The position numbers and the translations under genes were made by a program. Positions 1 to 54,832 of a stretch of 54,832 nucleotides of DNA are shown piece by piece (the first letter of the stretch is position 1; the number at the start of each line of letters is the position of its first letter). Location of the stretch: contig JAMDHS010000117.1 in the NCBI GenBank assembly GCA_029717555.1, forward strand, positions 1 to 54,832, given 5' to 3'. The stretch comes from Peribolospora baueri. Taxonomy: Eukaryota. The notes below the pieces were generated by a model. It was not told the DNA's origin and searched no databases. It worked only from the letters and a program-made list of their open reading frames with translations.

Positions 1-36
<36 letters not shown>
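1..36. repeat. poly(A) homopolymer, 36 nt, at the window start
   Basis: Read directly; followed by a short (GA)n run. May be a contig edge. Confidence 0.95.
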
Positions 37-38
<2 letters not shown>

Positions 39-364
39 AGAGAGAGCGAGTCGAGATTTTCTTTGTTCGCTTCTGTTCCTGATGGAGGATGGGTGGGTGA
101 GTTGGTTCCTCGGAGACGCAAGCGAGGCGAGGCGGAGGGAGGATGCTCTTTACAACCATCCATCCATCCGTCGAGGCCCCTCGCCACCGCCGGTGGGTGA
201 GCGCGGACGCTTCCATCCCATCTCCTCTCGTCTCATCTCGAGTCTTTCTTTCTCCAGCGCCAGTGCGGAAGGGATCGGGTCGGAGACACACCGGCAAGGG
301 GAGGCATGGCATGGCATACATGGTCGCTTCGTCGTCTGCCTTCCTTCCTTCCTTCCCTCGGTCT

Positions 365-471
365 TTACGCTCCCACACGCGCCGCGCCGCCCACGAGCTC
401 TCTCACGTCCACCTCCACGTCCACGTCCGCCGGCCAGCCCTGCAAGCTCCAACTCCAACCGTCGGCTGAAT

Positions 472-505
<34 letters not shown>

Positions 506-3500
506 ACCGTGGCCGTCGTCTTCCACCTCCCTCACCACCGCCGTCCGTCGTCTCCATCCATGTTCGTTGCCCCGCCCGCGCTCTCCTCGTCCCCCTCCTC
601 CTCCCCGCTCCCTTTCCCGCTCTCGCCCCGTTCCCTCTTCCTCCTCCGCCTTCTCCGCGCGCACAAACTGCCGGTAAAGCTTCGCCTGTCTCTTCATCTC
701 CCCCTCGTCCTGCGTCGCCTGCGCCCGGAGGAAGAAGGCGTGCGACGCCCGATGCCCCCCTGCCCTCGGCGCGCGGTATTCCACCTTCTCCTTCTCCTCC
801 TCCCCGACTTCCCACACCGGCTCGCCGAGCGATTGTCCGAGCGAGTCCAACTTGGCCAGCAGCTCCTGCATGTTCAACGACTCGCCCGGAGCGAGCGCCG
901 TCCTGTGCGACGGCGTCTCGCACGTCATGTTCGTCTCCTTGCGCAGGCACCAGTCGATGTCGACGAGAGAGAAAAAGGCGCACGACTGGGCGAGTGCGAG
1001 GGCACGAAAAAAGCGACAAAGGAAAGAAAACACGGCAATGATGAGCAAGAAGGCGAAACAGATGAAACGCGAGCACCCGCCCGCAGCTCACCTGAGGAAG
1101 ATCGTTCATCTCGAGCTTGTACGCGAACAACGCCCGCGTCCACAGGTTCGCGATCTGCAACGCTAGCGCCGTTCGATATCGGTCCGCGTCCGTGGACAGG
1201 TAGCGCACCTCATCGTGCACGCTGAGCATGTACCGCGCCTCGATGCCGTACCTCCGGATGAGATGCTCCATGGCGACGATGAGCAGGTGCAGGTAGTCCA
1301 CCCCGCTGCTCTGCACCGCCCAGTTGATCCGGCTCGGCATAAAGTCCTGTCGGCCTTCCTTGGGCAGGAACTCTTTGCTCAGCGCCTGTGTGACGCCGCA
1401 CCCGAGCGCCGGCGTGCGCGGTTCATCCGACGTAGCGATTCCTTCGAGCTTGTTGAACACAAAGCTCTCCGAGCCGCCGAACCAAAACTTGCGACCAAAG
1501 TGGTCCGTCGAGCCCGTGCTCACGCCCTTCGTCGCCTTGTACAGTTCCTTGGCCAACCGGGTCGCTTCCTCGGTCGTCATCCCTGGGTTGGCCTGCAGAA
1601 GAAGTTGGACGGCGTGCCTCACTCCGGCGCCGTAGATGCGCGAGTAGTTGAACACCTTGGCCTGGTCGCGCGAGATGCCGAGGATGGACGCCGTCTTGGA
1701 GTGCAGGTCCGTCCCCGCGCTCTTGGACCCTTCCAGCGTCATCCACCCGATCGCTGTCGCGCCGTGCACGCCGAACTGCGCGTCGCCCATCACGCTACAA
1801 ATCCAAAGCTCCTCCGAGTCCACGTCGGCGCCCACGATCGAGTACCCCGGCGGCGCGCGCACCATCGCCTTTAGCTCCGACCCGACGCGCGTCTTCTTCG
1901 CGTTGGCCGCCGTCAGCCAGGTCTTCTCGATGGCCCTTCGCGTTACCGTGCCCATCGTGATGATCTGCGGGAGGATCATACCGAGTCGTCCGGACGCCGT
2001 TCGCACCGCATCGCCCTTGTTGTCGGAGCCACCGCCGCCGCCGCCGCCTTCTTTGCGCTCCTCGCGCTTCCAGTTCATGTCCACCCGGCCGCCTGGATGG
2101 TCCCAGATGACCATCTGTCCCTGAATTCTCTCCCTGGCCATGATCCAATAGCTGCACGTCGCGTTCAATTCCATCGCTCTCTCCGCCGCCGGATCCTGGC
2201 TCTTGAGTTTCTTCTCCTCAAAGTACTTGAGGAAGGCCTTGCTCAACGGCGTGCCCACGTTGGCCTCTTCGCCGTCCTTGTGCGGTAGCTTGAAATATAC
2301 GCCCCCACGCTCCGCATCGAGTCGTAATCGAAAGTCGGCCCCGTGGAAGAACTCGAGGGGCTTCTGCGTGGCCGTAAAGTCGCCGCCATTCACGTCCAGC
2401 TCGGTCGCATCCACGCGGTAGATCCAGCCATACTGACGGCTGTGGACAAGCGGCTTGCCGAGCCAGGTGAGCTTGAAGAGCAGCGGCGCGACGCGCGATC
2501 GCACGGTCAGCTGGAGACGGTTCGTCGAAGGCTTGTGCAGGTCCCAGTACCACTTGGGCCACCATTCTTGTGCCGGCGGTGTCTCGGTCGACTCGGCATC
2601 GGCGACGTCCGACTTGTCCTTCGGCTCGCTCCCACTTCGGCCGTCCCGCATCTTTGCCCCGCTCCAATCGAGCCCGCTGAGCGCCCAATCCTCCCTCCAC
2701 TCCTCCGCCTCGCTCGTCCTCTCCGCCACTTCCCTCAACGACTTCCCCAAGGCGTCCGCACCATCACGCTCAAAGTATGCGGCGAGCGCTTCCGGATAGG
2801 CGCTCGTCAGCCTACCCTCCCTCCACGCGCGCTCGAACGCCCGGTTGAGAGGCGAAAAAGTTTTTTGGCTAGAGATGTTCCCCGGTCGCGGAAGCTTGAA
2901 GAAGCGCTGGCCGGCGCGGAATGGAAACGGACGAAGCTGGTCTTCTGGCAGGTGTATCTCTTCGTGTCCTCCCTCGCTTTCGACGACTTCCGGCGGCGAT
3001 CGACCGTCGTCCACGACGAACACCCACCCGTGCTCGCCGGCTTTGAACAACGGAAAGCCGTGCCACCGCATGCGCAGCAACGTGGGCACGATGGCGAGGC
3101 GGGCGCTGAGAGGACCCGAGGGCGATCGTCGGAGCAGGTCGACGTACCACCGAGGGCGATAGGGCGTCGGCGACCGGGAGGACTCTCCTGACGACAATGA
3201 GGAGGGCCGCTTGCGTCGTCGCACGCCGCGTGGCGTCTTGGGCGTCCAGTCGAGCTGGCCCAACCAACAGTCGTCCTTCCACCACATCCTCCGTCCTTGC
3301 TCTTCGCCCGACTGCCGCGTCTGCCTGACGCCGGTCAATTCCTCCTTGGCCTTTTCCGATGCGGCCAAGGCTTCGTCCATCGAAACGCCCGCCGTGCCCC
3401 TCTCCATCGCGTCCTGGGCGAGCGCGTGGAGCTTGCCCTGCACTTTGCTCTCTAGGTCCCGAAAGGAGCGCTCGGCGGACTCGAGGTATGCCTTCCACGA

Positions 3501-5005
3501 CTCGTCGACCGGCAGAAAGGCGTTGCCCATGCCGAGCACGCCGGCGAACGTGACCGGGCTCGGGCACTTTTCGCGAAAGGCCGGGAACACCTTGCGGAAC
3601 ACCTCGTGCGTCGTCTCCACGTCCGTGGCGCAGTAGTCGATCAGCTCTTTGAGCTTGGGTAGCACGTCTTGGACCGAGACGGCGTCGACGAACAGGTCGC
3701 GCACGCCCTTGTCCAGGCGGATGCCGCAGTGGAGTAGGGCGACGTCGGCGAGCGAGTTGGCCGAGGTGACGTCCTGCCAGAGCTTGGCGGCCTTTTCGGC
3801 CCGCTTAGACGAGGTGCTGTTAGCGGCGGCGTCGTCACCCGCCTCCTCACCGTCGGCCGCGGCGATCAGCTCGTCGATGTCGATATCGGGCCAGCCGGCC
3901 TGCTCGTGGAGCGCCTGTCGAAACTCCCTCGTCGCCCTCTTGCGCTCCTTTGTCTCGGCCTCCTTCTCCTTTGCGAGCTCCTTGGCCTTTTTGTACGCCA
4001 TCCACGCCGGACGCTGGTGCGAGCTGATGCCCTTGACGGCGATGTGGAGGGACATGGTGTCAAGGAACCGGTTGCGCGTCCTCATGATGGAGTACTCCTC
4101 CAGGACTCGAGCGCGATCGTAGCCGACGTTGTGGCCGACGACGACGCGGGGCGCCTCGTGGCCGCCGAAGCGGATCAGGTGGTCCATCTCCGCGCTCTCG
4201 CCCAGCAGCCAGGGGCTCAGCCAGAGGTACCACGCCTGGTGACTGGCGGCGCAGGCCATGACGGGGAACGCGGAGAGTTTGGGCATGGTTTCGACGTCGA
4301 AGGAGAGGTATTCCTCCTCGTTCCCCGGCCTCTCCACCGCGCGCACCGTCCCGTCGGCGCCAAACCTCGTCCATCCGCTGCGCAGCTTGCCGTCACGAAG
4401 CCACTCGCTGGGCCGTGGCGCGAGCGGCCGGGCGGCGTTGGTCTCGGCGATGGAGAGGTAGGGAAAGGCAAAGGTGCGGCCCATGTCGTGGAAGTGCTCG
4501 TCGATGTTCTCTCCTTGCAACCGGGGCAGATCCAGCGGCGCTGCAGGGAGTTCCTTGACGGGCTGACCGTAGAGTCCGTGGAGGGTGAGGTGATCGTGAG
4601 CGATGCGGAGCGCCTCGGCGGACGGAGCGGGGAAGGCGGCGTTTTTGAAAACTTGGTCGTGCAGATGGCGGTCGAGGAGTTGGACGCCTACTTGGTTTCG
4701 GTGGACTGGTGGTGGAGCGGCAGGGCACGTTTTAGAGGCATACACGGAATGGCATGGTAAGGCTAGGCGGACGGAGAGGTGGCTCGGCACTCACCCTCCC
4801 TCTTTGGCTTTGGACGGGTCCCCGAAGCGTCCCCAGTCGCCGCCGCCGCCGCGGCGACCGCCTTGGCGTTGGCAGGCCCATATCCAGAAAATGACTTTGA
4901 CTTTGACGCAAGCGAGCGAGGGGGGCAGCAGCGCAGTCGGTGGGGGAGGAGGGGTCGAGCTTGGAGGACGACGGCGGTGGAATGGGCTCGACCTGTTTGG
5001 AGCAT
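365..5005 (-). CDS. MIP1: Mitochondrial DNA polymerase gamma (3 exons: 5005-4795, 4705-1092, 985-365)
   Basis: Exonuclease motifs SFDVET, VGHNVGYDR and YCATD; polymerase motifs VGADVDSEELW, RDQAKVFNYSRIYGAG and SVHDEVR. GT..AG introns give the joins E-VHRNQVGVQ and DLPQ-SCAFFSLVDID. The N-terminus is Arg/Ser/Ala-rich like a mitochondrial presequence. Confidence 0.96.
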
Positions 5006-5513
5006 GATTTTGCTCCTTCCCTTCTTTCCCGCGGCGTCGCTTCTTTCTTTCTTCCCTCCGATCCGCTACTTCTTCCGCGCCCGACGGCGTTGACAGTGTT
5101 AGGGGTCGGGAGGAGGGGAACAGGACACGGGTCGGAGGGATGAGAGCAGAGCAGACTCGGCTCTTAGCAGAGCGATGGAAGACGACGGAAGGACGAGCGT
5201 CGGGTGGAAAGAAAGTGGTGGCTCTTGCTGCGGCGATAAATGAGGCGACTGCGGGCTGGCACGTAGCTGGCCGGTCGACGTGGACAGATTGGCCTTTGTT
5301 CGGTGGTCGCTGGCTTTCTTCTCTTTCCCCACACGCCGCTCCTCTGCACCTCCTCTTCGCCCGTCTGTCTGTCCCGCACACGCGAACTCGAGCGAATAAG
5401 ACACGGCACGGCAAAGAGCGCAAGCAAGTGGGCAGCGGGCAACGTAGGCTCAATCCGTTATCGCATCGTTCGTTTACAGCTTTCTGGCACCTCGTCGCCG
5501 TCGCATCCCGAGG

Positions 5514-7315
5514 ATGGGGTTCTGGTCGTGGTGGAGCAAGGTGGGCGCGCGTTTCGGCCTCTTTGCTGTTTTCATGGACGGGCGGACGCTGATGGCCGGC
5601 CCGCGCTTGTGCTCCTTCGCTTCGCTTCGCACGGCAGCCTAAGGACGACGACTATCCGACGCTCCTCGCCTCGCTCGATGCCGAGATCCGCACCGTCTCC
5701 GCGCGGCTCTCAGAGATCCGCTTGCGCGAGCGCCGGGCCAGCGTGTGGTTCTCGATTTATGCGTTCGGCTTCTGGATCGCATACGTGTCGCTGTGGTGGT
5801 TCGGGTGGAGGGGAGCATTGGACGCGGGTGCGGTGGAGATTGCGCCGGTCGTCGTGATCCCTTTGGTGTGAGTGCCGCCGGTGCCCGCCGCCATAGGGTA
5901 GGCAATACTGATGTGGGGCCATTTACTTTCTCTTCCAGGATCATATTCACTCGCCGAATCGTAAGATGGTGGTACCGTCGGACCGGCAGCGCAGAGGGTG
6001 GGTGTGCGGCGGTGGCAGAGCGACTTTATGTGCATGCGTTCGTCTCATTCTCGCCTTTGATTTTACTCTACTGCATGCAGAGAGACACTTGCAGGCGCTC
6101 CGGAAGCAACAGCGAGAGAAAATCGAGGAACTGAAGCGGAAGACGCAGTACTACTCGACGCGGGAGCTGCTTGACAAGTACGATGACTCGCTCAAGCGTA
6201 CGGGTCAGGGGCAGGGGCCAGGACCAGGGATGGGACGAGGAGCGGGACCGGGACCGGGACCGGGGCAAGGACAAGGACAAGGACAAGGACAAGGGCAAGG
6301 ATTGAGAGTGGGTATGGCTCAGGCGGGCGGTCCAGGTGGGGCGGGCGGTGTCGCCGTCGGACGCGGTGGGATGGTGGGCACGACGGCACTCGAAGCGGGC
6401 GCGGAGGGCAGGTTGAGGAACCGGTTGCCGGTGCAGCCGTCGGGTGTTGAACGAGGCGGGTTTGGACCTGGGGTCGTGGGTGGGACGGGGGCAGGACATC
6501 AGGTCAGGGCGAGCATGTCCAACGCGGTGGACCTGATGGGTGCAGGGGCGGGAGGACTGGAGGCGAAGGGATTGCGGAAGACGGGCAGCGTGGGGGCTCT
6601 GCGTCAGGGTGAGTCGGCGTAGAGAAGAAGAGTGGCGGCGTGAAAGTGAAAATGACACCGCTTTCCGTCTTTGACTTGATCAGCACCTCCGCCGCCGTTG
6701 GCCGCGTCGGCATACGGGAGTACGCCGGCGGCACGGACATGGTACGAAAAAGTGGCGGATGCGATCTTGGGGGAAGGCGGGGAGGGGAGCGGGCCGGAGT
6801 CGCGGTACGCGCTGATCTGCTCCCAGTGCTTTGCGCACAACGGGCTGGCTCGGAGCGAGGAGTTTGATACGATCCGGTACATGTGCCCTCGTTGCGGACA
6901 TATGAACGGCCCCCGCGTCGGCGGAAGAGGAAGAGGAACGCCGGTGTCGAGCCCTCGGGCGAGCCCCGTGACGAGCCCCACGAGGGCGACGGCGACGGCG
7001 ACGGCGACGGCGGCGGGGACGGGGACGGGGACGTCTCCTCTCGCCATGCCGCCTCGCACGTACACCGTCTCTCGGTCGTCGGATGCGGGCGCGTCCACGA
7101 GCCCGAGGCCGAGTGGTCCGGCGCATCCGGAGGGAGAGGAGGCAGGCGGCTACGTGATCGGGGGCGAGGGAGGGGAGGATGGGACGACAAAGAAGGAGAC
7201 GACGGCGCGGGGTCAGGGTTCGTCATCGTCGGCGGGATCGTCGTCGTCGTCGTCGTCGTCGTCCGTCCGCGGGGGGAGGGCGGGATCGGCGGAGGACGGG
7301 ATGGACATGGATTGA
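5514..7315 (+). CDS. LNP1: Lunapark ER-junction protein (about 5 exons)
   Basis: Starts MGFWSWWSK (Gly2, myristoylation-type), then coiled coil, two hydrophobic segments, KIEELKRKTQYYSTRELLDKYD, and a C-terminal WYEKVADAILG...YALICSQCFAHNG...YMCPRCGHMN zinc ribbon. First intron 5541-5637. Confidence 0.92.
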
Positions 7316-7462
7316 CGGTGGGGTGAATGAATGAATGAGAGGGGGAGGTGGTTGTGTGCGAGGTACAGACAGAGTCAACATACGTAGATCGACCTTCACA
7401 TTCGTTTAATTTTTTATATTTTTTCTTCGTCATGTCAACACGGTAGGTACGTACGGTACTGC

Positions 7463-7504
7463 ACGCACCGTACGTACGTACGGACGCACCGTACGTACGT
7501 ACGG
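7463..7504. repeat. 21-bp tandem duplication, each copy holding a perfect 16-bp palindrome CCGTACGTACGTACGG
   Basis: Read directly; palindromes at 7468-7483 and 7489-7504. Confidence 0.9.
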
Positions 7505-8956
7505 ACGGACCGTCTGTAGGGCGAACGGGACGAACGAGCGAGTGATGCTCGCGTGCCTGCCGCACGCCGCCGCCCGCCAACCCGGCCACGCGAAGTAGAT
7601 ACAGCGAGCGCGGTGGATAATAGCATAGTCTTCTATTTCCTCGGTGTCTGTCTGTCTGACTGTTTGATTGTCTGCCCTGGTCTGGTCTGGGCCGTCATGG
7701 TCGTCGTCGGGACGCACTCCGACGGTGCATGTGTTTGTCTCCGATCCGATCCGATCGTCCCGTCGTCGTCGGTCGGTCGGCGTTGGCCTAGATCCATCCC
7801 GTCCGTCTGAGAGAGAGGACTTTTTCCTTGCCTACGTTCTTGACGGCGCCGCCGCGGGTGGACTCTCGGCGACCGACCGACCGACCGACTGACAGACTGA
7901 CGGTATGGACGTGGGGTGCAGTTCGGCCCGCCCGCGTGCGCGCGCGGCAAGGGGGAAGGAGACGGGAGCTATCTAGCGAAATTTGGCTTCCTTTTTTCGC
8001 TCCACCGTTGTTGGGTTAGGTCATCGCACCGCATCGCGTGCCACGTTTACCTTTCTTCTCCTTACCTTGGCTTGGCTTGCCTTGGGGGCTCCAGGCCGTC
8101 GGTCCGGGACGACGCGGGGCGGAAGGGCGGCGTCAGATGAGACGTTGAGATACGGGGCGTCTGTCGCGTCCGAGGTGCGGTACGGTACGGCACGGCCCGG
8201 TGGGTTAGGCGTGGGTGTGGCATGTGCTGAAGCTGTGCTGGTGCTGTGCTATGTTGTGCCTCGGTGCGCGGATGGAAGCGGAAGCGGGATCGGTTGTGAA
8301 AGAGGGGCCGAGCGAACGAAGGAAAGAGGGGAGCGTAACGCCTCGCCTCGGCGCGGACGGAAGCGGGAGCGGGAGCGACTTGGGCGGGCGGGCGCACGTG
8401 GCTCTGTTGGTCGGGGGCGCGGCGGGAACAGAGGGAGCGGCGGAAAGGCCGAGTTAGTGCACGGGGGAAGGGGGGGGCTAGTGGCGCGGGTGGAAGTGGC
8501 GGAGTGGAGTGAGGGGAGGGAGGGACGAGGACGGCTTGGTCTGTCTTGTGGGTTGCGATGGGAGTGGAAATCCGAACTGCAGTCGTCTTTTCTCCATCAT
8601 CCACTCCGACTCGCTCCACGTGGCAAGGGCGACCGGCGACGAGTCGATAGAGAGATATCGCCATCCATCCGAGCGTGCGTGCGCAGAGCAGCAGACTGAC
8701 TGACTGCCCGACGAGCTACGCCCCGATCACCGACGACCGATGTAGGCCGGCGACGACCTCGACCGACCTCGACAAACGTCGACTTGAAAAATTCCCATTC
8801 TCGCCGCCGTCTTAAATATCTCCATCGCCATCGCCATCGCCATCATCCTCTTCGCCTCCTCCGTCTCCATCGCCTCCGCCGTCGTCCATCGTCCATCGTC
8901 GGCCCCTCTCCATCATCCTAACCTTTTATCCCTCGCCTCCCTACCGCCACCAACTC

Positions 8957-11900
8957 ATGGCCACACCCACCCTCGACTCCGCCAGACCGTCCAGGAAACA
9001 GCAGCACACAACCGAACGGCCCACCTCCTCCTTTGTCCACCACTCCCATCAACGTCGTCTTTCTTTGTTCCCCCCCGACCAACTCGTTGCCCTCGACAAC
9101 GACAAAGGAAAGCAAAAGGCCACCCCCCTCCGCCCACCCGCTCATGACGCCTTAGCTCGTCTTCGCTCCTACTCCTTCCCCCCTCTCTCCTCCCCTCACC
9201 TCACCACGCCTCTCGTTCATCCTCCGCCCCCAGCCGCATCTCTCGCCATGGCCTCCTCTCCCCATCGCCGTCGTTACACCGACCAAGAGCTCAGCCGCGC
9301 CCTCGACCACTGGTCCTTCTGTCCTTTAGGCATGCCTCGAGATGATCTTATGCGATGCGCCGAGCTGCTCTTCTCTCGTGTCCTCTCCCTCCCTGTTGCG
9401 GACACCACCCTCGCCGCCTCTCTTGTCGTCTCCATCCACCAGATCCGCCTCTTCCTCGACGCTCTCTGGAACCTCTACCGCGATGCCAACGCATACCACA
9501 ACTTTGTACACGCCGTAGACGTTTTACAGGCCGTCTGGCGCTTTGTTGGCGCTCCAGGTGCCCCCCACGACGACCCAGACGGAGACCCGTCCGAGCCCTC
9601 TTCCTCCTCCTCCTCGCCCTCCCTACCATGCCCCCTCGACCCACCCACCCTCTTCTCCCTCCTCCTCGCCGCCATAGGCCACGACGCAGCCCACCCTGGT
9701 CTCTCCAACGCTTTTGTCGAAAACTCCCGGTGCGCCCTCCACACCCTTCACCCCGACGGCAGCGCCCTCGAACACCTCCATGCCTCCGCCGTCGAGAGCG
9801 CCTTGGAGACCGCCGGTTTGGGTCATCTCATTTGGCAGTCCGACTCCGATGCGGCCCAACACCGTCGGACGAGGACACCCACCGGCGCTCTCATCCGCCG
9901 CTGCATCCTCGCCACCGACATGGCCCTTCATTTCAACTTTGTCGAGCGCCTCGAGCGCTTCGCTCACTCTACTCCGGAGTCGTCGTCGCCGCCGCCAGTA
10001 GACGACTTTGAGGACAAGGTGCTGCTTTGCTCGGCATTGCTCAAATGCGCCGATATATCCAACCCCGTTAGTCCTCACCCTCCCTTTCTTTCTCCATCTT
10101 TCCCTCTCTCCTGCCCTTCTACTCACTCTCCCTTTCTTTCTCCGTCTTTCCCCACAGACCCGAGCCCTCCCCATCGCCCGCTTATGGGCCCTTGCCCTCC
10201 GCCAAGAATGGGATCGCCAAGCGACGCTCGAAAAATCCTTCGATCTCCCCGTCAGCGTCTGCTCCTCCAACCGCAGCGCCCCTCCCACTCCCAGACCTTC
10301 TCTCACTCCTTCCTCCTCCTCCTCCGCCGATGGTCAAAGAACCACCGCCTCCGAACGCCGCCGCCGCGCCGATCCCCGCGACCCCTCCGGCGGCCTCGTC
10401 GTCGTCGTCGCCTCTGCCGGATCGCGCGAGCGGCAGGGCAGCCTTGCCCAGGCTTTGGAGGCCCTCACCCGCAGCTCGCTCGTGCTCGTCGACGACCCTG
10501 GCTTTGCTGCCGCCGTCCTCGGCGACAGAGACGGCGCCGATCGCCTCGAGTCGCCGTCTGCCCTCGAGCCCGAGCACGAGTCCAAACCTCCCGATATGGA
10601 CGTACGCCGGCGACCGTCGGTGTCGCTGTCGGACCCAGACCGCTTGGCGGTCGAGGACGAGCTAGCGCTCGCAAAGGGACAAATTTTCTTCTCCTCCCTC
10701 TTCGTACGACCTCTCTACCGCGTCACCGCTGACATCTTGCCCTCCCTTCGACCGTTTGCGGAGGCGGCATTGGAGAACGAGGAGGGTTGGAAGGCGAGGC
10801 AGAGGACGCTTGAGGGTGTTTTGGAGCTTGGCGAGGGTGATAAGGACAAGGACGGCGACGGCGACAGTCAAGTCGACGCCTCCTCAGCAGAGGTCATCGA
10901 GCCAGGGGCGCGGGGGAGGAGGGCGAGCGTTCGTACGAAATCGAATCAGAACACGCCGGGAGGGCAGGTAGAGGAAGAGGGGCCCGTGGCTTCTTCGAAT
11001 CTGCCTCGCGACGACCATCCCGCCTTCATCCTCCCCGCCAACCTACCGACGTCGCCCTCTGCGGCCTTGTCCAAAGTCGACGTGTCGTACACCGGCGGTG
11101 CCAGGCGCAGATCTTCAGCCGCCGTCGTCGTCGCCTCTTCTTCTTCAGCCGCCATGAGGCAACGCAGACGAGAGGAGCTTGTCGCAGAACTTCATCCGCT
11201 TTTTCGACCCCATTTCGACAAAAATGCCCGAGTTGGCCGAGGAGGGCGAGGCGATGGCGAGGGGCGGACGGAGGAAGGAGGAGGGGAGTCGGGTGATGCG
11301 GGAGCGGGCGACGGCGCTGGCGACACCGCTGACGACGACGACGACAACGACAACGATCAGCCACAACAGCTGGCCAAAGCGGACGGCCTGCTTCGGCTCT
11401 TGTTCGCCGCCGCGTCGGCGCCCGTGTCTCCTTCGCACGCGTACTCCGATGTGCCCGACGGGGCGGCGTCCAGTCCGCCCTTTCTCGACGTGCTTCGTGA
11501 TGTGGATGAAAACGGTCCGGCCGAGATGGGGAAAGTCGACGAGGAGGGGGCGGCGGCGGAGGAGGAGGAGGAGGAAGGGCAGGAGGACGACCAGGAACAG
11601 GAGCTGGAGCACGACCGACGTCCGAGTCGCTTCTCCATTTCCATCTCCCCCACCTCCCACCGCCCTCGTCCTCGGTCCTGTGAGCCATCCTTCCCCTCGC
11701 GCGTCCCCCTCCCTTCTTCCTTCGACGGCCCCGCCGACGCCACGCACGACCGCCCTGAACTTTCCCTCGCCATCCCTGCCGCCCTGCGCCGCTCGTCCAC
11801 CGACGCCGACGCCCGCTCCGTACCGGACTCGGCCGCCTCCGCTCTCGCCTCCACCAGCTCGACGACCACCTCCGCGTCCACGTCCACCAACACCGACGCC

Positions 11901-13421
11901 GCCCGCGCCGATAGTCTTTTCAGCGTTCGCCGTTGGACCGGTGCAGGGACAAGTTCGCTGGCTGGCTCTTCCGTCACCGTCGCAACGAGTGCCACGAGCG
12001 CCACAAGCGCTATCAGTGCCGGCCAGCCTTGCAGCGGAGGACCGGCGGCGGCGGTCCAAGCCAAATCCGCCCCGGCCCTTCGCAGTGACGGCGGTTTCGC
12101 CTCTCACAATCGCAGCCCGGCCCCGGCCGCTACCTCTCCCCGTCCTTCTCGCCGTCATAGCGCCGACGGGGAGGAGGACGAGGGGGAGGACGCGGCGCGC
12201 AGGTCGGTCATGGACGACAGCGAGCGCGCGCACACGATCACGATCGCGGACAACAAGCGGCAGCAGCAGCAGCAGCAACAGCAGCACCAGAAGCACCAGC
12301 AGCACCAGCAACAATTACCACCACCACCACCTCAACAAGAACAACAACATCGTCAAAAAGGCTTGTTTAGTCTTCTGCCTCGCGCCGTCACCCGGACAAC
12401 CGGCTCCCGGTCCTCTTCCTCCGGCTCCCACTGGCACGCGCTTGGCCTTTTCCCCACGTCCCACTCATCCGCCTCCCCGTCTCCTGCCGCGTCGCCTTGC
12501 CTCTCCACCACTTCCACAGCCACCGTCCAATGTCCGCCACCGTCCGCCTCCTCCTCTTCCACTGCCAGTCCTCCCGCCCTTCACTTCACCCCCGCGGCCG
12601 CCGATGGCGTCTGGACGATGGACTTTGTCCCGGAACCGCCCGGCTCGCTCCCCGCTTCCTCGTCCTCCGCTTCGTCCTCATCCTCCTCCACGACCCCCGC
12701 CCCCGCCCCCGCCATTTTGCCTCCGTCGCCGTTATGGCACCCCGGAGACGCGGTCTCACCATCGCCGTCATCGTCGCTGTCGCCTTTCCACTCCCCTGCC
12801 CCGTCTTCCCCCGGCTCGTCCGTCTCCACCACTGCTTCCACCCCGTCTTCGGCCCCCGCCCGCGGTCTTTCTGCGTCGTTGTTGAGTCTCCAGCGTCTTC
12901 GGCCGAAGAGATCGTGGAGGCGGAGTGGCGCTCCCGCCCCCGCCCCCGCCCCCACTTCCGCTCCCGCCCCCACCGCCATGCTCGGCGACGATTCGGTCGT
13001 CTCTCTCGGTCGCGGTCCTCCCCAACCTCCTCCTCCCCGCCCGCATGTCTCCTCCGCCTCCGCCTCCGCCTCTTCTTCGCCTTGTGATCCCGGGTCGTCC
13101 GGCAGCTCGGGCCAGATCAGAGCAAGCGCGGTCTCCTCGTGCGCCTCGTCCTCCACCGTGCGCTCCTCCGCTTCTCCCCCGTCTTCCCTTCGAGGCCTCA
13201 GTCTGAGCCCGTTGTCGATCTCCGCTGTCGGCTCGCCAACACCAACGCCTTCGCCGATACACAGGAGAGCAAGCGCGCTGGCGAGCGCCTTGCCCACGTC
13301 CTTTTCCTGGACACGACGGAGGACGAGCGCGCCTTGCGCCACCACGGTTTCTGCCTCGGCCTCAGGCGACGGAGGCGGCGCCAACACGCCCTCCGGGGTG
13401 GTGTCGACGGGGGGGACATGA
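8957..13421 (+). CDS. Class I (HD-type, Pde2-like) cyclic nucleotide phosphodiesterase with a long low-complexity C-terminus; intron 10067-10157
   Basis: Motifs YHNFVHAVDVLQ, AIGHDAAHPGLSNAF, LEHLH, ILATDMALH, KCADISNP|TR (spliced), EWDRQ and GQIFF. Start codon uncertain (8957 or 9248). Confidence 0.88.
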
Positions 13422-13499
13422 CGACGAGACGCCGGGTGGAGCGTCGCTAGATGGTGACGATGATACCCTTTCTGTTGTACGTTTGTATTCCCCGCCCGT

Positions 13500-13900
13500 T
13501 CGCTCGCTCGCCTATCTATCTATCTATTTATCTATCCATCTAGGATGGTTAGCCAGTCGCGGTTTTCTTTCCGCGTCCCTTCATTTGATCGGTTCATTCC
13601 GTTCATTCATTCATTGCTTTGGTTACCTCTGTCCTTTCTCCGTCATTGTGCCTTGAGATGTGCGTGTATATACATACAACATATAGATAAAGGCCACCCA
13701 CCACCGTCGTGCATGCCCCCTCGCTCCTTCCTTCCTTCCTTCGTCCTTCCTTTGTCCCGGCGTCTCTCCTTTCCGGTCTCCTCTCCTCTCCTCTCCTCTC
13801 CTCTCCTCTCCTCTTCTCTTCTCTTCAGGCCCGTCTAGCCTCTCCTGTCTTATCGCTCGCTCGCTCGCTCCTCGCCTCGCCTCGCCTTGCTCGTTCGCGC
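13500..13900. repeat. Microsatellite-rich intergenic tract: (CTAT)n near 13513-13540, (CTCTC)n near 13778-13825, (CTCG)n/(CTCGC)n near 13855-13890
   Basis: Read directly; boundaries approximate. Confidence 0.85.
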
Positions 13901-14863
13901 CTCTTGCCCACCATCTGACGGCTCGGCCAATCTAGTACTCGTTTCGTTGCTCCTGATCGTCGTGTCGTGACCCTGCCTGCCTGCTTTATTACTCGGTCCT
14001 TTGTTCGTTGCCCGCGTGCATCACTCCATTTCGTGCCCCGCTGCTCATCGCCCATGTCATGTCATGTGTGCCAAGAGCGTCCCGTACGGCGCACGTGGGT
14101 CAGCACCCGTCGTGGGATGGGATTGGATGGGATGGGATGGGGATGGTTGGACGAGCGGAGAACGGTGCTGTCGCACAAATTAATCTCCCCGTCGATCCCG
14201 TTTTTCTTTTTTTCGACGTCGACTGGCCGGCCGACCGGCGACTGGCGATGGGGACGGGCCGACGCGCCGACGAAGGCCGACGAAGGCCGACGAAGGCCGA
14301 TGGCCGATCGACGAGGCGAAGGAGGAAGTGATCGACGAGATAGATTAGATGCTCAAACACATTCATTCAAGCCTGTCAGCCAGCCGTGAGCCGTCCGACG
14401 TGATCATCATCATCGTCGTCGTCGTCCATCGTCGCTCATCTCATCCATCTTTCCGCATGGCATGCGATGACAACTCGTCCGTCGCGTGCATCCTCACCTC
14501 ACTCACCTCATCCCATCTCACCCCATCTCATCTCATCTCATCTCCTCGTCCAGCCGTCCGTCCACGCGGGCCAGTCGACTGCTCACGTCATGTCTTGTCT
14601 CGGCGGCAGAAGCGGGGGGGTGGCGGGTAGATAAGGGCAAGATGGAGGACCGCATTCAGCATTCATCTCTGCAAGGCGGGTCACGGCCTCGACCGCATGG
14701 ATCTCTCTTTCTTGCTCTTTCTTGCAAGCCGCTGCCGCGTGGATCACAGACCGACCGACCGACCGGCCGACGGAATAGACACATACATACATAGACATCG
14801 TCGCGGACGAAACCACCATCTCTCCTTCCTCTCTTTCACTCACATCCCCCTCTACCCACCGCC

Positions 14864-17800
14864 ATGTCTACCACAGGTCCCGAATCGGTGCCCACCATAC
14901 TCCTCTTCGGACCTCAGGGCACCGACTTTTCCCCTACCCTCCACTCCCTCCTCGCCTCCCTCGGCCTGCTAGGAGACGACGCCACCGGCTCAGACGTCTC
15001 GTCCGCCGCTCCTTCCTCGCCTCGCCATACCGCTCGCATCTTCCTCCGCCTCGCCCTCGACGCTCTCCGCAGTGAGGCCGTCGCCTCCGCCGCCTACGAC
15101 AACAACGACAACGCCGCCGCCGTCGCCCGTCGTTGGTCCTCCTGGCACACCGTCCTCAACCACCAGGCCCAGTCCGGCTGGCAAGACGCAGCGGTCAACG
15201 GCGCGCTGCTCTGCGCGACCCAGATCGCCGTCGCCATCGTAGGACTCGGGTCCGGCCAGTCAGAGTCTCCTTCGCCGCCCCCGCCCTTGTACGTCGCCGG
15301 CTATTGCACCGGCCTCTTGCCCGCTCTCGCTCTCGCCCTCTCCGGTGTCGGCGTCCGCGCGTGGCATCACACCCGCTCCGACGTCGCTCACCGCCTCCTC
15401 GCCACATCGGTTCAGGCTGTGCGGCTCTGCTTTTGGATCGGATTTCGAGCCGCCAGGGCTCCGGCCACTGCTCTCCCTCCAACGGACGGCGTGGAGGGGG
15501 AGGGGGAGGACGGTGACGACGGTGACGACGGTGACGTCGACGACAGCGTCGAGCTCGACGGCCGCCGACACACGACTTGGACGATCGCAGTGACCGGCTT
15601 GGACGAAGCGCTGGTGCGCCAGCTGCTGGACCGATGGAACGAGCAGACAGTGAGTGAGCCCGTTCAATTCCGCTCCACCCTCCCTCCTCTTCTCACCTCG
15701 CCGCCTCGCTTTTGCTTTTGCCCGCCCGTCTTCAGGAAACGACGGCCTCCCGAGCCCTCTACATCTGCGCCATCACCTCTTCCTCCGAAATCTCCATTTC
15801 CGGTCCTCCGCCCGCCCTCTACGCCTTTCGCACTTGGATAGAGGAGACGAACAAGCGTACGTCCCAGTTGGCGCACTCGCCTAAACCCCGCGTCCGCGCC
15901 TTGCTTCTCAAAATCTTTGCGCCCTACCACACTCGTCTCTACGGCGCTGATGCCGCCTCCGAGCTCGTGATGAAGGACGCCGAGGCAAGAGGCATCCAGT
16001 TGCCCACCGCCACCACCGCCGCCGCCGCCGCGCCCCTCGCCGACGTCTTCTCGACCGTCGACGGACGGCGTCTGGACTTGGTCAACATGACCTCCCACGA
16101 CCTCCTTCGACACGTCCTTCACGCCGTCCTCCTCGAGCCCTGCGCGTGGGACAAGGTGCAGAGCTCGCTCATCCAGTCCATCTCCGCCTTGAACGACCAG
16201 GCGGAGGAGCCCTCCGCCCAGGTTCACGTCCGCGTCCTCGCCGCCGGCTCCTCTCGCGGCCTCGCCGCCCAGCTCGCCGATGCGCTCAGCAAGACGAAGA
16301 CCGGCCTGGGCGAGCTGCACGTTGACGTCGTCGACCTCGCACAGAAGCTTTCTTCTTCTTCCTCCTCTTCCGTCCCGCCCTCGCTTCCGTCCGCCGCCGG
16401 TTCGTGGGACGGCGCGACGGAGGAAGAACCTGGGCCAGACGACATCGCCATCGTTTCCGTCGCTTGTCGTTTTCCCGGCGAAGTCCAATCTCCAGACGCT
16501 CTCAAGGAGACGGTTGATAGCGGCAAGAACACGGCGGTCGAGGTGGGTCTCAAAGGCGCATTGCATCGCATCGCATCCGTCGGCACCGCTCGAATCGTTT
16601 TCTAACCATGCCCCGCCCGCCCGCCGTGTCCTCTCTCTTGCAGTTCCCAAGCTTCCGCTTCGACATGCGGAAATACTTCTCCGATGTCGACGACTCCGTA
16701 CCCCTCCCCCGTCTACACGCCGTCTCGGACATTGACCTCTTCGACCCACGCCTCTTTGGCCTTTCTCCCCGCGAGACTGAACAGATGGACCCGCAGCAGA
16801 GACTCTCCCTTCTTGTCACCCAGGAGGCCCTTGAACGAGCGGGTTACTCGCCGCCGTTCGAACCGGCGGCAGCCCGGTCGGAGTGGAACAAGAAGAGGAT
16901 AGGTTGTTGGTGGGCGGTGGCCAGCGATGAGTACGTTCCCCGCTTGCCCGAATCGTTTCATACCATCCACTGACACCGCCTGTGGCGCCCATATCCTTCC
17001 CCTCCATAGTTATCGCCATGTAAGTCTTCGTCTTCGTACCATCGCTGGCCTCCACAGTGTGAACCCCCGTCTGACCTCATCCGTCGTTCGTTCGCCGACA
17101 GAACGCATCCCACGAGATCGGCCCGTACTTTGTCACCGGCAACATCCGCGCCTTTGTCCCCGGTCATGTCAGCTACCTGTTCGGCTGGGAGGGACCCTCT
17201 ATTTCGGTCGACGCAGGCGACTGCTCCTCCCACGTCGCCATCCACCAGGCCACCGCCGCACTCGCTTCCGGACAGTGCGACGTCGCCCTCGCTGGCGCCG
17301 TCCACGTCGTCACCCAGCCGAGCACCTTTCTCGCCATGCGCGCCGCCAACCCCGCCGCCTTTACGTCCGAGCACGACCAGAGGGGCGAGGGCTGTGGCGT
17401 CCTCGTACTCAAGCGACACTGCGACGCGCTCGCCCACGGTGACAATGTTTTGGCCGTCATCAAAGCCGTAAACGTCGGCTTTGACCCGCGTTCCCGCGAC
17501 GCCGACGACGACGGCCCTCTGGGATTCCACATGGCGAGTGCCGAGGCGCAAGCCGATTCTCTTCGCACCCTCTTCCGTCGTGCCAAGGCGGATCCGGCCC
17601 GCACCGTTTCGGTGTGGCCGACGACGGCCTGCGCGAACTCCTCCTCCTTGCCCGAGTTCGACACGGACTCGCGCGCGGACATGCATCCTTCCGAGCGACA
17701 GGCCCTCCAGGACGCCTTCCGGTCCCGCGCCGCCGACGCCCACGGTGGCGACGCCCCGCGCGTGTCGTCTGTCAACGCCGTTGTCGGAGCGGCTGAGGCT

Positions 17801-20800
17801 GTGAGTAGTACGCTGCTGAGCCAGCCAGCCAGCCAGGTGACCGTCCGAGGCGGCCCGTCTGAATCTCTCGTATCGTCCTCTTCTCTCCTTTCTCGTATCC
17901 TGCTCGCTTCTCAGGCCTTTGGCATGGCTCAGGTCATCAGCGCGGTAATGGACCTTCAACCTCGACGCTCGCGACCCGAGTCGGAGTCGCGAGATGATGG
18001 ACGTTCTTACGCCGTCGTCAACGGCCTTTCGCGGACGGTGAGTTGCTCCCCACTCCCCCTCCCTTGGCGTAACCCGTCTGACCCTTCATTGTCATCGCTC
18101 ATTGGGGCAGGGAACGTACGCCGGCATATTGCTCCAGTCTCCGAGATCGTCGCTCGCCGATGGACAGCAAGCTTTGGCGGTCGTCGGAGAGAGGGCGAAA
18201 CACCTCATCCTCTTGTCCGCAAAGTCCGTCGAGGCCCTGGAGCAGAGGCGCACCAGGCTCGTCGCGTGGCTCGACGAGAGACGGCGCGACGCCGAGCCTA
18301 ATCTTCTGTCCCTCTTGGAGGTGGCCACCTCCGCTTGCGGCGTCCAGCATCGGCCGTTCCGACTGGCCGTCTCTGCGACCTCGCCTGACGACCTCGTTGA
18401 TCACCTCCGCTCGGCCGAGGCGTTCGAGATACCCGCCGAAGAGCCCGACGTCGGATTCTCGCTTGCCGCCAGCGATACGCCTGCCCGCGGCCAGTCCACC
18501 GAGTCTTTCAACCCGCTAGCGGACAGCTTCTGGGCCTCTTTCTACGCCGATCTTCGTGCCGCCCTCTCCGTCGCTCGAGCCCACGTCCCCTTCTTCTCCG
18601 AGAGCCCGACCATATCCCGCTTCTGTCGCCAGTACGCACTCGCCCGTCAGTACGCGCGGCTGGGTCTGCAGCCGACGTGCCTATCGGCAGACGACGCGAT
18701 CGGTTTGTGCGTCTGCTTGCACCTCGCCGGTTCTCTCGGCCTCGCGGAGCTCATGTGCCTGATATACGTCATGAAGGCCGGATCGGCACAAAACCTTCCG
18801 GATGAGCCGGTCACTGTGGCCCAGTTCTTGAATCGCCTTTCTCCCGCCCCGTCGTCCGTGCGCATCATGAGCCGCAGGTCGCGCTTGCTCGTCGACCGTG
18901 ACCAGCGTCTGGACCTGTCCAAGCTCTTCGGGCGACACTCCGATGCAGGAGAGGATCGAGAGCCGACTGGGGTGGAGTGGATTCCCATTCCCGATCCGCA
19001 GACGTCCTCTGGAGGAGGAGAAAAGGTCGCGGCTTCCGACCACGATCTCGTCCTCGATCAGCTTGCATCCCTTTACCGGGTCGGTATCGACATCGATTGG
19101 CTTCGTTGGCACGGTGAGGCAGCCGTCAGGCTGACCAAGCCGATCGTCGCTCGCCTCCCCACCTACCCCTTCCAGCTGTCGAGCTTTTGGATGGCCTATC
19201 GGGACCGCACCAAAACCTCGGCCACCACCGTCGTCGCTGAGCAGTCTTCGGAACCCGACGGCGCAGACGAAGCGGCGGGAACGTCCAAGGTGCCCACCCT
19301 CACCCTCGCCCGGCATCGCACCGCCTGTCCGCTGGTGCCAACCTGTCTCAGTCTCGTCAGAGATCCGCAGGGGCTCTGCGAGGTCCGTTTCGAGCCCGCC
19401 GCGGAGACCGCTCTTTCGGTCAAGGACTTCATATCCGCTTGCTGCCCTGTAGACGATCCAGCGGGGCGAGTCCCGCTGGCTTTCGTGATCGAAGCCATAG
19501 TCGAAGCGATGGTGCACGCTCAGAGGCAGCTTCAAGATTCGCACACGCCGATCGATATGACCGGGCTTCTCGTCCTCGATTGCAAAGGTCTCGATGGCGA
19601 CGGCGAATTGCGAGACCTTTGCCTGTCCGACTGTTGGGACCCTGCAGGCTCACCACCGATGATTAAAGCCGCTTTCGGAAACGGCATCCGCTCCTCTCTG
19701 TCCTTCCTTCCTATACATCCTCACCCGTCCGTGTGGTGGCGCGGTTCTTTGAACGATGCAGGGAAAAGCCAGATGGGCAAGCGGGTCGCTTATCGCGTCT
19801 TGGACGCCTTGGGCTTCTCTTATCCACCAGCGAAGCAGGCGTGAGTGCGAGTGACCCTCTTTTGCCGAGGGACGACGTTCTTCATTCGCTGACCCTTGAT
19901 CACATATCTTCCTGCCAGAATTTCGAACATCTCCGTGACGGACGGAGGCCGCATGCTCGAGGCGAGAGTGGACGTTGCCCTGGGAGCGCCGACCGGGTTC
20001 ACTGTCAGAGGTGTCTCCGTTCTCGATACCATGATCTGTGAGTGCTACCGGTAGCATTGTGGAAAGCAGCGCCCGATTTGTGAAAGTGTATTCATTTCTT
20101 TGCCGTTTCCGTCCTCGTTCTTTTCGTTCAGCCATCGCCTACTGTTCTTGCGCCGCCAAACTGCGTGGCACCACCAAGGTCACCACGATCAGTCAAGTGG
20201 GCAAGATCGCCATCGCACTTGACCGACTTGACGCGGCGAGCGCTAACGGTGGTCTCAGGGTATTTTGCCGCCTCTCGGCCGGCACCGAGTCTGCGTTGAC
20301 GCGTGCGGACCTTGTCCTCATCGATGAAGAGATGCTGGACTACCCCCTCGTCCACCTACAAGATGTCGAGATCGTCGCAGTGGACAAGAAGCCATCGCGT
20401 GCTCGGGCCCCGCCAGCAACTGAGCGACCCTCTAAGCGCGCCGTCCCGGCAAAGGAAGATCGCCCGAAGCCCGCCATGAACGCGGCTGATAGGAAGAATG
20501 AGCAACGGCTTGCCGAGCTTCACGACGTCATCATGGACGAGATGGGCGTGGAGAAAGACAAAGTGGGCCCGGATGCCAACCTGTTGGATCTTGGTTTGGA
20601 TTCTCTGATGTCTCTCTCGATTCTCAGCAGAGCTCGCGAGCAGTTTGACAATGTCGACTTCCCGAGTGACCTCTTCCAAGAGTGTCCCACCCTTCGGAAG
20701 ATTGACGCTTGGGTGCGACAAGCGACTGGGACGGCTTCAACTACAGCCCAAGATGAGCTCGTCGCCCCTGCAGATACCGTGTCGCAGACTGCTTCAGAAA

Positions 20801-22014
20801 CGCTGGTCGCACCTAGCACTGGATCGCCTCAGGCTTCTTCCGCCTTCCGGTCGCTTCTTTCGATTCTTAGCGAAGAGCTCGGCGTACCTGAGGATGAGCT
20901 CAAACACCAGGTCGACCTTGCGGACCTGGGTGTCGACTCTCTCATGAGCATCGTCGTTCTCGGCACGCTCCGAGAAGCGCACTCGATTGATTTGCCGTCC
21001 GATCTGTTCATCAACTATCCGCGGCTAGTCGATGTCGAGGGCTACCTGAACGGAATGTTTGAGGAACAGCCCACGGTTGCCCCGAGTCAACCCACGGCGC
21101 CTGCGCCCCTACAGTCCCTCAACGGCCATGGCACGCAAGTCGAATCGTCGATGGAGCCGTCGACTCCGCTTATGCTCCAGAAAGGTCCGCCTGATTCCAC
21201 TACGTCTCTCTTCATCTTCCCTGATGGCAGCGGATCACCAGCGGTCTACGCCGGATTGCCGCCCTTGGGCATGGCTGTCTGGGGATTGAGCAACCCCTTC
21301 GTCAACGACCCTGCGGCTTGGAAAGGGGGTGTCGAAGAGCTCGCATCGCTCTACTGGCGGAGCATCCAGATGGTCAAACCGAAGGGACGAGTCCTTTTCG
21401 GAGGTGAGCGGCCGGCCATCTTTGCTGCATTTCCATTCCTCATGCCGATCTGACGTTTCCATCATCCTTACTCCTCTGGATGGATAGGCTGGTCGTTCGG
21501 CGGCGTCGTCGCATACGAGACGTGCAGGCAGCTCTGCGCTTCGGGCGGGGGCGAATTTGTCGTCGATACCCTCATCTTGTTCGACTCGCCTAGTCCGGCG
21601 CGCTATCCGCCCTTGCCGCCGTCCTGCACCGACTGGATCTTCAAGTCTGGCTCTTTCCGAGGCATGGCCTCGCGGAGACTGACGCCTCAGATGGAGGCGC
21701 TGTTCGGAAGCACGCTCGACAACCTGGAGCGCTACGAGTGCAAGGCCCCGCGGCTATCGGTCCAGCGCGTCGTTCTGATCACTGCCGCGGATGGTGTTGG
21801 TGGGTCACTGAGCGATGTAGAGGGCGCCAATTCGACTGTCGAGTGGATGATGCGGTCTCGAAAAGGGCTCGGGCTGGATGGTTGGGAGCCGCTCTTGTCT
21901 TCGGTTCCAGAGACCGCACTGTCTGTCCACGAAGTCGACGGGGCAAACCATTTCTCCATGTGGAAAGAGCCACATGTTCGGCGCATTGGCGATATACTCT
22001 CTGAGACTCTGTAG
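14864..22014 (+). CDS. PKS-B: non-reducing PKS-like protein, SAT-KS0-AT0-PT0-ACP-ACP-TE (about 10 exons)
   Basis: SAT GYCTG (15299-15313) and APYH. KS-like IAIVSVACRFPG and MDPQQRL, but DAGDCSS replaces DTACSSS, no HGTGT, and VGAAEA replaces xGHxE. The AT region lacks GHSxG. ACP motifs GLDSL (20593-20607) and GVDSL (20929-20943). TE motifs FPDGSGS, G|GWSFGG (spliced), DSP and NHFSM. The frame stays open across canonical introns (15650-15735, 16543-16643, 16931-17009, 17020-17101, ~17801-17914, ~18038-18110, 19841-19918, 20038-20131, 21404-21487). Confidence 0.9.
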
Positions 22015-22232
22015 CTCGACCTTCGATTTCACTCTGTGGCTCGACCTTTCTTTTGACTCTGTAGCTCGACCTTTGATTTGGCTCTGTGGCTCGATCTTTC
22101 ATTTCACTCTGTGGCTCGACCTTTGATTTGGCTCTGTGTCTCGACCTTTCTTTAGACTCTGTAGCTCGACCTTTGATTTTTGGCTCTGTGGTTCGACCTC
22201 TCATTGGACTCTATAGCTCGATCTCTCTCATT
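22006..22232. repeat. Minisatellite, about 9 copies of a 25-bp unit (consensus RCTCTGTRGCTCGACCTTT(G/C)(A/T)TTT(G/C))
   Basis: Units start at 22006, 22031, 22056, 22081, 22106, 22131, 22156, 22183 and 22208; the first contains the PKS-B stop codon. Confidence 0.93.
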
Positions 22233-22455
22233 GTGAACTCGGTAACTCAATCTTGCATCTATCTGCACAGTGTGCACATTGTGACGGTCAACAGAATTGG
22301 ACTTTGGGTTCAAGACCGTCGGTGTCCAAAGACCTTCGTTCGTCGTTGGCCTTACAGGAACTTTTGAACTGCAGTCTCCTCGAGTTCTCCTTTTCCACCG
22401 TCCTGGTTCCAAGCTAATTCATGTTGATGTCCACCTATGACTTCTTCCCATCGTC

Positions 22456-22638
22456 CTCAGTGGACACTTCACTGCCGTTCGAGCCCAGAGAGTGAAGATT
22501 AAATTCGTGATAGTTTCGAAAGGAAGTACACATCATTGTCGTCATCTCGTGATCATGAAAGGTAGTAGCACGTCAACGTTCATGTCTTCTTCTTGTTCTC
22601 AGTGACCACCTCACTGCCGTTCGAGCCCAGACAGTGAA
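22456..22638. repeat. 41-bp imperfect direct repeat (22456-22496 and 22598-22638)
   Basis: CTCAGTGgaCACtTCACTGCCGTTCGAGCCCAGAgAGTGAA versus CTCAGTGacCACcTCACTGCCGTTCGAGCCCAGAcAGTGAA. Confidence 0.88.
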
Positions 22639-22693
22639 TGAAAATAAACCGGCGATCATCATAAAAAAGAGAAAGGGAACCCACGACCCCCGA

Positions 22694-25600
22694 TCACGCA
22701 CACAAGACCTCTGCCACTCGCCGAACAGCCGGCTTCTTCATGAGCGAGAAGTGGTCGGCGTCGACGGCAATCCGACGGACGACAAAGTCGGACTCGAGTT
22801 CCTCGTCGCCAGAACGGAAGAGCTTCTGCCACGCTTCGAGCGAACGCAGGCTCACCGGAAGATCCGCGCCATGACCGACACGGCGGGTCGCCTCGATGAT
22901 GACAACTTGCATCGCGATCCGGTCCGTCTTCGCCGCCGAACGCGTCGACCCGGTGAGCAAAGACCTCGGGCGCAAAGGCTTGGAGATGTGATCCCTCAAG
23001 GCCTGGGCGCAAAAGATAAAGTGCCGTTTCTGGTAAGCCGGGATGTCTCGGTTGTTGAAAAAGTGTTGGAATATGTCTCTCGGCGCTCGCCGTCCCGGGA
23101 GCAGCGCGGGCGGAGGCGAGTCGATGATGTACAGCGCCTCGACCGTCTCGCCCATCTCGGTCAGCAGGCGGCAGACCTCCAACGCCATGAGGCCACCGGC
23201 GCTCCATCCGCCGAGACGATAGGGACCCCTCGGCTCCTGCGCTAGAATCTGGTCGAGGTAGCTGAATGCGGCTTGCGATACGCCCTCGGCCCATCTTTCC
23301 GGCTCCTCAAGGAAAGGGCTGTCGAGAGCGTAAACGCGTGCCGCTCCCAAGTCGAACTCGGCCAACTCGTTGAGCGCTCCAGCCGAGCCACTCCCATCGG
23401 CAAGGAGAAACAGCGGCGCTCGGCCGACATCGGACCGGAGGCTGCTGCTTCGACGGAGCGACACGAGGCTTGGGCGGCGGTCCTTCACGTGCGACTCGCC
23501 ACAGGGCGACACCGTCTGGGTGTTGTGGAGTCGCTGGTCGAGTTCTGGGCCAAGCTTGTAAAACGTTGGCGGCAAGGCGTTCTGGCAGTTCCGCGGGCTG
23601 GAGGGGTCAGAACCCACGACTGTGGTAGTTGGACTGCTCGTCGCCTCATTGCTGCTGTCGTCAGCCTTTGTGAACGCCGACTTGGACTGAGCTCCCGTGA
23701 TCCTAGGCGAGGGGAAGAGCGCCCTGAAGACGGTTTCTTTCATCCTGCGGAACTGGACGCCCTCCATCATGCCCACCAAGTCGCCCGTCCCCGCCTCGAA
23801 AAAGTAGGCGTCGCCGCACACAACGCCTCCGTTTGAGCCGGGCAAGGGGTACATGGCGCAATACGCATGCAGGGGCACCCCAGGTCCCTTCCTTGTCGTT
23901 GCCGCGCTGATCTTCTCAACGTCGAACCGCACGCTCGCCAGTCCGTTCGCGATGTAGACCTCACCCTGCCCAGCAAGGCTGACGTTGGGGATGAAGCCCG
24001 ACAGCTGTCCAAGCGAGTCCTGTATCACCGGGTTAACGACAAAGTCGCCGGCGGGTGCCTCCAGGGACAGGCGAACGTCCGACACGGCCTCATGGCCGTT
24101 TTCCGAAAAGTAGACGGACTGCATGCCTTGGTAGAAGCGTTCGTAGGTGACGACACTCTCGAAGAGCTCGTAGCCCAGGTCGGCCTTGATCACATCGTCG
24201 GACCGTTCACGAAGAATTTCGGCACGGGTGGTGACGAGCGGCCGCATGTGCTTCCAGAGGTCGTCCAACGATCGCCGGCCGCCGGCCTCCTGAGGGACGA
24301 CAACGCAAGTGCCGTGCTCGCGCTCGTGGAAACGCCCATCCTGGTCTGTCCCACGGCTGGCGAGGCTGATGACGAGCCCAGATCCATCTTTGGCGAGACT
24401 TCCCTTGGCGGTGACGATGATGACTTGGTCACCGTTCTGGTCGTCATGTCGAGTCAAGGGGTGCGAAATGGCGACGTCCTTGACCTCAAACGCCGGGCAC
24501 GTACCGTCGTCATCCTTCCCGCCGTCCTGCAGGTAGTTGGCCACCTCGAAAGCGAGCTCGGAGACCATCGTTGCAGGGAGGAGGCCCGCACCGCCGACCT
24601 TGTGGCCCATGATGATTTCCTTGCACGGCGAGCGGTTAGTCTTAGTCTCGAACGTCGCCTCTACAAGGTCTCCGGTCCGGGACGCGCACAGGCATACGTC
24701 CAAGAGACTGCCTCGGGGCCGTGGGAGATGCTGAGCCGGCTGGGGGTCATCCTTCCGAGCGCTGTCGGAGGACGCAAGGTGGTCTCTCAGATTCCTATCT
24801 GCGTATTCGATCCAATAGGCCGCGTCACTCCCTTTCACGTCGAAGGGATACGTCGGTACGCCAGCCAAAAGGTGTCGGGGTTTAGAGCCGAAGTCCTCGT
24901 ACACCCGCCCCCAATCGAGGTCCGCGCCGTGCAAGTAGGCGGCGCCGAGCAGGTCGAGGACGGACCGCGAAGGGTCGACGCCTTTTCGCAGACATGGAGT
25001 GCACGTCGGAGTGAACGAGGAGGAAGAGTCCTTCGAGATGTTACCGGTACCCTTCTTGAGCGTCTCGACGACCATGGGAGCGAGGAGGGCCGTCGGTCCC
25101 ACTTCCAACCACATTGCGTCTGGCCCTGCAAGTCTGAGCAAGTTGCTCACGCCCGGCTCGAATGCCACTGTTTCGGCCGACTGGCGAACGAGATAGTCCG
25201 CGTCAATGACGCCGTCCTCGAGCCCCACGACCTTCCCACCGACGTTTGCCGCCACGGGAAGGTTCGGCGGCCTGAACTTGACCGTTCGGACCACCTCCGA
25301 AAAGGGCTCGAGCATGGGATGCACCGCGCTAGAGTGGAACCCGAACGGGACTGGAAGGACGGTGGCGCGACGGGGGCCTTGAGCGTTGGTCGTCGACGCG
25401 TTCTTGACATAGTCCGCCAGCCGACGAACGTCGTCGATGGGTCCGCTGACGACCGTGTCCTTCGGGCTGTTCACGCATGCCACCTGGCAAACGTCCTCGC
25501 ACTTGGCCTCCGTTAGGAGCATACGGACGACTTCTTGTCCAGCGTCCAGGGCAACCATACCAGTCTCGCCCGGTCGGCAGAGCTGAGCGGCCAGCCTGGC

Positions 25601-28600
25601 TTTGCTACCAACGAGCCGAAGCGCGCTCTCCAGGCTCATGACACCTGCCACGAACAGTGCGGCGTACTCTCCCAGGCTGTGGCCGATCACTGCCGAGGGC
25701 TGCATTCCCCAGCGTTTCAGTAAGCCGAAAAGAGACGCCTGGACGGAAAAAATGGCCAGCTGCTCTTGCTCCGGCGAGGGCGAAATTGCCTTGCCACCGT
25801 TCGCTGCATCCTCACCATGAAAGAAGGAGAGGAACGGCTCAAAGCCCCAAGCGACTGCGAGACGATGGCAGTGCTTGAGGTGACATCTAAAGGGCTTGCA
25901 GACGCGGAAGAGCGTCTTGGTGGAAGCTTGAAAGGGAGAGCCACCTTGACCGGAGAATACCCACACCGAGCGTGGAGACGTAGGACTGATCGCCGGAGCT
26001 CGGGGCGGGTCTCCAGGCTCGAGGAACTTCCGCAAGTCATTCATGTCATTCACGACCGCCGCGGCACGGTATAGCTGGCGGCGATGGGTCCGCCCAGCCG
26101 TGGCGACATAGCAGAATTCTCGAAGCCTTGCCGCCTCTGCGCCTGTCCCTTCTTCGCCTCCCCGTGCAAGGAAGGCGGAGTAACGACGCCGGAGCTCGGA
26201 GAGAGCAGTCGGAGTGCCGGCGGACAAAGCGATGACCACTGGCCGAGACCGCTTTCCATCGCCGCCGGACGTGTGAACGACGGAGACGGGTCTCTTCGCT
26301 TGAGGCGCGTCTCGCAGGACCAGACACGTATTACCGCCAGCAGCGCTGAAGTTGGCGACGTAGACAGTGCGTGGTCCTTCCGTCCGACGCGGGAACGGCG
26401 CGCCTCCCGGAGGAGCGAGGCTGAGACCGTCGAGAGAAGGCAACTGCGGGTTCATGGTGGTGGAAATGCCGATATGAACGGGCACAGACTCTCGCTCGAG
26501 CATAAGCAATGCCTTGACGAGCGCGATGGCACCGGAAGCTGACTCGGAGTGTCCCACGTTCGCCTTGACAGAGCCGATGACGAGAGAGGTGGGCAACGCG
26601 GCGGCTTGTGGTCTGAGCGCATTCTTGACGGCGGTGAGTTCGACCTTGTCGCCAGCCTGCGTGCCCGTGCCGTGACATTCCGCAACGTCCACCTGCTCCG
26701 GACGAAGGCCGCACTCGCTCACTATGCTGGTGCAGAGTTCCGCTTGGGTTCGGGCATCGGGGTGCGTTATACTGACGCTGTTGCCCGAGTGGTTGGTAGC
26801 CGCCGCGGTGATGACACCCAGAATGCGGTCCCCGTCACGTGAAGCGTCGGACAAACGCTTGAGGAGCACGAAGCCGATGGCATCTGCACGCGAGTAGCCG
26901 TCGGCGGTGCGATCCATAAACTTGCACTGGCCGGTGGGCGACAGGAAAAAGCCCCTGTCCAAGCCGACGAATATCTGAGGCTGGGTCAAGACATTGACGC
27001 CGCCGGCGAGCGCCGCCGTACATTCTCTGCGCGCTATGGACCTGCAAGCAGACTCGATAGCGACGAGCGAGGAGGAGCAGGCGGTGTCGAGGGTGATGGA
27101 AGGGCCCGTCAAGCCGAAGAAGTCGCTGATGCGGTTGGAGATGAGCGGTCGATGGGTGCCGAGGAAGTGATAGGGATGCATCTTTTCAGGCCTCTCGCCG
27201 TCACGGCCGCCATGCTCCTGATAGTCGTCGCTCGACACACCCACGAAGCAGCCGATCTGGTGCCCTCTCGTTTCAGGGACATAAGCGGCATATTCAAAGG
27301 CCTCGTGAGCACACATGAGCGCCAGACGCTGTTGAGGGTCCATCTGACGCACGGTCTCCCGGTCGGCGATGCCGAAGACGTGCCTGTCGAACGTCTTGAC
27401 CTGCGACTCGGAAAAGGCGTTCATGGTATGGGCGCGCATCGAGTTGCGCTCCCGACGACCCTTCGCGTCGGTGCGCCAATAGTCATGCACGTCGAACAGA
27501 TGGGGAGGGATCTGCGAAGACAGCAAGAAGACTGGGATTAAGAACCGGGTCGGCGACAGGCCGCGGGGAAATTCTTCACCGTACGTACCTCTGTGCACAT
27601 GTTGCGGCCGCGTTCGAGGAGCGCCCAGGCTTCGTCCAAATCGTCAGCACCGGGGACTCTGCAGCTCATGCCAATAACGGCGACCTGCTCGTTTTCCGAT
27701 TGGCCGAGGCAGGACAGCGTGGGAGGCCGGGGGGTGCCGATCGAGGGCGCATCAACGCGAACGTCGAGGAGGGATGGCTTGCCTCCAATCTGAACCCAAG
27801 CGCTCCGAACGGCGTCCAACATGCGTTCATCTTCCTCGGTGGATGCGAGAGAAGGGAGGATGGTGACGGAGGCGGGTGCACCGGCCTCGGTCCGCGCTCT
27901 GAGGTCGGCTAAAGCGTTCGAAAGGTCGCGCTTGTCATCTGGCGTCGACGAAAGGAGCACATCGGATAGACCGACGTCTGCATGAGTCTGAAGAGCGTCC
28001 AGGAACGCTTGACGGCCGTCAGGGTTGATGCGGTCGACGGCTGACAACGGTGTTCGACGAGGTGGGCGGAAAGGTGCCGCAGGTGATGAGCGTGAGGGGG
28101 AATCAAGGAGGAGGGAGCGATGAAGCTCGTCGATCGATGCGGTTGGCCCCGCAAAGAGGTAGGAACCATCGTTCAACGTTCTGACGAGACGGACGGACGA
28201 GGCAACCGTAGGAGGCTGTGAAGGGTGCCAGATCATCAGCGGCGAGCTAACAGTCAGTGTAGGAAGATTGGTGGGCACGCACGAAAGTGTCAGACATGTC
28301 TTGAGTGGAGACGCTGACGAAAGCTATGAGACCTTGGACGTCGTTAGACGCCGTCTTTTGACGGAGATGTCGAAGCAGCGCCCGCTCTGCCCGAACCGAG
28401 GTTTTGATAGCTTGGACCGCCGAGTCGAGTAGTTGGTCCATCGACTGATCGGCATGGAGGACGGACGCGTAGATCGTGGCGAAACCGAGAGCCAAAGTTC
28501 GAGGCCGAGCGCCGGCGGAAGCGGCAAGGACGACGGTGGCCAGTTGAAGGAGACATTCTGTGGAGAGGTAAAGCCGGTGCGAATGACCGCCCCACGACGG

Positions 28601-28885
28601 GGAGCAATCGCTGCCTCGCAAGAGCACTGCCTCGAGATGGCCAATCTGTTGCAAGAAAGCGAGGTTGAGCTCATCTTCGGCGTCATCCTCGTCGGCCACG
28701 CACTTCGCCGCCCCCACCGTCTCTTGACGGAGAGCATGAAGAGCTCGGAGGAGAAAGGAGTGCAAGATGGAGTTGCATCGAGAGGCATTGGACAGGTGTG
28801 AGAGTCGTTCGTCCAAGCGAGTTAGAAGCGCCGGAACATGGTCGCTTGAAGGCGGAAAGAGAAAAAGAGGCGACGGGGAAAACAT
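22694..28885 (-). CDS. PKS-A: non-reducing PKS, SAT0-KS-AT-PT-TE with no ACP (exons 28885-28283, 28215-27589, 27511-22694)
   Basis: KS triad DTACSSS, ECHGTGTQAGD and NVGHSE; AT motifs FSGQG, GHSLGEY and FGFHS; PT dyad GHKV and QDSLGQ; TE motifs LADGSGS, GWSAGG, DSP and DHFSLM. No GxDSL motif between PT and TE, and no GxCxG in the N-terminal SAT-sized region. Confidence 0.93.
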
Positions 28886-29100
28886 GGTGGGTGGAGAATG
28901 GGGAACGAGAGAGAAAACAGCGATGAGGGGACGAGGACGGCAGTTTAAAGGAGATACGGGCACGGGTGGAAGTGTGAGTGAACACCGCCTCGCTTGTGCA
29001 GTTGCCGAGATCGAAGGCACGAGTGAGGGAAGGAACGGAGCGATAGGAACGTCCGTCTAGGTTGTCAACCCTCCCGTCATGCTTGCCCCACGTAAAACGG

Positions 29101-29107
29101 TGACTCA
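29101..29107. promoter_or_regulatory. TGACTCA (Gcn4/AP-1-type bZIP consensus) about 215 bp upstream of the PKS-A start
   Basis: Exact heptamer match only; a single site can arise by chance. Confidence 0.25.
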
Positions 29108-31717
29108 GGGCCGCCACTTCGTTCTCGTTGGTCGGGTGAACGTGTCTTGGATTAGCATGAGGCATGAATGGATGGACGCTCGGCTCGGCCCGGTCAAATC
29201 CGACCCCGGTTAGAACCACGTCGACCACGTCATACGTTCGTCTCACGCTGCATCCTATGCCTGTAAGCCCCCCGCGGATAACCACCTGGCCTTTTAAATT
29301 CACCCTCCTTACTCCGAGCCTCCTACACGCCGGGGCCGTAGGAGAGGATCGCCGCATTTGCTCGACACGGGAGATCCCCTTGAAGGTGCGATTCCGACTC
29401 GAGCCGATAACGACAGTGCCGAGGCGAACAGAGGAGTGCGATGCGATGCCAGAGGGTGATTCCGTGGGGATCTATAAGATGCCGATAGCGATGCCTGGAG
29501 GATGCGATGCCGATGCGCAATCTACTTCAGATAAAGTGGCATAGAGACTCGGATATAGAGACATACCCACTGGACAGCCGCCGTGGATGCGCGGACAAGA
29601 GATGGCTGGCCAAGCGGTCCAGTCCAGTCCGACGTTGCGCGCCCTTTCAACGGGAAGCCGGCGACTACATGCGGTATGCGTCCTAGTTCCCAAGACCAAT
29701 TTCACGTACGTGTCATCCATAGGTCGAGTCCCTGAAGCAGATGTAGCCGGCCGCCGCCGCCCTGACCTCTTCGAGGTGCGCGCCAGACGCATGCGCCATG
29801 CCGACGACGGATGATGACCGCCGGCCCAGACCGGGTCTTGCTTTGTTCGCCAATCGCTGAGCGCTCCGTGAGACTTGCGATTCAGGTCCAAACCACGTTC
29901 AACAGGCAGAGCGATGGCTGCCGAGAGCGCTGTGGCTCGAACGAGCTAAAGAAATTTGGGAGCTCGGCTTCGTGAACAACCGACCATGCGATCCTCCGTG
30001 CCCGCCATCGCGAGCCTTGCAGGGCGACGAGTAGGTCGCTCACTCACCCATCTTCTCGGCAGTGCCTTGGCTGTGGCGGGTTAACAGGACTCAAGAGGAA
30101 CATGTCGTAAATATCCAGGTCCTCCAGCCACGGACCGATGGCCCCTCTGGCCACGTACGTTGAGTTGGGGGGTCGAGCTGACAGCGATACTGATCCTGAC
30201 CCTGATTCTGATTCTGAATGGTTGCTTGCGCGCAACGATGCCGACCGATCTCGCCTCCTCCACGTGGCGTCAGATCCGATCGCTGCGGCGCGCGCGCGAG
30301 TAATTTTCCGCGCTCGGCAGGCAGAGCTGCCGGTCCACGCTCTCGGTCCACTTTTCCGCATGCGGATTTGGTTACGACCACCGTCGTGCGATGGACAACT
30401 TCTCATCAGGCTTCTCCATCTTGGCGCCGCTCGCTCGCCCAGGACCGCGTGGGCCAGTTGTACTCCGACGGCGGGTTCTTTTTGTGCCAGCAGTTCAACG
30501 AACGCGAGAACAAGTGTTGCGAAAAGCAGCGTCTAGAGGCGCTGCTAGAGGGTACGTAAGCGTTTGCTCACACTTGGGAGTTGCAAACCTGTAACGGTCA
30601 TTGCCGACGGAGCAGACAACATAGGAAAGACGAATTCCTTTTAGATTCCAAAGTTGCGGAACGACGACGTGGGCATTTATATACGTATCGTCGGAGGTTG
30701 AAACGGATATCTTCACATGGAGACAAGGCTCTTGTGGACAAATGAGCGTCGGGCCGCCACCGTGCAACTGTTGCGCGACCAGAGAAAATGCAAGCTCGGG
30801 CAGCAATACGGAGGCCGCTTCCTGAGCAAAACCGTTCGCGAGCTGACGTACATGAACCATGAAGAGTCACGATAAGGACGGCAGCAGTGAAGGTGTGTAG
30901 GCATGCGTAACAACGTAGCGACGAGCGACGACCTGAGGCTGCGCATGCGAACTCGAACTCGTGTCGACGTACTCGCCCTAGCCACGAGGCAGAAGACGGG
31001 GTGGTACCGTTCGTCATAATGCCAAGAGTGTCCCCACATAGGGTTCTCTCCGTCCTCCAGTGCTTGACGACACGTGCGAGATACGAAAGAGATAGCCGCA
31101 TGGCGGTAACGAGGTATTAATCGGTCGTGCCATGACATGGCTGGTGCCGCTGCCCAAGTCCGTGAGTGTTCACCGGCCGCCTACAAACGCTGTCGAGGAC
31201 GGAGGGAAGGCAGCTCTGCTCCCTTGGAGCCTCGCTTCCGCGCATCATTGGACAGGTCGAATCGCCGGCCGCCCGACCAACTATTAAGCCATGGTCAGCA
31301 CCATCCGTGACCATTCCGACACAGCCCCCCGCGGGCATGAATGCGCTTGCTCAGCATGGCAGAGTAAACCACATCTACCTTCTGCAAAGCCCTCTCTTTC
31401 GCTAAGGACGTTGTCGTCCTCGCCAGCGCCGGTTGTCACCCGCGAGCGATATTCCAACTTTAGAGGCATTACGGGGTCTTGCTCGTCGCCTTGAGCAGTC
31501 AGGTGAGGACGCTGGCAGCGAGCGAATCGCTGGCCATGCCAGACTCGCTCGCCTCCACGAGCCCAAACCAGTCGCCTCCTCCGAGCCTTGCGCGCCTTCG
31601 CATCCTTGCACCCTTGCTCAAATTCTGCGCCGCCGCGTTGATCTTTCACGTCCACGATGTCGCCCGCATCGCAAGTCGTGTGGTAGGGATGACCCAAGTC
31701 TCGGCGCGCTGCGGCCG

Positions 31718-31748
31718 ATGATTGATTGATTGATTGATTGATGATTCA
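31718..31748. repeat. (GATT)n microsatellite
   Basis: Read directly. Confidence 0.85.
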
Positions 31749-32264
31749 TGCGTTCCTGAACCCCTTCTCGCCCCGGCCGGCGGGCAGCCCGACTCGCTCT
31801 CCTGGCACCTTTCCTACCAAGCTCCGCCTCGCGAGCGACGTTCGGCAACGGGAGGCGAGCGGTGCGGGCGACTTGCGAGAGCGGGAGGGACGGAGAACGA
31901 GGACAGGCGGGGATGAGAGACACCGGCGCGAGGGAACGACGGGGCGGGAGCAAGACGCGTCAAAGTTGAGATGGCCCGCGACGGCGAAGCGCCGACTCTT
32001 CTTTTCTTGCGACAAGATTCCATGATCATTTGGTCGTACATGTGTCCCGGCCGACAGACAGCATTGATCCACGACCGCGTCCTCGTGGGAGAGCGGTGAC
32101 GTTCATCTTCCCATCTCCATTGCCATCCTACCACATCGCCACCGCCATTGCCTCTTTCTCATTGCACCTCCAGCCCCATCCTCGTCGCTTGACTTCCAGT
32201 CGAACGCGGACACTCTTTACTCCCCCCGACCGAGCGGCCCACTGGCCATCGCGACCTCGCCGAC

Positions 32265-34123
32265 ATGCGGTCCTTCTTTCCTCTCCACAGCCCCGCCTCC
32301 TCGGCCGTCGGCATACCAATCTTCCACAGCGCCGAGGCAGCACGTTTGGGCTTGGCTGAGAGGGACGTATCCGACCAGCCTACCATCTTTAGCTTTTTGC
32401 AGCCGGACGTTGGATATTGTGAGTGGGCGAGGCGAGGTGCGGCGGTACGGGCGGTTCGGTGACGTGCGTCTATTCGTTTTTGTCTACCCCCTCCCCTCAG
32501 CCATCCTCGTCCTCCTCATCTATTTCTCCGTCTGGATCGGCGCCCTAGGTTGGGACATCCTCTCCCATCTCCCCTTCGACTTTAACACCCTCTTCCTCAA
32601 GCAGGCCTTCACCTGGCGGAATCCGATCACCGCCGCTGGCAGAATCACCTATCTGTTTTCCAGGCCCAGCGTCTTCGTCTTTGCTTTACTCGTCGATCTG
32701 TTTTACGGTGAGCTGTGTGGTGTCTGCAAGGACAGGTCAACCCAGTCTACTGACCGACCTTCATGTCCCCCGCCAGTCACCCCGGCGAGCGACTGCGCCC
32801 GCATCCCCTTCGCCTTTCACTTCTTCTTTGCTCTCGCTCACGCCTCCGCCGCCTTCATCTTCCTCGTCCGGGCCTGCTCCCTCGTCTCCTTCAATCGTGC
32901 CCTGTGCATCCCCCTTTCTGCCCTCTACGCCATCACCGTCGCATGGGCCATCGCCATCTTTGGCACCACCGATGCCGCTCCCATCCCCGGCTCTCCTTAC
33001 TGCCAGGTCTCCGTCACCACCAGGAGTGCCGAGGCCGGTTTCGCTGTCAGCTCGTTCGTGTTCTACGTTTTCCTCACCGCCGTCGTCGCCGGCAAGATGA
33101 TCACCGCCGACTGGGAGTCGCATCTGAAGGGAAAGACGATCGTCCAGGTTGTCAATGAGGTCGCATGGTCCATCGTCAACTACGGGTGGGCATGGCCGAT
33201 CGGATAGGCGGACGTCTGAGCGTTCTCTCGCTGACCATCTTAACCCCACCGTCTCTTCCTCCGGGCCCGGTCGCAGCCTCCACTACTACTTCTTCACCAC
33301 CACCGCGCTGCTCGCCCAACTCGTGTCCTATTTCGCGACCTCTCGTCCGGCTTACAAGGCCCTCAACCTCGTCCTCGCCGCCGTCATCTCCTCCACTATG
33401 GCCGGCAGGCTCTACAGAGCTGTCTGTGTCGCCGCCAACGAGGCTACTGTGGCCGCCAACATCTCCTCCTTCTCCAGCACCGCCCCCAACTCCCCTAACG
33501 ACCCCAATGCGAGTTTTATCAGCAGCAGCGGCGGAGTGTTCGCAGCCATCCGTCGTGGCTCCGGCGTCGGTATTCCCAGCAATCGTACCAGCAGCGTCGT
33601 CGGCGGCGTCGGCAGCAGCACTTTGCGTGCCGGACCGGGGCCCCTCGGTCGCACAAGCATGAGCGCCGGCGGCTTCACCTTCAGCACTGCTATAAACTCT
33701 GCCAGCAACTTCTCTAAGCAGTTCAGCGGCGCCGCGCCGTCGGGATCGTTCGTTTCTCCCTTCGAGAAGGGCGGGCGCGCTTCCCCCTCCCCCCCTTCTC
33801 CCGGATTTCGTCGCGGAGGACAAGCGGTGGGCATGACTGACTCGCCGGCGCAAACCTTTGGCATCGGAAACCGGCATAACGACTTCCTTGGCGAGGACCG
33901 GGCCGCGCACCGCCGCGGCCGCCGCTACTCGGACGATGGGGACGGATACGGCGGCGCTGCGGAGAGGAGCGGCTCCCCCGATGTTATGAGCGCCTCTTCC
34001 ACCACTGCCCACGGGGCCGGCGCCAAGGCGGCCTCGTCGCTCCGCTCTCCCTCGTCTGCTCAGGAGCCCAGCACGACGAGCGACGCCGCGGGGGGCGTTT
34101 CCATCATGCCCATCTCCAGGTGA
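32265..34123 (+). CDS. Multi-pass membrane protein, DUF6533-like (basidiomycete-type), with a Ser/Gly-rich tail; about 4 exons
   Basis: Introns ~32419-32500, ~32708-32776 and ~33186-33276 give a continuous frame with about 7 hydrophobic segments. WDILSHLPFD...TYLFSR and NYGLHYYFF resemble that family's motifs. Family call is from recollection, not a search. Confidence 0.7.
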
Positions 34124-35355
34124 GATCTGGCTTGATGTGGGCTTTGAAGCAGCCGCACCTCCCCCTTCCCCCCTTCCGCCGCCGTTCATTTCGCTCTTCC
34201 GGACCGCTGTATTGCTCTCCTCTTGGCCTTCCTTTCCCTTTCCGTTTCGTTCGCCCGCTCTCTATCCGGCTCCTTCACTCGGGTGCATCGGCGATATGCC
34301 CCTTTTGTAGATACCACTACGTGGCTGCCTAGACGTTCGCTTTCTGAGCGTATACCGCGACCCTGTCTTGTCCGGGTTCCCTTTCCTTACCGTTCGTCCG
34401 CGCATACCTTATTTCCTCCGTGGGCTTGTGGCCAATCTGGTTCGGTAATCTAATCGAGCGCCGACTCTCTATCGATACTTCTCTGATTGACTTCCCCGCG
34501 AATCGGCTTTACGCGCCGCTGTGAGAGGTTGACGGGCCAGCGGGCGATGAAATTTCATCCGGCCACGCTCGGTCGACGAAAGCGTGAGCAATGGGTGCTG
34601 CGGCAACGCCACCGGTCGTCGTCGCCCATCGAACATGGGCTATGGGCGAGGATGTGCTGGGGCGCATTCAACCATCCATCCATCCATCCGTCCGTCCGTC
34701 CCTTCGTTCATCCATCCATCCTTACAACTCGCCTCCATCAACCCATTCATCCGTTCGTCCTTCCACGGCTGACGCTCCAACTTGACGCCAGGGTGTCAAG
34801 GAAGGCGACGGGGCCCGATCGCACATCATCTCCCATCCGTCCGCCCGCGCTCTACCCATCCATCCATTCGTCCGTCCGTCTTTCTATCTGTTCGCCATTT
34901 CTGACCCATCCCACCTCGTTTGCGACTCCCATCCGTTTTTCACTCACCTGTCGTGCGTCCGCCGCTCCAGTACCTGTTTTTGTCGCCGTTAAGCGACTTG
35001 GAAAAGGTCTCTCTCTGGACGGGTCGGCCCTGGACTGATCGGCGCCAGTCCGATTGTTCGTCCATCTATCTACGCGCAACATCCGGCACCGTCTGCGGCA
35101 CGACGTCGCCGTCTCTCCACCACCACCTCGTCCCCGTTCACCGCCATCTCCCACTCCATCTCGCTCCTCGCTTTCTCACTCATCTTCGCCGCCCTCGCCC
35201 TCGCGCGTACGCCTCGTGAGCGATTGGGACTCGTCGACTGAAGCCATCTCTCGTCCTCGGACGCACCTCTTCCGCCGGTCCATTTCCTTGTTCCCCATAG
35301 CCGTCCATCCGCACCTTCCCCTCTTCCGGCAGCGTTCGCCGTCGATTCGCCGCGC

Positions 35356-37719
35356 ATGTATCACACCGATTCTGGACGCGATTCTGGACGCCGATCACGT
35401 ATCACGTCCGCCGCCATGCCATCGTCCACCGACGCACGTCCCGGATACGACTCGCCCCGAATGATCCACGTTCCACCTGCGTCCATGGGGGCCTCCAGTA
35501 GCACCAGTTCGCTCGCCCTCAGCTATGCAGACGCCAACGGCAGCGCAAGCGGCAGCGGGAGTGGCGGCGCCTTTTCCGCCGCGTCCTTGTCCTCCGCGTC
35601 CTTGTCCTCCCGGTCCGCACACTCTCCCGGCGACACCAATCCAGGCTTCCCGGACGGAGCCATCGCTTCGACGTCGGCACTGGACGTCGTTTGTCCGCGG
35701 GAACGGAGCAGGAGCACGGGCACGGGGATAGGATCAGCCCCGCAGCAGGAGCGACGGCGACCGGTGACGCCGAGCAAGGGAAAGGCGGTGGCGTACGGCG
35801 ATCGGTGAGTATGTCGGTGAGGGCATGTGGCGGGAGGGTATTTGCTGATATGGCGGGTGCGTCTCAGGTTCATACCAAATCGTGAAGGTGTCGATCTGCA
35901 AGCAACTTACCAGCTCATGGGAGAGGCTGGACCGTCGACGCCGACAAAGGGCAAGCGGAAAGTCCATGTTGAGACGGACGCGCAACGAGGTGAGTCGGAG
36001 GTGCGGCCTAGAATCGAACGAGTCGGACGCACATCTCATCGTGCGTTTTACTTTTATTTTTTCCAGAAGCCGATCGAGCGTTCACGTCGTTGATCACGGC
36101 CGAGCTGTACGGCATCGATCCCACCATCTCCATTCCTTCATCACCGTCCCCCTTCTCCTCTGCCGGCGCTTCGTCCACTTCCGGTTCGGCGTCACGACAC
36201 ACTTCTTACGGACCTTACGCCGAGGCGAACGGGGTGGGTTCCAACAACGGCGTCGTCGGTCTACCCACGCCGAGCACACCGACGAAGAAGAAGAACTTGT
36301 TCCAGTACAAAAGCCCGCAACGTGCGCGGACACCATACATGGTCACTCCCGGTCGAGCAGGAAGCGGAGGGAGAGCGGTAGACGCAACTCCGACGGGGGA
36401 AAGGGGCTTCGGGGGCGGGCTGTTCGGCAACGGTGCTGGAGTGGTGGGGAACGGCGACGCGTCCGGCACGCTCGGGGTTGGCCTCGACTCGCCGAACCAT
36501 GATGCATATAGCCTCAGCCCGGTCCGGTTCGAGAGCCAGAAACTGCTGCTTAGCCCTAGAAAATCAACGCGGACGCTGAGCAAGCTGCCGTACAAGGTGC
36601 TCGACGCGCCAGAGCTGGCGGTGAGTACGGCGTGTGGTCTCGTCCGAATTTCGTTGCCGAAGAACTGACGTGATGTCGTTCACTCGTGTGCAGGACGACT
36701 TTTACTTGAACCTTGTCGACTGGTCCAGCACCAACGTGCTCGGCGTGGGATTGGGCTCTTGCGTGTACCTCTGGTCGGCACCGACGTCCAAAGTCACAAA
36801 GCTCCTCGACCTGTCCACCGCCAGGGACAAGGTGACGAGCGTGTCGTGGGGACAAAAGGTGCGTGGCGGGGTGTGATGCCGTCGGTTAAACCAAACTGAG
36901 TCTGACCGGTGCGATCGATCGTCTTCCTTCATTCATCCCCAGGGTCAGCACCTCGCGGTCGGGACGGCGACGGGCAAGGTGCAGATCTGGGACGCGGAAA
37001 AGTGCAAGCTTGTGCGGTCCATGTCCGGCCATACTGCTCGATGTGGCGCGCTAGCGTGGAACGCGCATATACTCACATCGGGCTCTCGAGACCGATCAAT
37101 TATGCATCGCGACCTTCGTGTGCCGGCTCACCACATCCGGCAGCTTACCGGCCACCGGCAGGAAGTGTGCGGGCTTCGGTGGAACGGCGAGGCGAACCAA
37201 TTAGCGTCGGGAGGCAACGACAACAAGCTGATCGTCTGGAACGGGCTGGAGAGCCAGCCTCTTTACCGATTCAACGAGCACGTAGCGGCCGTCAAGGCGA
37301 TCGCGTGGAACCCGCACCAACACGGCATCCTCGCCTCCGGCGGAGGCACGGCGGACAAGAAGATTAGGTTCTGGAACACGCTCACCGGGTCCATGCTCTC
37401 GGAGATCGACACAGGCTCGCAGCTGTGCAACCTGATGTGGAGCAAGACGTCGAACGAGATTGTTAGCACGCACGGCTACTCGAGCAATAGCGCACAGAAC
37501 CAGGTCTGCATCTGGAAGTACCCGAGCATGCAGCAGGTCGCCACGCTCACGGGCCACACGATGAGAGTCCTCTACCTCGCCATGAGCCCGGACGGGCAAA
37601 CGATCGTGACGGGCGCCGGCGACGAAACGCTTCGGTTTTGGAACGCCTTCCAAAAGGCGGGCAAGAAGGAGCACAAGGCAGAACAGAGCGCGCTCAACCC
37701 GTTCGCCAAGATTCGGTAG
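35356..37719 (+). CDS. CDH1: APC/C co-activator Cdh1/Fzr1/Srw1 (WD40)
   Basis: C-box GDR|FIPNR across an intron, PYKVLDAPELA|DDFYLNLVDWS, WD40 repeats (GHRQEVCGL, LASGGNDN, ASGGGTAD, TGAGDETLRFW), C-terminal IR tail and many S/TP sites. Start codon could be 35356 or a nearby ATG. Confidence 0.93.
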
Positions 37720-38508
37720 CCTCGGTCACCATACCCCCCCGTCATTTCTGTTTTCTGTAGTTCACGCACATGTATCCGCGTTGTCCAGTCACCCCTCTTC
37801 GCGTGTCTTTGCCCTTGTCTATGCCCTGTATTCCTATCGTCTGTACTTGGCAGATTTGTGAGCTAACCCGCGGTGAGCGAGCCGGGAGGGAGTCGTCCAT
37901 GCGTCCATGACAGAGTGACTAGTCCTCGTGCGCCGAGTCCGCCTAGCGAGGGAACTCGGTGTTATGGTGGTAAACTATCGACTGACCAGAGAAGACGGTC
38001 GCACTGCGGTCGAGGGAACTAGTGCTCGTTCGTCTGCGGTCCGCTCCCCTCTTGTGGAGCGTTCGCTGGGGCCAGGAGAAGAAGGGAGAAAGGGCCGGGC
38101 CAGTCGAGAGGAATGGCGTCGTGTCCAGCCGGAAATGGTCACGGTCAGCTCACTTGTACGAGCGAGCACGGCGATGGTGCACCGAGATGTCTTCTCCTCG
38201 AGAAATGTGGAAGAGCGTGTCGAAGCGAGACGTCAGGCCGATGTTGTCGTTTGCTCCTTCGCTTCGTTTCGTCGCACGTTCTCCGCCGAGCAATAAGAAT
38301 GTATACAGCGGCGAGACCGCCCTCTACGTTACCGTCTCAGGTCGCTGTCTGCCCATTCAACTCGATTCGATGTACGTCTCCGCGTCCCGCGCCTTCCTCG
38401 ACGACGCTCGCTCGCCGTGCTCGTGAATGACCATGTTTGATTCAGTTCGGTTCTCGATTCGTACATACAACATGAGGAGCCTTTTCGCCCTCCGCTCACC
38501 GTCCCCGA

Positions 38509-40459
38509 TCAGTGGGCGGCGACGCCCATCACCGGCGGCGTCTCCGAGCGCATGCGCTCAGTGGCTGACGGCATCTCGCCAGAGAGCATAGAGTGCAGGT
38601 CGGCACGGGAGACCTCGCCGATCTTGTTGATAATGTTCTCCTCCTTGTATGCGGTCACCTTGCCCGTCTTGTCGTTCCGGATCTTGTACCGCGGCTCGGT
38701 GGGCGACGCGTGCACCGTGCGGCCGGTCGTGCCGGCGTCGGTGTCATGCAGGTCCACCTCGACGATGACTGAGAGGGCAAGGGACGACGGACGCCGTGTC
38801 AGAAAGAGATGAAGATTAGGTTGAGACGGAGCGGCCTCACCGCCAGTAGTGGTCGCGTGTTGAGCGCGACGACCGCCGCCACCGACAGCTTCGTCTGCGC
38901 GGAGACGCGAAGGATTCGAGTAAGGCTTCATCCGGACATGCAGGACGGAACGAACGAGCTAGAGAGATCACTCACATTCGACCTTATCGCCCACCTTGTA
39001 CTTTACATTGTACACACGCCCTTGCGTCCCTCCCTCCCCAGCGCCTACCTCCTCTCCCTTGGCAGCCTTGGTGCGCCCGCCCATCTCCGCTGGTTCGGGT
39101 GAGGCACGCTCGGAGGGTGCGCCAGCCACGAGACGAGACATCTCCGGATGGCCGATCTCGCCGATCTTCCTGACGATATTTCTCTCGTAATAGCCGGTCT
39201 GCGGACGGCGCACCACACGCGATCTCGACGATCAGCCGACCCGGGTGAACGCAAATAGTGGCGATGGCGAGACTACCCACCACACGACCAGTGTGATCGT
39301 TTCTGATCTTGTATACCGGATTCCATTCGCTGGCGTGAAGGGTCCGCCCCGTCGACGGGTCTTCCGTCGGCAATACGTCGACCTCGACGACCACTTGCGA
39401 CACGGGCCGGAACGGTCGGAAAGACGTTTTCAAAGGTTAGAAAAATCCACGCGAGAAACGATCTTAACATGGTCTCACCGCCGGTCGTAACGGGGAGTGT
39501 CTCCTTGTTGGCTCCAATCGGATGGTCTACAAGGACAAAGACAAATGAGCCCGACCGGAAGCATGCCTTTGAGGAGACGGCGACAATCTCACATTCGACC
39601 TTGAAGGAGACGAGGGAAAAGAATAACATAACCGGCTTAGCTGACGGCCGCGTGTTCCACGGTAAACGGTAAACGGGAGACGTGGAGGAGAGATGAAGTC
39701 TTGGCAGGCAACTCACACGGTCACCCGGCTTGAATTTAAGAGTTCTGTGCCAAGTCGGAGGGGCATGGCCGACGTTTAGTGATTCCTCTCCGGTGTACTT
39801 CGTCGCCTCGGCGCGTTTGATAAACTCGAGCTCTTCCGGAGAGACTTCGCCGACCTTGCCCACAATGTTATGGCGCTTGTAGGCCGTCTTTGGGAAGGAG
39901 AAGACGAAAGCACGTTGGAGAGCATTCCAGCTGTCGAATGAGAGAGGAGCGACGCACGACTTTCGCAGTCCGGTCATTTCTGATCTTGTACCTTTTAACG
40001 GAGGCGAGCGCGATGTCAGCCCGGCGGTCCTTCTCCCACTTTGGGCCCTCTCATCCTCACCGAGGCTCTTCCGGACTGGCATGCAGTGTCCTTCCCGTGT
40101 TTGGATCTGTCTCCGGTTCGGTGAGGACGTCCATGATAAGGCCTGTGGTGAACGAGAGGGCTTTGTATCCAAAAGACCGCAAGCGCCAGGCCGCACCGAT
40201 ATGCGGTCCGCAGAGAGAGCGATAAGAAAATCAGCTGTGGCAGATGCTCAGCCTCTGGTAACGAGTAGAGGGAAAACGAACTTCTTCCCTCGCCGCCGCC
40301 GACGGCCTCGTCTGGGAGAGCGAACGAATGGTCGAGATAGCATGTGGTGAAAATCAAGGTGGGCGGTCATCTCTCCTAGGGGGAACCAGGACGCCAAAAC
40401 TACTGACATTCCACCCTGTCTCCAGGCTTGTAATCAGCTTTTTCCTCTACGTCTGCCAT
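38509..40459 (-). CDS. Intron-rich gene for a protein with three tandem Hva1/DUF2945-like Tudor domains
   Basis: Start MADVEEKADYKPGDRVE|Y. Three copies of (Y/F)KxGD(R/K)VEY-x-(A/P)(V/I)G...TGRT(L/V)HASxxxPxYKIRNDxT...T(A/G)YxxxNI(V/I)xK(V/I)GE. Stop at 38509-38511. Some internal exon boundaries in repeat 1 are uncertain. Confidence 0.82.
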
Positions 40460-41398
40460 GTCGTCGTATCGGCGGGTTCGAGTAGGCGAGCTGACAGTGG
40501 TGGATGCTCGTTGATGGTCGAGGGATGATCAGAAACGAGAGATGTCATGCTCAGGTCATGCATGGCAGGGCTGTCTGAGACCTGCTGATCAATTCCCATC
40601 GTGACCAGGGCACCCGTTAGGATGAGTAAACGAAGCAACCATCCCCTGTCCGTGACGATCCCAAGTCCGGCAGACCTGCACGATTGTCAGCAAAGCCGTC
40701 GTGGTTGTGGTGGTTAGTCAGTCGCTCAGACGTGCCAAAAGCAGACCGCGTGCGACTCGTCCGATATTGAAAAGGTAACAAGACTGGGTTCTGAGCTCGA
40801 GGACAGCGGATGGAAGAAAGCTGAGGCGTACCATGGCCAGCTCGTCCCCAGTCCCTGCCGCGAAGAAACACGGCGCCAACTTGCGTCACTGCCGTGCGAG
40901 CGTCGCTTACGTAATTTAATACCACTTCAGCTCAAAGACCCGTTCATTTAAGAGCAGCTTGCCACACTTCCATGCATCCTTCCGTCCACCTCGGCCGCCG
41001 ACATCCACTCGTCGACCCTCGTCGTCGTCCCTCGTCCTCGCCCCTCACTCGTGGCAGCTTTGGGGATCGCACGACTCATATCGGCTCTCCTGCCGACATC
41101 CCCCCCGGTGCAGTGAACTCCTTTCACAATGTTTCATTTGTTTCGATCGTCCTGAGCGGCCGCCATGAAAGCAATTTCAAATCGCCTCGCCCCCCCGCCT
41201 GCGATGCATCGAGCGATCGCATTGTCGTTTAAACACGATCAATTTCCGAGCAATGCTGATGTCTCTTTTACAGACGTCAGGGCCTTGGCTAGGACCCTTG
41301 AACGGCGGCTCGACACCCTGCATGAGCGGCGAATCGACTGGACTGGATTCACTGCTGCCGAGCGGAGCGATGACATCTCGTCAGACACGCAGGACTGT

Positions 41399-41438
41399 CC
41401 CCCCCCCCCCCCCCCCCCCCCCCGAAAGTCCATATAAA
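41399..41438 (+). promoter_or_regulatory. C25 homopolymer (41399-41423) followed by TATAAA (41433-41438), about 90 bp upstream of the Rds1-like ATG
   Basis: Both elements are read directly; the promoter role is inferred from position. Confidence 0.55.
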
Positions 41439-41528
41439 GCCCCCCGTGAAGTACATACGGGGCCCTCCACATCAACCCTCTTCCTTCCTTCTCCCGCTCC
41501 TCATTCAACGCTACCTATTCCGTGAACC

Positions 41529-42829
41529 ATGGTGCTCATTCTTCCAGCTCTCGTCGCCGCCTCGGCGCCGCTTGCTGCCCTACCCTTCGTCCAGGCGGCT
41601 CCGCAAGGCTCAATCGAACCTATCATCGCCCGCGCCAGCTTTTTTGGTCCGATGGCAAGACGCTTCCTTGTCGACGGAGAGACGCCTTCTCTTACCCAGC
41701 GCTCGCCCAAGGCCAAGCGAGACGGAAGCTACGAGCCTCTGCCAACTAGCAGCCTGCAGGAGAAGAAGCCAGTGTACCACGTCAACGGCACGTTTGATTT
41801 CCAGTCGATCAGCCTCGGTCTCATGCAGGAGTTTATCGAGAAAGACCTTTTCGACTACGGCCTCGCCAAGTTCTCCGACGAAGAGTTTGCCGCCGCCGGT
41901 CTCAACGGCGCGGACCGTTACCTGATCAAGTTCATGGCCGATCAAGAGGTCGGCCACGCCGCCGTGCTCTCGTCACTGCTTGGAGACAAGGCGGGCAAGA
42001 TGTGCAAATACCAGTATCCGTTCACCGACGTCAAGGGCTTCCTTGACTTTTGTCAAAAGGTCACCCGCTTCGGCGAGAGCGGCGTTTACGGTTTCCTCAA
42101 TCAGCTTCAGAGCCGCCCGTCAGCCCAGCTGCTCCTGCAGTCGATCGCCACCGAGGCTCGTCAGCAGATGATCTTTCGTCAGTTCTCCGGGTGAGTCGAC
42201 ACATCCACTCCACACCGAAACACGTTTTTCATGCCCTATGACGTCTCGGCTAAACTCTCGGAAATCCCGTCACGACCATCAGAGCCTTCCCTATGCCCGT
42301 CTGGTTCGAGACGGCCATCACCCAAAGCATGCAGTGGACTCTACTCGCTCCCTACCTCAAGTCCTGTCCTGACTCGAACCCCCACCTCGTCTGGAACATC
42401 TTCCCCACGCTCAACGTGACGAACAACCCGAGCCTGGCCCAAGGCAACACGAAGGCAGCCATCTCCACCAACAGCACCTCGCTCACCTATCCGGGACGCG
42501 AGGTGTTCTTGACCTGGGAAGGGCCCGGCAAGGTCGCCGGTCCGGACGGAAAATATGAGACTAGCACGCGTGCCAAGGGGCCGGCCAAATACGCAGCGTG
42601 GGTGGCGCAGTACAATGTGACCTACACGGATCTGTACGACGTCAAGGATGGCTGCGCGACGACGAAGCAGCCCAAGTCGACCGTCCTGCCTGAGGTGCCT
42701 AGCGACCCGCAGGTGAACGGGACGATGTTCGTGGCCCTCGTCGACGACAACCCTCACCTCACGCCTTACAACCTTTCCATCATCGACGAGCACATCGTCG
42801 CTGGGCCGGTCCTCTACCAGGCGGACTAG
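41529..42829 (+). CDS. Rds1-like stress-responsive ferritin-fold protein with signal peptide; intron 42191-42282
   Basis: Hydrophobic N-terminus ending VQA-AP; motifs QEFIEKDLF, FMADQEVGHA, TRFGESGVYGFL and IATEARQQMIFRQFSG|AFPMPVWFET. Confidence 0.87.
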
Positions 42830-43053
42830 CAAGCTGCCCGACACGCGCTTCCCGTCGGACGCTGACACTCTTTACCACCTCGCGGACACCCTTTGTATGC
42901 CACGTCGGCCCTTTCATCAGACGCTGACGTTCTTCTCATCGGACACTTCCTGTATGCCACGTCGATCTTCTTCTCGTTCTTTTCGTCGGACACTTCTAAA
43001 TCGTGAACACATGTCTATATTCGATGCAACGCTCCTCGAGGTATCATTGGCTT

Positions 43054-45132
43054 TCAATGAAAAATACCGTTTTGGCACAGCAGTTCCTTCAGCAGGCCCT
43101 TCAGGGCGCGCACCTCCTTCCTCCCCTCTTCCACCTCGCTCCTCAGCGCCACGAGCTCGTCCATGAGCACCTCTTGGTTTCTTGCTAGCTTGTGGTTCGA
43201 CAGGTCTCTTCCGGGAGTGGTCATTCCCGAATCCGAGGCCGACATGCTCATTGGAGCTCCGGTCGGTGTAGGAGAGTAGACGAACGGTGAGCGTGGTTGG
43301 ACGGAGAGGTGCTGGGGTGCGTCATCGCTGTAGACGGGGAGCGAGCCAGGCTCTTCGTTCGAGTGGGCGTGATCGGCGGACTGTAGATAGAGATGACGAG
43401 TCAGCGAAACGTTCTCGACACGCCTTCGAGGAAACACGCTCACGTTCTCTGGTTCCACTTTTCCCATGACGTTCATCGCATCGAATACGACCGCGAATTG
43501 GCGCCCGAGGACCTGCAAGTGCGTAAACCAAGATCAGGCCGCGTGTGGCGAACGAGATTGGACGACAGCGCCATACTCACGAAAGACGGCAAGGCGATGA
43601 GTAGCAGTCCGAAGGCGAGCAGCGGCACAGCCACCAGCTTGCCGAGAATGGTGCGAGGCACCATGTCGCCGTATCCGGTGGTCGTCTGGGACCCAGGTGG
43701 AGGAGTCAGAAGGGCAGAGAAATGATCAAATCAGCCAGCCAACTCACCATGGTCACGAGGACGAACCTGGGGGAAGGAGGAGGCGAACATGAAGGGTGAA
43801 CGGCTCGCTCGCGGTCGAGGCTGCACTGCACGATCGGGACCGCAGGCTCACCAAGCGGCGCCCGGGATCGAGCTAAATTGGCTTACATCGCCGTCGGGAG
43901 TGACGAACGCCTCGATCTCGGAATCCCATGTCCCGCGCTCGCAAAAGTAGAGGATTGTGGCGAAGACCATGAGGCTCGTCACGACGAAGAAGGCCAGGGC
44001 AACGACTGCGGATGAAAGAAAAATTGGTCAGAGCTTGGACGTGCTGTCATACTCGCGCAAGGGTGATCCGCACGGGCATCCTTCGACCTCTTGAAGCTGA
44101 CGACCATGACCTCGATGGTGAGGACGATGGTGTTCGAGTAGCGGAAGGCTTGGAAGACGCGTAGGAGACGAAAGGTGCGTAGGACGGAAAACCGGAAGAT
44201 GGCGGACTGTGAGGATGGCATGAGAGGGTCAGAGGAAGGCAGCAACGGGTCGGCGTTTAGTGATGTGGGTCAGCTAGCTCACCGTGTCCGCGGAGAGCGC
44301 GATCTCGATGTAGTAAGGAAGAATGGCCATCAGGTCGAGGATGGCGAACGGAGCTGCAAGTGAGGGAAGGAAGGCGGTGAGCGCCGGCCTCGCCGGATTG
44401 ACTGAGGGCGTGCGTTCGCGCTCACTCTTCATCCACCGCCAGAGCATCGACCAAGAGTCGCTGTGTGCGCTCACCCTGGCCGCGTACTCGACGGTGAAGC
44501 AAAACACGAGGGCGGTCTCGAGTCCGAACCAGAGCGTGCCTTCAGCGCCACGAAATGCGGGCAACGTCTCAATTGTGGTGATGAGGGCGGAAAGTACGAT
44601 GAGGGAAGTGGAGAAGGCGTGGATCAGGAAGGCGGAGGAAGAGGAGGAAGGCGATTCGAGGAGCAGATAGAGCGATCGTTTCCAGCTGGACGAGCGAGAC
44701 AAGCGCCGGTCAGGAGGGGGCGGGAGCGACGTCGAATACCACTGGGGAAAGCTCACACCTGCTTCGAATGCCTTGGGCCTCGTTTTGGTGATCCAGAGGC
44801 TGCAGGAAGGCGTGCAGGTCGTGAGGTATCTCGACCGTGGGCGTGGCGCTTTCGTCGGTCAGGAAAAAGTCGCGCCCTATCCCGCGTTCCGTGCTGCCGC
44901 CCGGCCGAAGAGAGAGCGCGCTGGGACGACCGTAGACCGCGCGTGACTTTCCATGCCTCCTGCTCTCGGCGTCTCGGGCCTCACGACCAGGTACGGAGGT
45001 GGGACGACGGGACGGGCCCGCGATGGGGGGGTCGTCCGGAGAGGGAGCGCGAAGTTGTCCCGACGCCGCCTCGGCCGGCCTGAGCGGGTCGAGCTCGTGG
45101 GCGTCGTCGCCAGGGGGGTAAGCGGTGGGCAT
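43054..45132 (-). CDS. Six-TM voltage-gated (Kv-like) potassium channel, multi-exon
   Basis: S2 FCFTVEYAARV, S3 ILDLMAILPYYIE, S4 LRTFRLLRVFQAFR, pore FSSIPGAAW|FVLVTM|TTTGYGDMVPRT, S6 GLLLIALPSF, and a C-terminal coiled coil. Confidence 0.92.
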
Positions 45133-45531
45133 GGAGAAGCGGTGGGCGAGTCCAAGGCGCTGCCCACGGTGCGACCGTCTCTCAGCGGGCGTGAGTAGAA
45201 CTCGATCCTCGGATGGAGCGGTTAGAGAATGCAAGATCTGCGACGGAGTGAATCCTTCCACGACGTTGGCCCCTCCGCTGGACACGGTCAACCAAGTCGC
45301 CGGCCCGGGGATGCCGCAACCGCAGCACACCCAACCTGGCTGCGGCAGCGGCGCGTGCGAGTCATGCTGGACGACGTAACCCTAATATCTCCCTTCTCCC
45401 TTTCCCTTGTTGGTCACCACTGCCTCCCACTATTTCAACCCTCTAGACACGGCCCAGGCGACGTTTCCTCACCACCACACCACATCCGGCGGCGTAAACA
45501 GCGCTCGGAGGAGCTGCCCAGCCGCCCGACC

Positions 45532-45579
45532 ATGTACGGTAACTCTGCCTTTGGCAGCGTGTTCCAGCAGAATCAAGCT

Positions 45580-45625
<46 letters not shown>

Positions 45626-48600
45626 CTGGCGGCGGTATGTTCGGTAGCGGCGGCAGCGGTGCTGGAGGGGCGTTTGGGTCGTCTAGTACGTCGTCTTATC
45701 GCAGTACTTGTCTTTCTATATGACCGAGCTAACGGACACCGTGTGTTTCTCTTTCTCAGGCTTTGGGCAACCGTCTGCCTTCGGACAACAGCCGCCCAGA
45801 GGTCCAGGCATCTTTGGGTCCGCGGCTCAGCCGCAAAACACTGGTGGCTTCGGTGAGCAGCGGCGCGAAAGGGTGCTCCATGCGTTTAATGGTCGCACGA
45901 TTATCCATCCACGTCCGCTCAACGTATTCCTTCTCGTCTGCAGGTGCGTTTGGCAGTAGCAACACGGGCACGACTTCGCCTTTCGGTTCACAGCCGACCA
46001 ATCCCACGTTTGGTACGAGCGGAGCGTTCGGCAGCTCAAGTGAGTCATCGAAAGGAGGACGGATAACGAAGAGCCAGCAGGGACGGGTGTCGCGATGATG
46101 CGATCGGCTGGCGTCTGTTTGTCTGCCCGCTCCCTGACCTGAATTGGCTGACCCTTTCGTTCAACTGCATCGCAGCCCCAACGTCGCAACCTGCCAGCGG
46201 TGGATTTGGAGCTTTTGGATGTGAGTTCGCCATTCTCCCTCTCGCGTCTGGCATCGTCTTGCACCACGATCATATCGTCTCCATCTCCCACCACTTACAC
46301 CATCGTCGCGCTCTCATCTTGCGCAGCGCAAACCACCCAGCCCGGCTTTGGTTCTGCGACCAACACTGGCAGCGGCGCGTTCGGCTCCAAACCTCTCACC
46401 GGCGGCACCATGTTCGGTTCGGCCGCCAACAACGCTGCCACTGGAGCTTTCGGTCGACCCGCCACCGCCCCCTTTGGCAGCACTGCTGCCACCGGCACGG
46501 GTTCAAGCGGCGTGCCTCCCAACGGCACGGCCGCCGCACCCTTTCCTACTGACAAGCCGGGCATAGACCGTCCCGAAAGGCCCGAGGACCGCAACTCGAC
46601 GCCGCAGTGGTTCCAGACGATCAGTGCCATGGATCCTTATCAAGGCGCGTCCCTCGAGGAGCTGCGTCTGCTCGACTACCAGCAGGGCCGCAAGCACGGG
46701 AACGCCCAAGGCGCCGGTGCCTTCGGTCAGCAGACAGGCTTCGGTCAGACCGCTCAGACCGGCCTATTCGGTCAGCCGAAGCCCGCGACCTCCGGCTTGT
46801 TCGGACAGACCAGCCAACAGCCTTCCGCATTTGGCCAACAGCAGCCCTCCGCCTTTGGCCAGCAACAGCCCTCGGCGTTCGGCACCTCGGCGTTTGGCGG
46901 CGGCCAGACGACTCCCAACACTGCGTTCGGCGCCACCAGCCAGCCTGCACAGACCAGCGGAGCTTTTGGCAGTACGGGCGTCGGCGGGGGCCTGTTCGGC
47001 AACCAGCAGCAGAACACCTCCACCAACGCCTTTGGTCAGCCGTCGCCGACGCCCTCGACCGGCGCGTTCGGCGCGTTTGGCCAGTCGCAGCAGCAGCAGA
47101 ATAAACCTGCGTTCGGAGCTTTCGGTGAGTGCGAGGCAGTGACGGTCAGTACTTGTCCGTAGCACCCAGCTCACCGTCGTCATTTTCATCTCCCCGCAGG
47201 CTCGACGACGACGTCGCAGCCTACTTCCGGCTTTGGCACTGGCACTGGTGGCAGCGCCTTCGGTTCTTTCGGACAAGCGAGTCAGGCGTCGACCACCTCA
47301 GGCTTTCCCGCTACATCATCGGCATTCGGGCTCGGAGGCAACAACGCCGCCACACAGAACAAGACTCTCTTCGGCACCTCGACCACGTCTACGCCCGCCT
47401 TTGGCACGTCCGCTCCCGCCACCACTGATAACAAGCCCGCTTTCGGCGCGTTTGGGGCTTCGACGGGAGGCACAGGCGCCTTTGGTACCGGTACCTCGCT
47501 GTTTGGCGGAAATCAGCAGCAACAACAACTGCAGCAGCTGCCACAGCAGAGTACGCCGTTCGGCGTAGGCTCCATCACCACATCCCAGCCGGGCACCGGC
47601 ATCTTCGGGACGAGCCAACCGACGAGTGCTCCCGCCGGCCCGTCCGCTATGACAAGCGCCTTTGGGGGCGGGTCGTCGTTGTTCAAACCTGCGGGTTCGA
47701 CAGGCACCGGTCTCTTCGGGTCTACCACTTCGCAGCCTCAGCAGCAGCCATCCACGGGTCTCTTCGGCAGCACTAGCGGTGGAGGGTTGGGTGGAACGAC
47801 CGGGTTGTTCGGCGGCGGGCAGAGCACTTTGGGAACCAGCGCTTTCGGCGGCATCGGCGGTGGCGGAGGCCTGTTTGGCCAAACGACTCAACAACAGCAG
47901 CAACCCCAGCAAGCGAACCTGCAAGCGTCGATCGATCAGAACGCCTACGGCAACGACCCCCTGTTCAGCAACGTCAGCACTGGCCCCCAATTCGTGCCGA
48001 TCATCACTGCCAAGAAGAAACCCGCGATGGGCATGTCCTGGCGGCCTCAGCCCCGACCAGCGACCAGGATCACCCGCCTGCGCGGTACTGCTGCCGCTGA
48101 GAGGGCAGCCGCGCGCGCGAGTCCGGGGAAAGGCACGGCGGACGGGTTTGTGAACCGGAGCTCGAGTCCGAGCCTGTTCCGCGGCGTGAGCGACGACTCG
48201 TACCTGAGCCCCGATGCTTTCATTCCGCGTCAGAGCGTCAAAAGGTTGGTCCTCGATAGCGAACCGCGCAGGAGGTCTGTCACGCCAAGCGTTGACAGCA
48301 ACGGAAGCCCGTCGCTGGACCACGCCATTCGGTCGGGCACGGCACCAGCGTTCGGGCAGAATAAGGTAACCTTTAGCCCGGCTCTCGAACTCGAGGCTCA
48401 CAAGAGCCTCAATGAAACGCGCAACAACCTTCCCCGCAACCCGTCCACGCCACCGCCGACGAAGAACAACTTTGCCGCGCGAGCGAGTCCCAGCAAGAGC
48501 GGCGGCAACCAACAGCCGGCACCGCCGCCGGAGACTCAGTGGATCGCGCGACGAGAGGATTATTGGACGAGCCCGAGCTTGCACGATCTCGCGCGGAAGA

Positions 48601-51600
48601 GCAAGGAGGAACTGGCGGCGGTACGCAACTTTGTGGTCGGAGCAAAGAGCTTTGGTCAGGTCGAGTTCCTCGAACCGGTGGACCTCACGACGGTGAAATA
48701 CTTGAAGGACATTCCTGGCAGCATCGTCGTTTTTACGCACCGCCAAATAACTGTCTACCCTGGTCCCGAGGACGATGAGTGGGAGGATGCCGGTCCTCTG
48801 GCGCCTCGCGTCTTTGTCGACAAGCCGCCGGTGGGCCAAGGATTGAACGTCCCGGCTCGTATCACGATCGAAAGGGTTTTCGTTAAGGACCGAAGGACTG
48901 CCAGGGCGGTGAAAAATCCATCGCCGGAGCAGGCCGCCTATTTCGAGAAGAAGTTGCGGTCAGCGCAGGGCACCAAGACGATCAGCCTCGACCTGTTCGC
49001 CGGCAAGTGGGTGTTTGAAGTGGAGCACTTTACGCGATACGGCGTGCCGGACGAGGAAGGAGAGGGCGGCGAAGAAGAGGGCAAGACGGATTTTGATGGG
49101 GCCGGACCGTCCGGGTCGACGCGGGGGGCGTCGATCGGGCTCAAGAGACAGGGCGGGCCGCGACATTCGCGGTCCGACGGTCCGGCTGGTGAGGAGATGG
49201 CGATGGCGACGGAGGAAGACATGGCGATAGGGGAAGACAAGGTGATGGATGCAGAGGATGGTGAGATGCGGGCGGCGGAGGAAGTTGAAATAGGGGCGGC
49301 AGGTGAGGAAGAGGGCGACGAGGAAGAAGATGCAGAGAGCGTGAATGGGGATGGGTACGAAGGGAAGAACGTTGGACTGCCAAGGCGCTCCATGAACGAC
49401 AATGAGGAGGAGGAAGAAGTGGAAGAGGTCAAGTGGATGGAGGTCGCCCGCCCGGACGACCGCCACCGTTCAGGACGATCTCGCAGCGCTAGCTTGGAAC
49501 CTCGTCTCGGCGAGGACTCGACGACGAACGCCTTTACTCGAGCGCTCGGCCTCGGCACACGCAAGGTCCAGAACATGAGCGGATCCCTCTTCGGCCCCGA
49601 GTCCCCGTCGTCCCCGTCGGCCCACATCGTCAGCCCGCGCAAGCACACTCTCTCCGACACTTGGCGCTCTCTGCCGCCGTCCGCGGATGTGGAGGAGGAA
49701 ATGCGAGACCACTTGTCCACGGCGCGCAGCTCGTTTGCCGGTGCTGCTGCCCACGTCTCGTTGCGTCCCGCGCACAAGTTCCTCAAAGTTGACCTTGCGG
49801 AGAGTGTGACCAAGGGCATGGACGGCGTCGGTGGCGACGCCGGCCTCTTCCTTGGGCGTTCCTTCCGCGTCGGATGGGGTCCTAACGGCGAGCTCGTGCG
49901 TCCCGCTCGTGCGCGGATCGGCTCCGCGCAGAGCTCGTCTTCCGTCAAGGTCGAACGCGTAGATCTCTTTCGGTCTTCCTCGACAACACGCCTGCTCCAA
50001 GTCCAGCTGGATACGAGCACGATCGACACGGACGAGGGCGTGCCTTTCGCCTCGGCTGACCCGGAAACGCGCTTCTCCCATTTCGCCCGCTCGTTCGACG
50101 CCGCCGACCGCAGCCCGGAGGCGCTCTTTTGGCGGCTCGGGTCGGCGCTCTTCGACGAGATCGAGCTCAGCCTACCCGCAAACGCCGCAGTGGACGTCCG
50201 CGCCAGGGTGAGGGACATGCGCAGGAAGGAGGCCGTCTCGGTCTGGCTTCAGGATGCCGTGGCTCCGGCGGTTAAGAAGGACGTGCGTGCGGCCAGCCGT
50301 GACGCCACCGTAGTTTTTGCCCGCTTGACAGGAAACCAGCTGGAGAAGGCGTGCGAGGCGGCGATTGAGGCCGGCGACATCCGTTTGGCCACGCTGCTCA
50401 GTCAGAGTCGGTCGGACGACGATTTTCGCTCGGACGTGGCGACGCAGCTGGCCAAATGGCGAGAGCAGAGGGTCGACTCGTTCGTGCCGACTGACTACCG
50501 CAAGGTCTACGAGGTCCTTGCAGGAAATGTCGACGTGTCCGAGTCGTCGAGTCCCGAGCGCATCGAGCCCGCGGATACGATGCTCGATGTGAGGCCTCTG
50601 GAGGGTTTGGATTGGAAGAGGGCGTTTGGCATGCACCTCTGGTTCGGCGTACCTTACGAGTCGTCTCTGACGACGGCCGTCCAGCGGTACGGAAACGCGG
50701 TGTCTCGCCGCAGTGCCGTCCCGCCCTCGCCGTTCTACCGGGAGAAGCCCGCGGAGGCGGACCCTTGGGAGGCGTTTGGCGACAACACGGACGCCGCTTT
50801 CCATCTCCTTCGCCTCTTCACCGATCCGACATACCCCCTTGAGACTGCCCTCTCCCCACGGGCGTTTGGCCCCAGTCCGCTGGACTACCGTCTCCCTTGG
50901 CATGTGTACATTCTTCTTTCTCGAGTCCTCCGCCAGCGCGACTTTGCTGATCGCGTGGAGTGGGTTCGGGAGGAAACGGACATTGCGGACGCGGAGGTGG
51001 AGGGCAATAGTGCCATCGCCGATGGTGTGACGAGCGCTTATGCCCATCAACTTGAGCAGCACGGCCTGTGGGAGTGGGCGGTGTTTGTCTTGTTGCATTT
51101 GGAGCTACCAGAGAGGTGAGTCATCCGGTTAAGCATGACATCGGGTTGGCGGCGCTGAAAGATTTCTTCTCCCATCCAGCCGCGTCAAAGCCGTCAAGGA
51201 GCTCTTGGCCAGACACGTCGACGACCGAGATGCCGCAAAGGAGGAGTTTCTCGTCGACGGGCTCCGCATTCCCAAGGGTTGGATTTACGAGGCGAGGGTC
51301 CGTAAAAGGCGCACGTTTGCCTCATCTCGATACCTTGCCTGCCATATCAGTTGCTCACTTTGACGACGTTTCCCCTCTTGACCCCGCAGGCGATCGAAGC
51401 ACGGTACCGCGACGATCGGTATGAAGAGTTTGTAGACCTGGTCGTCGCCGAACACCACAGCAAGGCGCACGACATTGCCGTGCGCTCCCTCGCCCCGGAG
51501 ATCGTTCTTCGTGGCGATTGGGCGCTCCTTCGCAGGCTCTTTGATCGGCTCGACCGAGACGCCGTGCCTACCTGGAGCTCCGGAGCTCAGTTGTACCTGG

Positions 51601-51884
51601 ATTACATTGCCATCTTCGAAACCGCGCCCGAGCGTCTGTCGCAGGATGAGCTGCGGAAAGCAGTCAAGGTGGTGAACGACTTGGTCCGACGACTTCCGAT
51701 GCTACTAGGCGACTCGGACGACATGACCATGATCGTCTGCCTTTACGAGATGCTCCGACGCCTCCAGTCGCTTGCGACGACGCTTGGCGATTCCCATCGC
51801 GTCGACGGATCGCCTCTCGAGGCCGACCACGCTCGCGGTGCCAGCCGCAGCTATCTCTCCACGATTGTGACCGCAGCAGCCTGA
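45532..51884 (+). CDS. NUP98: Nup98-Nup96 precursor (Nup145/Nup189 family), multi-exon
   Basis: FG/GLFG repeats, GLEBS motif FQTISAMDPYQGASLEELRLLDY, autoproteolytic domain (GQGLNVPARITIE...WVFEVEHFTRYG) and Nup96 motifs GRSFRVGWGP, LDWKRAFGMHLWF and GLWEWAVFVLLHL. Confidence 0.95.
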
Positions 51885-52296
51885 CGGGGCCCAGGCGCTC
51901 TATCTCGTGCTACATCTTCTGCTTCTTGTTTTACTTCGTGTTACCCATGTACCCTCTGTCCTATATGCCTGTATGTAGCGGCACTCAATCTAACTTTGAG
52001 AATAAAAACAGCACTGGACGGAACTGAGCTGAGCCACCGACGCCGCCCGGCGCAGAAAAATAATTAATATGGGTCGTATATCCTGATCACCCGAGATCTT
52101 TAGAATAGAATCCTGTTAACCATGGAAGAGCCCTTAAACTTAATGGTCCAATGGAGCGGCAACCGCGGCGTCGATCAGGCCGCCGAGACGGCAGCACGGC
52201 TGCGGCGCTGCTGCGGCACCGTCGTCGCCATGCCTGATCACTCGGGCGGGGAGGCTTATCTTAGTAGACCATCGTCACTCGTCGCCGGCACCTCCA

Positions 52297-53547
52297 ATGT
52301 CTTTCAACGACCTCGAAAGGGGCCTCTCCCCCCCGCCGTCCGCCTCTCGGACTTCCCTTGCGAGCGGCGGAGCTTCTTCCCCTCCTCACGCCCCGCTGGA
52401 CCCCAATCTCTCCGAGCGCGTCAGCGTCCAGATCTTCAAGATCAAAGCCAACGTCAGCGCCATAGACAAGCTCGTCGACGTCCTCGGCACCAGGGCTGAC
52501 AACGGAGATATCCGGAGCAGGCTGTGCGTTTGCCATAGTTGTAGTAGCGTTTCCGCTTTGTCGTGGTTGAGCCGCCAGTGCGCCGTCGTTGCGCCGTCGT
52601 TGAGCCAGGATTTGACACGTGCGTTCTGACATTTGGTTTGCTGCCCTCCTCACAGACATGATCTCACCGAAGCGACCCGAGCGCTCGTCAAGCAGACCAC
52701 TGACGAGGTCAAGGAGTTGGCGTCATGGAAGGGCGGCGAGGACACGAACGTGAGCCCCAGTGCCGCCAGACGTCCCTTTCTGCGCTGCTGACCCGCGCAC
52801 GGCGTGCCATCTTTGCTTGCAGCGCCAACTACAGCTCGCCCAGCAAAAGGTCTCGCGAGATTTCAAGGCCTCGCTCGAGGCATTTCGGAAGTCACAGCGA
52901 GCCTCGGCGGAGAAGCAGCGGACATTTGTCGATCGTGCCAAGGCAAAGGTGGAGGCCGGCGACGCCAGGGCCACCGCATCGACCAGCCCTCGCTCATCCG
53001 CGCCTGCAGAGGTAACAGGGGACCTTGTTGAGCTTGACGCCACCGGGCCATCCTCGTCGCAGCAGGAGGCGCGACAACAATTGCAACAGCAAGCCCAGGC
53101 GCAGGCCGTGTCTCAATCCGAGCTTGAATTTCAAGAGGCGCTCATCGCAGAGCGCGAGGGTGAGATTCGGGAGATCGAGGGAGGCATACACGAACTCAAC
53201 GAAATCTTCCGAGACCTCGGCACCATCGTCCATGAGCAGCAGAGCATGCTTGGTGGGTGGACAGTTTGGATGAGCGTGGGCGGCACCGCGCTCATCCCGC
53301 TTCCTTCTTCCCGCAGACAACATCGAGTACAATGTGTCCTCGATCGCCAACAATACGGGCGCTGCCTCGGAGGAGCTTGTAGAGGCTCACGAGTACCAGC
53401 GCAAGGCCGGCCGTCGCATGGCCTGCCTCATGCTCATCGTCGCGTTTGTCATATGCGTCGTCCTGCTTGCGGTGAGTGGGTGCGCGTCTCGTTGTGTTGG
53501 ATCTTGGCCGTGCGCTTACACCGCCGCTCTCACAGGTTCTAAACTGA
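52297..53547 (+). CDS. Qa-SNARE syntaxin, Pep12/Vam3/syntaxin-7 type; 5 exons
   Basis: MSFNDLERG start, Habc helices, SNARE motif EIEGGIHELNEIFRDLGTIVHEQQSML|DNIEYNV, and C-terminal TM anchor ending LLA|VLN*. Confidence 0.92.
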
Positions 53548-54021
53548 GTCTCCTCGGTCATCGACTCGTCCGCCACCCGCTATCGCCTATAATACCCACT
53601 CCCGCCGTTACCGACTCGTGTACGATCTCGTCTCTCGCTTGGTTATCTTGTCATATTGTACTTCATCTCCTGCCGACGGAGGGCAAACCGGGTGGGCGTC
53701 GTTCCCCCGCCACTTTGTTTGAGCAATGGATCTACCCCTCGTTCTTCCCCTGCCGCCTTTTGTAGCTTTGGACAAGACACGAAAGGAACGCTGACGCTCA
53801 CCCTGCCACGTGTGTACCGCTTTATATACGGTCTCGCCACGCCTCATTGTGAATACTCATCTCTCTCCTATAACCATCTATTCCATACGTACAAACGTTC
53901 CAGGTCCCGATCACCCAAGGCGCCCTTCATACCTATAAATCAGCCATCCCCTTTACACCGAAGGCAACTGGGAACTCGAGGCAAACCAAGCGGAGAAAGA
54001 AACGCCGCGCCCATCACTCAC

Positions 54022-54223
54022 GGCACATGGGGCTGACGACGGCGCGATTCTTGAGCTCCAGCTCATGACCGTGTGGACCGACGTTGATCTTGTGGGAAAG
54101 CTTGGGCAGCTCGCTCTCGTTCTTGTCCTTGAACGTGCCTGCGGGAGGGTGAGCCGCTTCGGGCGCGGCATAGTTGGAGATGTAGAGCGCGAGGGGCGCA
54201 GAGGGCGACGGAACGGCGGACAT
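54022..54223 (-). pseudogene. First exon only of an NADH:flavin oxidoreductase (old yellow enzyme family)
   Basis: MSAV...PKLSHKINVG...LKNRAVVSPMC is followed by a GTGAGT donor. No continuing exon was found in the ~470 bp before the convergent syntaxin stop. Confidence 0.72.
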
Positions 54224-54521
54224 GGCAGGTCTGGTTGGTGGTGATGCCTGAGCAAGTGATGTTGAGGGCCTGGCTGTGCCTATCAAATGCCTGTGTTTCC
54301 ACTAATGCTAGGCTGCTTTCGGCGAGTTTAGACGAAGTTGAGAGGATTTGCGCGGCGAAGGATTCGCGAAGGAGTCACTAAAAGGACTTGCTCGACCAGT
54401 GGCCTGGAAAGTTCAGCCAATGATGATCGACAACGCAGCGCGTCAATGATCAGCCGTCAACGTCAAAAATCTCAAATCCCAATAAGCCATTGCCCAGCAA
54501 CTTTATTACTGCATGTTATAG

Positions 54522-54632
54522 TGCTGGAGTTACGGTGAGTGACGTACAGAGTTAACGCTGCCAACGGAGTTGCGCTGCCGTACGGAATTATGTATGCTGC
54601 CGACGGAGTTAAGGTGCTATACGGAGTTAACC
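54522..54632. repeat. Degenerate 18-22-bp periodic array with core CGGAGTT, about 6 copies
   Basis: Cores: TGGAGTT 54525, CAGAGTT 54547, CGGAGTT 54565, CGGAATT 54583, CGGAGTT 54604, CGGAGTT 54622. Three are preceded by GCTGCC. Confidence 0.8.
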
Positions 54633-54832
54633 GTGCCGAACTGACCTTAATTCTAACCAAGGCCGCGCCTTCACGGCAATAATATGATCGAACGTGCTCA
54701 AGGCGGTCACGTGACCCTCCCACTCGTCGCCAGTCTCGATCGCTCGCGGATCCCATTATTCCCCTCGTTGTTCTTCCTTCCGTTGTTCTCCCCCACCGGC
54801 CCCAGAGAAGAACGATCGGGCCATATCCTTCC

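What the first reader, a model, noticed from the sequence alone, without database searches (positions are those of the whole stretch)
14864..28885. Convergent pair of reciprocally defective non-reducing PKSs that together form one complete synthase
Seen: PKS-B (+) has SAT motifs (GYCTG, APYH), two ACPs with intact DSL serines and a TE, but lacks the KS triad, the AT GHSxG and the PT His. PKS-A (-) has intact KS, AT, PT and TE motifs but no ACP and no SAT GxCxG. Every function missing from one is present in the other. Both frames are long and uninterrupted, and the stops are about 680 bp apart. Established: fungal NR-PKSs such as PksA and wA normally carry SAT-KS-AT-PT-ACP-TE on one chain and need an ACP. 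Inference: duplication followed by subfunctionalisation gave an obligate two-chain aromatic polyketide synthase, possibly for a melanin-precursor naphthalene or an anthraquinone. I recall multi-PKS loci from smut fungi such as Ustilago maydis, so novelty must be checked.
Basis: partly seen in the sequence, partly recalled or inferred. Interest (0 to 1): 0.93.

Follow-up and report, generated by a model that had tools for sequence, protein, structure and literature searches.

The report
Split two-protein fungal polyketide synthase
Two neighbouring fungal genes each encode only half of the working parts of an aromatic polyketide synthase, a split design already described for pigment genes of the corn smut fungus, so this is a new example of a known kind rather than a new kind.

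Summary
The motif-level observation is correct. PKS-A (minus strand, 28885-22694) has intact KS, AT, PT and TE residues but no ACP and no SAT cysteine. PKS-B (plus strand, 14864-22014) has an intact SAT, two ACPs and a TE, but a dead KS (Cys to Asp, His to Ala), a dead AT and a dead PT. The stops are 679 bp apart. One detail is wrong: the frames are not uninterrupted. PKS-B has 8 exons, including a 10-nt micro-exon, and PKS-A has 3.

Both genes look functional. All splice sites are canonical. The listed indels against a roughly 2% diverged relative are in frame within exons. Each gene belongs to a protein family conserved across Ustilaginomycotina.

The PKS-A family contains Ustilago maydis UMAG_06418 (pks2). 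The PKS-B family is presumably pks1. The two genes have consecutive accessions in Tilletia horrida.

Split two-chain NR-PKSs are already in print. Pks3 plus Pks4 make orsellinic acid only together (2019 preprint). In 2026 pks1/pks2 were proposed to form one complete synthase.

Verdict: real, most likely an obligate two-subunit synthase, and a new member of a known kind. A and B are ancient paralogues, not a recent duplication. The product is unknown.

The parts
14864..22014 (+). PKS-B gene. It has 8 exons: 14864-15649, 15736-16542, 16644-16930, 17010-17019, 17102-18037, 18111-19840, 20055-21403 (acceptor 20069 is also possible) and 21488-22014. The protein is 2143 aa with the layout SAT, dead KS, dead AT, dead PT, ACP, ACP, TE.
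   Evidence: The frame-restoring GT..AG introns have donors GTGAGT, GTGGGT, GTACGT, GTAAGT, GTGAGT, GTGAGT and GTGAGC. The spliced ORF has a single terminal stop. Junctions align without gaps to family members.
17010..17019 (+). 10-nt micro-exon of PKS-B
   Evidence: It is flanked by GTACGT..ATAG and GTAAGT..ACAG. Including it yields ASDDYRHNAS, which matches the family motif S-DDYRENAS. Leaving it out gives a 2-residue gap and needs a poor donor, GTTCCC.
14864..15939 (+). PKS-B SAT domain (Cys148 codon 15305-15307, His327 codon 15928-15930). Intron 1 lies at 15650-15735.
   Evidence: Pfam SAT matches the two pieces at E 6e-19 and 9.7e-06. GxCxG and YH are invariant in the 8-row B-family alignment.
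16444..18119 (+). PKS-B pseudo-KS (KS0). Asp670 (17219-17221) replaces the catalytic Cys and Ala860 (17789-17791) replaces the second His.
   Evidence: Pfam finds only the ketoacyl-synt N-terminal domain. This region is one of the three best conserved in the B family (0.39).
18120..20418 (+). PKS-B KS-AT linker, pseudo-AT (Ala1138, 18696-18698, in place of Ser) and pseudo-PT
   Evidence: Pfam finds no Acyl_transf_1 or PS-DH hit. phmmer finds weak AT-region homology. A low-confidence AF2 model (pLDDT 52.5) matches CTB1 SAT-KS-MAT 8cg6 at E 3e-10. The PT dyad is lost.
20461..21042 (+). Two ACP domains of PKS-B (Ser1702 at 20602-20604, Ser1814 at 20938-20940)
   Evidence: Pfam PP-binding matches at E 2e-28 in 2 stretches. 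These are the only ACP-like sequences in the whole window by tblastn.
21151..22011 (+). PKS-B TE domain (Ser1971, Asp2001, His2123)
   Evidence: It aligns to PksA TE 3ILS at E 1.8e-08 with all three triad positions matched.
22015..22693 (.). Intergenic spacer of 679 bp between the convergent stop codons
   Evidence: The relative (organism B) carries non-triplet deletions here, of 1 and 8 nt.
22694..28885 (-). PKS-A gene. It has 3 exons: 28885-28283, 28215-27589 and 27511-22694. The protein is 2015 aa with the layout pseudo-SAT, KS, AT, PT, TE and no ACP.
   Evidence: The two introns are GTGCGT..ACAG (67 nt) and GTACGT..GCAG (77 nt). The spliced ORF has one terminal stop. Pfam finds KS N and C, Acyl_transf_1 and Thioesterase at significant scores, weak PS-DH and PKS_DH_N matches below cutoff, and no PP-binding.
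27685..28885 (-). PKS-A N-terminal pseudo-SAT region (no GxCxG)
   Evidence: Pfam finds no SAT hit. An hhalign comparison of the A-family N-termini with the B-family SAT gives probability 94.2 and E 1.1e-07 over 126 columns.
24842..27684 (-). PKS-A KS (Cys555 at 27077-27079, His690, His731) and AT (Ser1022 at 25676-25678, His1136)
   Evidence: These residues are invariant in the 12-row A-family alignment.
23762..24754 (-). PKS-A PT domain (His1380 at 24602-24604, Asp1575 at 24017-24019)
   Evidence: It aligns to the PksA PT structures 3HRQ and 3HRR at E 2.5e-07, with GH.V.G and D...GF matched.
23432..23761 (-). PT-TE linker of PKS-A, where an ACP would normally sit
   Evidence: It has no DSL motif. 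An hhalign comparison of the A-family linker with B-family ACPs gives probability 0.1. tblastn finds no ACP.
22697..23431 (-). PKS-A TE domain (Ser1847, Asp1874, His1997)
   Evidence: It aligns to PksA TE 3ILS at E 2.6e-18. The Ser and Asp lie in the significant stretch. The His (DADHFSL vs GANHFTL) lies in a short low-scoring third stretch.

Best explanation
The locus encodes an obligate two-subunit non-reducing polyketide synthase. It is of the type represented in Ustilago maydis by the spore-pigment genes pks2 (UMAG_06418, the A type) and, presumably, pks1 (UMAG_06414, the B type).

Inferred mechanism:
- PKS-B supplies starter loading (SAT Cys148/His327) and the only two phosphopantetheine carriers (ACP Ser1702 and Ser1814).
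- PKS-A supplies malonyl transfer (AT), chain extension (KS) and ring closure (PT).
- One or both TE domains release the product.
- The dead but well conserved KS-like domain of PKS-B most likely keeps the canonical KS dimer contact. It would pair with the live KS of PKS-A and so hold the ACPs within reach of PKS-A's active sites.

Shown here: domain and residue content, intact gene structure, family membership of A, conservation, and linkage. Inferred: that the chains bind, that neither works alone, and that the product is a small aromatic polyketide feeding a melanin-like pigment.
For: 1. Residue-level complementarity is documented. The only ACP-like sequence in the 54.8-kb window lies in PKS-B.

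2. Both genes are intact. The 7 and 2 introns all have GT..AG ends, and a 10-nt micro-exon restores a family motif.

3. There is constraint against a roughly 2% diverged relative whose contig spans the whole pair (297 substitutions over 14781-29199). Every listed indel inside PKS-B exons is a multiple of 3: -12, +6, +3, +6, and -1/-2 two bases apart. The listed non-triplet indels lie upstream of the ATG, in intron 3 or in the spacer. In exon 1, 17 of the 33 listed substitutions are synonymous.

4. Family conservation is complementary. The A family (12 rows) keeps the KS Cys/His/His, AT Ser/His, PT His/Asp and TE Ser invariant. The B family (8 rows) keeps the SAT GxCxG and YH invariant. It lacks Acyl_transf_1 in 5 of 5 members scanned but has SAT, PP-binding and TE in 5 of 5. 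At the KS Cys position it has Asp or Glu in 6 of 6 Ustilaginomycotina members, the window included.

5. Of 14 named Ustilaginomycotina proteins among the 120 listed PKS-A hits, 13 lack PP-binding.

6. The A family contains UMAG_06418. It is in the same 90% cluster as hit P0044. It has KS-AT-PS-DH-TE with no PP-binding and is 33% identical to PKS-A over 1711 columns.

7. The genes are linked elsewhere. The T. horrida A-like and B-like proteins have consecutive accessions in 3 assemblies. The Testicularia pair is 5 accessions apart on one 678-kb scaffold.

8. [quoted passage not shown]

9. The KS contact is supported by a model. The T. horrida A-like KS (residues 395-835) was folded with the B-like KS0 (400-860). 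The score was 0.93 and the best of 3 controls was 0.00. That mark was reached by 51 of 78 solved complexes and 2 of 108 mismatched pairs. The runs agree in at least 83% of contacts and the partner's pLDDT is at least 83. KS homodimers are solved, so this pass may come from likeness. It does not distinguish a heterodimer from homodimers.

10. The predicted interface positions are more conserved than the rest of KS0: 0.55 against 0.43, permutation p 0.0066. KS0 is one of the three best conserved parts of the B family, at 0.39, with TE at 0.41 and ACP1 at 0.36.
Against: - There is no product, no protein interaction data and no knockout for this organism.
- PKS-B sits on a very long branch (1.73 against a median of 0.32). 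It is more decayed than its relatives: it has no Ketoacyl-synt_C Pfam hit, whereas 5 of 5 relatives have one. Some relaxation of constraint is therefore possible.
- The substitution and indel tables were cut (263 substitutions and 15 indels not shown). The constraint test therefore covers exon 1 and the listed indels only.
- Identity of the B family with UMAG_06414 is inferred, not tested, because the sequence was not obtainable.
- PMC13208730 says Moesziomyces antarcticus has only a pks2 homologue in the cluster. The M. antarcticus protein I found is B-like, and no A-like protein from that species was among the 120 listed hits.
- Both chains keep a full TE, so the division of labour is not strictly reciprocal.
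Confidence: 0.75

Rival explanations
1. The two chains cooperate without a stable KS/KS0 heterodimer. Each forms its own homodimer, and the ACPs of PKS-B visit PKS-A in trans, as in trans-AT systems.
For: The authors of the Pks3/Pks4 preprint themselves first compared the system to trans-AT PKSs. The complex prediction cannot distinguish a heterodimer from homodimers, because any two KS domains resemble solved KS dimers.
Against: The dead KS0 is conserved about as well as the TE and ACP1 in the B family. Its predicted dimer face is more conserved than the rest of the domain. That is expected if the contact matters, although a B homodimer would explain it equally well.
Confidence: 0.3
2. PKS-B is a decaying relic, and PKS-A either uses another carrier protein or is itself inactive.
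For: PKS-B has a long branch and lacks a Ketoacyl-synt_C hit. Its AT and PT regions are as poorly conserved as linkers, at 0.19.
Against: The ORF is intact across 8 exons, including a micro-exon. Listed exon indels are in frame only. Exon 1 shows an excess of synonymous changes. The SAT dyad, both ACP serines and the TE triad are intact. The family is conserved with the same architecture. No other ACP lies in the window.
Confidence: 0.05
3. The pair is the counterpart of the U. maydis orsellinic-acid pair Pks3/Pks4, not of pks1/pks2.
For: The architecture described for Pks3 (otherwise like other orsellinic-acid PKSs, but lacking an AT) and for Pks4 (text says only that neither has all of KS, AT and ACP, so Pks4's missing domain is deduced to be the ACP) is the same.
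Against: UMAG_06418 (pks2) falls in the A family. PMC13208730 reports no pks3-5 homologues in 15 other Ustilaginaceae, whereas pks1/pks2 are widespread, as the A and B families are here. None of the tailoring genes of the pks3-5 cluster (P450, vbs1-like and others) lie in the window.
Confidence: 0.1

Closest known systems
Ustilago maydis pks1 (UMAG_06414) / pks2 (UMAG_06418), teliospore melanisation PKS genes
   Same: PKS-A and UMAG_06418 share the ACP-less KS-AT-PT-TE layout with a motif-less N-terminus. They are 33% identical over 1711 columns. The two genes are linked. The 2026 survey suggests that the two form one complete synthase.
   Different: In the window the genes are directly adjacent and convergent, as the consecutive accessions suggest for T. 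horrida. In U. maydis the locus tags are four apart, and in Testicularia the accessions are five apart. No laccase or other pigment gene was seen nearby. Sequence identity is low. The B = pks1 equation was not tested.
Ustilago maydis Pks3 (UMAG_04105) + Pks4 (UMAG_04097), orsellinic acid / triacetic acid lactone synthase
   Same: This is the only such pair with biochemical evidence. Each gene is necessary and the two together are sufficient. Neither has all of KS, AT and ACP.
   Different: That pair sits in a 45-kb subtelomeric cluster with pks5, cyp4, vbs1 and a regulator, and is reported only from U. maydis. Homology to the window pair was not tested. The preprint text I read mentions only a missing AT in Pks3, not a dead KS.
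Canonical fungal NR-PKS (PksA, CTB1, wA): SAT-KS-AT-PT-ACP-TE on one chain
   Same: All six domain types are recognisably present in both chains, either live or as remnants. The exception is the ACP of PKS-A, of which no trace remains. The catalytic residues align to the PksA PT and TE structures.
   Different: The live copies are distributed over two polypeptides.
Type II PKS ketosynthase / chain-length factor (KS-alpha/KS-beta) heterodimer
   Same: A live KS would be paired with a KS-like partner that has lost the catalytic Cys (recalled knowledge; the heterodimer here is only modelled).
   Different: The chain-length factor carries Gln at the Cys position (recalled). Here the residue is Asp or Glu, and both His are lost as well, so a decarboxylase role is unlikely. 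The proteins here are multidomain type I.
Fungal fatty acid synthase alpha/beta subunits and bacterial trans-AT PKSs
   Same: Catalytic domains of one assembly line are split between polypeptides. The authors of the Pks3/Pks4 preprint drew both analogies.
   Different: These systems are unrelated in architecture. Their subunits carry no reciprocal dead copies of each other's domains.

Membership tests
Fungal non-reducing PKS (single-chain SAT-KS-AT-PT-ACP-TE) | KS Cys-His-His triad | tested here: met
   PKS-A has Cys555, His690 and His731. PKS-B does not meet this: Asp670, no HGTGT, Ala860.
Fungal non-reducing PKS (single-chain SAT-KS-AT-PT-ACP-TE) | ACP with a DSL serine on the same chain as the KS and AT | tested here: not met
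   PKS-A has no PP-binding domain, no tblastn ACP hit and no remnant by hhalign. PKS-B has two ACPs but no live KS or AT.
Fungal non-reducing PKS (single-chain SAT-KS-AT-PT-ACP-TE) | PT His/Asp dyad | tested here: met
   PKS-A His1380 and Asp1575 align to 3HRQ. Both are lost in PKS-B.
pks2 (UMAG_06418) family, ACP-less KS-AT-PT-TE subunit | Full-length homology and the same domain layout as UMAG_06418 | tested here: met
   PKS-A is 33% identical over 1711 columns. In the KS tree PKS-A sits in a 14-row clade at 99/97 with the A family. That clade includes S. reilianum P0012, which is 71% identical to UMAG_06418. PKS-A's position inside that clade is unresolved, and two non-A-type synthases (T. 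maclaganii P0080, which has an ACP, and Geranomyces P0104, with no PP-binding or TE listed) sit there too.
pks1 (UMAG_06414) family, presumed SAT-KS0-AT0-ACP-ACP-TE subunit | Homology to UMAG_06414 itself | not testable with these tools
   The sequence could not be fetched. The link is inferred from the Testicularia accessions PWY98388 (B-like) and PWY98393 (A-like), which mirror the spacing of 06414 and 06418, and from the 2026 paper's text.
B family defined here (Thecaphora, Tilletia, Violaceomyces, Moesziomyces, Testicularia) | SAT GxCxG kept, KS Cys replaced by Asp or Glu, AT Ser lost, two ACPs and a TE | tested here: met
   PKS-B nests in this clade at 97/95. The motifs are, and the Pfam results.
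Two-subunit PKS (functional definition: neither chain active alone, both together active) | Product formed only by co-expression | not testable with these tools
   This is shown only for U. maydis Pks3 and Pks4 in the literature.
Two-subunit PKS (functional definition) | Physical association of the chains | tested here: inconclusive
   The KS/KS0 model of the T. horrida pair scores 0.93 against a best control of 0.00. The pass may reflect likeness to solved KS homodimers, and the proteins are not the window's own.
Type II KS/CLF heterodimer | Discrete single-domain KS-alpha and KS-beta proteins, with Gln at the KS-beta Cys position | tested here: not met
   Both proteins here are about 2000-aa multidomain chains, and the residue is Asp or Glu. 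The resemblance is one of working principle only.

The most novel reading that the evidence does not exclude
The dead KS of the B subunit is not a relic. It would be a chain-length-factor-like partner that forms an obligate heterodimer with the live KS of the A subunit. It carries a conserved acidic residue (Asp or Glu) in place of the catalytic Cys.

That would make this an iterative type I PKS built on a KS/pseudo-KS heterodimer. The arrangement would be conserved since before the split of the Ustilaginomycotina classes. Redundant domains in the B subunit would still be decaying lineage by lineage: the PT dyad is kept in the Tilletia, Thecaphora and Violaceomyces B-likes, and lost in Moesziomyces, Testicularia and this window.
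Probability: 0.4. Interest if true: 0.6.

Novelty: new member of a known kind. Interest (0 to 1): 0.3.

Why it matters
This locus matters mainly as corroboration and extension. It shows that the split NR-PKS design described in U. maydis is an old, conserved two-gene unit, found well beyond the Ustilaginaceae.

Here the unit is reduced to its bare form: two convergent genes among housekeeping genes. Complementarity is complete at the residue level, apart from the duplicated TE.

For PKS enzymology, the families defined here give a natural series in which to study two questions. One is how a megasynthase tolerates being split. The other is which pseudo-domains are kept as scaffold (KS0) and which decay (AT0, PT0).

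It does not open a new category. It does not settle the product or the chemistry of smut spore pigment.

Tried and rejected
- **RNA evidence.** No RNA holder was listed for window 14800-24799. Splicing and expression therefore rest on sequence alone.
- **Whole genome.** None is held. Other PKS, PPTase or laccase genes of this organism could not be sought.
- **Word-indexed search with the AT0/PT0 piece, longer proteins.** Nothing reached E 0.001 or better.
- **Word-indexed search with the KS0 exon, longer proteins.** It was capped at 2000 aa and dominated by bacterial PKSs. Only T. horrida P0132 was relevant. The exhaustive phmmer search was what found the B family.
- **First splice model for intron 3.** The donor GTTCCC was rejected in favour of the micro-exon model.
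- **Full dN/dS against the relative.** Not possible, because one search lists only 40 of 303 substitutions and 12 of 27 indels.
- **AEM 2021 version of the Pks3/Pks4 paper.** Not held, either by DOI or by PMC id. Only the 2019 preprint was read. The word 'heterodimers' for Pks3/Pks4 is taken from the review PMC10098057.
- **Supplement of PMC13208730.** It held no usable text, so the published pks1/pks2 orthologue tables could not be compared with my families.
- **Literature searches for earlier residue-level descriptions.** looked for a dead KS in smut PKSs or a split NR-PKS elsewhere. They found nothing beyond the papers cited.
- **Tailoring genes beside the pair.** No Pfam hit came from the 52 ORF segments of at least 90 aa at 13.2-14.9 kb and 28.7-36.9 kb. 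Short exons could have been missed.
- **AF2 model of PKS-B exon 6.** Confidence is low (mean pLDDT 52.5). Only its confident linker and AT core supports the fold match. The PT part is uninterpretable.
- **Earlier scan notes.** Nothing was found for this window or genome.
Full report
**What is there**

The window is GC-rich, about 0.58-0.65, and its genes carry short GT-AG introns, so it is fungal. Between 14864 and 28885 lie two convergent megasynthase genes.

PKS-A (minus strand) has three exons: 28885-28283, 28215-27589 and 27511-22694. The introns are 67 and 77 nt with GTGCGT and GTACGT donors. The protein is 2015 aa.

Its coding sequence jumps between all three frames. Frame-restoring introns with consensus donors were found for five junctions. 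The sixth junction at first needed a poor donor and left a two-residue gap against relatives.

Reading the DNA there showed a 10-nt micro-exon at 17010-17019, flanked by GTACGT..ATAG and GTAAGT..ACAG. Including it gives ASDDYRHNAS, which matches the family motif. The final model has 8 exons and encodes 2143 aa with one terminal stop. The stop codons of the two genes are 679 bp apart.

**Domain and residue check**

Pfam results:
- PKS-A has ketoacyl-synt N and C, Acyl_transf_1 and Thioesterase, plus weak PS-DH and PKS_DH_N matches below the curated cutoff. It has no PP-binding and no SAT.
- PKS-B has SAT, ketoacyl-synt N only, the KS-AT linker, two PP-binding stretches and Thioesterase. It has no Ketoacyl-synt_C, no Acyl_transf_1 and no PS-DH.

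Alignments to canonical NR-PKSs and to solved PksA domains give the residues.

PKS-A:
- KS: Cys555, His690, His731.
- AT: Ser1022, His1136.
- PT: His1380, Asp1575.
- TE: Ser1847, Asp1874, His1997.
- No GxCxG motif.

PKS-B:
- SAT: Cys148, His327.
- KS: Asp670 where the Cys should be (a Cys follows one residue later), no HGTGT motif, Ala860 for the second His.
- AT: Ala1138 for the Ser, and no AT His.
- PT: no dyad.
- ACP: Ser1702 and Ser1814.
- TE: Ser1971, Asp2001, His2123.

A tblastn search of the whole window with 11 ACP probes finds ACP-like sequence only at 20455-21075.

Two remnant tests show that both chains descend from full-length NR-PKSs. The A-family N-terminus is homologous to the B-family SAT (hhalign probability 94.2, E 1.1e-07, 126 columns), so it is a pseudo-SAT. 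The A-family PT-TE linker has no trace of an ACP (probability 0.1).

The region of PKS-B where AT should be gives a low-confidence AF2 model (mean pLDDT 52.5). Its confident core matches the linker and MAT part of CTB1 (8cg6, E 3e-10) and PksA (8cg4). That fits an AT-derived pseudo-domain.

**Are the genes alive?**

Two DNA runs of a close relative ('organism B') each hold a contig spanning 14781-29199, so the convergent pair is conserved there. The X3 contig has 297 substitutions and 125 gap letters; the X4 contig has 295 and 135.

Ten of the listed indel rows belong to that relative:
- Those inside PKS-B exons are -12, +6, +3, +6, and a -1/-2 pair two bases apart (net -3).
- The non-triplet ones lie upstream of the ATG (14815), in intron 3 (16942) and in the spacer (22489, 22491).
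- Fifteen further indels were not shown.

Of the 33 listed substitutions in PKS-B exon 1, 17 are synonymous and 16 are not. By the textbook figure about three quarters of random changes would be non-synonymous (not computed here). This is moderate purifying selection on the least conserved catalytic domain. The remaining 263 substitutions were not shown.

**Relatives**

The word-indexed search with the long PKS-A exon listed 120 proteins. Fourteen of them are named Ustilaginomycotina proteins. They come from Tilletia horrida, Violaceomyces, Tilletiaria, Pseudozyma flocculosa, Ustilago loliicola, Sporisorium reilianum, U. bromivora, U. trichophora (two), Melanopsichium, Testicularia, Kalmanozyma, P. 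hubeiensis and T. maclaganii.

Thirteen of the 14 lack PP-binding. The exception is T. maclaganii P0080. Identities to PKS-A are only 32-37%.

PKS-B relatives were not found by the word index. The exhaustive phmmer search with the AT0/PT0 exon gave 88 hits. The best are Thecaphora frezii P0241 (E 2.6e-18), T. horrida P0243, Moesziomyces antarcticus P0248 and Violaceomyces P0291, named. Testicularia P0250 was named. P0241 aligns to PKS-B over its full length, at 27% over 2197 columns.

These B-likes share the same peculiar pattern:
- The SAT GxCxG and YH are invariant.
- The KS Cys is replaced by Asp (window, T. horrida, Thecaphora) or Glu (Violaceomyces, Moesziomyces, Testicularia).
- The first His is replaced by Ser and the second by Ala.
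- The AT Ser is lost, and Acyl_transf_1 is absent in 5 of 5.
- All have ACP and TE.

The A family (12 rows) keeps all KS, AT and PT residues and the TE Ser and His invariant, and the TE Asp nearly so.

Within the B family, KS0 (0.39), TE (0.41) and ACP1 (0.36) are the best conserved parts. AT0 and PT0 (0.19 each) are no better than linkers.

The PT dyad is still present in the T. horrida, Thecaphora and Violaceomyces B-likes. It is lost in Moesziomyces, Testicularia and the window. Decay of the redundant PT is therefore lineage-specific.

**Link to named genes**

The 90% cluster of hit P0044 contains UMAG_06418 of U. maydis. The 2026 survey PMC13208730 calls this gene pks2.

UMAG_06418 has KS-AT-PS-DH-TE and no PP-binding. 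It has no GxCxG, and it is 33% identical to PKS-A over 1711 columns. It is 71% identical to the S. reilianum A-like protein.

Linkage evidence:
- The T. horrida A-like and B-like proteins have consecutive GenBank accessions in three assemblies: KAK0552225/6, KAK0546028/9 and KAK0563429/8.
- In Testicularia they are PWY98393 and PWY98388 on one 678-kb scaffold. This mirrors UMAG_06418 and UMAG_06414.

I therefore read the B family as pks1. I could not fetch UMAG_06414 to test this.

One inconsistency remains. The survey says M. antarcticus has only a pks2 homologue in the cluster. The M. antarcticus protein I found is B-like, and no A-like protein from that species was in the list.

**What is already in print**

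- The 2019 preprint on the U. maydis melanin cluster (abstract, sections 5 and 8, and discussion passages read) shows three things. Deleting pks3 or pks4 abolishes all products. Only co-expression of both gives orsellinic acid. Neither protein has all of KS, AT and ACP. The authors speak of a split-PKS system.
- A 2023 review says Pks3 and Pks4 work as heterodimers (passages and section 4.4 read).
- The 2026 survey (section 3.6 and passages read) reports three things. pks3-5 are confined to U. maydis. pks1/pks2 are near each other and found in most of the 15 other Ustilaginaceae. [quoted passage not shown]
- pks1, pks2 and lac1 are cited as needed for teliospore melanisation. The source is Islamovic 2015, which I did not read. 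It is cited.

My searches found no residue-level description of the dead KS. The AEM version and the survey's supplement could not be read and may contain it.

**Evolution**

I built a KS tree of 36 rows and 448 columns.
- PKS-B falls inside the B clade at 97/95 support.
- That clade sits with T. horrida P0132 and Botryobasidium P0256 at 98/99.
- PKS-A falls in a 14-row clade (99/97). The clade holds the 11 other A-likes, the ACP-bearing T. maclaganii P0080 and a chytrid (Geranomyces) synthase.
- The A group, the B group and the ascomycete NR-PKSs form an unresolved trichotomy.

Forcing all A-likes and B-likes into one clade costs 21.7 log-likelihood units (p-AU 0.011). The group was named after seeing the tree, and long branches are present. 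The two chains are therefore old paralogues that each lost complementary functions. They are not the products of a local duplication.

**How it most likely works**

The following is inference. PKS-B loads the starter through its SAT onto its own ACPs. PKS-A's AT malonylates those ACPs, its KS extends the chain and its PT cyclises it. A TE then releases the product.

The conserved dead KS0 is the obvious candidate for holding the two chains together. A model of the T. horrida A-like KS with the B-like KS0 scored 0.93, against 0.00 for the best of 3 controls. That mark was reached by 51 of 78 solved complexes and 2 of 108 mismatched pairs. The runs agree in at least 83% of contacts, and the partner's pLDDT is at least 83.

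The modelled interface is the canonical KS dimer face next to the active-site strand. KS homodimers are solved, so the pass may be from likeness. It does not show a preference for the heterodimer over homodimers. The proteins are also not the window's own.

The modelled interface positions are more conserved than the rest of the domain in both families. The A family shows 0.75 against 0.62 (p 0.0002) and the B family 0.55 against 0.43 (p 0.0066).

**Surroundings**

The pair is flanked by housekeeping genes: mitochondrial DNA polymerase, a cyclic-nucleotide phosphodiesterase, CDC20, a ferritin-like protein, Nup98-96 and a syntaxin. No Pfam domain was found in 52 ORF segments next to the pair. 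In this organism the pair therefore stands alone, without the tailoring genes seen in the pks3-5 cluster.

**Verdict**

The feature is real and the two-chain reading is the best explanation (confidence 0.75). It belongs to a kind already described in U. maydis, both experimentally (Pks3/Pks4) and by proposal (pks1/pks2).

This analysis adds six things:
- the exact gene models;
- the residue-level finding that the B subunit's KS is dead, with a conserved acidic replacement;
- the extent of both families across Ustilaginomycotina;
- the conserved linkage;
- the lineage-specific decay of the B subunit's PT;
- the finding that A and B are ancient paralogues.

Noticed in passing
window 17010-17019 (+): PKS-B contains a 10-nt micro-exon between two introns of 79 and 82 nt. 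Automatic gene callers would probably miss it and either shift the frame or drop two conserved residues.
   Followed up: yes
window about 15260-15560 (+), PKS-B exon 1: There is an acidic Gly/Asp-rich low-complexity insert inside the SAT domain. Four in-frame indels (-12, +6, +3, +6) separate the window from the roughly 2% diverged relative in this stretch.
   Followed up: partly
window 15261-16122 and 18134-18392: The run that may be the window's own source (X1) holds extra short contigs at single-copy depth. They match parts of PKS-B with 4-17 differences and odd joints: skips of 105, 205 and 135 nt, one joint going back from 18392 to 15112, and a +1/-2 indel pair. They may be a partial diverged copy or repeat elsewhere in that genome, or assembly-graph debris.
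   Followed up: no
proteins P0256 (Botryobasidium botryosum) and P0132 (Tilletia horrida, 1757 aa): Two intermediate forms sit next to the B clade. The Agaricomycete protein keeps the KS Cys but has Tyr for the second His and has lost the AT Ser. The second T. horrida protein has Asp for the KS Cys and Asn for the second His. It keeps an intact AT (GHSLG) and has no ACP or TE by Pfam.
   Followed up: partly
B-family alignment, PT region: The PT His/Asp dyad of the B subunit is kept in T. horrida, Thecaphora and Violaceomyces. It is lost in Moesziomyces, Testicularia and the window. Those three species would therefore have two live PT domains per synthase.
   Followed up: partly
window 150-13421 and 36877-53542: The flanking genes are housekeeping. 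They are mitochondrial DNA polymerase gamma (150-4790, minus), a cyclic-nucleotide phosphodiesterase (8816-13421, plus, at least two frames), CDC20/Fizzy (36877-37719), a ferritin-like protein (41526-42194), Nup98-96 (46152-51119) and a syntaxin-like protein (52754-53542).
   Followed up: partly
window 32068-34123 (+): Two long overlapping open frames (379 and 331 aa) have no Pfam match. They lie in a stretch with strongly negative GC and AT skew, so this is probably an unannotatable gene with an intron or a disordered protein.
   Followed up: no
literature: PMC13208730 states that M. antarcticus carries only a pks2 homologue in the cluster. The M. antarcticus protein retrieved here (P0248) has the B-type (presumed pks1) layout. 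The published pks1/pks2 orthologue assignment may need checking against domain content.
   Followed up: no

What the first reader, a model, noticed from the sequence alone, without database searches (positions are those of the whole stretch)
16441..18110. PKS-B retains a near-full KS domain with all three catalytic positions altered, a possible chain-length-factor-like partner
Seen: SVDAGDCSSHVAI (17204-17242) aligns without gaps to PKS-A TLDTACSSSLVAI, putting Asp at the catalytic Cys position and a Cys one residue later. HGTGT is absent and NVGHSE corresponds to VVGAAE. The N-terminal half (MDPQQRL, SDDY, YFVTGNIRAFVPG, FGWEGPS) is well preserved. Established: KS domains dimerise, and bacterial type II PKSs pair an active KS with an inactive CLF. 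Inference: this KS0 is kept as a heterodimer interface that brings the ACPs to PKS-A and may shape the chain pocket.
Basis: partly seen in the sequence, partly recalled or inferred. Interest (0 to 1): 0.78.

Follow-up and report, generated by a model that had tools for sequence, protein, structure and literature searches.

The report
Dead ketosynthase in a split fungal PKS
One of two neighbouring fungal polyketide synthase genes keeps a ketosynthase domain that can no longer do chemistry, apparently as a structural partner for the other gene's working enzyme, a division of labour already known genetically from the corn smut fungus.

Summary
PKS-B (+ strand, 14864-22014) is an intact 10-exon gene for a 2119-aa protein: SAT-KS0-AT0-PT0-ACP-ACP-TE. 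In its KS the catalytic Cys is Asp (17219-17221), both His and the Lys are replaced, and only the N-terminal KS half is recognisable. The convergent neighbour PKS-A (22694-28885, minus strand) has an active KS, AT and PT plus a TE, but no ACP and no SAT cysteine.

This is not a private decay. Ten distinct proteins, mostly from smut-type basidiomycetes, carry Asp or Glu at the Cys position and have lost both His. Their KS domains form one clade, and in Tilletia horrida such a gene sits next to an ACP-less partner gene. The "shifted Cys" is not conserved, so it is unlikely to be catalytic. The KS0 N-terminal half is the best-conserved part of PKS-B, above ACP and TE. The C-terminal half, AT0 and PT0 have drifted, though AT0 still models as a MAT fold.

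Best reading: PKS-B is the carrier and scaffold subunit of a two-protein NR-PKS like Ustilago maydis Pks3/Pks4. KS0 is kept for pairing. A KS:KS0 heterodimer is likely but untested, because the complex predictor was unavailable.

The parts
14864..22014 (+). PKS-B gene. 10 exons: 14864-15649, 15736-16542, 16644-16930, 17010-17019, 17102-17800, 17915-18037, 18111-19840, 19919-20037, 20132-21403, 21488-22014. Encodes 2119 aa: SAT-KS0-AT0-PT0-ACP-ACP-TE.
   Evidence: Nine GT..AG introns of 73-114 nt give one open frame. Pfam on the exons. In a ~97% identical relative, the listed exon indels are 12, 15 and 3 nt and the listed 1-nt indels lie in predicted introns.
16438..18134 (+). KS0 pseudo-ketosynthase domain (residues 497-912), interrupted by five introns.
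   Evidence: HMM envelope, coordinates, PF00109 hits on the exons.
16438..17476 (+). KS0 N-terminal half (residues 497-755), the best-conserved part of PKS-B. Carries the family motifs ACRFP, EALExAGY, SDDYRxNAS, FxTGNIRAFxPG, WEGPSxSxD and QCDxALxGxVxxxTQP.
   Evidence: 39-48% identity and 0.76-0.97 bit/aa to seven relatives. Mean pairwise identity within the family 0.36-0.80 (0.51-0.80 in seven of eight windows).
17010..17019 (+). 10-nt micro-exon that completes SDDYRH and keeps the reading frame.
   Evidence: Flanked by ..ATAG and GTAAGT. It restores the family motif DDYRxNAS.
17219..17221 (+). Asp670 codon at the position of the catalytic Cys.
17222..17224 (+). Cys671, the 'shifted' Cys. 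Not conserved in relatives.
   Evidence: Relatives have S, S, S, M, C or G here.
17477..18134 (+). KS0 C-terminal half (residues 756-912). Degenerate: His1 place reads Asp817 (17660-17662), Lys is Asn855 (17774-17776), His2 is Ala860 (17789-17791).
   Evidence: No PF02801 hit. Alignment. Family identity 0.16-0.41. Partial-domain AF2 model has pLDDT <50 in part of this half.
14864..16389 (+). SAT domain of PKS-B with GYCTG (Cys148, 15305-15307) and PYHT (His327, 15928-15930).
   Evidence: PF16073 at 4.5e-19. GxCxG at this place in 7 of 8 KS0-family proteins.
18135..19184 (+). KS-AT linker plus AT0. GHSxG is replaced by ADDAIG (Asp1099, 18693-18695) and the xFHS His is lost.
   Evidence: No PF00698 hit. 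Alignment. The AF2 model of the exon best matches the CTB1 and PksA SAT-KS-MAT structures by Foldseek, E 2e-12.
19185..20385 (+). PT0, the degenerate product-template region. The catalytic His place is Cys/Pro.
   Evidence: No PT/DH Pfam hit on the PKS-B exons. Alignment. About 20% identity or none to relatives.
20488..21075 (+). Two ACP domains with intact LGxDSL serines (Ser1678 at 20602-20604, Ser1790 at 20938-20940).
   Evidence: PF00550 at 2e-28, two stretches. Coordinates.
21178..22011 (+). TE domain of PKS-B (GWSFGG Ser1947 at 21493-21495, His2099 at 21949-21951).
   Evidence: PF00975. 36-43% identity to relatives.
22694..28885 (-). PKS-A gene, convergent with PKS-B. 3 exons: 28885-28283, 28215-27589, 27511-22694. 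Encodes 2015 aa. SAT-like N-terminus without GxCxG. Active KS (Cys 27077-27079, His 26672-26674 and 26549-26551). AT (Ser 25676-25678). PT (His 24602-24604). TE (Ser 23201-23203). No ACP.

Best explanation
PKS-B is the non-condensing carrier and scaffold subunit of a two-protein non-reducing polyketide synthase. Its catalytic partner is the neighbouring PKS-A. Shown: PKS-B's KS, AT and PT lack their catalytic residues, while its two ACPs, its TE and the Cys/His of its SAT are intact. Also shown: PKS-A has an intact KS, AT, PT and TE but no ACP and no SAT cysteine. Shown too: this complementary, adjacent pair is conserved across Ustilaginomycotina, and within KS0 the constraint lies on the N-terminal half, not the active site. 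Inferred: chain extension must run on PKS-A's KS and AT, using the phosphopantetheine arms of PKS-B. Inferred: KS0, with the still MAT-shaped AT0, is kept as the architectural core that positions those ACPs. The most likely way is by pairing its N-terminal half with PKS-A's KS in a pseudo-symmetric SAT-KS-MAT heterodimer, a type I counterpart of KS/CLF. Inferred: the conserved Asp/Glu at the nucleophile position probably stabilises the start of the active-site helix in a pocket that has lost its histidines, rather than doing chemistry.
For: Catalytic residues: Cys to Asp, His1 lost, Lys to Asn, His2 to Ala. AT Ser and His and PT His lost. ACP, TE and SAT motifs kept.

Gene integrity: one 2119-codon frame through nine canonical introns. 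In a ~97% identical relative, the listed exon indels are in frame and the listed 1-nt indels sit in predicted introns.

Partner: PKS-A has no PF00550 and no GxDSL motif. Its best relatives (33-37% identity) are ACP-less KS-AT-PT-TE proteins of Ustilaginomycotina. All 13 checked, PKS-A included, keep Cys/His/Lys/His and GHSLGE.

Family: of 479 KS domains in 318 stored proteins, an acidic residue at the Cys place occurs in 17 rows, which are 10 distinct proteins. None of these shows either His; in the fragmented P0171 the His columns fall on other pieces. The 7 Gln and 10 Arg variants all keep both His.

Phylogeny: the seven KS0-type rows in the tree, including one that keeps its Cys, form one clade (SH-aLRT 98) with PKS-B inside it. 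PKS-A plus PKS-B as sisters is rejected (AU p 3.5e-5).

Adjacency: Tilletia horrida KAK0552225/6, KAK0546028/9 and KAK0563429/8 are consecutive accessions on shared contigs. The Testicularia cyperi pair lies on contigs of equal length.

Constraint map: KS0 N-half 39-48% identity to relatives, against TE 36-43%, ACP 31-46%, SAT 23-27%, AT0 21-27%, with KS C-half and PT0 near noise. Family pairwise identity is 0.51-0.80 in seven of eight N-half windows (0.36 in one) and 0.16-0.41 in the C-half.

Fold: AT0 models confidently (blocks of pLDDT 73-95), and its best fold matches are the SAT-KS-MAT structures of CTB1 and PksA.

Genetics in a relative: U. maydis Pks3 and Pks4 are each required and together sufficient for orsellinic acid, and neither has KS, AT and ACP together (preprint passages).
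Against: No direct evidence for A:B contact. Complex prediction could not be run, no RNA run is listed and no genome is held.

N-half conservation is equally expected if KS0 only homodimerises, so it does not separate heterodimer from homodimer.

PKS-B's KS0 sits on a long branch (0.99 against a median of 0.19) with deviant composition.

Its C-half and part of its N-half model poorly (mean pLDDT 59.8), but that was a partial domain with a 38-aa intron translation and a 28-row alignment.

The only substitutions visible against the close relative fall in the SAT part: 17 synonymous against 17 non-synonymous. By my rough estimate that is dN/dS of about 0.3. The other 184 listed differences were not shown, so selection on KS0 itself is unmeasured.

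The link to U. maydis Pks1/2 or Pks3/4 rests on architecture and on other Ustilaginaceae proteins. No U. maydis sequence was obtained.

Tilletia horrida also has a KS0 protein with an intact AT and no ACP (P0017), so KS0 modules occur in more than one combination.
Confidence: 0.6

Rival explanations
1. PKS-B forms its own homodimer through KS0, as ordinary NR-PKSs do through their KS. It serves as a free-standing carrier (SAT-ACP-ACP-TE on a dead scaffold) whose ACPs visit a separate PKS-A homodimer in trans. KS0 is kept for self-dimerisation and for holding the SAT, not as a partner of PKS-A's KS.
For: The same complementary domain sets and N-half conservation are expected under this model. 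The U. maydis authors themselves proposed an in-trans model likened to trans-AT systems. KS0 and PKS-A KS belong to separate old clades.
Against: A trans-acting carrier would not obviously need about 900 residues of dead KS-AT-PT maintained across classes of Ustilaginomycotina. Strict gene adjacency suggests stoichiometric co-assembly. A 2023 review states that Pks3 and Pks4 act as heterodimers, but it shows no data in the passage I saw.
Confidence: 0.25
2. KS0 keeps a non-condensing chemical role that uses the conserved acidic residue or the adjacent Cys671. Examples would be decarboxylative priming like KSQ/CLF, or acyl holding or transfer.
For: Asp or Glu at the nucleophile position is conserved in 10 distinct proteins. 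PKS-B and P0131 have a Cys directly after it.
Against: Both His residues needed for decarboxylation are gone in every acidic-type KS, whereas all 7 KSQ and 10 Arg variants in the same set keep them. The +1 Cys is not conserved: S, S, S, M or G in the other five, and Cys only in PKS-B and P0131. The C-terminal half that builds the pocket is the least conserved part.
Confidence: 0.06
3. PKS-B is a decaying duplicate on its way to becoming a pseudogene, and KS0 is simply rotting.
For: Long branch and deviant composition. Many indels in the KS C-half. PT0 and AT0 are unrecognisable to Pfam. Only moderate constraint in the visible SAT differences.
Against: 2119 codons stay open through nine introns, including a 10-nt micro-exon. 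Listed exon indels in a relative are in frame. ACP, TE and SAT motifs are intact. PKS-A has no ACP of its own. The same dead-KS architecture is conserved in distant relatives.
Confidence: 0.04

Closest known systems
Ustilago maydis Pks3/Pks4 (orsellinic acid, silent melanin cluster) and the adjacent Pks1/Pks2 pair (teliospore melanin)
   Same: Two NR-PKS-type genes, neither with a complete KS+AT+ACP set. One looks like SAT-KS-PT-ACP-ACP-TE without an AT. Both are required and together sufficient for orsellinic acid. Pks1 and Pks2 are adjacent, widespread in Ustilaginaceae and suggested to form one complete PKS. The window's two proteins fall in clades with Ustilaginaceae proteins.
   Different: Identity to the Ustilaginaceae relatives is only 33-48%. 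The papers I could read do not analyse active-site residues: 0 hits for active site, cysteine, catalytic or inactive in the preprint. The preprint proposes that the ACP-bearing protein borrows an AT in trans. Here the ACP-bearing protein's KS is dead as well, so both KS and AT must come from the partner. No U. maydis sequence was compared here. No tailoring genes were recognised in this window.
KS/CLF (KSalpha/KSbeta) heterodimer of bacterial type II PKS
   Same: An active KS paired with a KS-fold protein that has lost the nucleophilic Cys. This is a proposed functional analogy only.
   Different: As I recall, CLF is a stand-alone protein with Gln at the Cys place that shapes the tunnel. KS0 is embedded in a 2119-aa type I protein, has Asp, lacks both His, and branches inside fungal NR-PKS KSs. 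Heterodimer formation and pocket shaping are untested here.
KSQ loading domains and KS0 (non-elongating) domains of modular and trans-AT PKS
   Same: KS-fold domains that do not condense.
   Different: The KSQ examples in my own set keep both His (7 of 7). As I recall, trans-AT KS0 keeps Cys and loses the HGTGT His. PKS-B loses Cys, both His and Lys.
Canonical fungal NR-PKS loading/condensing region (CTB1, PksA SAT-KS-MAT structures)
   Same: Same domain order. The AT0 model's best fold matches are 8CG6, 6FIJ and 8CG4. The KS N-half aligns to these chains.
   Different: All condensing, malonyl-transfer and cyclisation residues are missing in PKS-B.
Engineered animal FAS heterodimers with one fully compromised subunit, and fungal FAS alpha/beta (both recalled, not from a call)
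   Same: Megasynthase function with catalytic sites supplied by one subunit and carrier or other functions by the other.
   Different: The FAS heterodimers are laboratory constructs, and fungal FAS is a different architecture. Here the partition is natural and lies within an iterative NR-PKS.

Membership tests
Split two-protein NR-PKS of Ustilaginomycotina (U. maydis Pks3/Pks4 or Pks1/Pks2 type) | Complementary domain sets: ACP only on one protein, active AT (and KS) only on the other | tested here: met
   Pfam. Motif counts. Catalytic columns.
Split two-protein NR-PKS of Ustilaginomycotina (U. maydis Pks3/Pks4 or Pks1/Pks2 type) | The two genes are neighbours | tested here: met
   Convergent in the window, 680 bp between the stop codons. 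Consecutive accessions in three T. horrida assemblies.
Split two-protein NR-PKS of Ustilaginomycotina (U. maydis Pks3/Pks4 or Pks1/Pks2 type) | Sequence kinship of each partner with the corresponding partner in smut fungi | tested here: met
   KS tree: PKS-B lies in the KS0 clade (98) next to the Moesziomyces antarcticus protein. PKS-A lies in a starred 15-row set (98) of the 13 ACP-less rows plus two rows I had grouped as canonical. No U. maydis protein was included.
Split two-protein NR-PKS of Ustilaginomycotina (U. maydis Pks3/Pks4 or Pks1/Pks2 type) | Both proteins required and together sufficient for product | not testable with these tools
   Known only for U. maydis Pks3/Pks4.
Type II PKS chain-length factor (KSbeta) | KS-fold protein lacking the catalytic Cys | tested here: met
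   Asp670.
Type II PKS chain-length factor (KSbeta) | Gln at the Cys position with a decarboxylation-competent pocket (recalled definition) | tested here: not met
   Asp, with both His lost.
Type II PKS chain-length factor (KSbeta) | Obligate heterodimer with an active KS | not testable with these tools
Type II PKS chain-length factor (KSbeta) | Common descent with CLFs; stand-alone protein | tested here: not met
   KS0 nests within fungal NR-PKS KSs and is part of a 2119-aa protein. No CLF sequence was in the tree.
KSQ decarboxylating loading KS | Gln for Cys with both His kept | tested here: not met
   PKS-B reads D/D/A at the three columns. All 7 KSQ domains in the set read Q/H/H.
Trans-AT type non-elongating KS0 | Cys kept, HGTGT His lost (recalled definition) | tested here: not met
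   The Cys is lost.
Catalytically competent NR-PKS ketosynthase | Cys-His-His triad plus Lys, and a recognisable C-terminal KS half | tested here: not met

The most novel reading that the evidence does not exclude
KS0 and PKS-A's KS form an obligate pseudo-symmetric heterodimer, an independently evolved type I, eukaryotic counterpart of KS/CLF. In it the strongly conserved family-specific N-half segments of KS0 (FxTGNIRAFxPG, SDDYRxNAS) cross the interface and line the partner's acyl tunnel. They would then help set chain length. The conserved Asp/Glu would fill the dead nucleophile site. The whole synthase would be a natural 'one competent active site per dimer' megasynthase, with SAT, ACPs and one TE on the dead subunit.
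Probability: 0.25. Interest if true: 0.75.

Novelty: new member of a known kind. Interest (0 to 1): 0.58.

Why it matters
Iterative type I PKSs and FASs are normally homodimers in which each subunit carries every function. A naturally partitioned pair puts condensation, malonyl loading and cyclisation on one chain. Carrier, release and probably starter loading sit on a chain whose KS, AT and PT survive only as folds. Such a pair is a ready-made system for asking which contacts in a megasynthase dimer are architectural and which are catalytic, and whether ACPs work across subunits.

It also revises the published working model for the U. maydis-type split PKS. If those proteins match the relatives examined here, the ACP-bearing partner does not merely borrow an AT. 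Its KS is dead too.

For genome mining, KS domains reading D/E at the Cys column with no His are a simple marker. They flag 'half' PKS genes that should be expressed together with their ACP-less neighbour.

Tried and rejected
- **Complex prediction.** I tried complex prediction on the Tilletia horrida natural pair (P0220 KS with P0126 KS0, alignments A1 and A2). Nothing was folded. The window's own PKS-B KS0 could not be submitted, because it exists only as a spliced sequence.
- **Expression.** No RNA holder was listed for 16400-18200, so splicing and expression are unverified.
- **dN/dS on KS0.** The relative's contig (run X3) covers the gene, but only the first 40 of 224 listed differences were shown. 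All 40 lie upstream of KS0.
- **Whole genome.** None is held.
- **Earlier notes.** None exist for this genome.
- **Close orthologues.** phmmer with the AT0-PT0 exon against 1.84 billion representatives gave 88 hits at E<=1e-3, the best at 29% identity. The word-indexed searches gave nothing closer. The window's own protein was not among the hits.
- **Partial-domain model.** AF2 of window:17102-18037 gave mean pLDDT 59.8 and was not used for fold search.
- **Full-length alignment.** MAFFT on 32 whole proteins timed out. I replaced it with HMM-cut KS domains.
- **Antisense and off-frame ORFs** over the finding (16958-18085, 15664-16815 and 17173-17910 on the minus strand, 16903-17442 on the plus strand) have no Pfam hit and were rejected as GC-rich artefacts.
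- **Single-intron alternatives** to the micro-exon were rejected. Joining 16930 to 17102 directly shifts the frame. A donor at 16935 gives SDEY|NAS, which has a poor donor site and loses the family DDYRxNAS motif (my reading).
- **PKS-A and PKS-B as a recent local duplication** was rejected (AU p 3.5e-5). I named that grouping after seeing the tree.
- **Literature.** Searches found no paper describing the dead KS of these fungal split PKSs. The final AEM version (PMC7848912) is not held. The bioRxiv supplements and figures, including the domain figure 3A, could not be seen. The J Fungi supplement held as text was 59 characters long with no match. Islamovic et al. 2015 was seen only as cited by others.

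Full report
**What the window is**

The window is fungal-type DNA with about 62% G+C, and its genes are broken by short GT..AG introns. The finding lies in a gene on the + strand. I modelled it as 10 exons (14864-22014) joined by nine canonical introns of 73-114 nt. This gives one open frame of 2119 codons.

One exon is only 10 nt long (17010-17019). It is needed to keep the frame, and it restores the motif SDDYRxNAS shared with relatives.

Pfam on the exons finds the following:
- SAT at 4.5e-19.
- The N-terminal KS family PF00109 at 5.7e-15 and 5e-23.
- A KS-AT linker, weakly.
- Two PP-binding domains at 2e-28.
- A thioesterase.
- No C-terminal KS family (PF02801), no acyltransferase and no PT/DH family.

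**The observation**

window:17204-17242 translates to SVDAGDCSSHVAI. BLASTP and MAFFT both align it without gaps to TLDTACSSSLVAI of the neighbouring PKS. So Asp670 (17219-17221) stands at the catalytic Cys and Cys671 follows it.

- The first His (HGTGT) has no counterpart; the aligned stretch is PEFDTDSRA, after a 13-residue insertion.
- The second His is Ala (VVGAAE).
- The conserved Lys is Asn.

The domain is near full length (416 aa against 423). Its C-terminal half, however, has a 9-aa deletion, a 13-aa insertion and a deletion of about 33 aa. That half does not align significantly to PKS-A.

ORFs on the opposite strand and in other frames over the region have no family hits.

**The neighbour**

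PKS-A lies convergently on the minus strand. It has 3 exons (28885-22694) and encodes 2015 aa. Its features are:
- a complete KS: Cys, both His and Lys;
- an AT with GHSLGE;
- a PT with His and Asp;
- a TE with GWSAGG;
- no PP-binding domain and no GxDSL motif;
- an N-terminal SAT-like region with no Pfam SAT hit and no GxCxG.

PKS-B is the mirror image:
- Its AT reads ADDAIG in place of GHSLGE and has lost the xFHS His.
- Its PT has lost the catalytic His.
- Its two ACP serines, the TE Ser and His, and the SAT GYCTG Cys and PYHT His are in place.

The recognisable flanking genes are housekeeping ones: mitochondrial DNA polymerase, a phosphodiesterase, CDC20 and Nup98-96. No tailoring enzyme was recognised.

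**Not a private accident**

No close orthologue of PKS-B exists in the libraries I could search. The best hit of a full phmmer scan with the AT0-PT0 exon had 29% identity, and only 88 hits reached E<=1e-3.

The distant hits are still informative. The proteins below all have the same order, SAT-KS-(no AT motif)-PT-ACP(1-3)-TE. Each reads Asp or Glu at the Cys column and has lost both His:
- Thecaphora frezii (P0124)
- Tilletia horrida (P0126)
- Moesziomyces antarcticus (P0131)
- Violaceomyces palustris (P0171)
- Testicularia cyperi (P0133)
- several unnamed records (P0122, P0136, P0165)

Two relatives depart from this pattern:
- A Botryobasidium protein (P0139) has the same architecture but keeps Cys and the first His.
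- A second T. horrida protein (P0017) has Asp with an intact AT and no ACP.

An acidic residue at the Cys column occurs in 17 rows, which are 10 distinct proteins. None of these rows shows either His. In the fragmented P0171 the His columns fall on separate pieces. The 7 Gln and 10 Arg variants all keep both His.

The residue after the acidic one is S, S, S, M or G in five relatives, and Cys only in PKS-B and P0131. The 'shifted Cys' is therefore not a conserved feature.

**The partner family**

PKS-A's best relatives have 33-37% identity over more than 90% of its length. They are KS-AT-PT-TE proteins without PF00550, from Tilletia, Violaceomyces, Tilletiaria, Pseudozyma flocculosa, Ustilago, Sporisorium, Melanopsichium, Testicularia and Kalmanozyma. 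By my count, 21 of the 120 listed rows lack PF00550. All 13 that I checked, PKS-A included, have Cys/His/Lys/His and GHSLGE, and none has a GxDSL motif.

GxCxG at the SAT position is present in 7 of 8 KS0-type proteins and in 0 of 11 ACP-less proteins.

In T. horrida the ACP-less and KS0 proteins carry consecutive accession numbers on the same contig, in three assemblies. In Testicularia both lie on a contig of the same length.

**Phylogeny**

I built a KS tree of 31 rows. P0171 was left out because only half of its KS was recovered. The method was quick IQ-TREE with LG+G4 and SH-aLRT support only.
- The KS0-type proteins form one clade (98), with the Cys-keeping Botryobasidium protein branching first.
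- PKS-B sits beside the Moesziomyces protein (95).
- PKS-A lies in a starred 15-row set (98) made of the 13 ACP-less rows plus two rows I had grouped as canonical.
- PKS-B's terminal branch is long (0.99 against a median of 0.19) and its composition deviates, so its exact place is uncertain.
- A tree forcing PKS-A and PKS-B together is rejected (AU p 3.5e-5). I named that grouping after seeing the tree.

The two partners are therefore old, separate lineages, not a recent local duplication.

**Where the constraint lies**

| PKS-B region | Identity to seven relatives |
|---|---|
| KS0 N-terminal half | 39-48% (0.76-0.97 bit per residue) |
| TE | 36-43% (six relatives; P0017 has no TE) |
| ACPs | 31-46% |
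| SAT | 23-27% |
| AT0 | 21-27% over long alignments in five relatives; short fragments only in two |
| KS0 C-terminal half, PT0 | near noise |

The KS0 N-terminal half is thus the best-conserved part of the protein.

Within the KS0 family, mean pairwise identity is 0.51-0.80 in seven of the eight windows covering residues 497-755, and 0.36 in the eighth. It falls to 0.16-0.41 over residues 756-912. The active KSs stay at 0.26-0.62 throughout, 0.34-0.62 in all but one window.

The strongest blocks are family-specific: FxTGNIRAFxPG, SDDYRxNAS and WEGPSxSxD. As I recall, in KAS and KS dimers the N-terminal half carries the dimer interface, and the segment before the active-site helix lines the partner's acyl pocket. 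That is recollection, not a tool result.

AT0 gets no Pfam hit, yet it models with confident blocks (pLDDT 73-95). Its best fold matches are the SAT-KS-MAT structures of CTB1 (8CG6, 6FIJ; E 2e-12, 16% identity) and PksA (8CG4).

A partial-domain model of KS0 was of low quality (mean pLDDT 59.8), and I did not use it further.

**Is the gene alive?**

A relative about 97% identical (coded run X3) covers the whole gene in one contig.
- Its listed exon indels are 12, 15 and 3 nt.
- Its listed 1-nt indels (16942, 17824, 17835) all fall in introns of my model. Twenty-one further indels, of both runs together, were not shown.
- Only the first 40 substitutions were shown, all upstream of KS0. They split into 17 synonymous, 17 non-synonymous and 6 non-coding.
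- By my rough estimate that is moderate constraint, dN/dS of about 0.3, on the SAT part.
- Selection on KS0 itself remains unmeasured.
- No RNA run is listed.

**Literature**

| Source | What I saw | Content |
|---|---|---|
| U. maydis preprint 10.1101/2019.12.28.889758 | passages | See below |
[quoted passage not shown] | 2023 review, PMC10098057 | passage | States that Pks3 and Pks4 work as heterodimers |
| PMC10401856 | passages | Basidiomycete NR-PKSs can work without their SAT |

The preprint shows that pks3 and pks4 are each required and together sufficient for orsellinic acid. It says neither has KS, AT and ACP together, and that Pks3 lacks an AT. It speculates that the AT is recruited in trans from Pks4. 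It contains no mention of active-site residues.

I found no paper describing the dead KS. The final AEM paper is not held. Figures and bioRxiv supplements were not visible.

**How it most likely works**

PKS-A supplies condensation, malonyl loading and cyclisation. PKS-B supplies the phosphopantetheine arms, a TE and probably starter loading. KS0, with the MAT-shaped AT0, is retained as the architectural core.

The simplest arrangement is a pseudo-symmetric SAT-KS-MAT heterodimer joined through KS:KS0. It would work like KS/CLF without being related to it.

The main rival is a PKS-B homodimer that lends its ACPs in trans to a PKS-A homodimer. My data do not separate the two, because the complex predictor was unavailable.

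A chemical role for Asp670 or Cys671, and plain pseudogene decay, are both unlikely for the reasons given above.

Noticed in passing
window 22694-28885 (minus strand): PKS-A is an NR-PKS-type protein with an active KS, AT, PT and a TE but no ACP at all. About 110 low-complexity residues sit where the ACPs would be. Its N-terminal SAT-like region has lost GxCxG (it reads LGFATIY) and gets no Pfam SAT hit.
   Followed up: yes
window 17010-17019: A 10-nt micro-exon flanked by 79-nt and 82-nt introns is needed to keep PKS-B in frame. Gene callers may miss it and report a broken gene.
   Followed up: partly
window 17801-17914: This 114-nt intron is in frame and has no stop, so the ORF 17075-18301 reads straight through it. 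If retained, it would insert 38 residues just after the VVGAAEA motif.
   Followed up: no
P0017 (Tilletia horrida, 1757 aa): A third architecture: SAT-like N-terminus, KS with Asp/Asn/Asn at the catalytic columns, an intact AT (GHSLGE) and a PT, but no ACP or TE. Dead KS domains therefore occur in more than one combination in the same species.
   Followed up: partly
P0139 (Botryobasidium botryosum, 2055 aa): Same AT-less architecture but with Cys and the first His kept and the second His changed to Tyr. It branches first in the KS0 clade and looks like an intermediate stage of KS inactivation.
   Followed up: partly
P0126 residues about 545-572 (Tilletia horrida): The deposited model has a 27-residue insertion inside the conserved NASxxIxSYF segment that other family members lack. 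It is probably an unspliced intron in the annotation.
   Followed up: no
window 8957-13421: A cyclic-nucleotide phosphodiesterase gene (PF00233) is followed by a very long Ser/Ala/Pro/Gln-rich open frame (10002-13421, 1139 codons). It could be a low-complexity extension or a compositional artefact.
   Followed up: no
window 15213-16151 and 18134-18392: In run X1, which may be the source of the window, extra short contigs overlap parts of the PKS-B SAT region with 4-17 differences, small indels and joints. These could be allelic variants, a diverged second copy or assembly bubbles at the acidic Asp/Gly repeat.
   Followed up: no
window 29500-36700 and 39273-45400: Several ORFs of 180-380 codons have no Pfam hit (32068-34123, 34487-36502, 39273-40247, 42254-42829, 44406-45083). 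Unrecognised tailoring or regulatory genes of the PKS pair could be among them.
   Followed up: no
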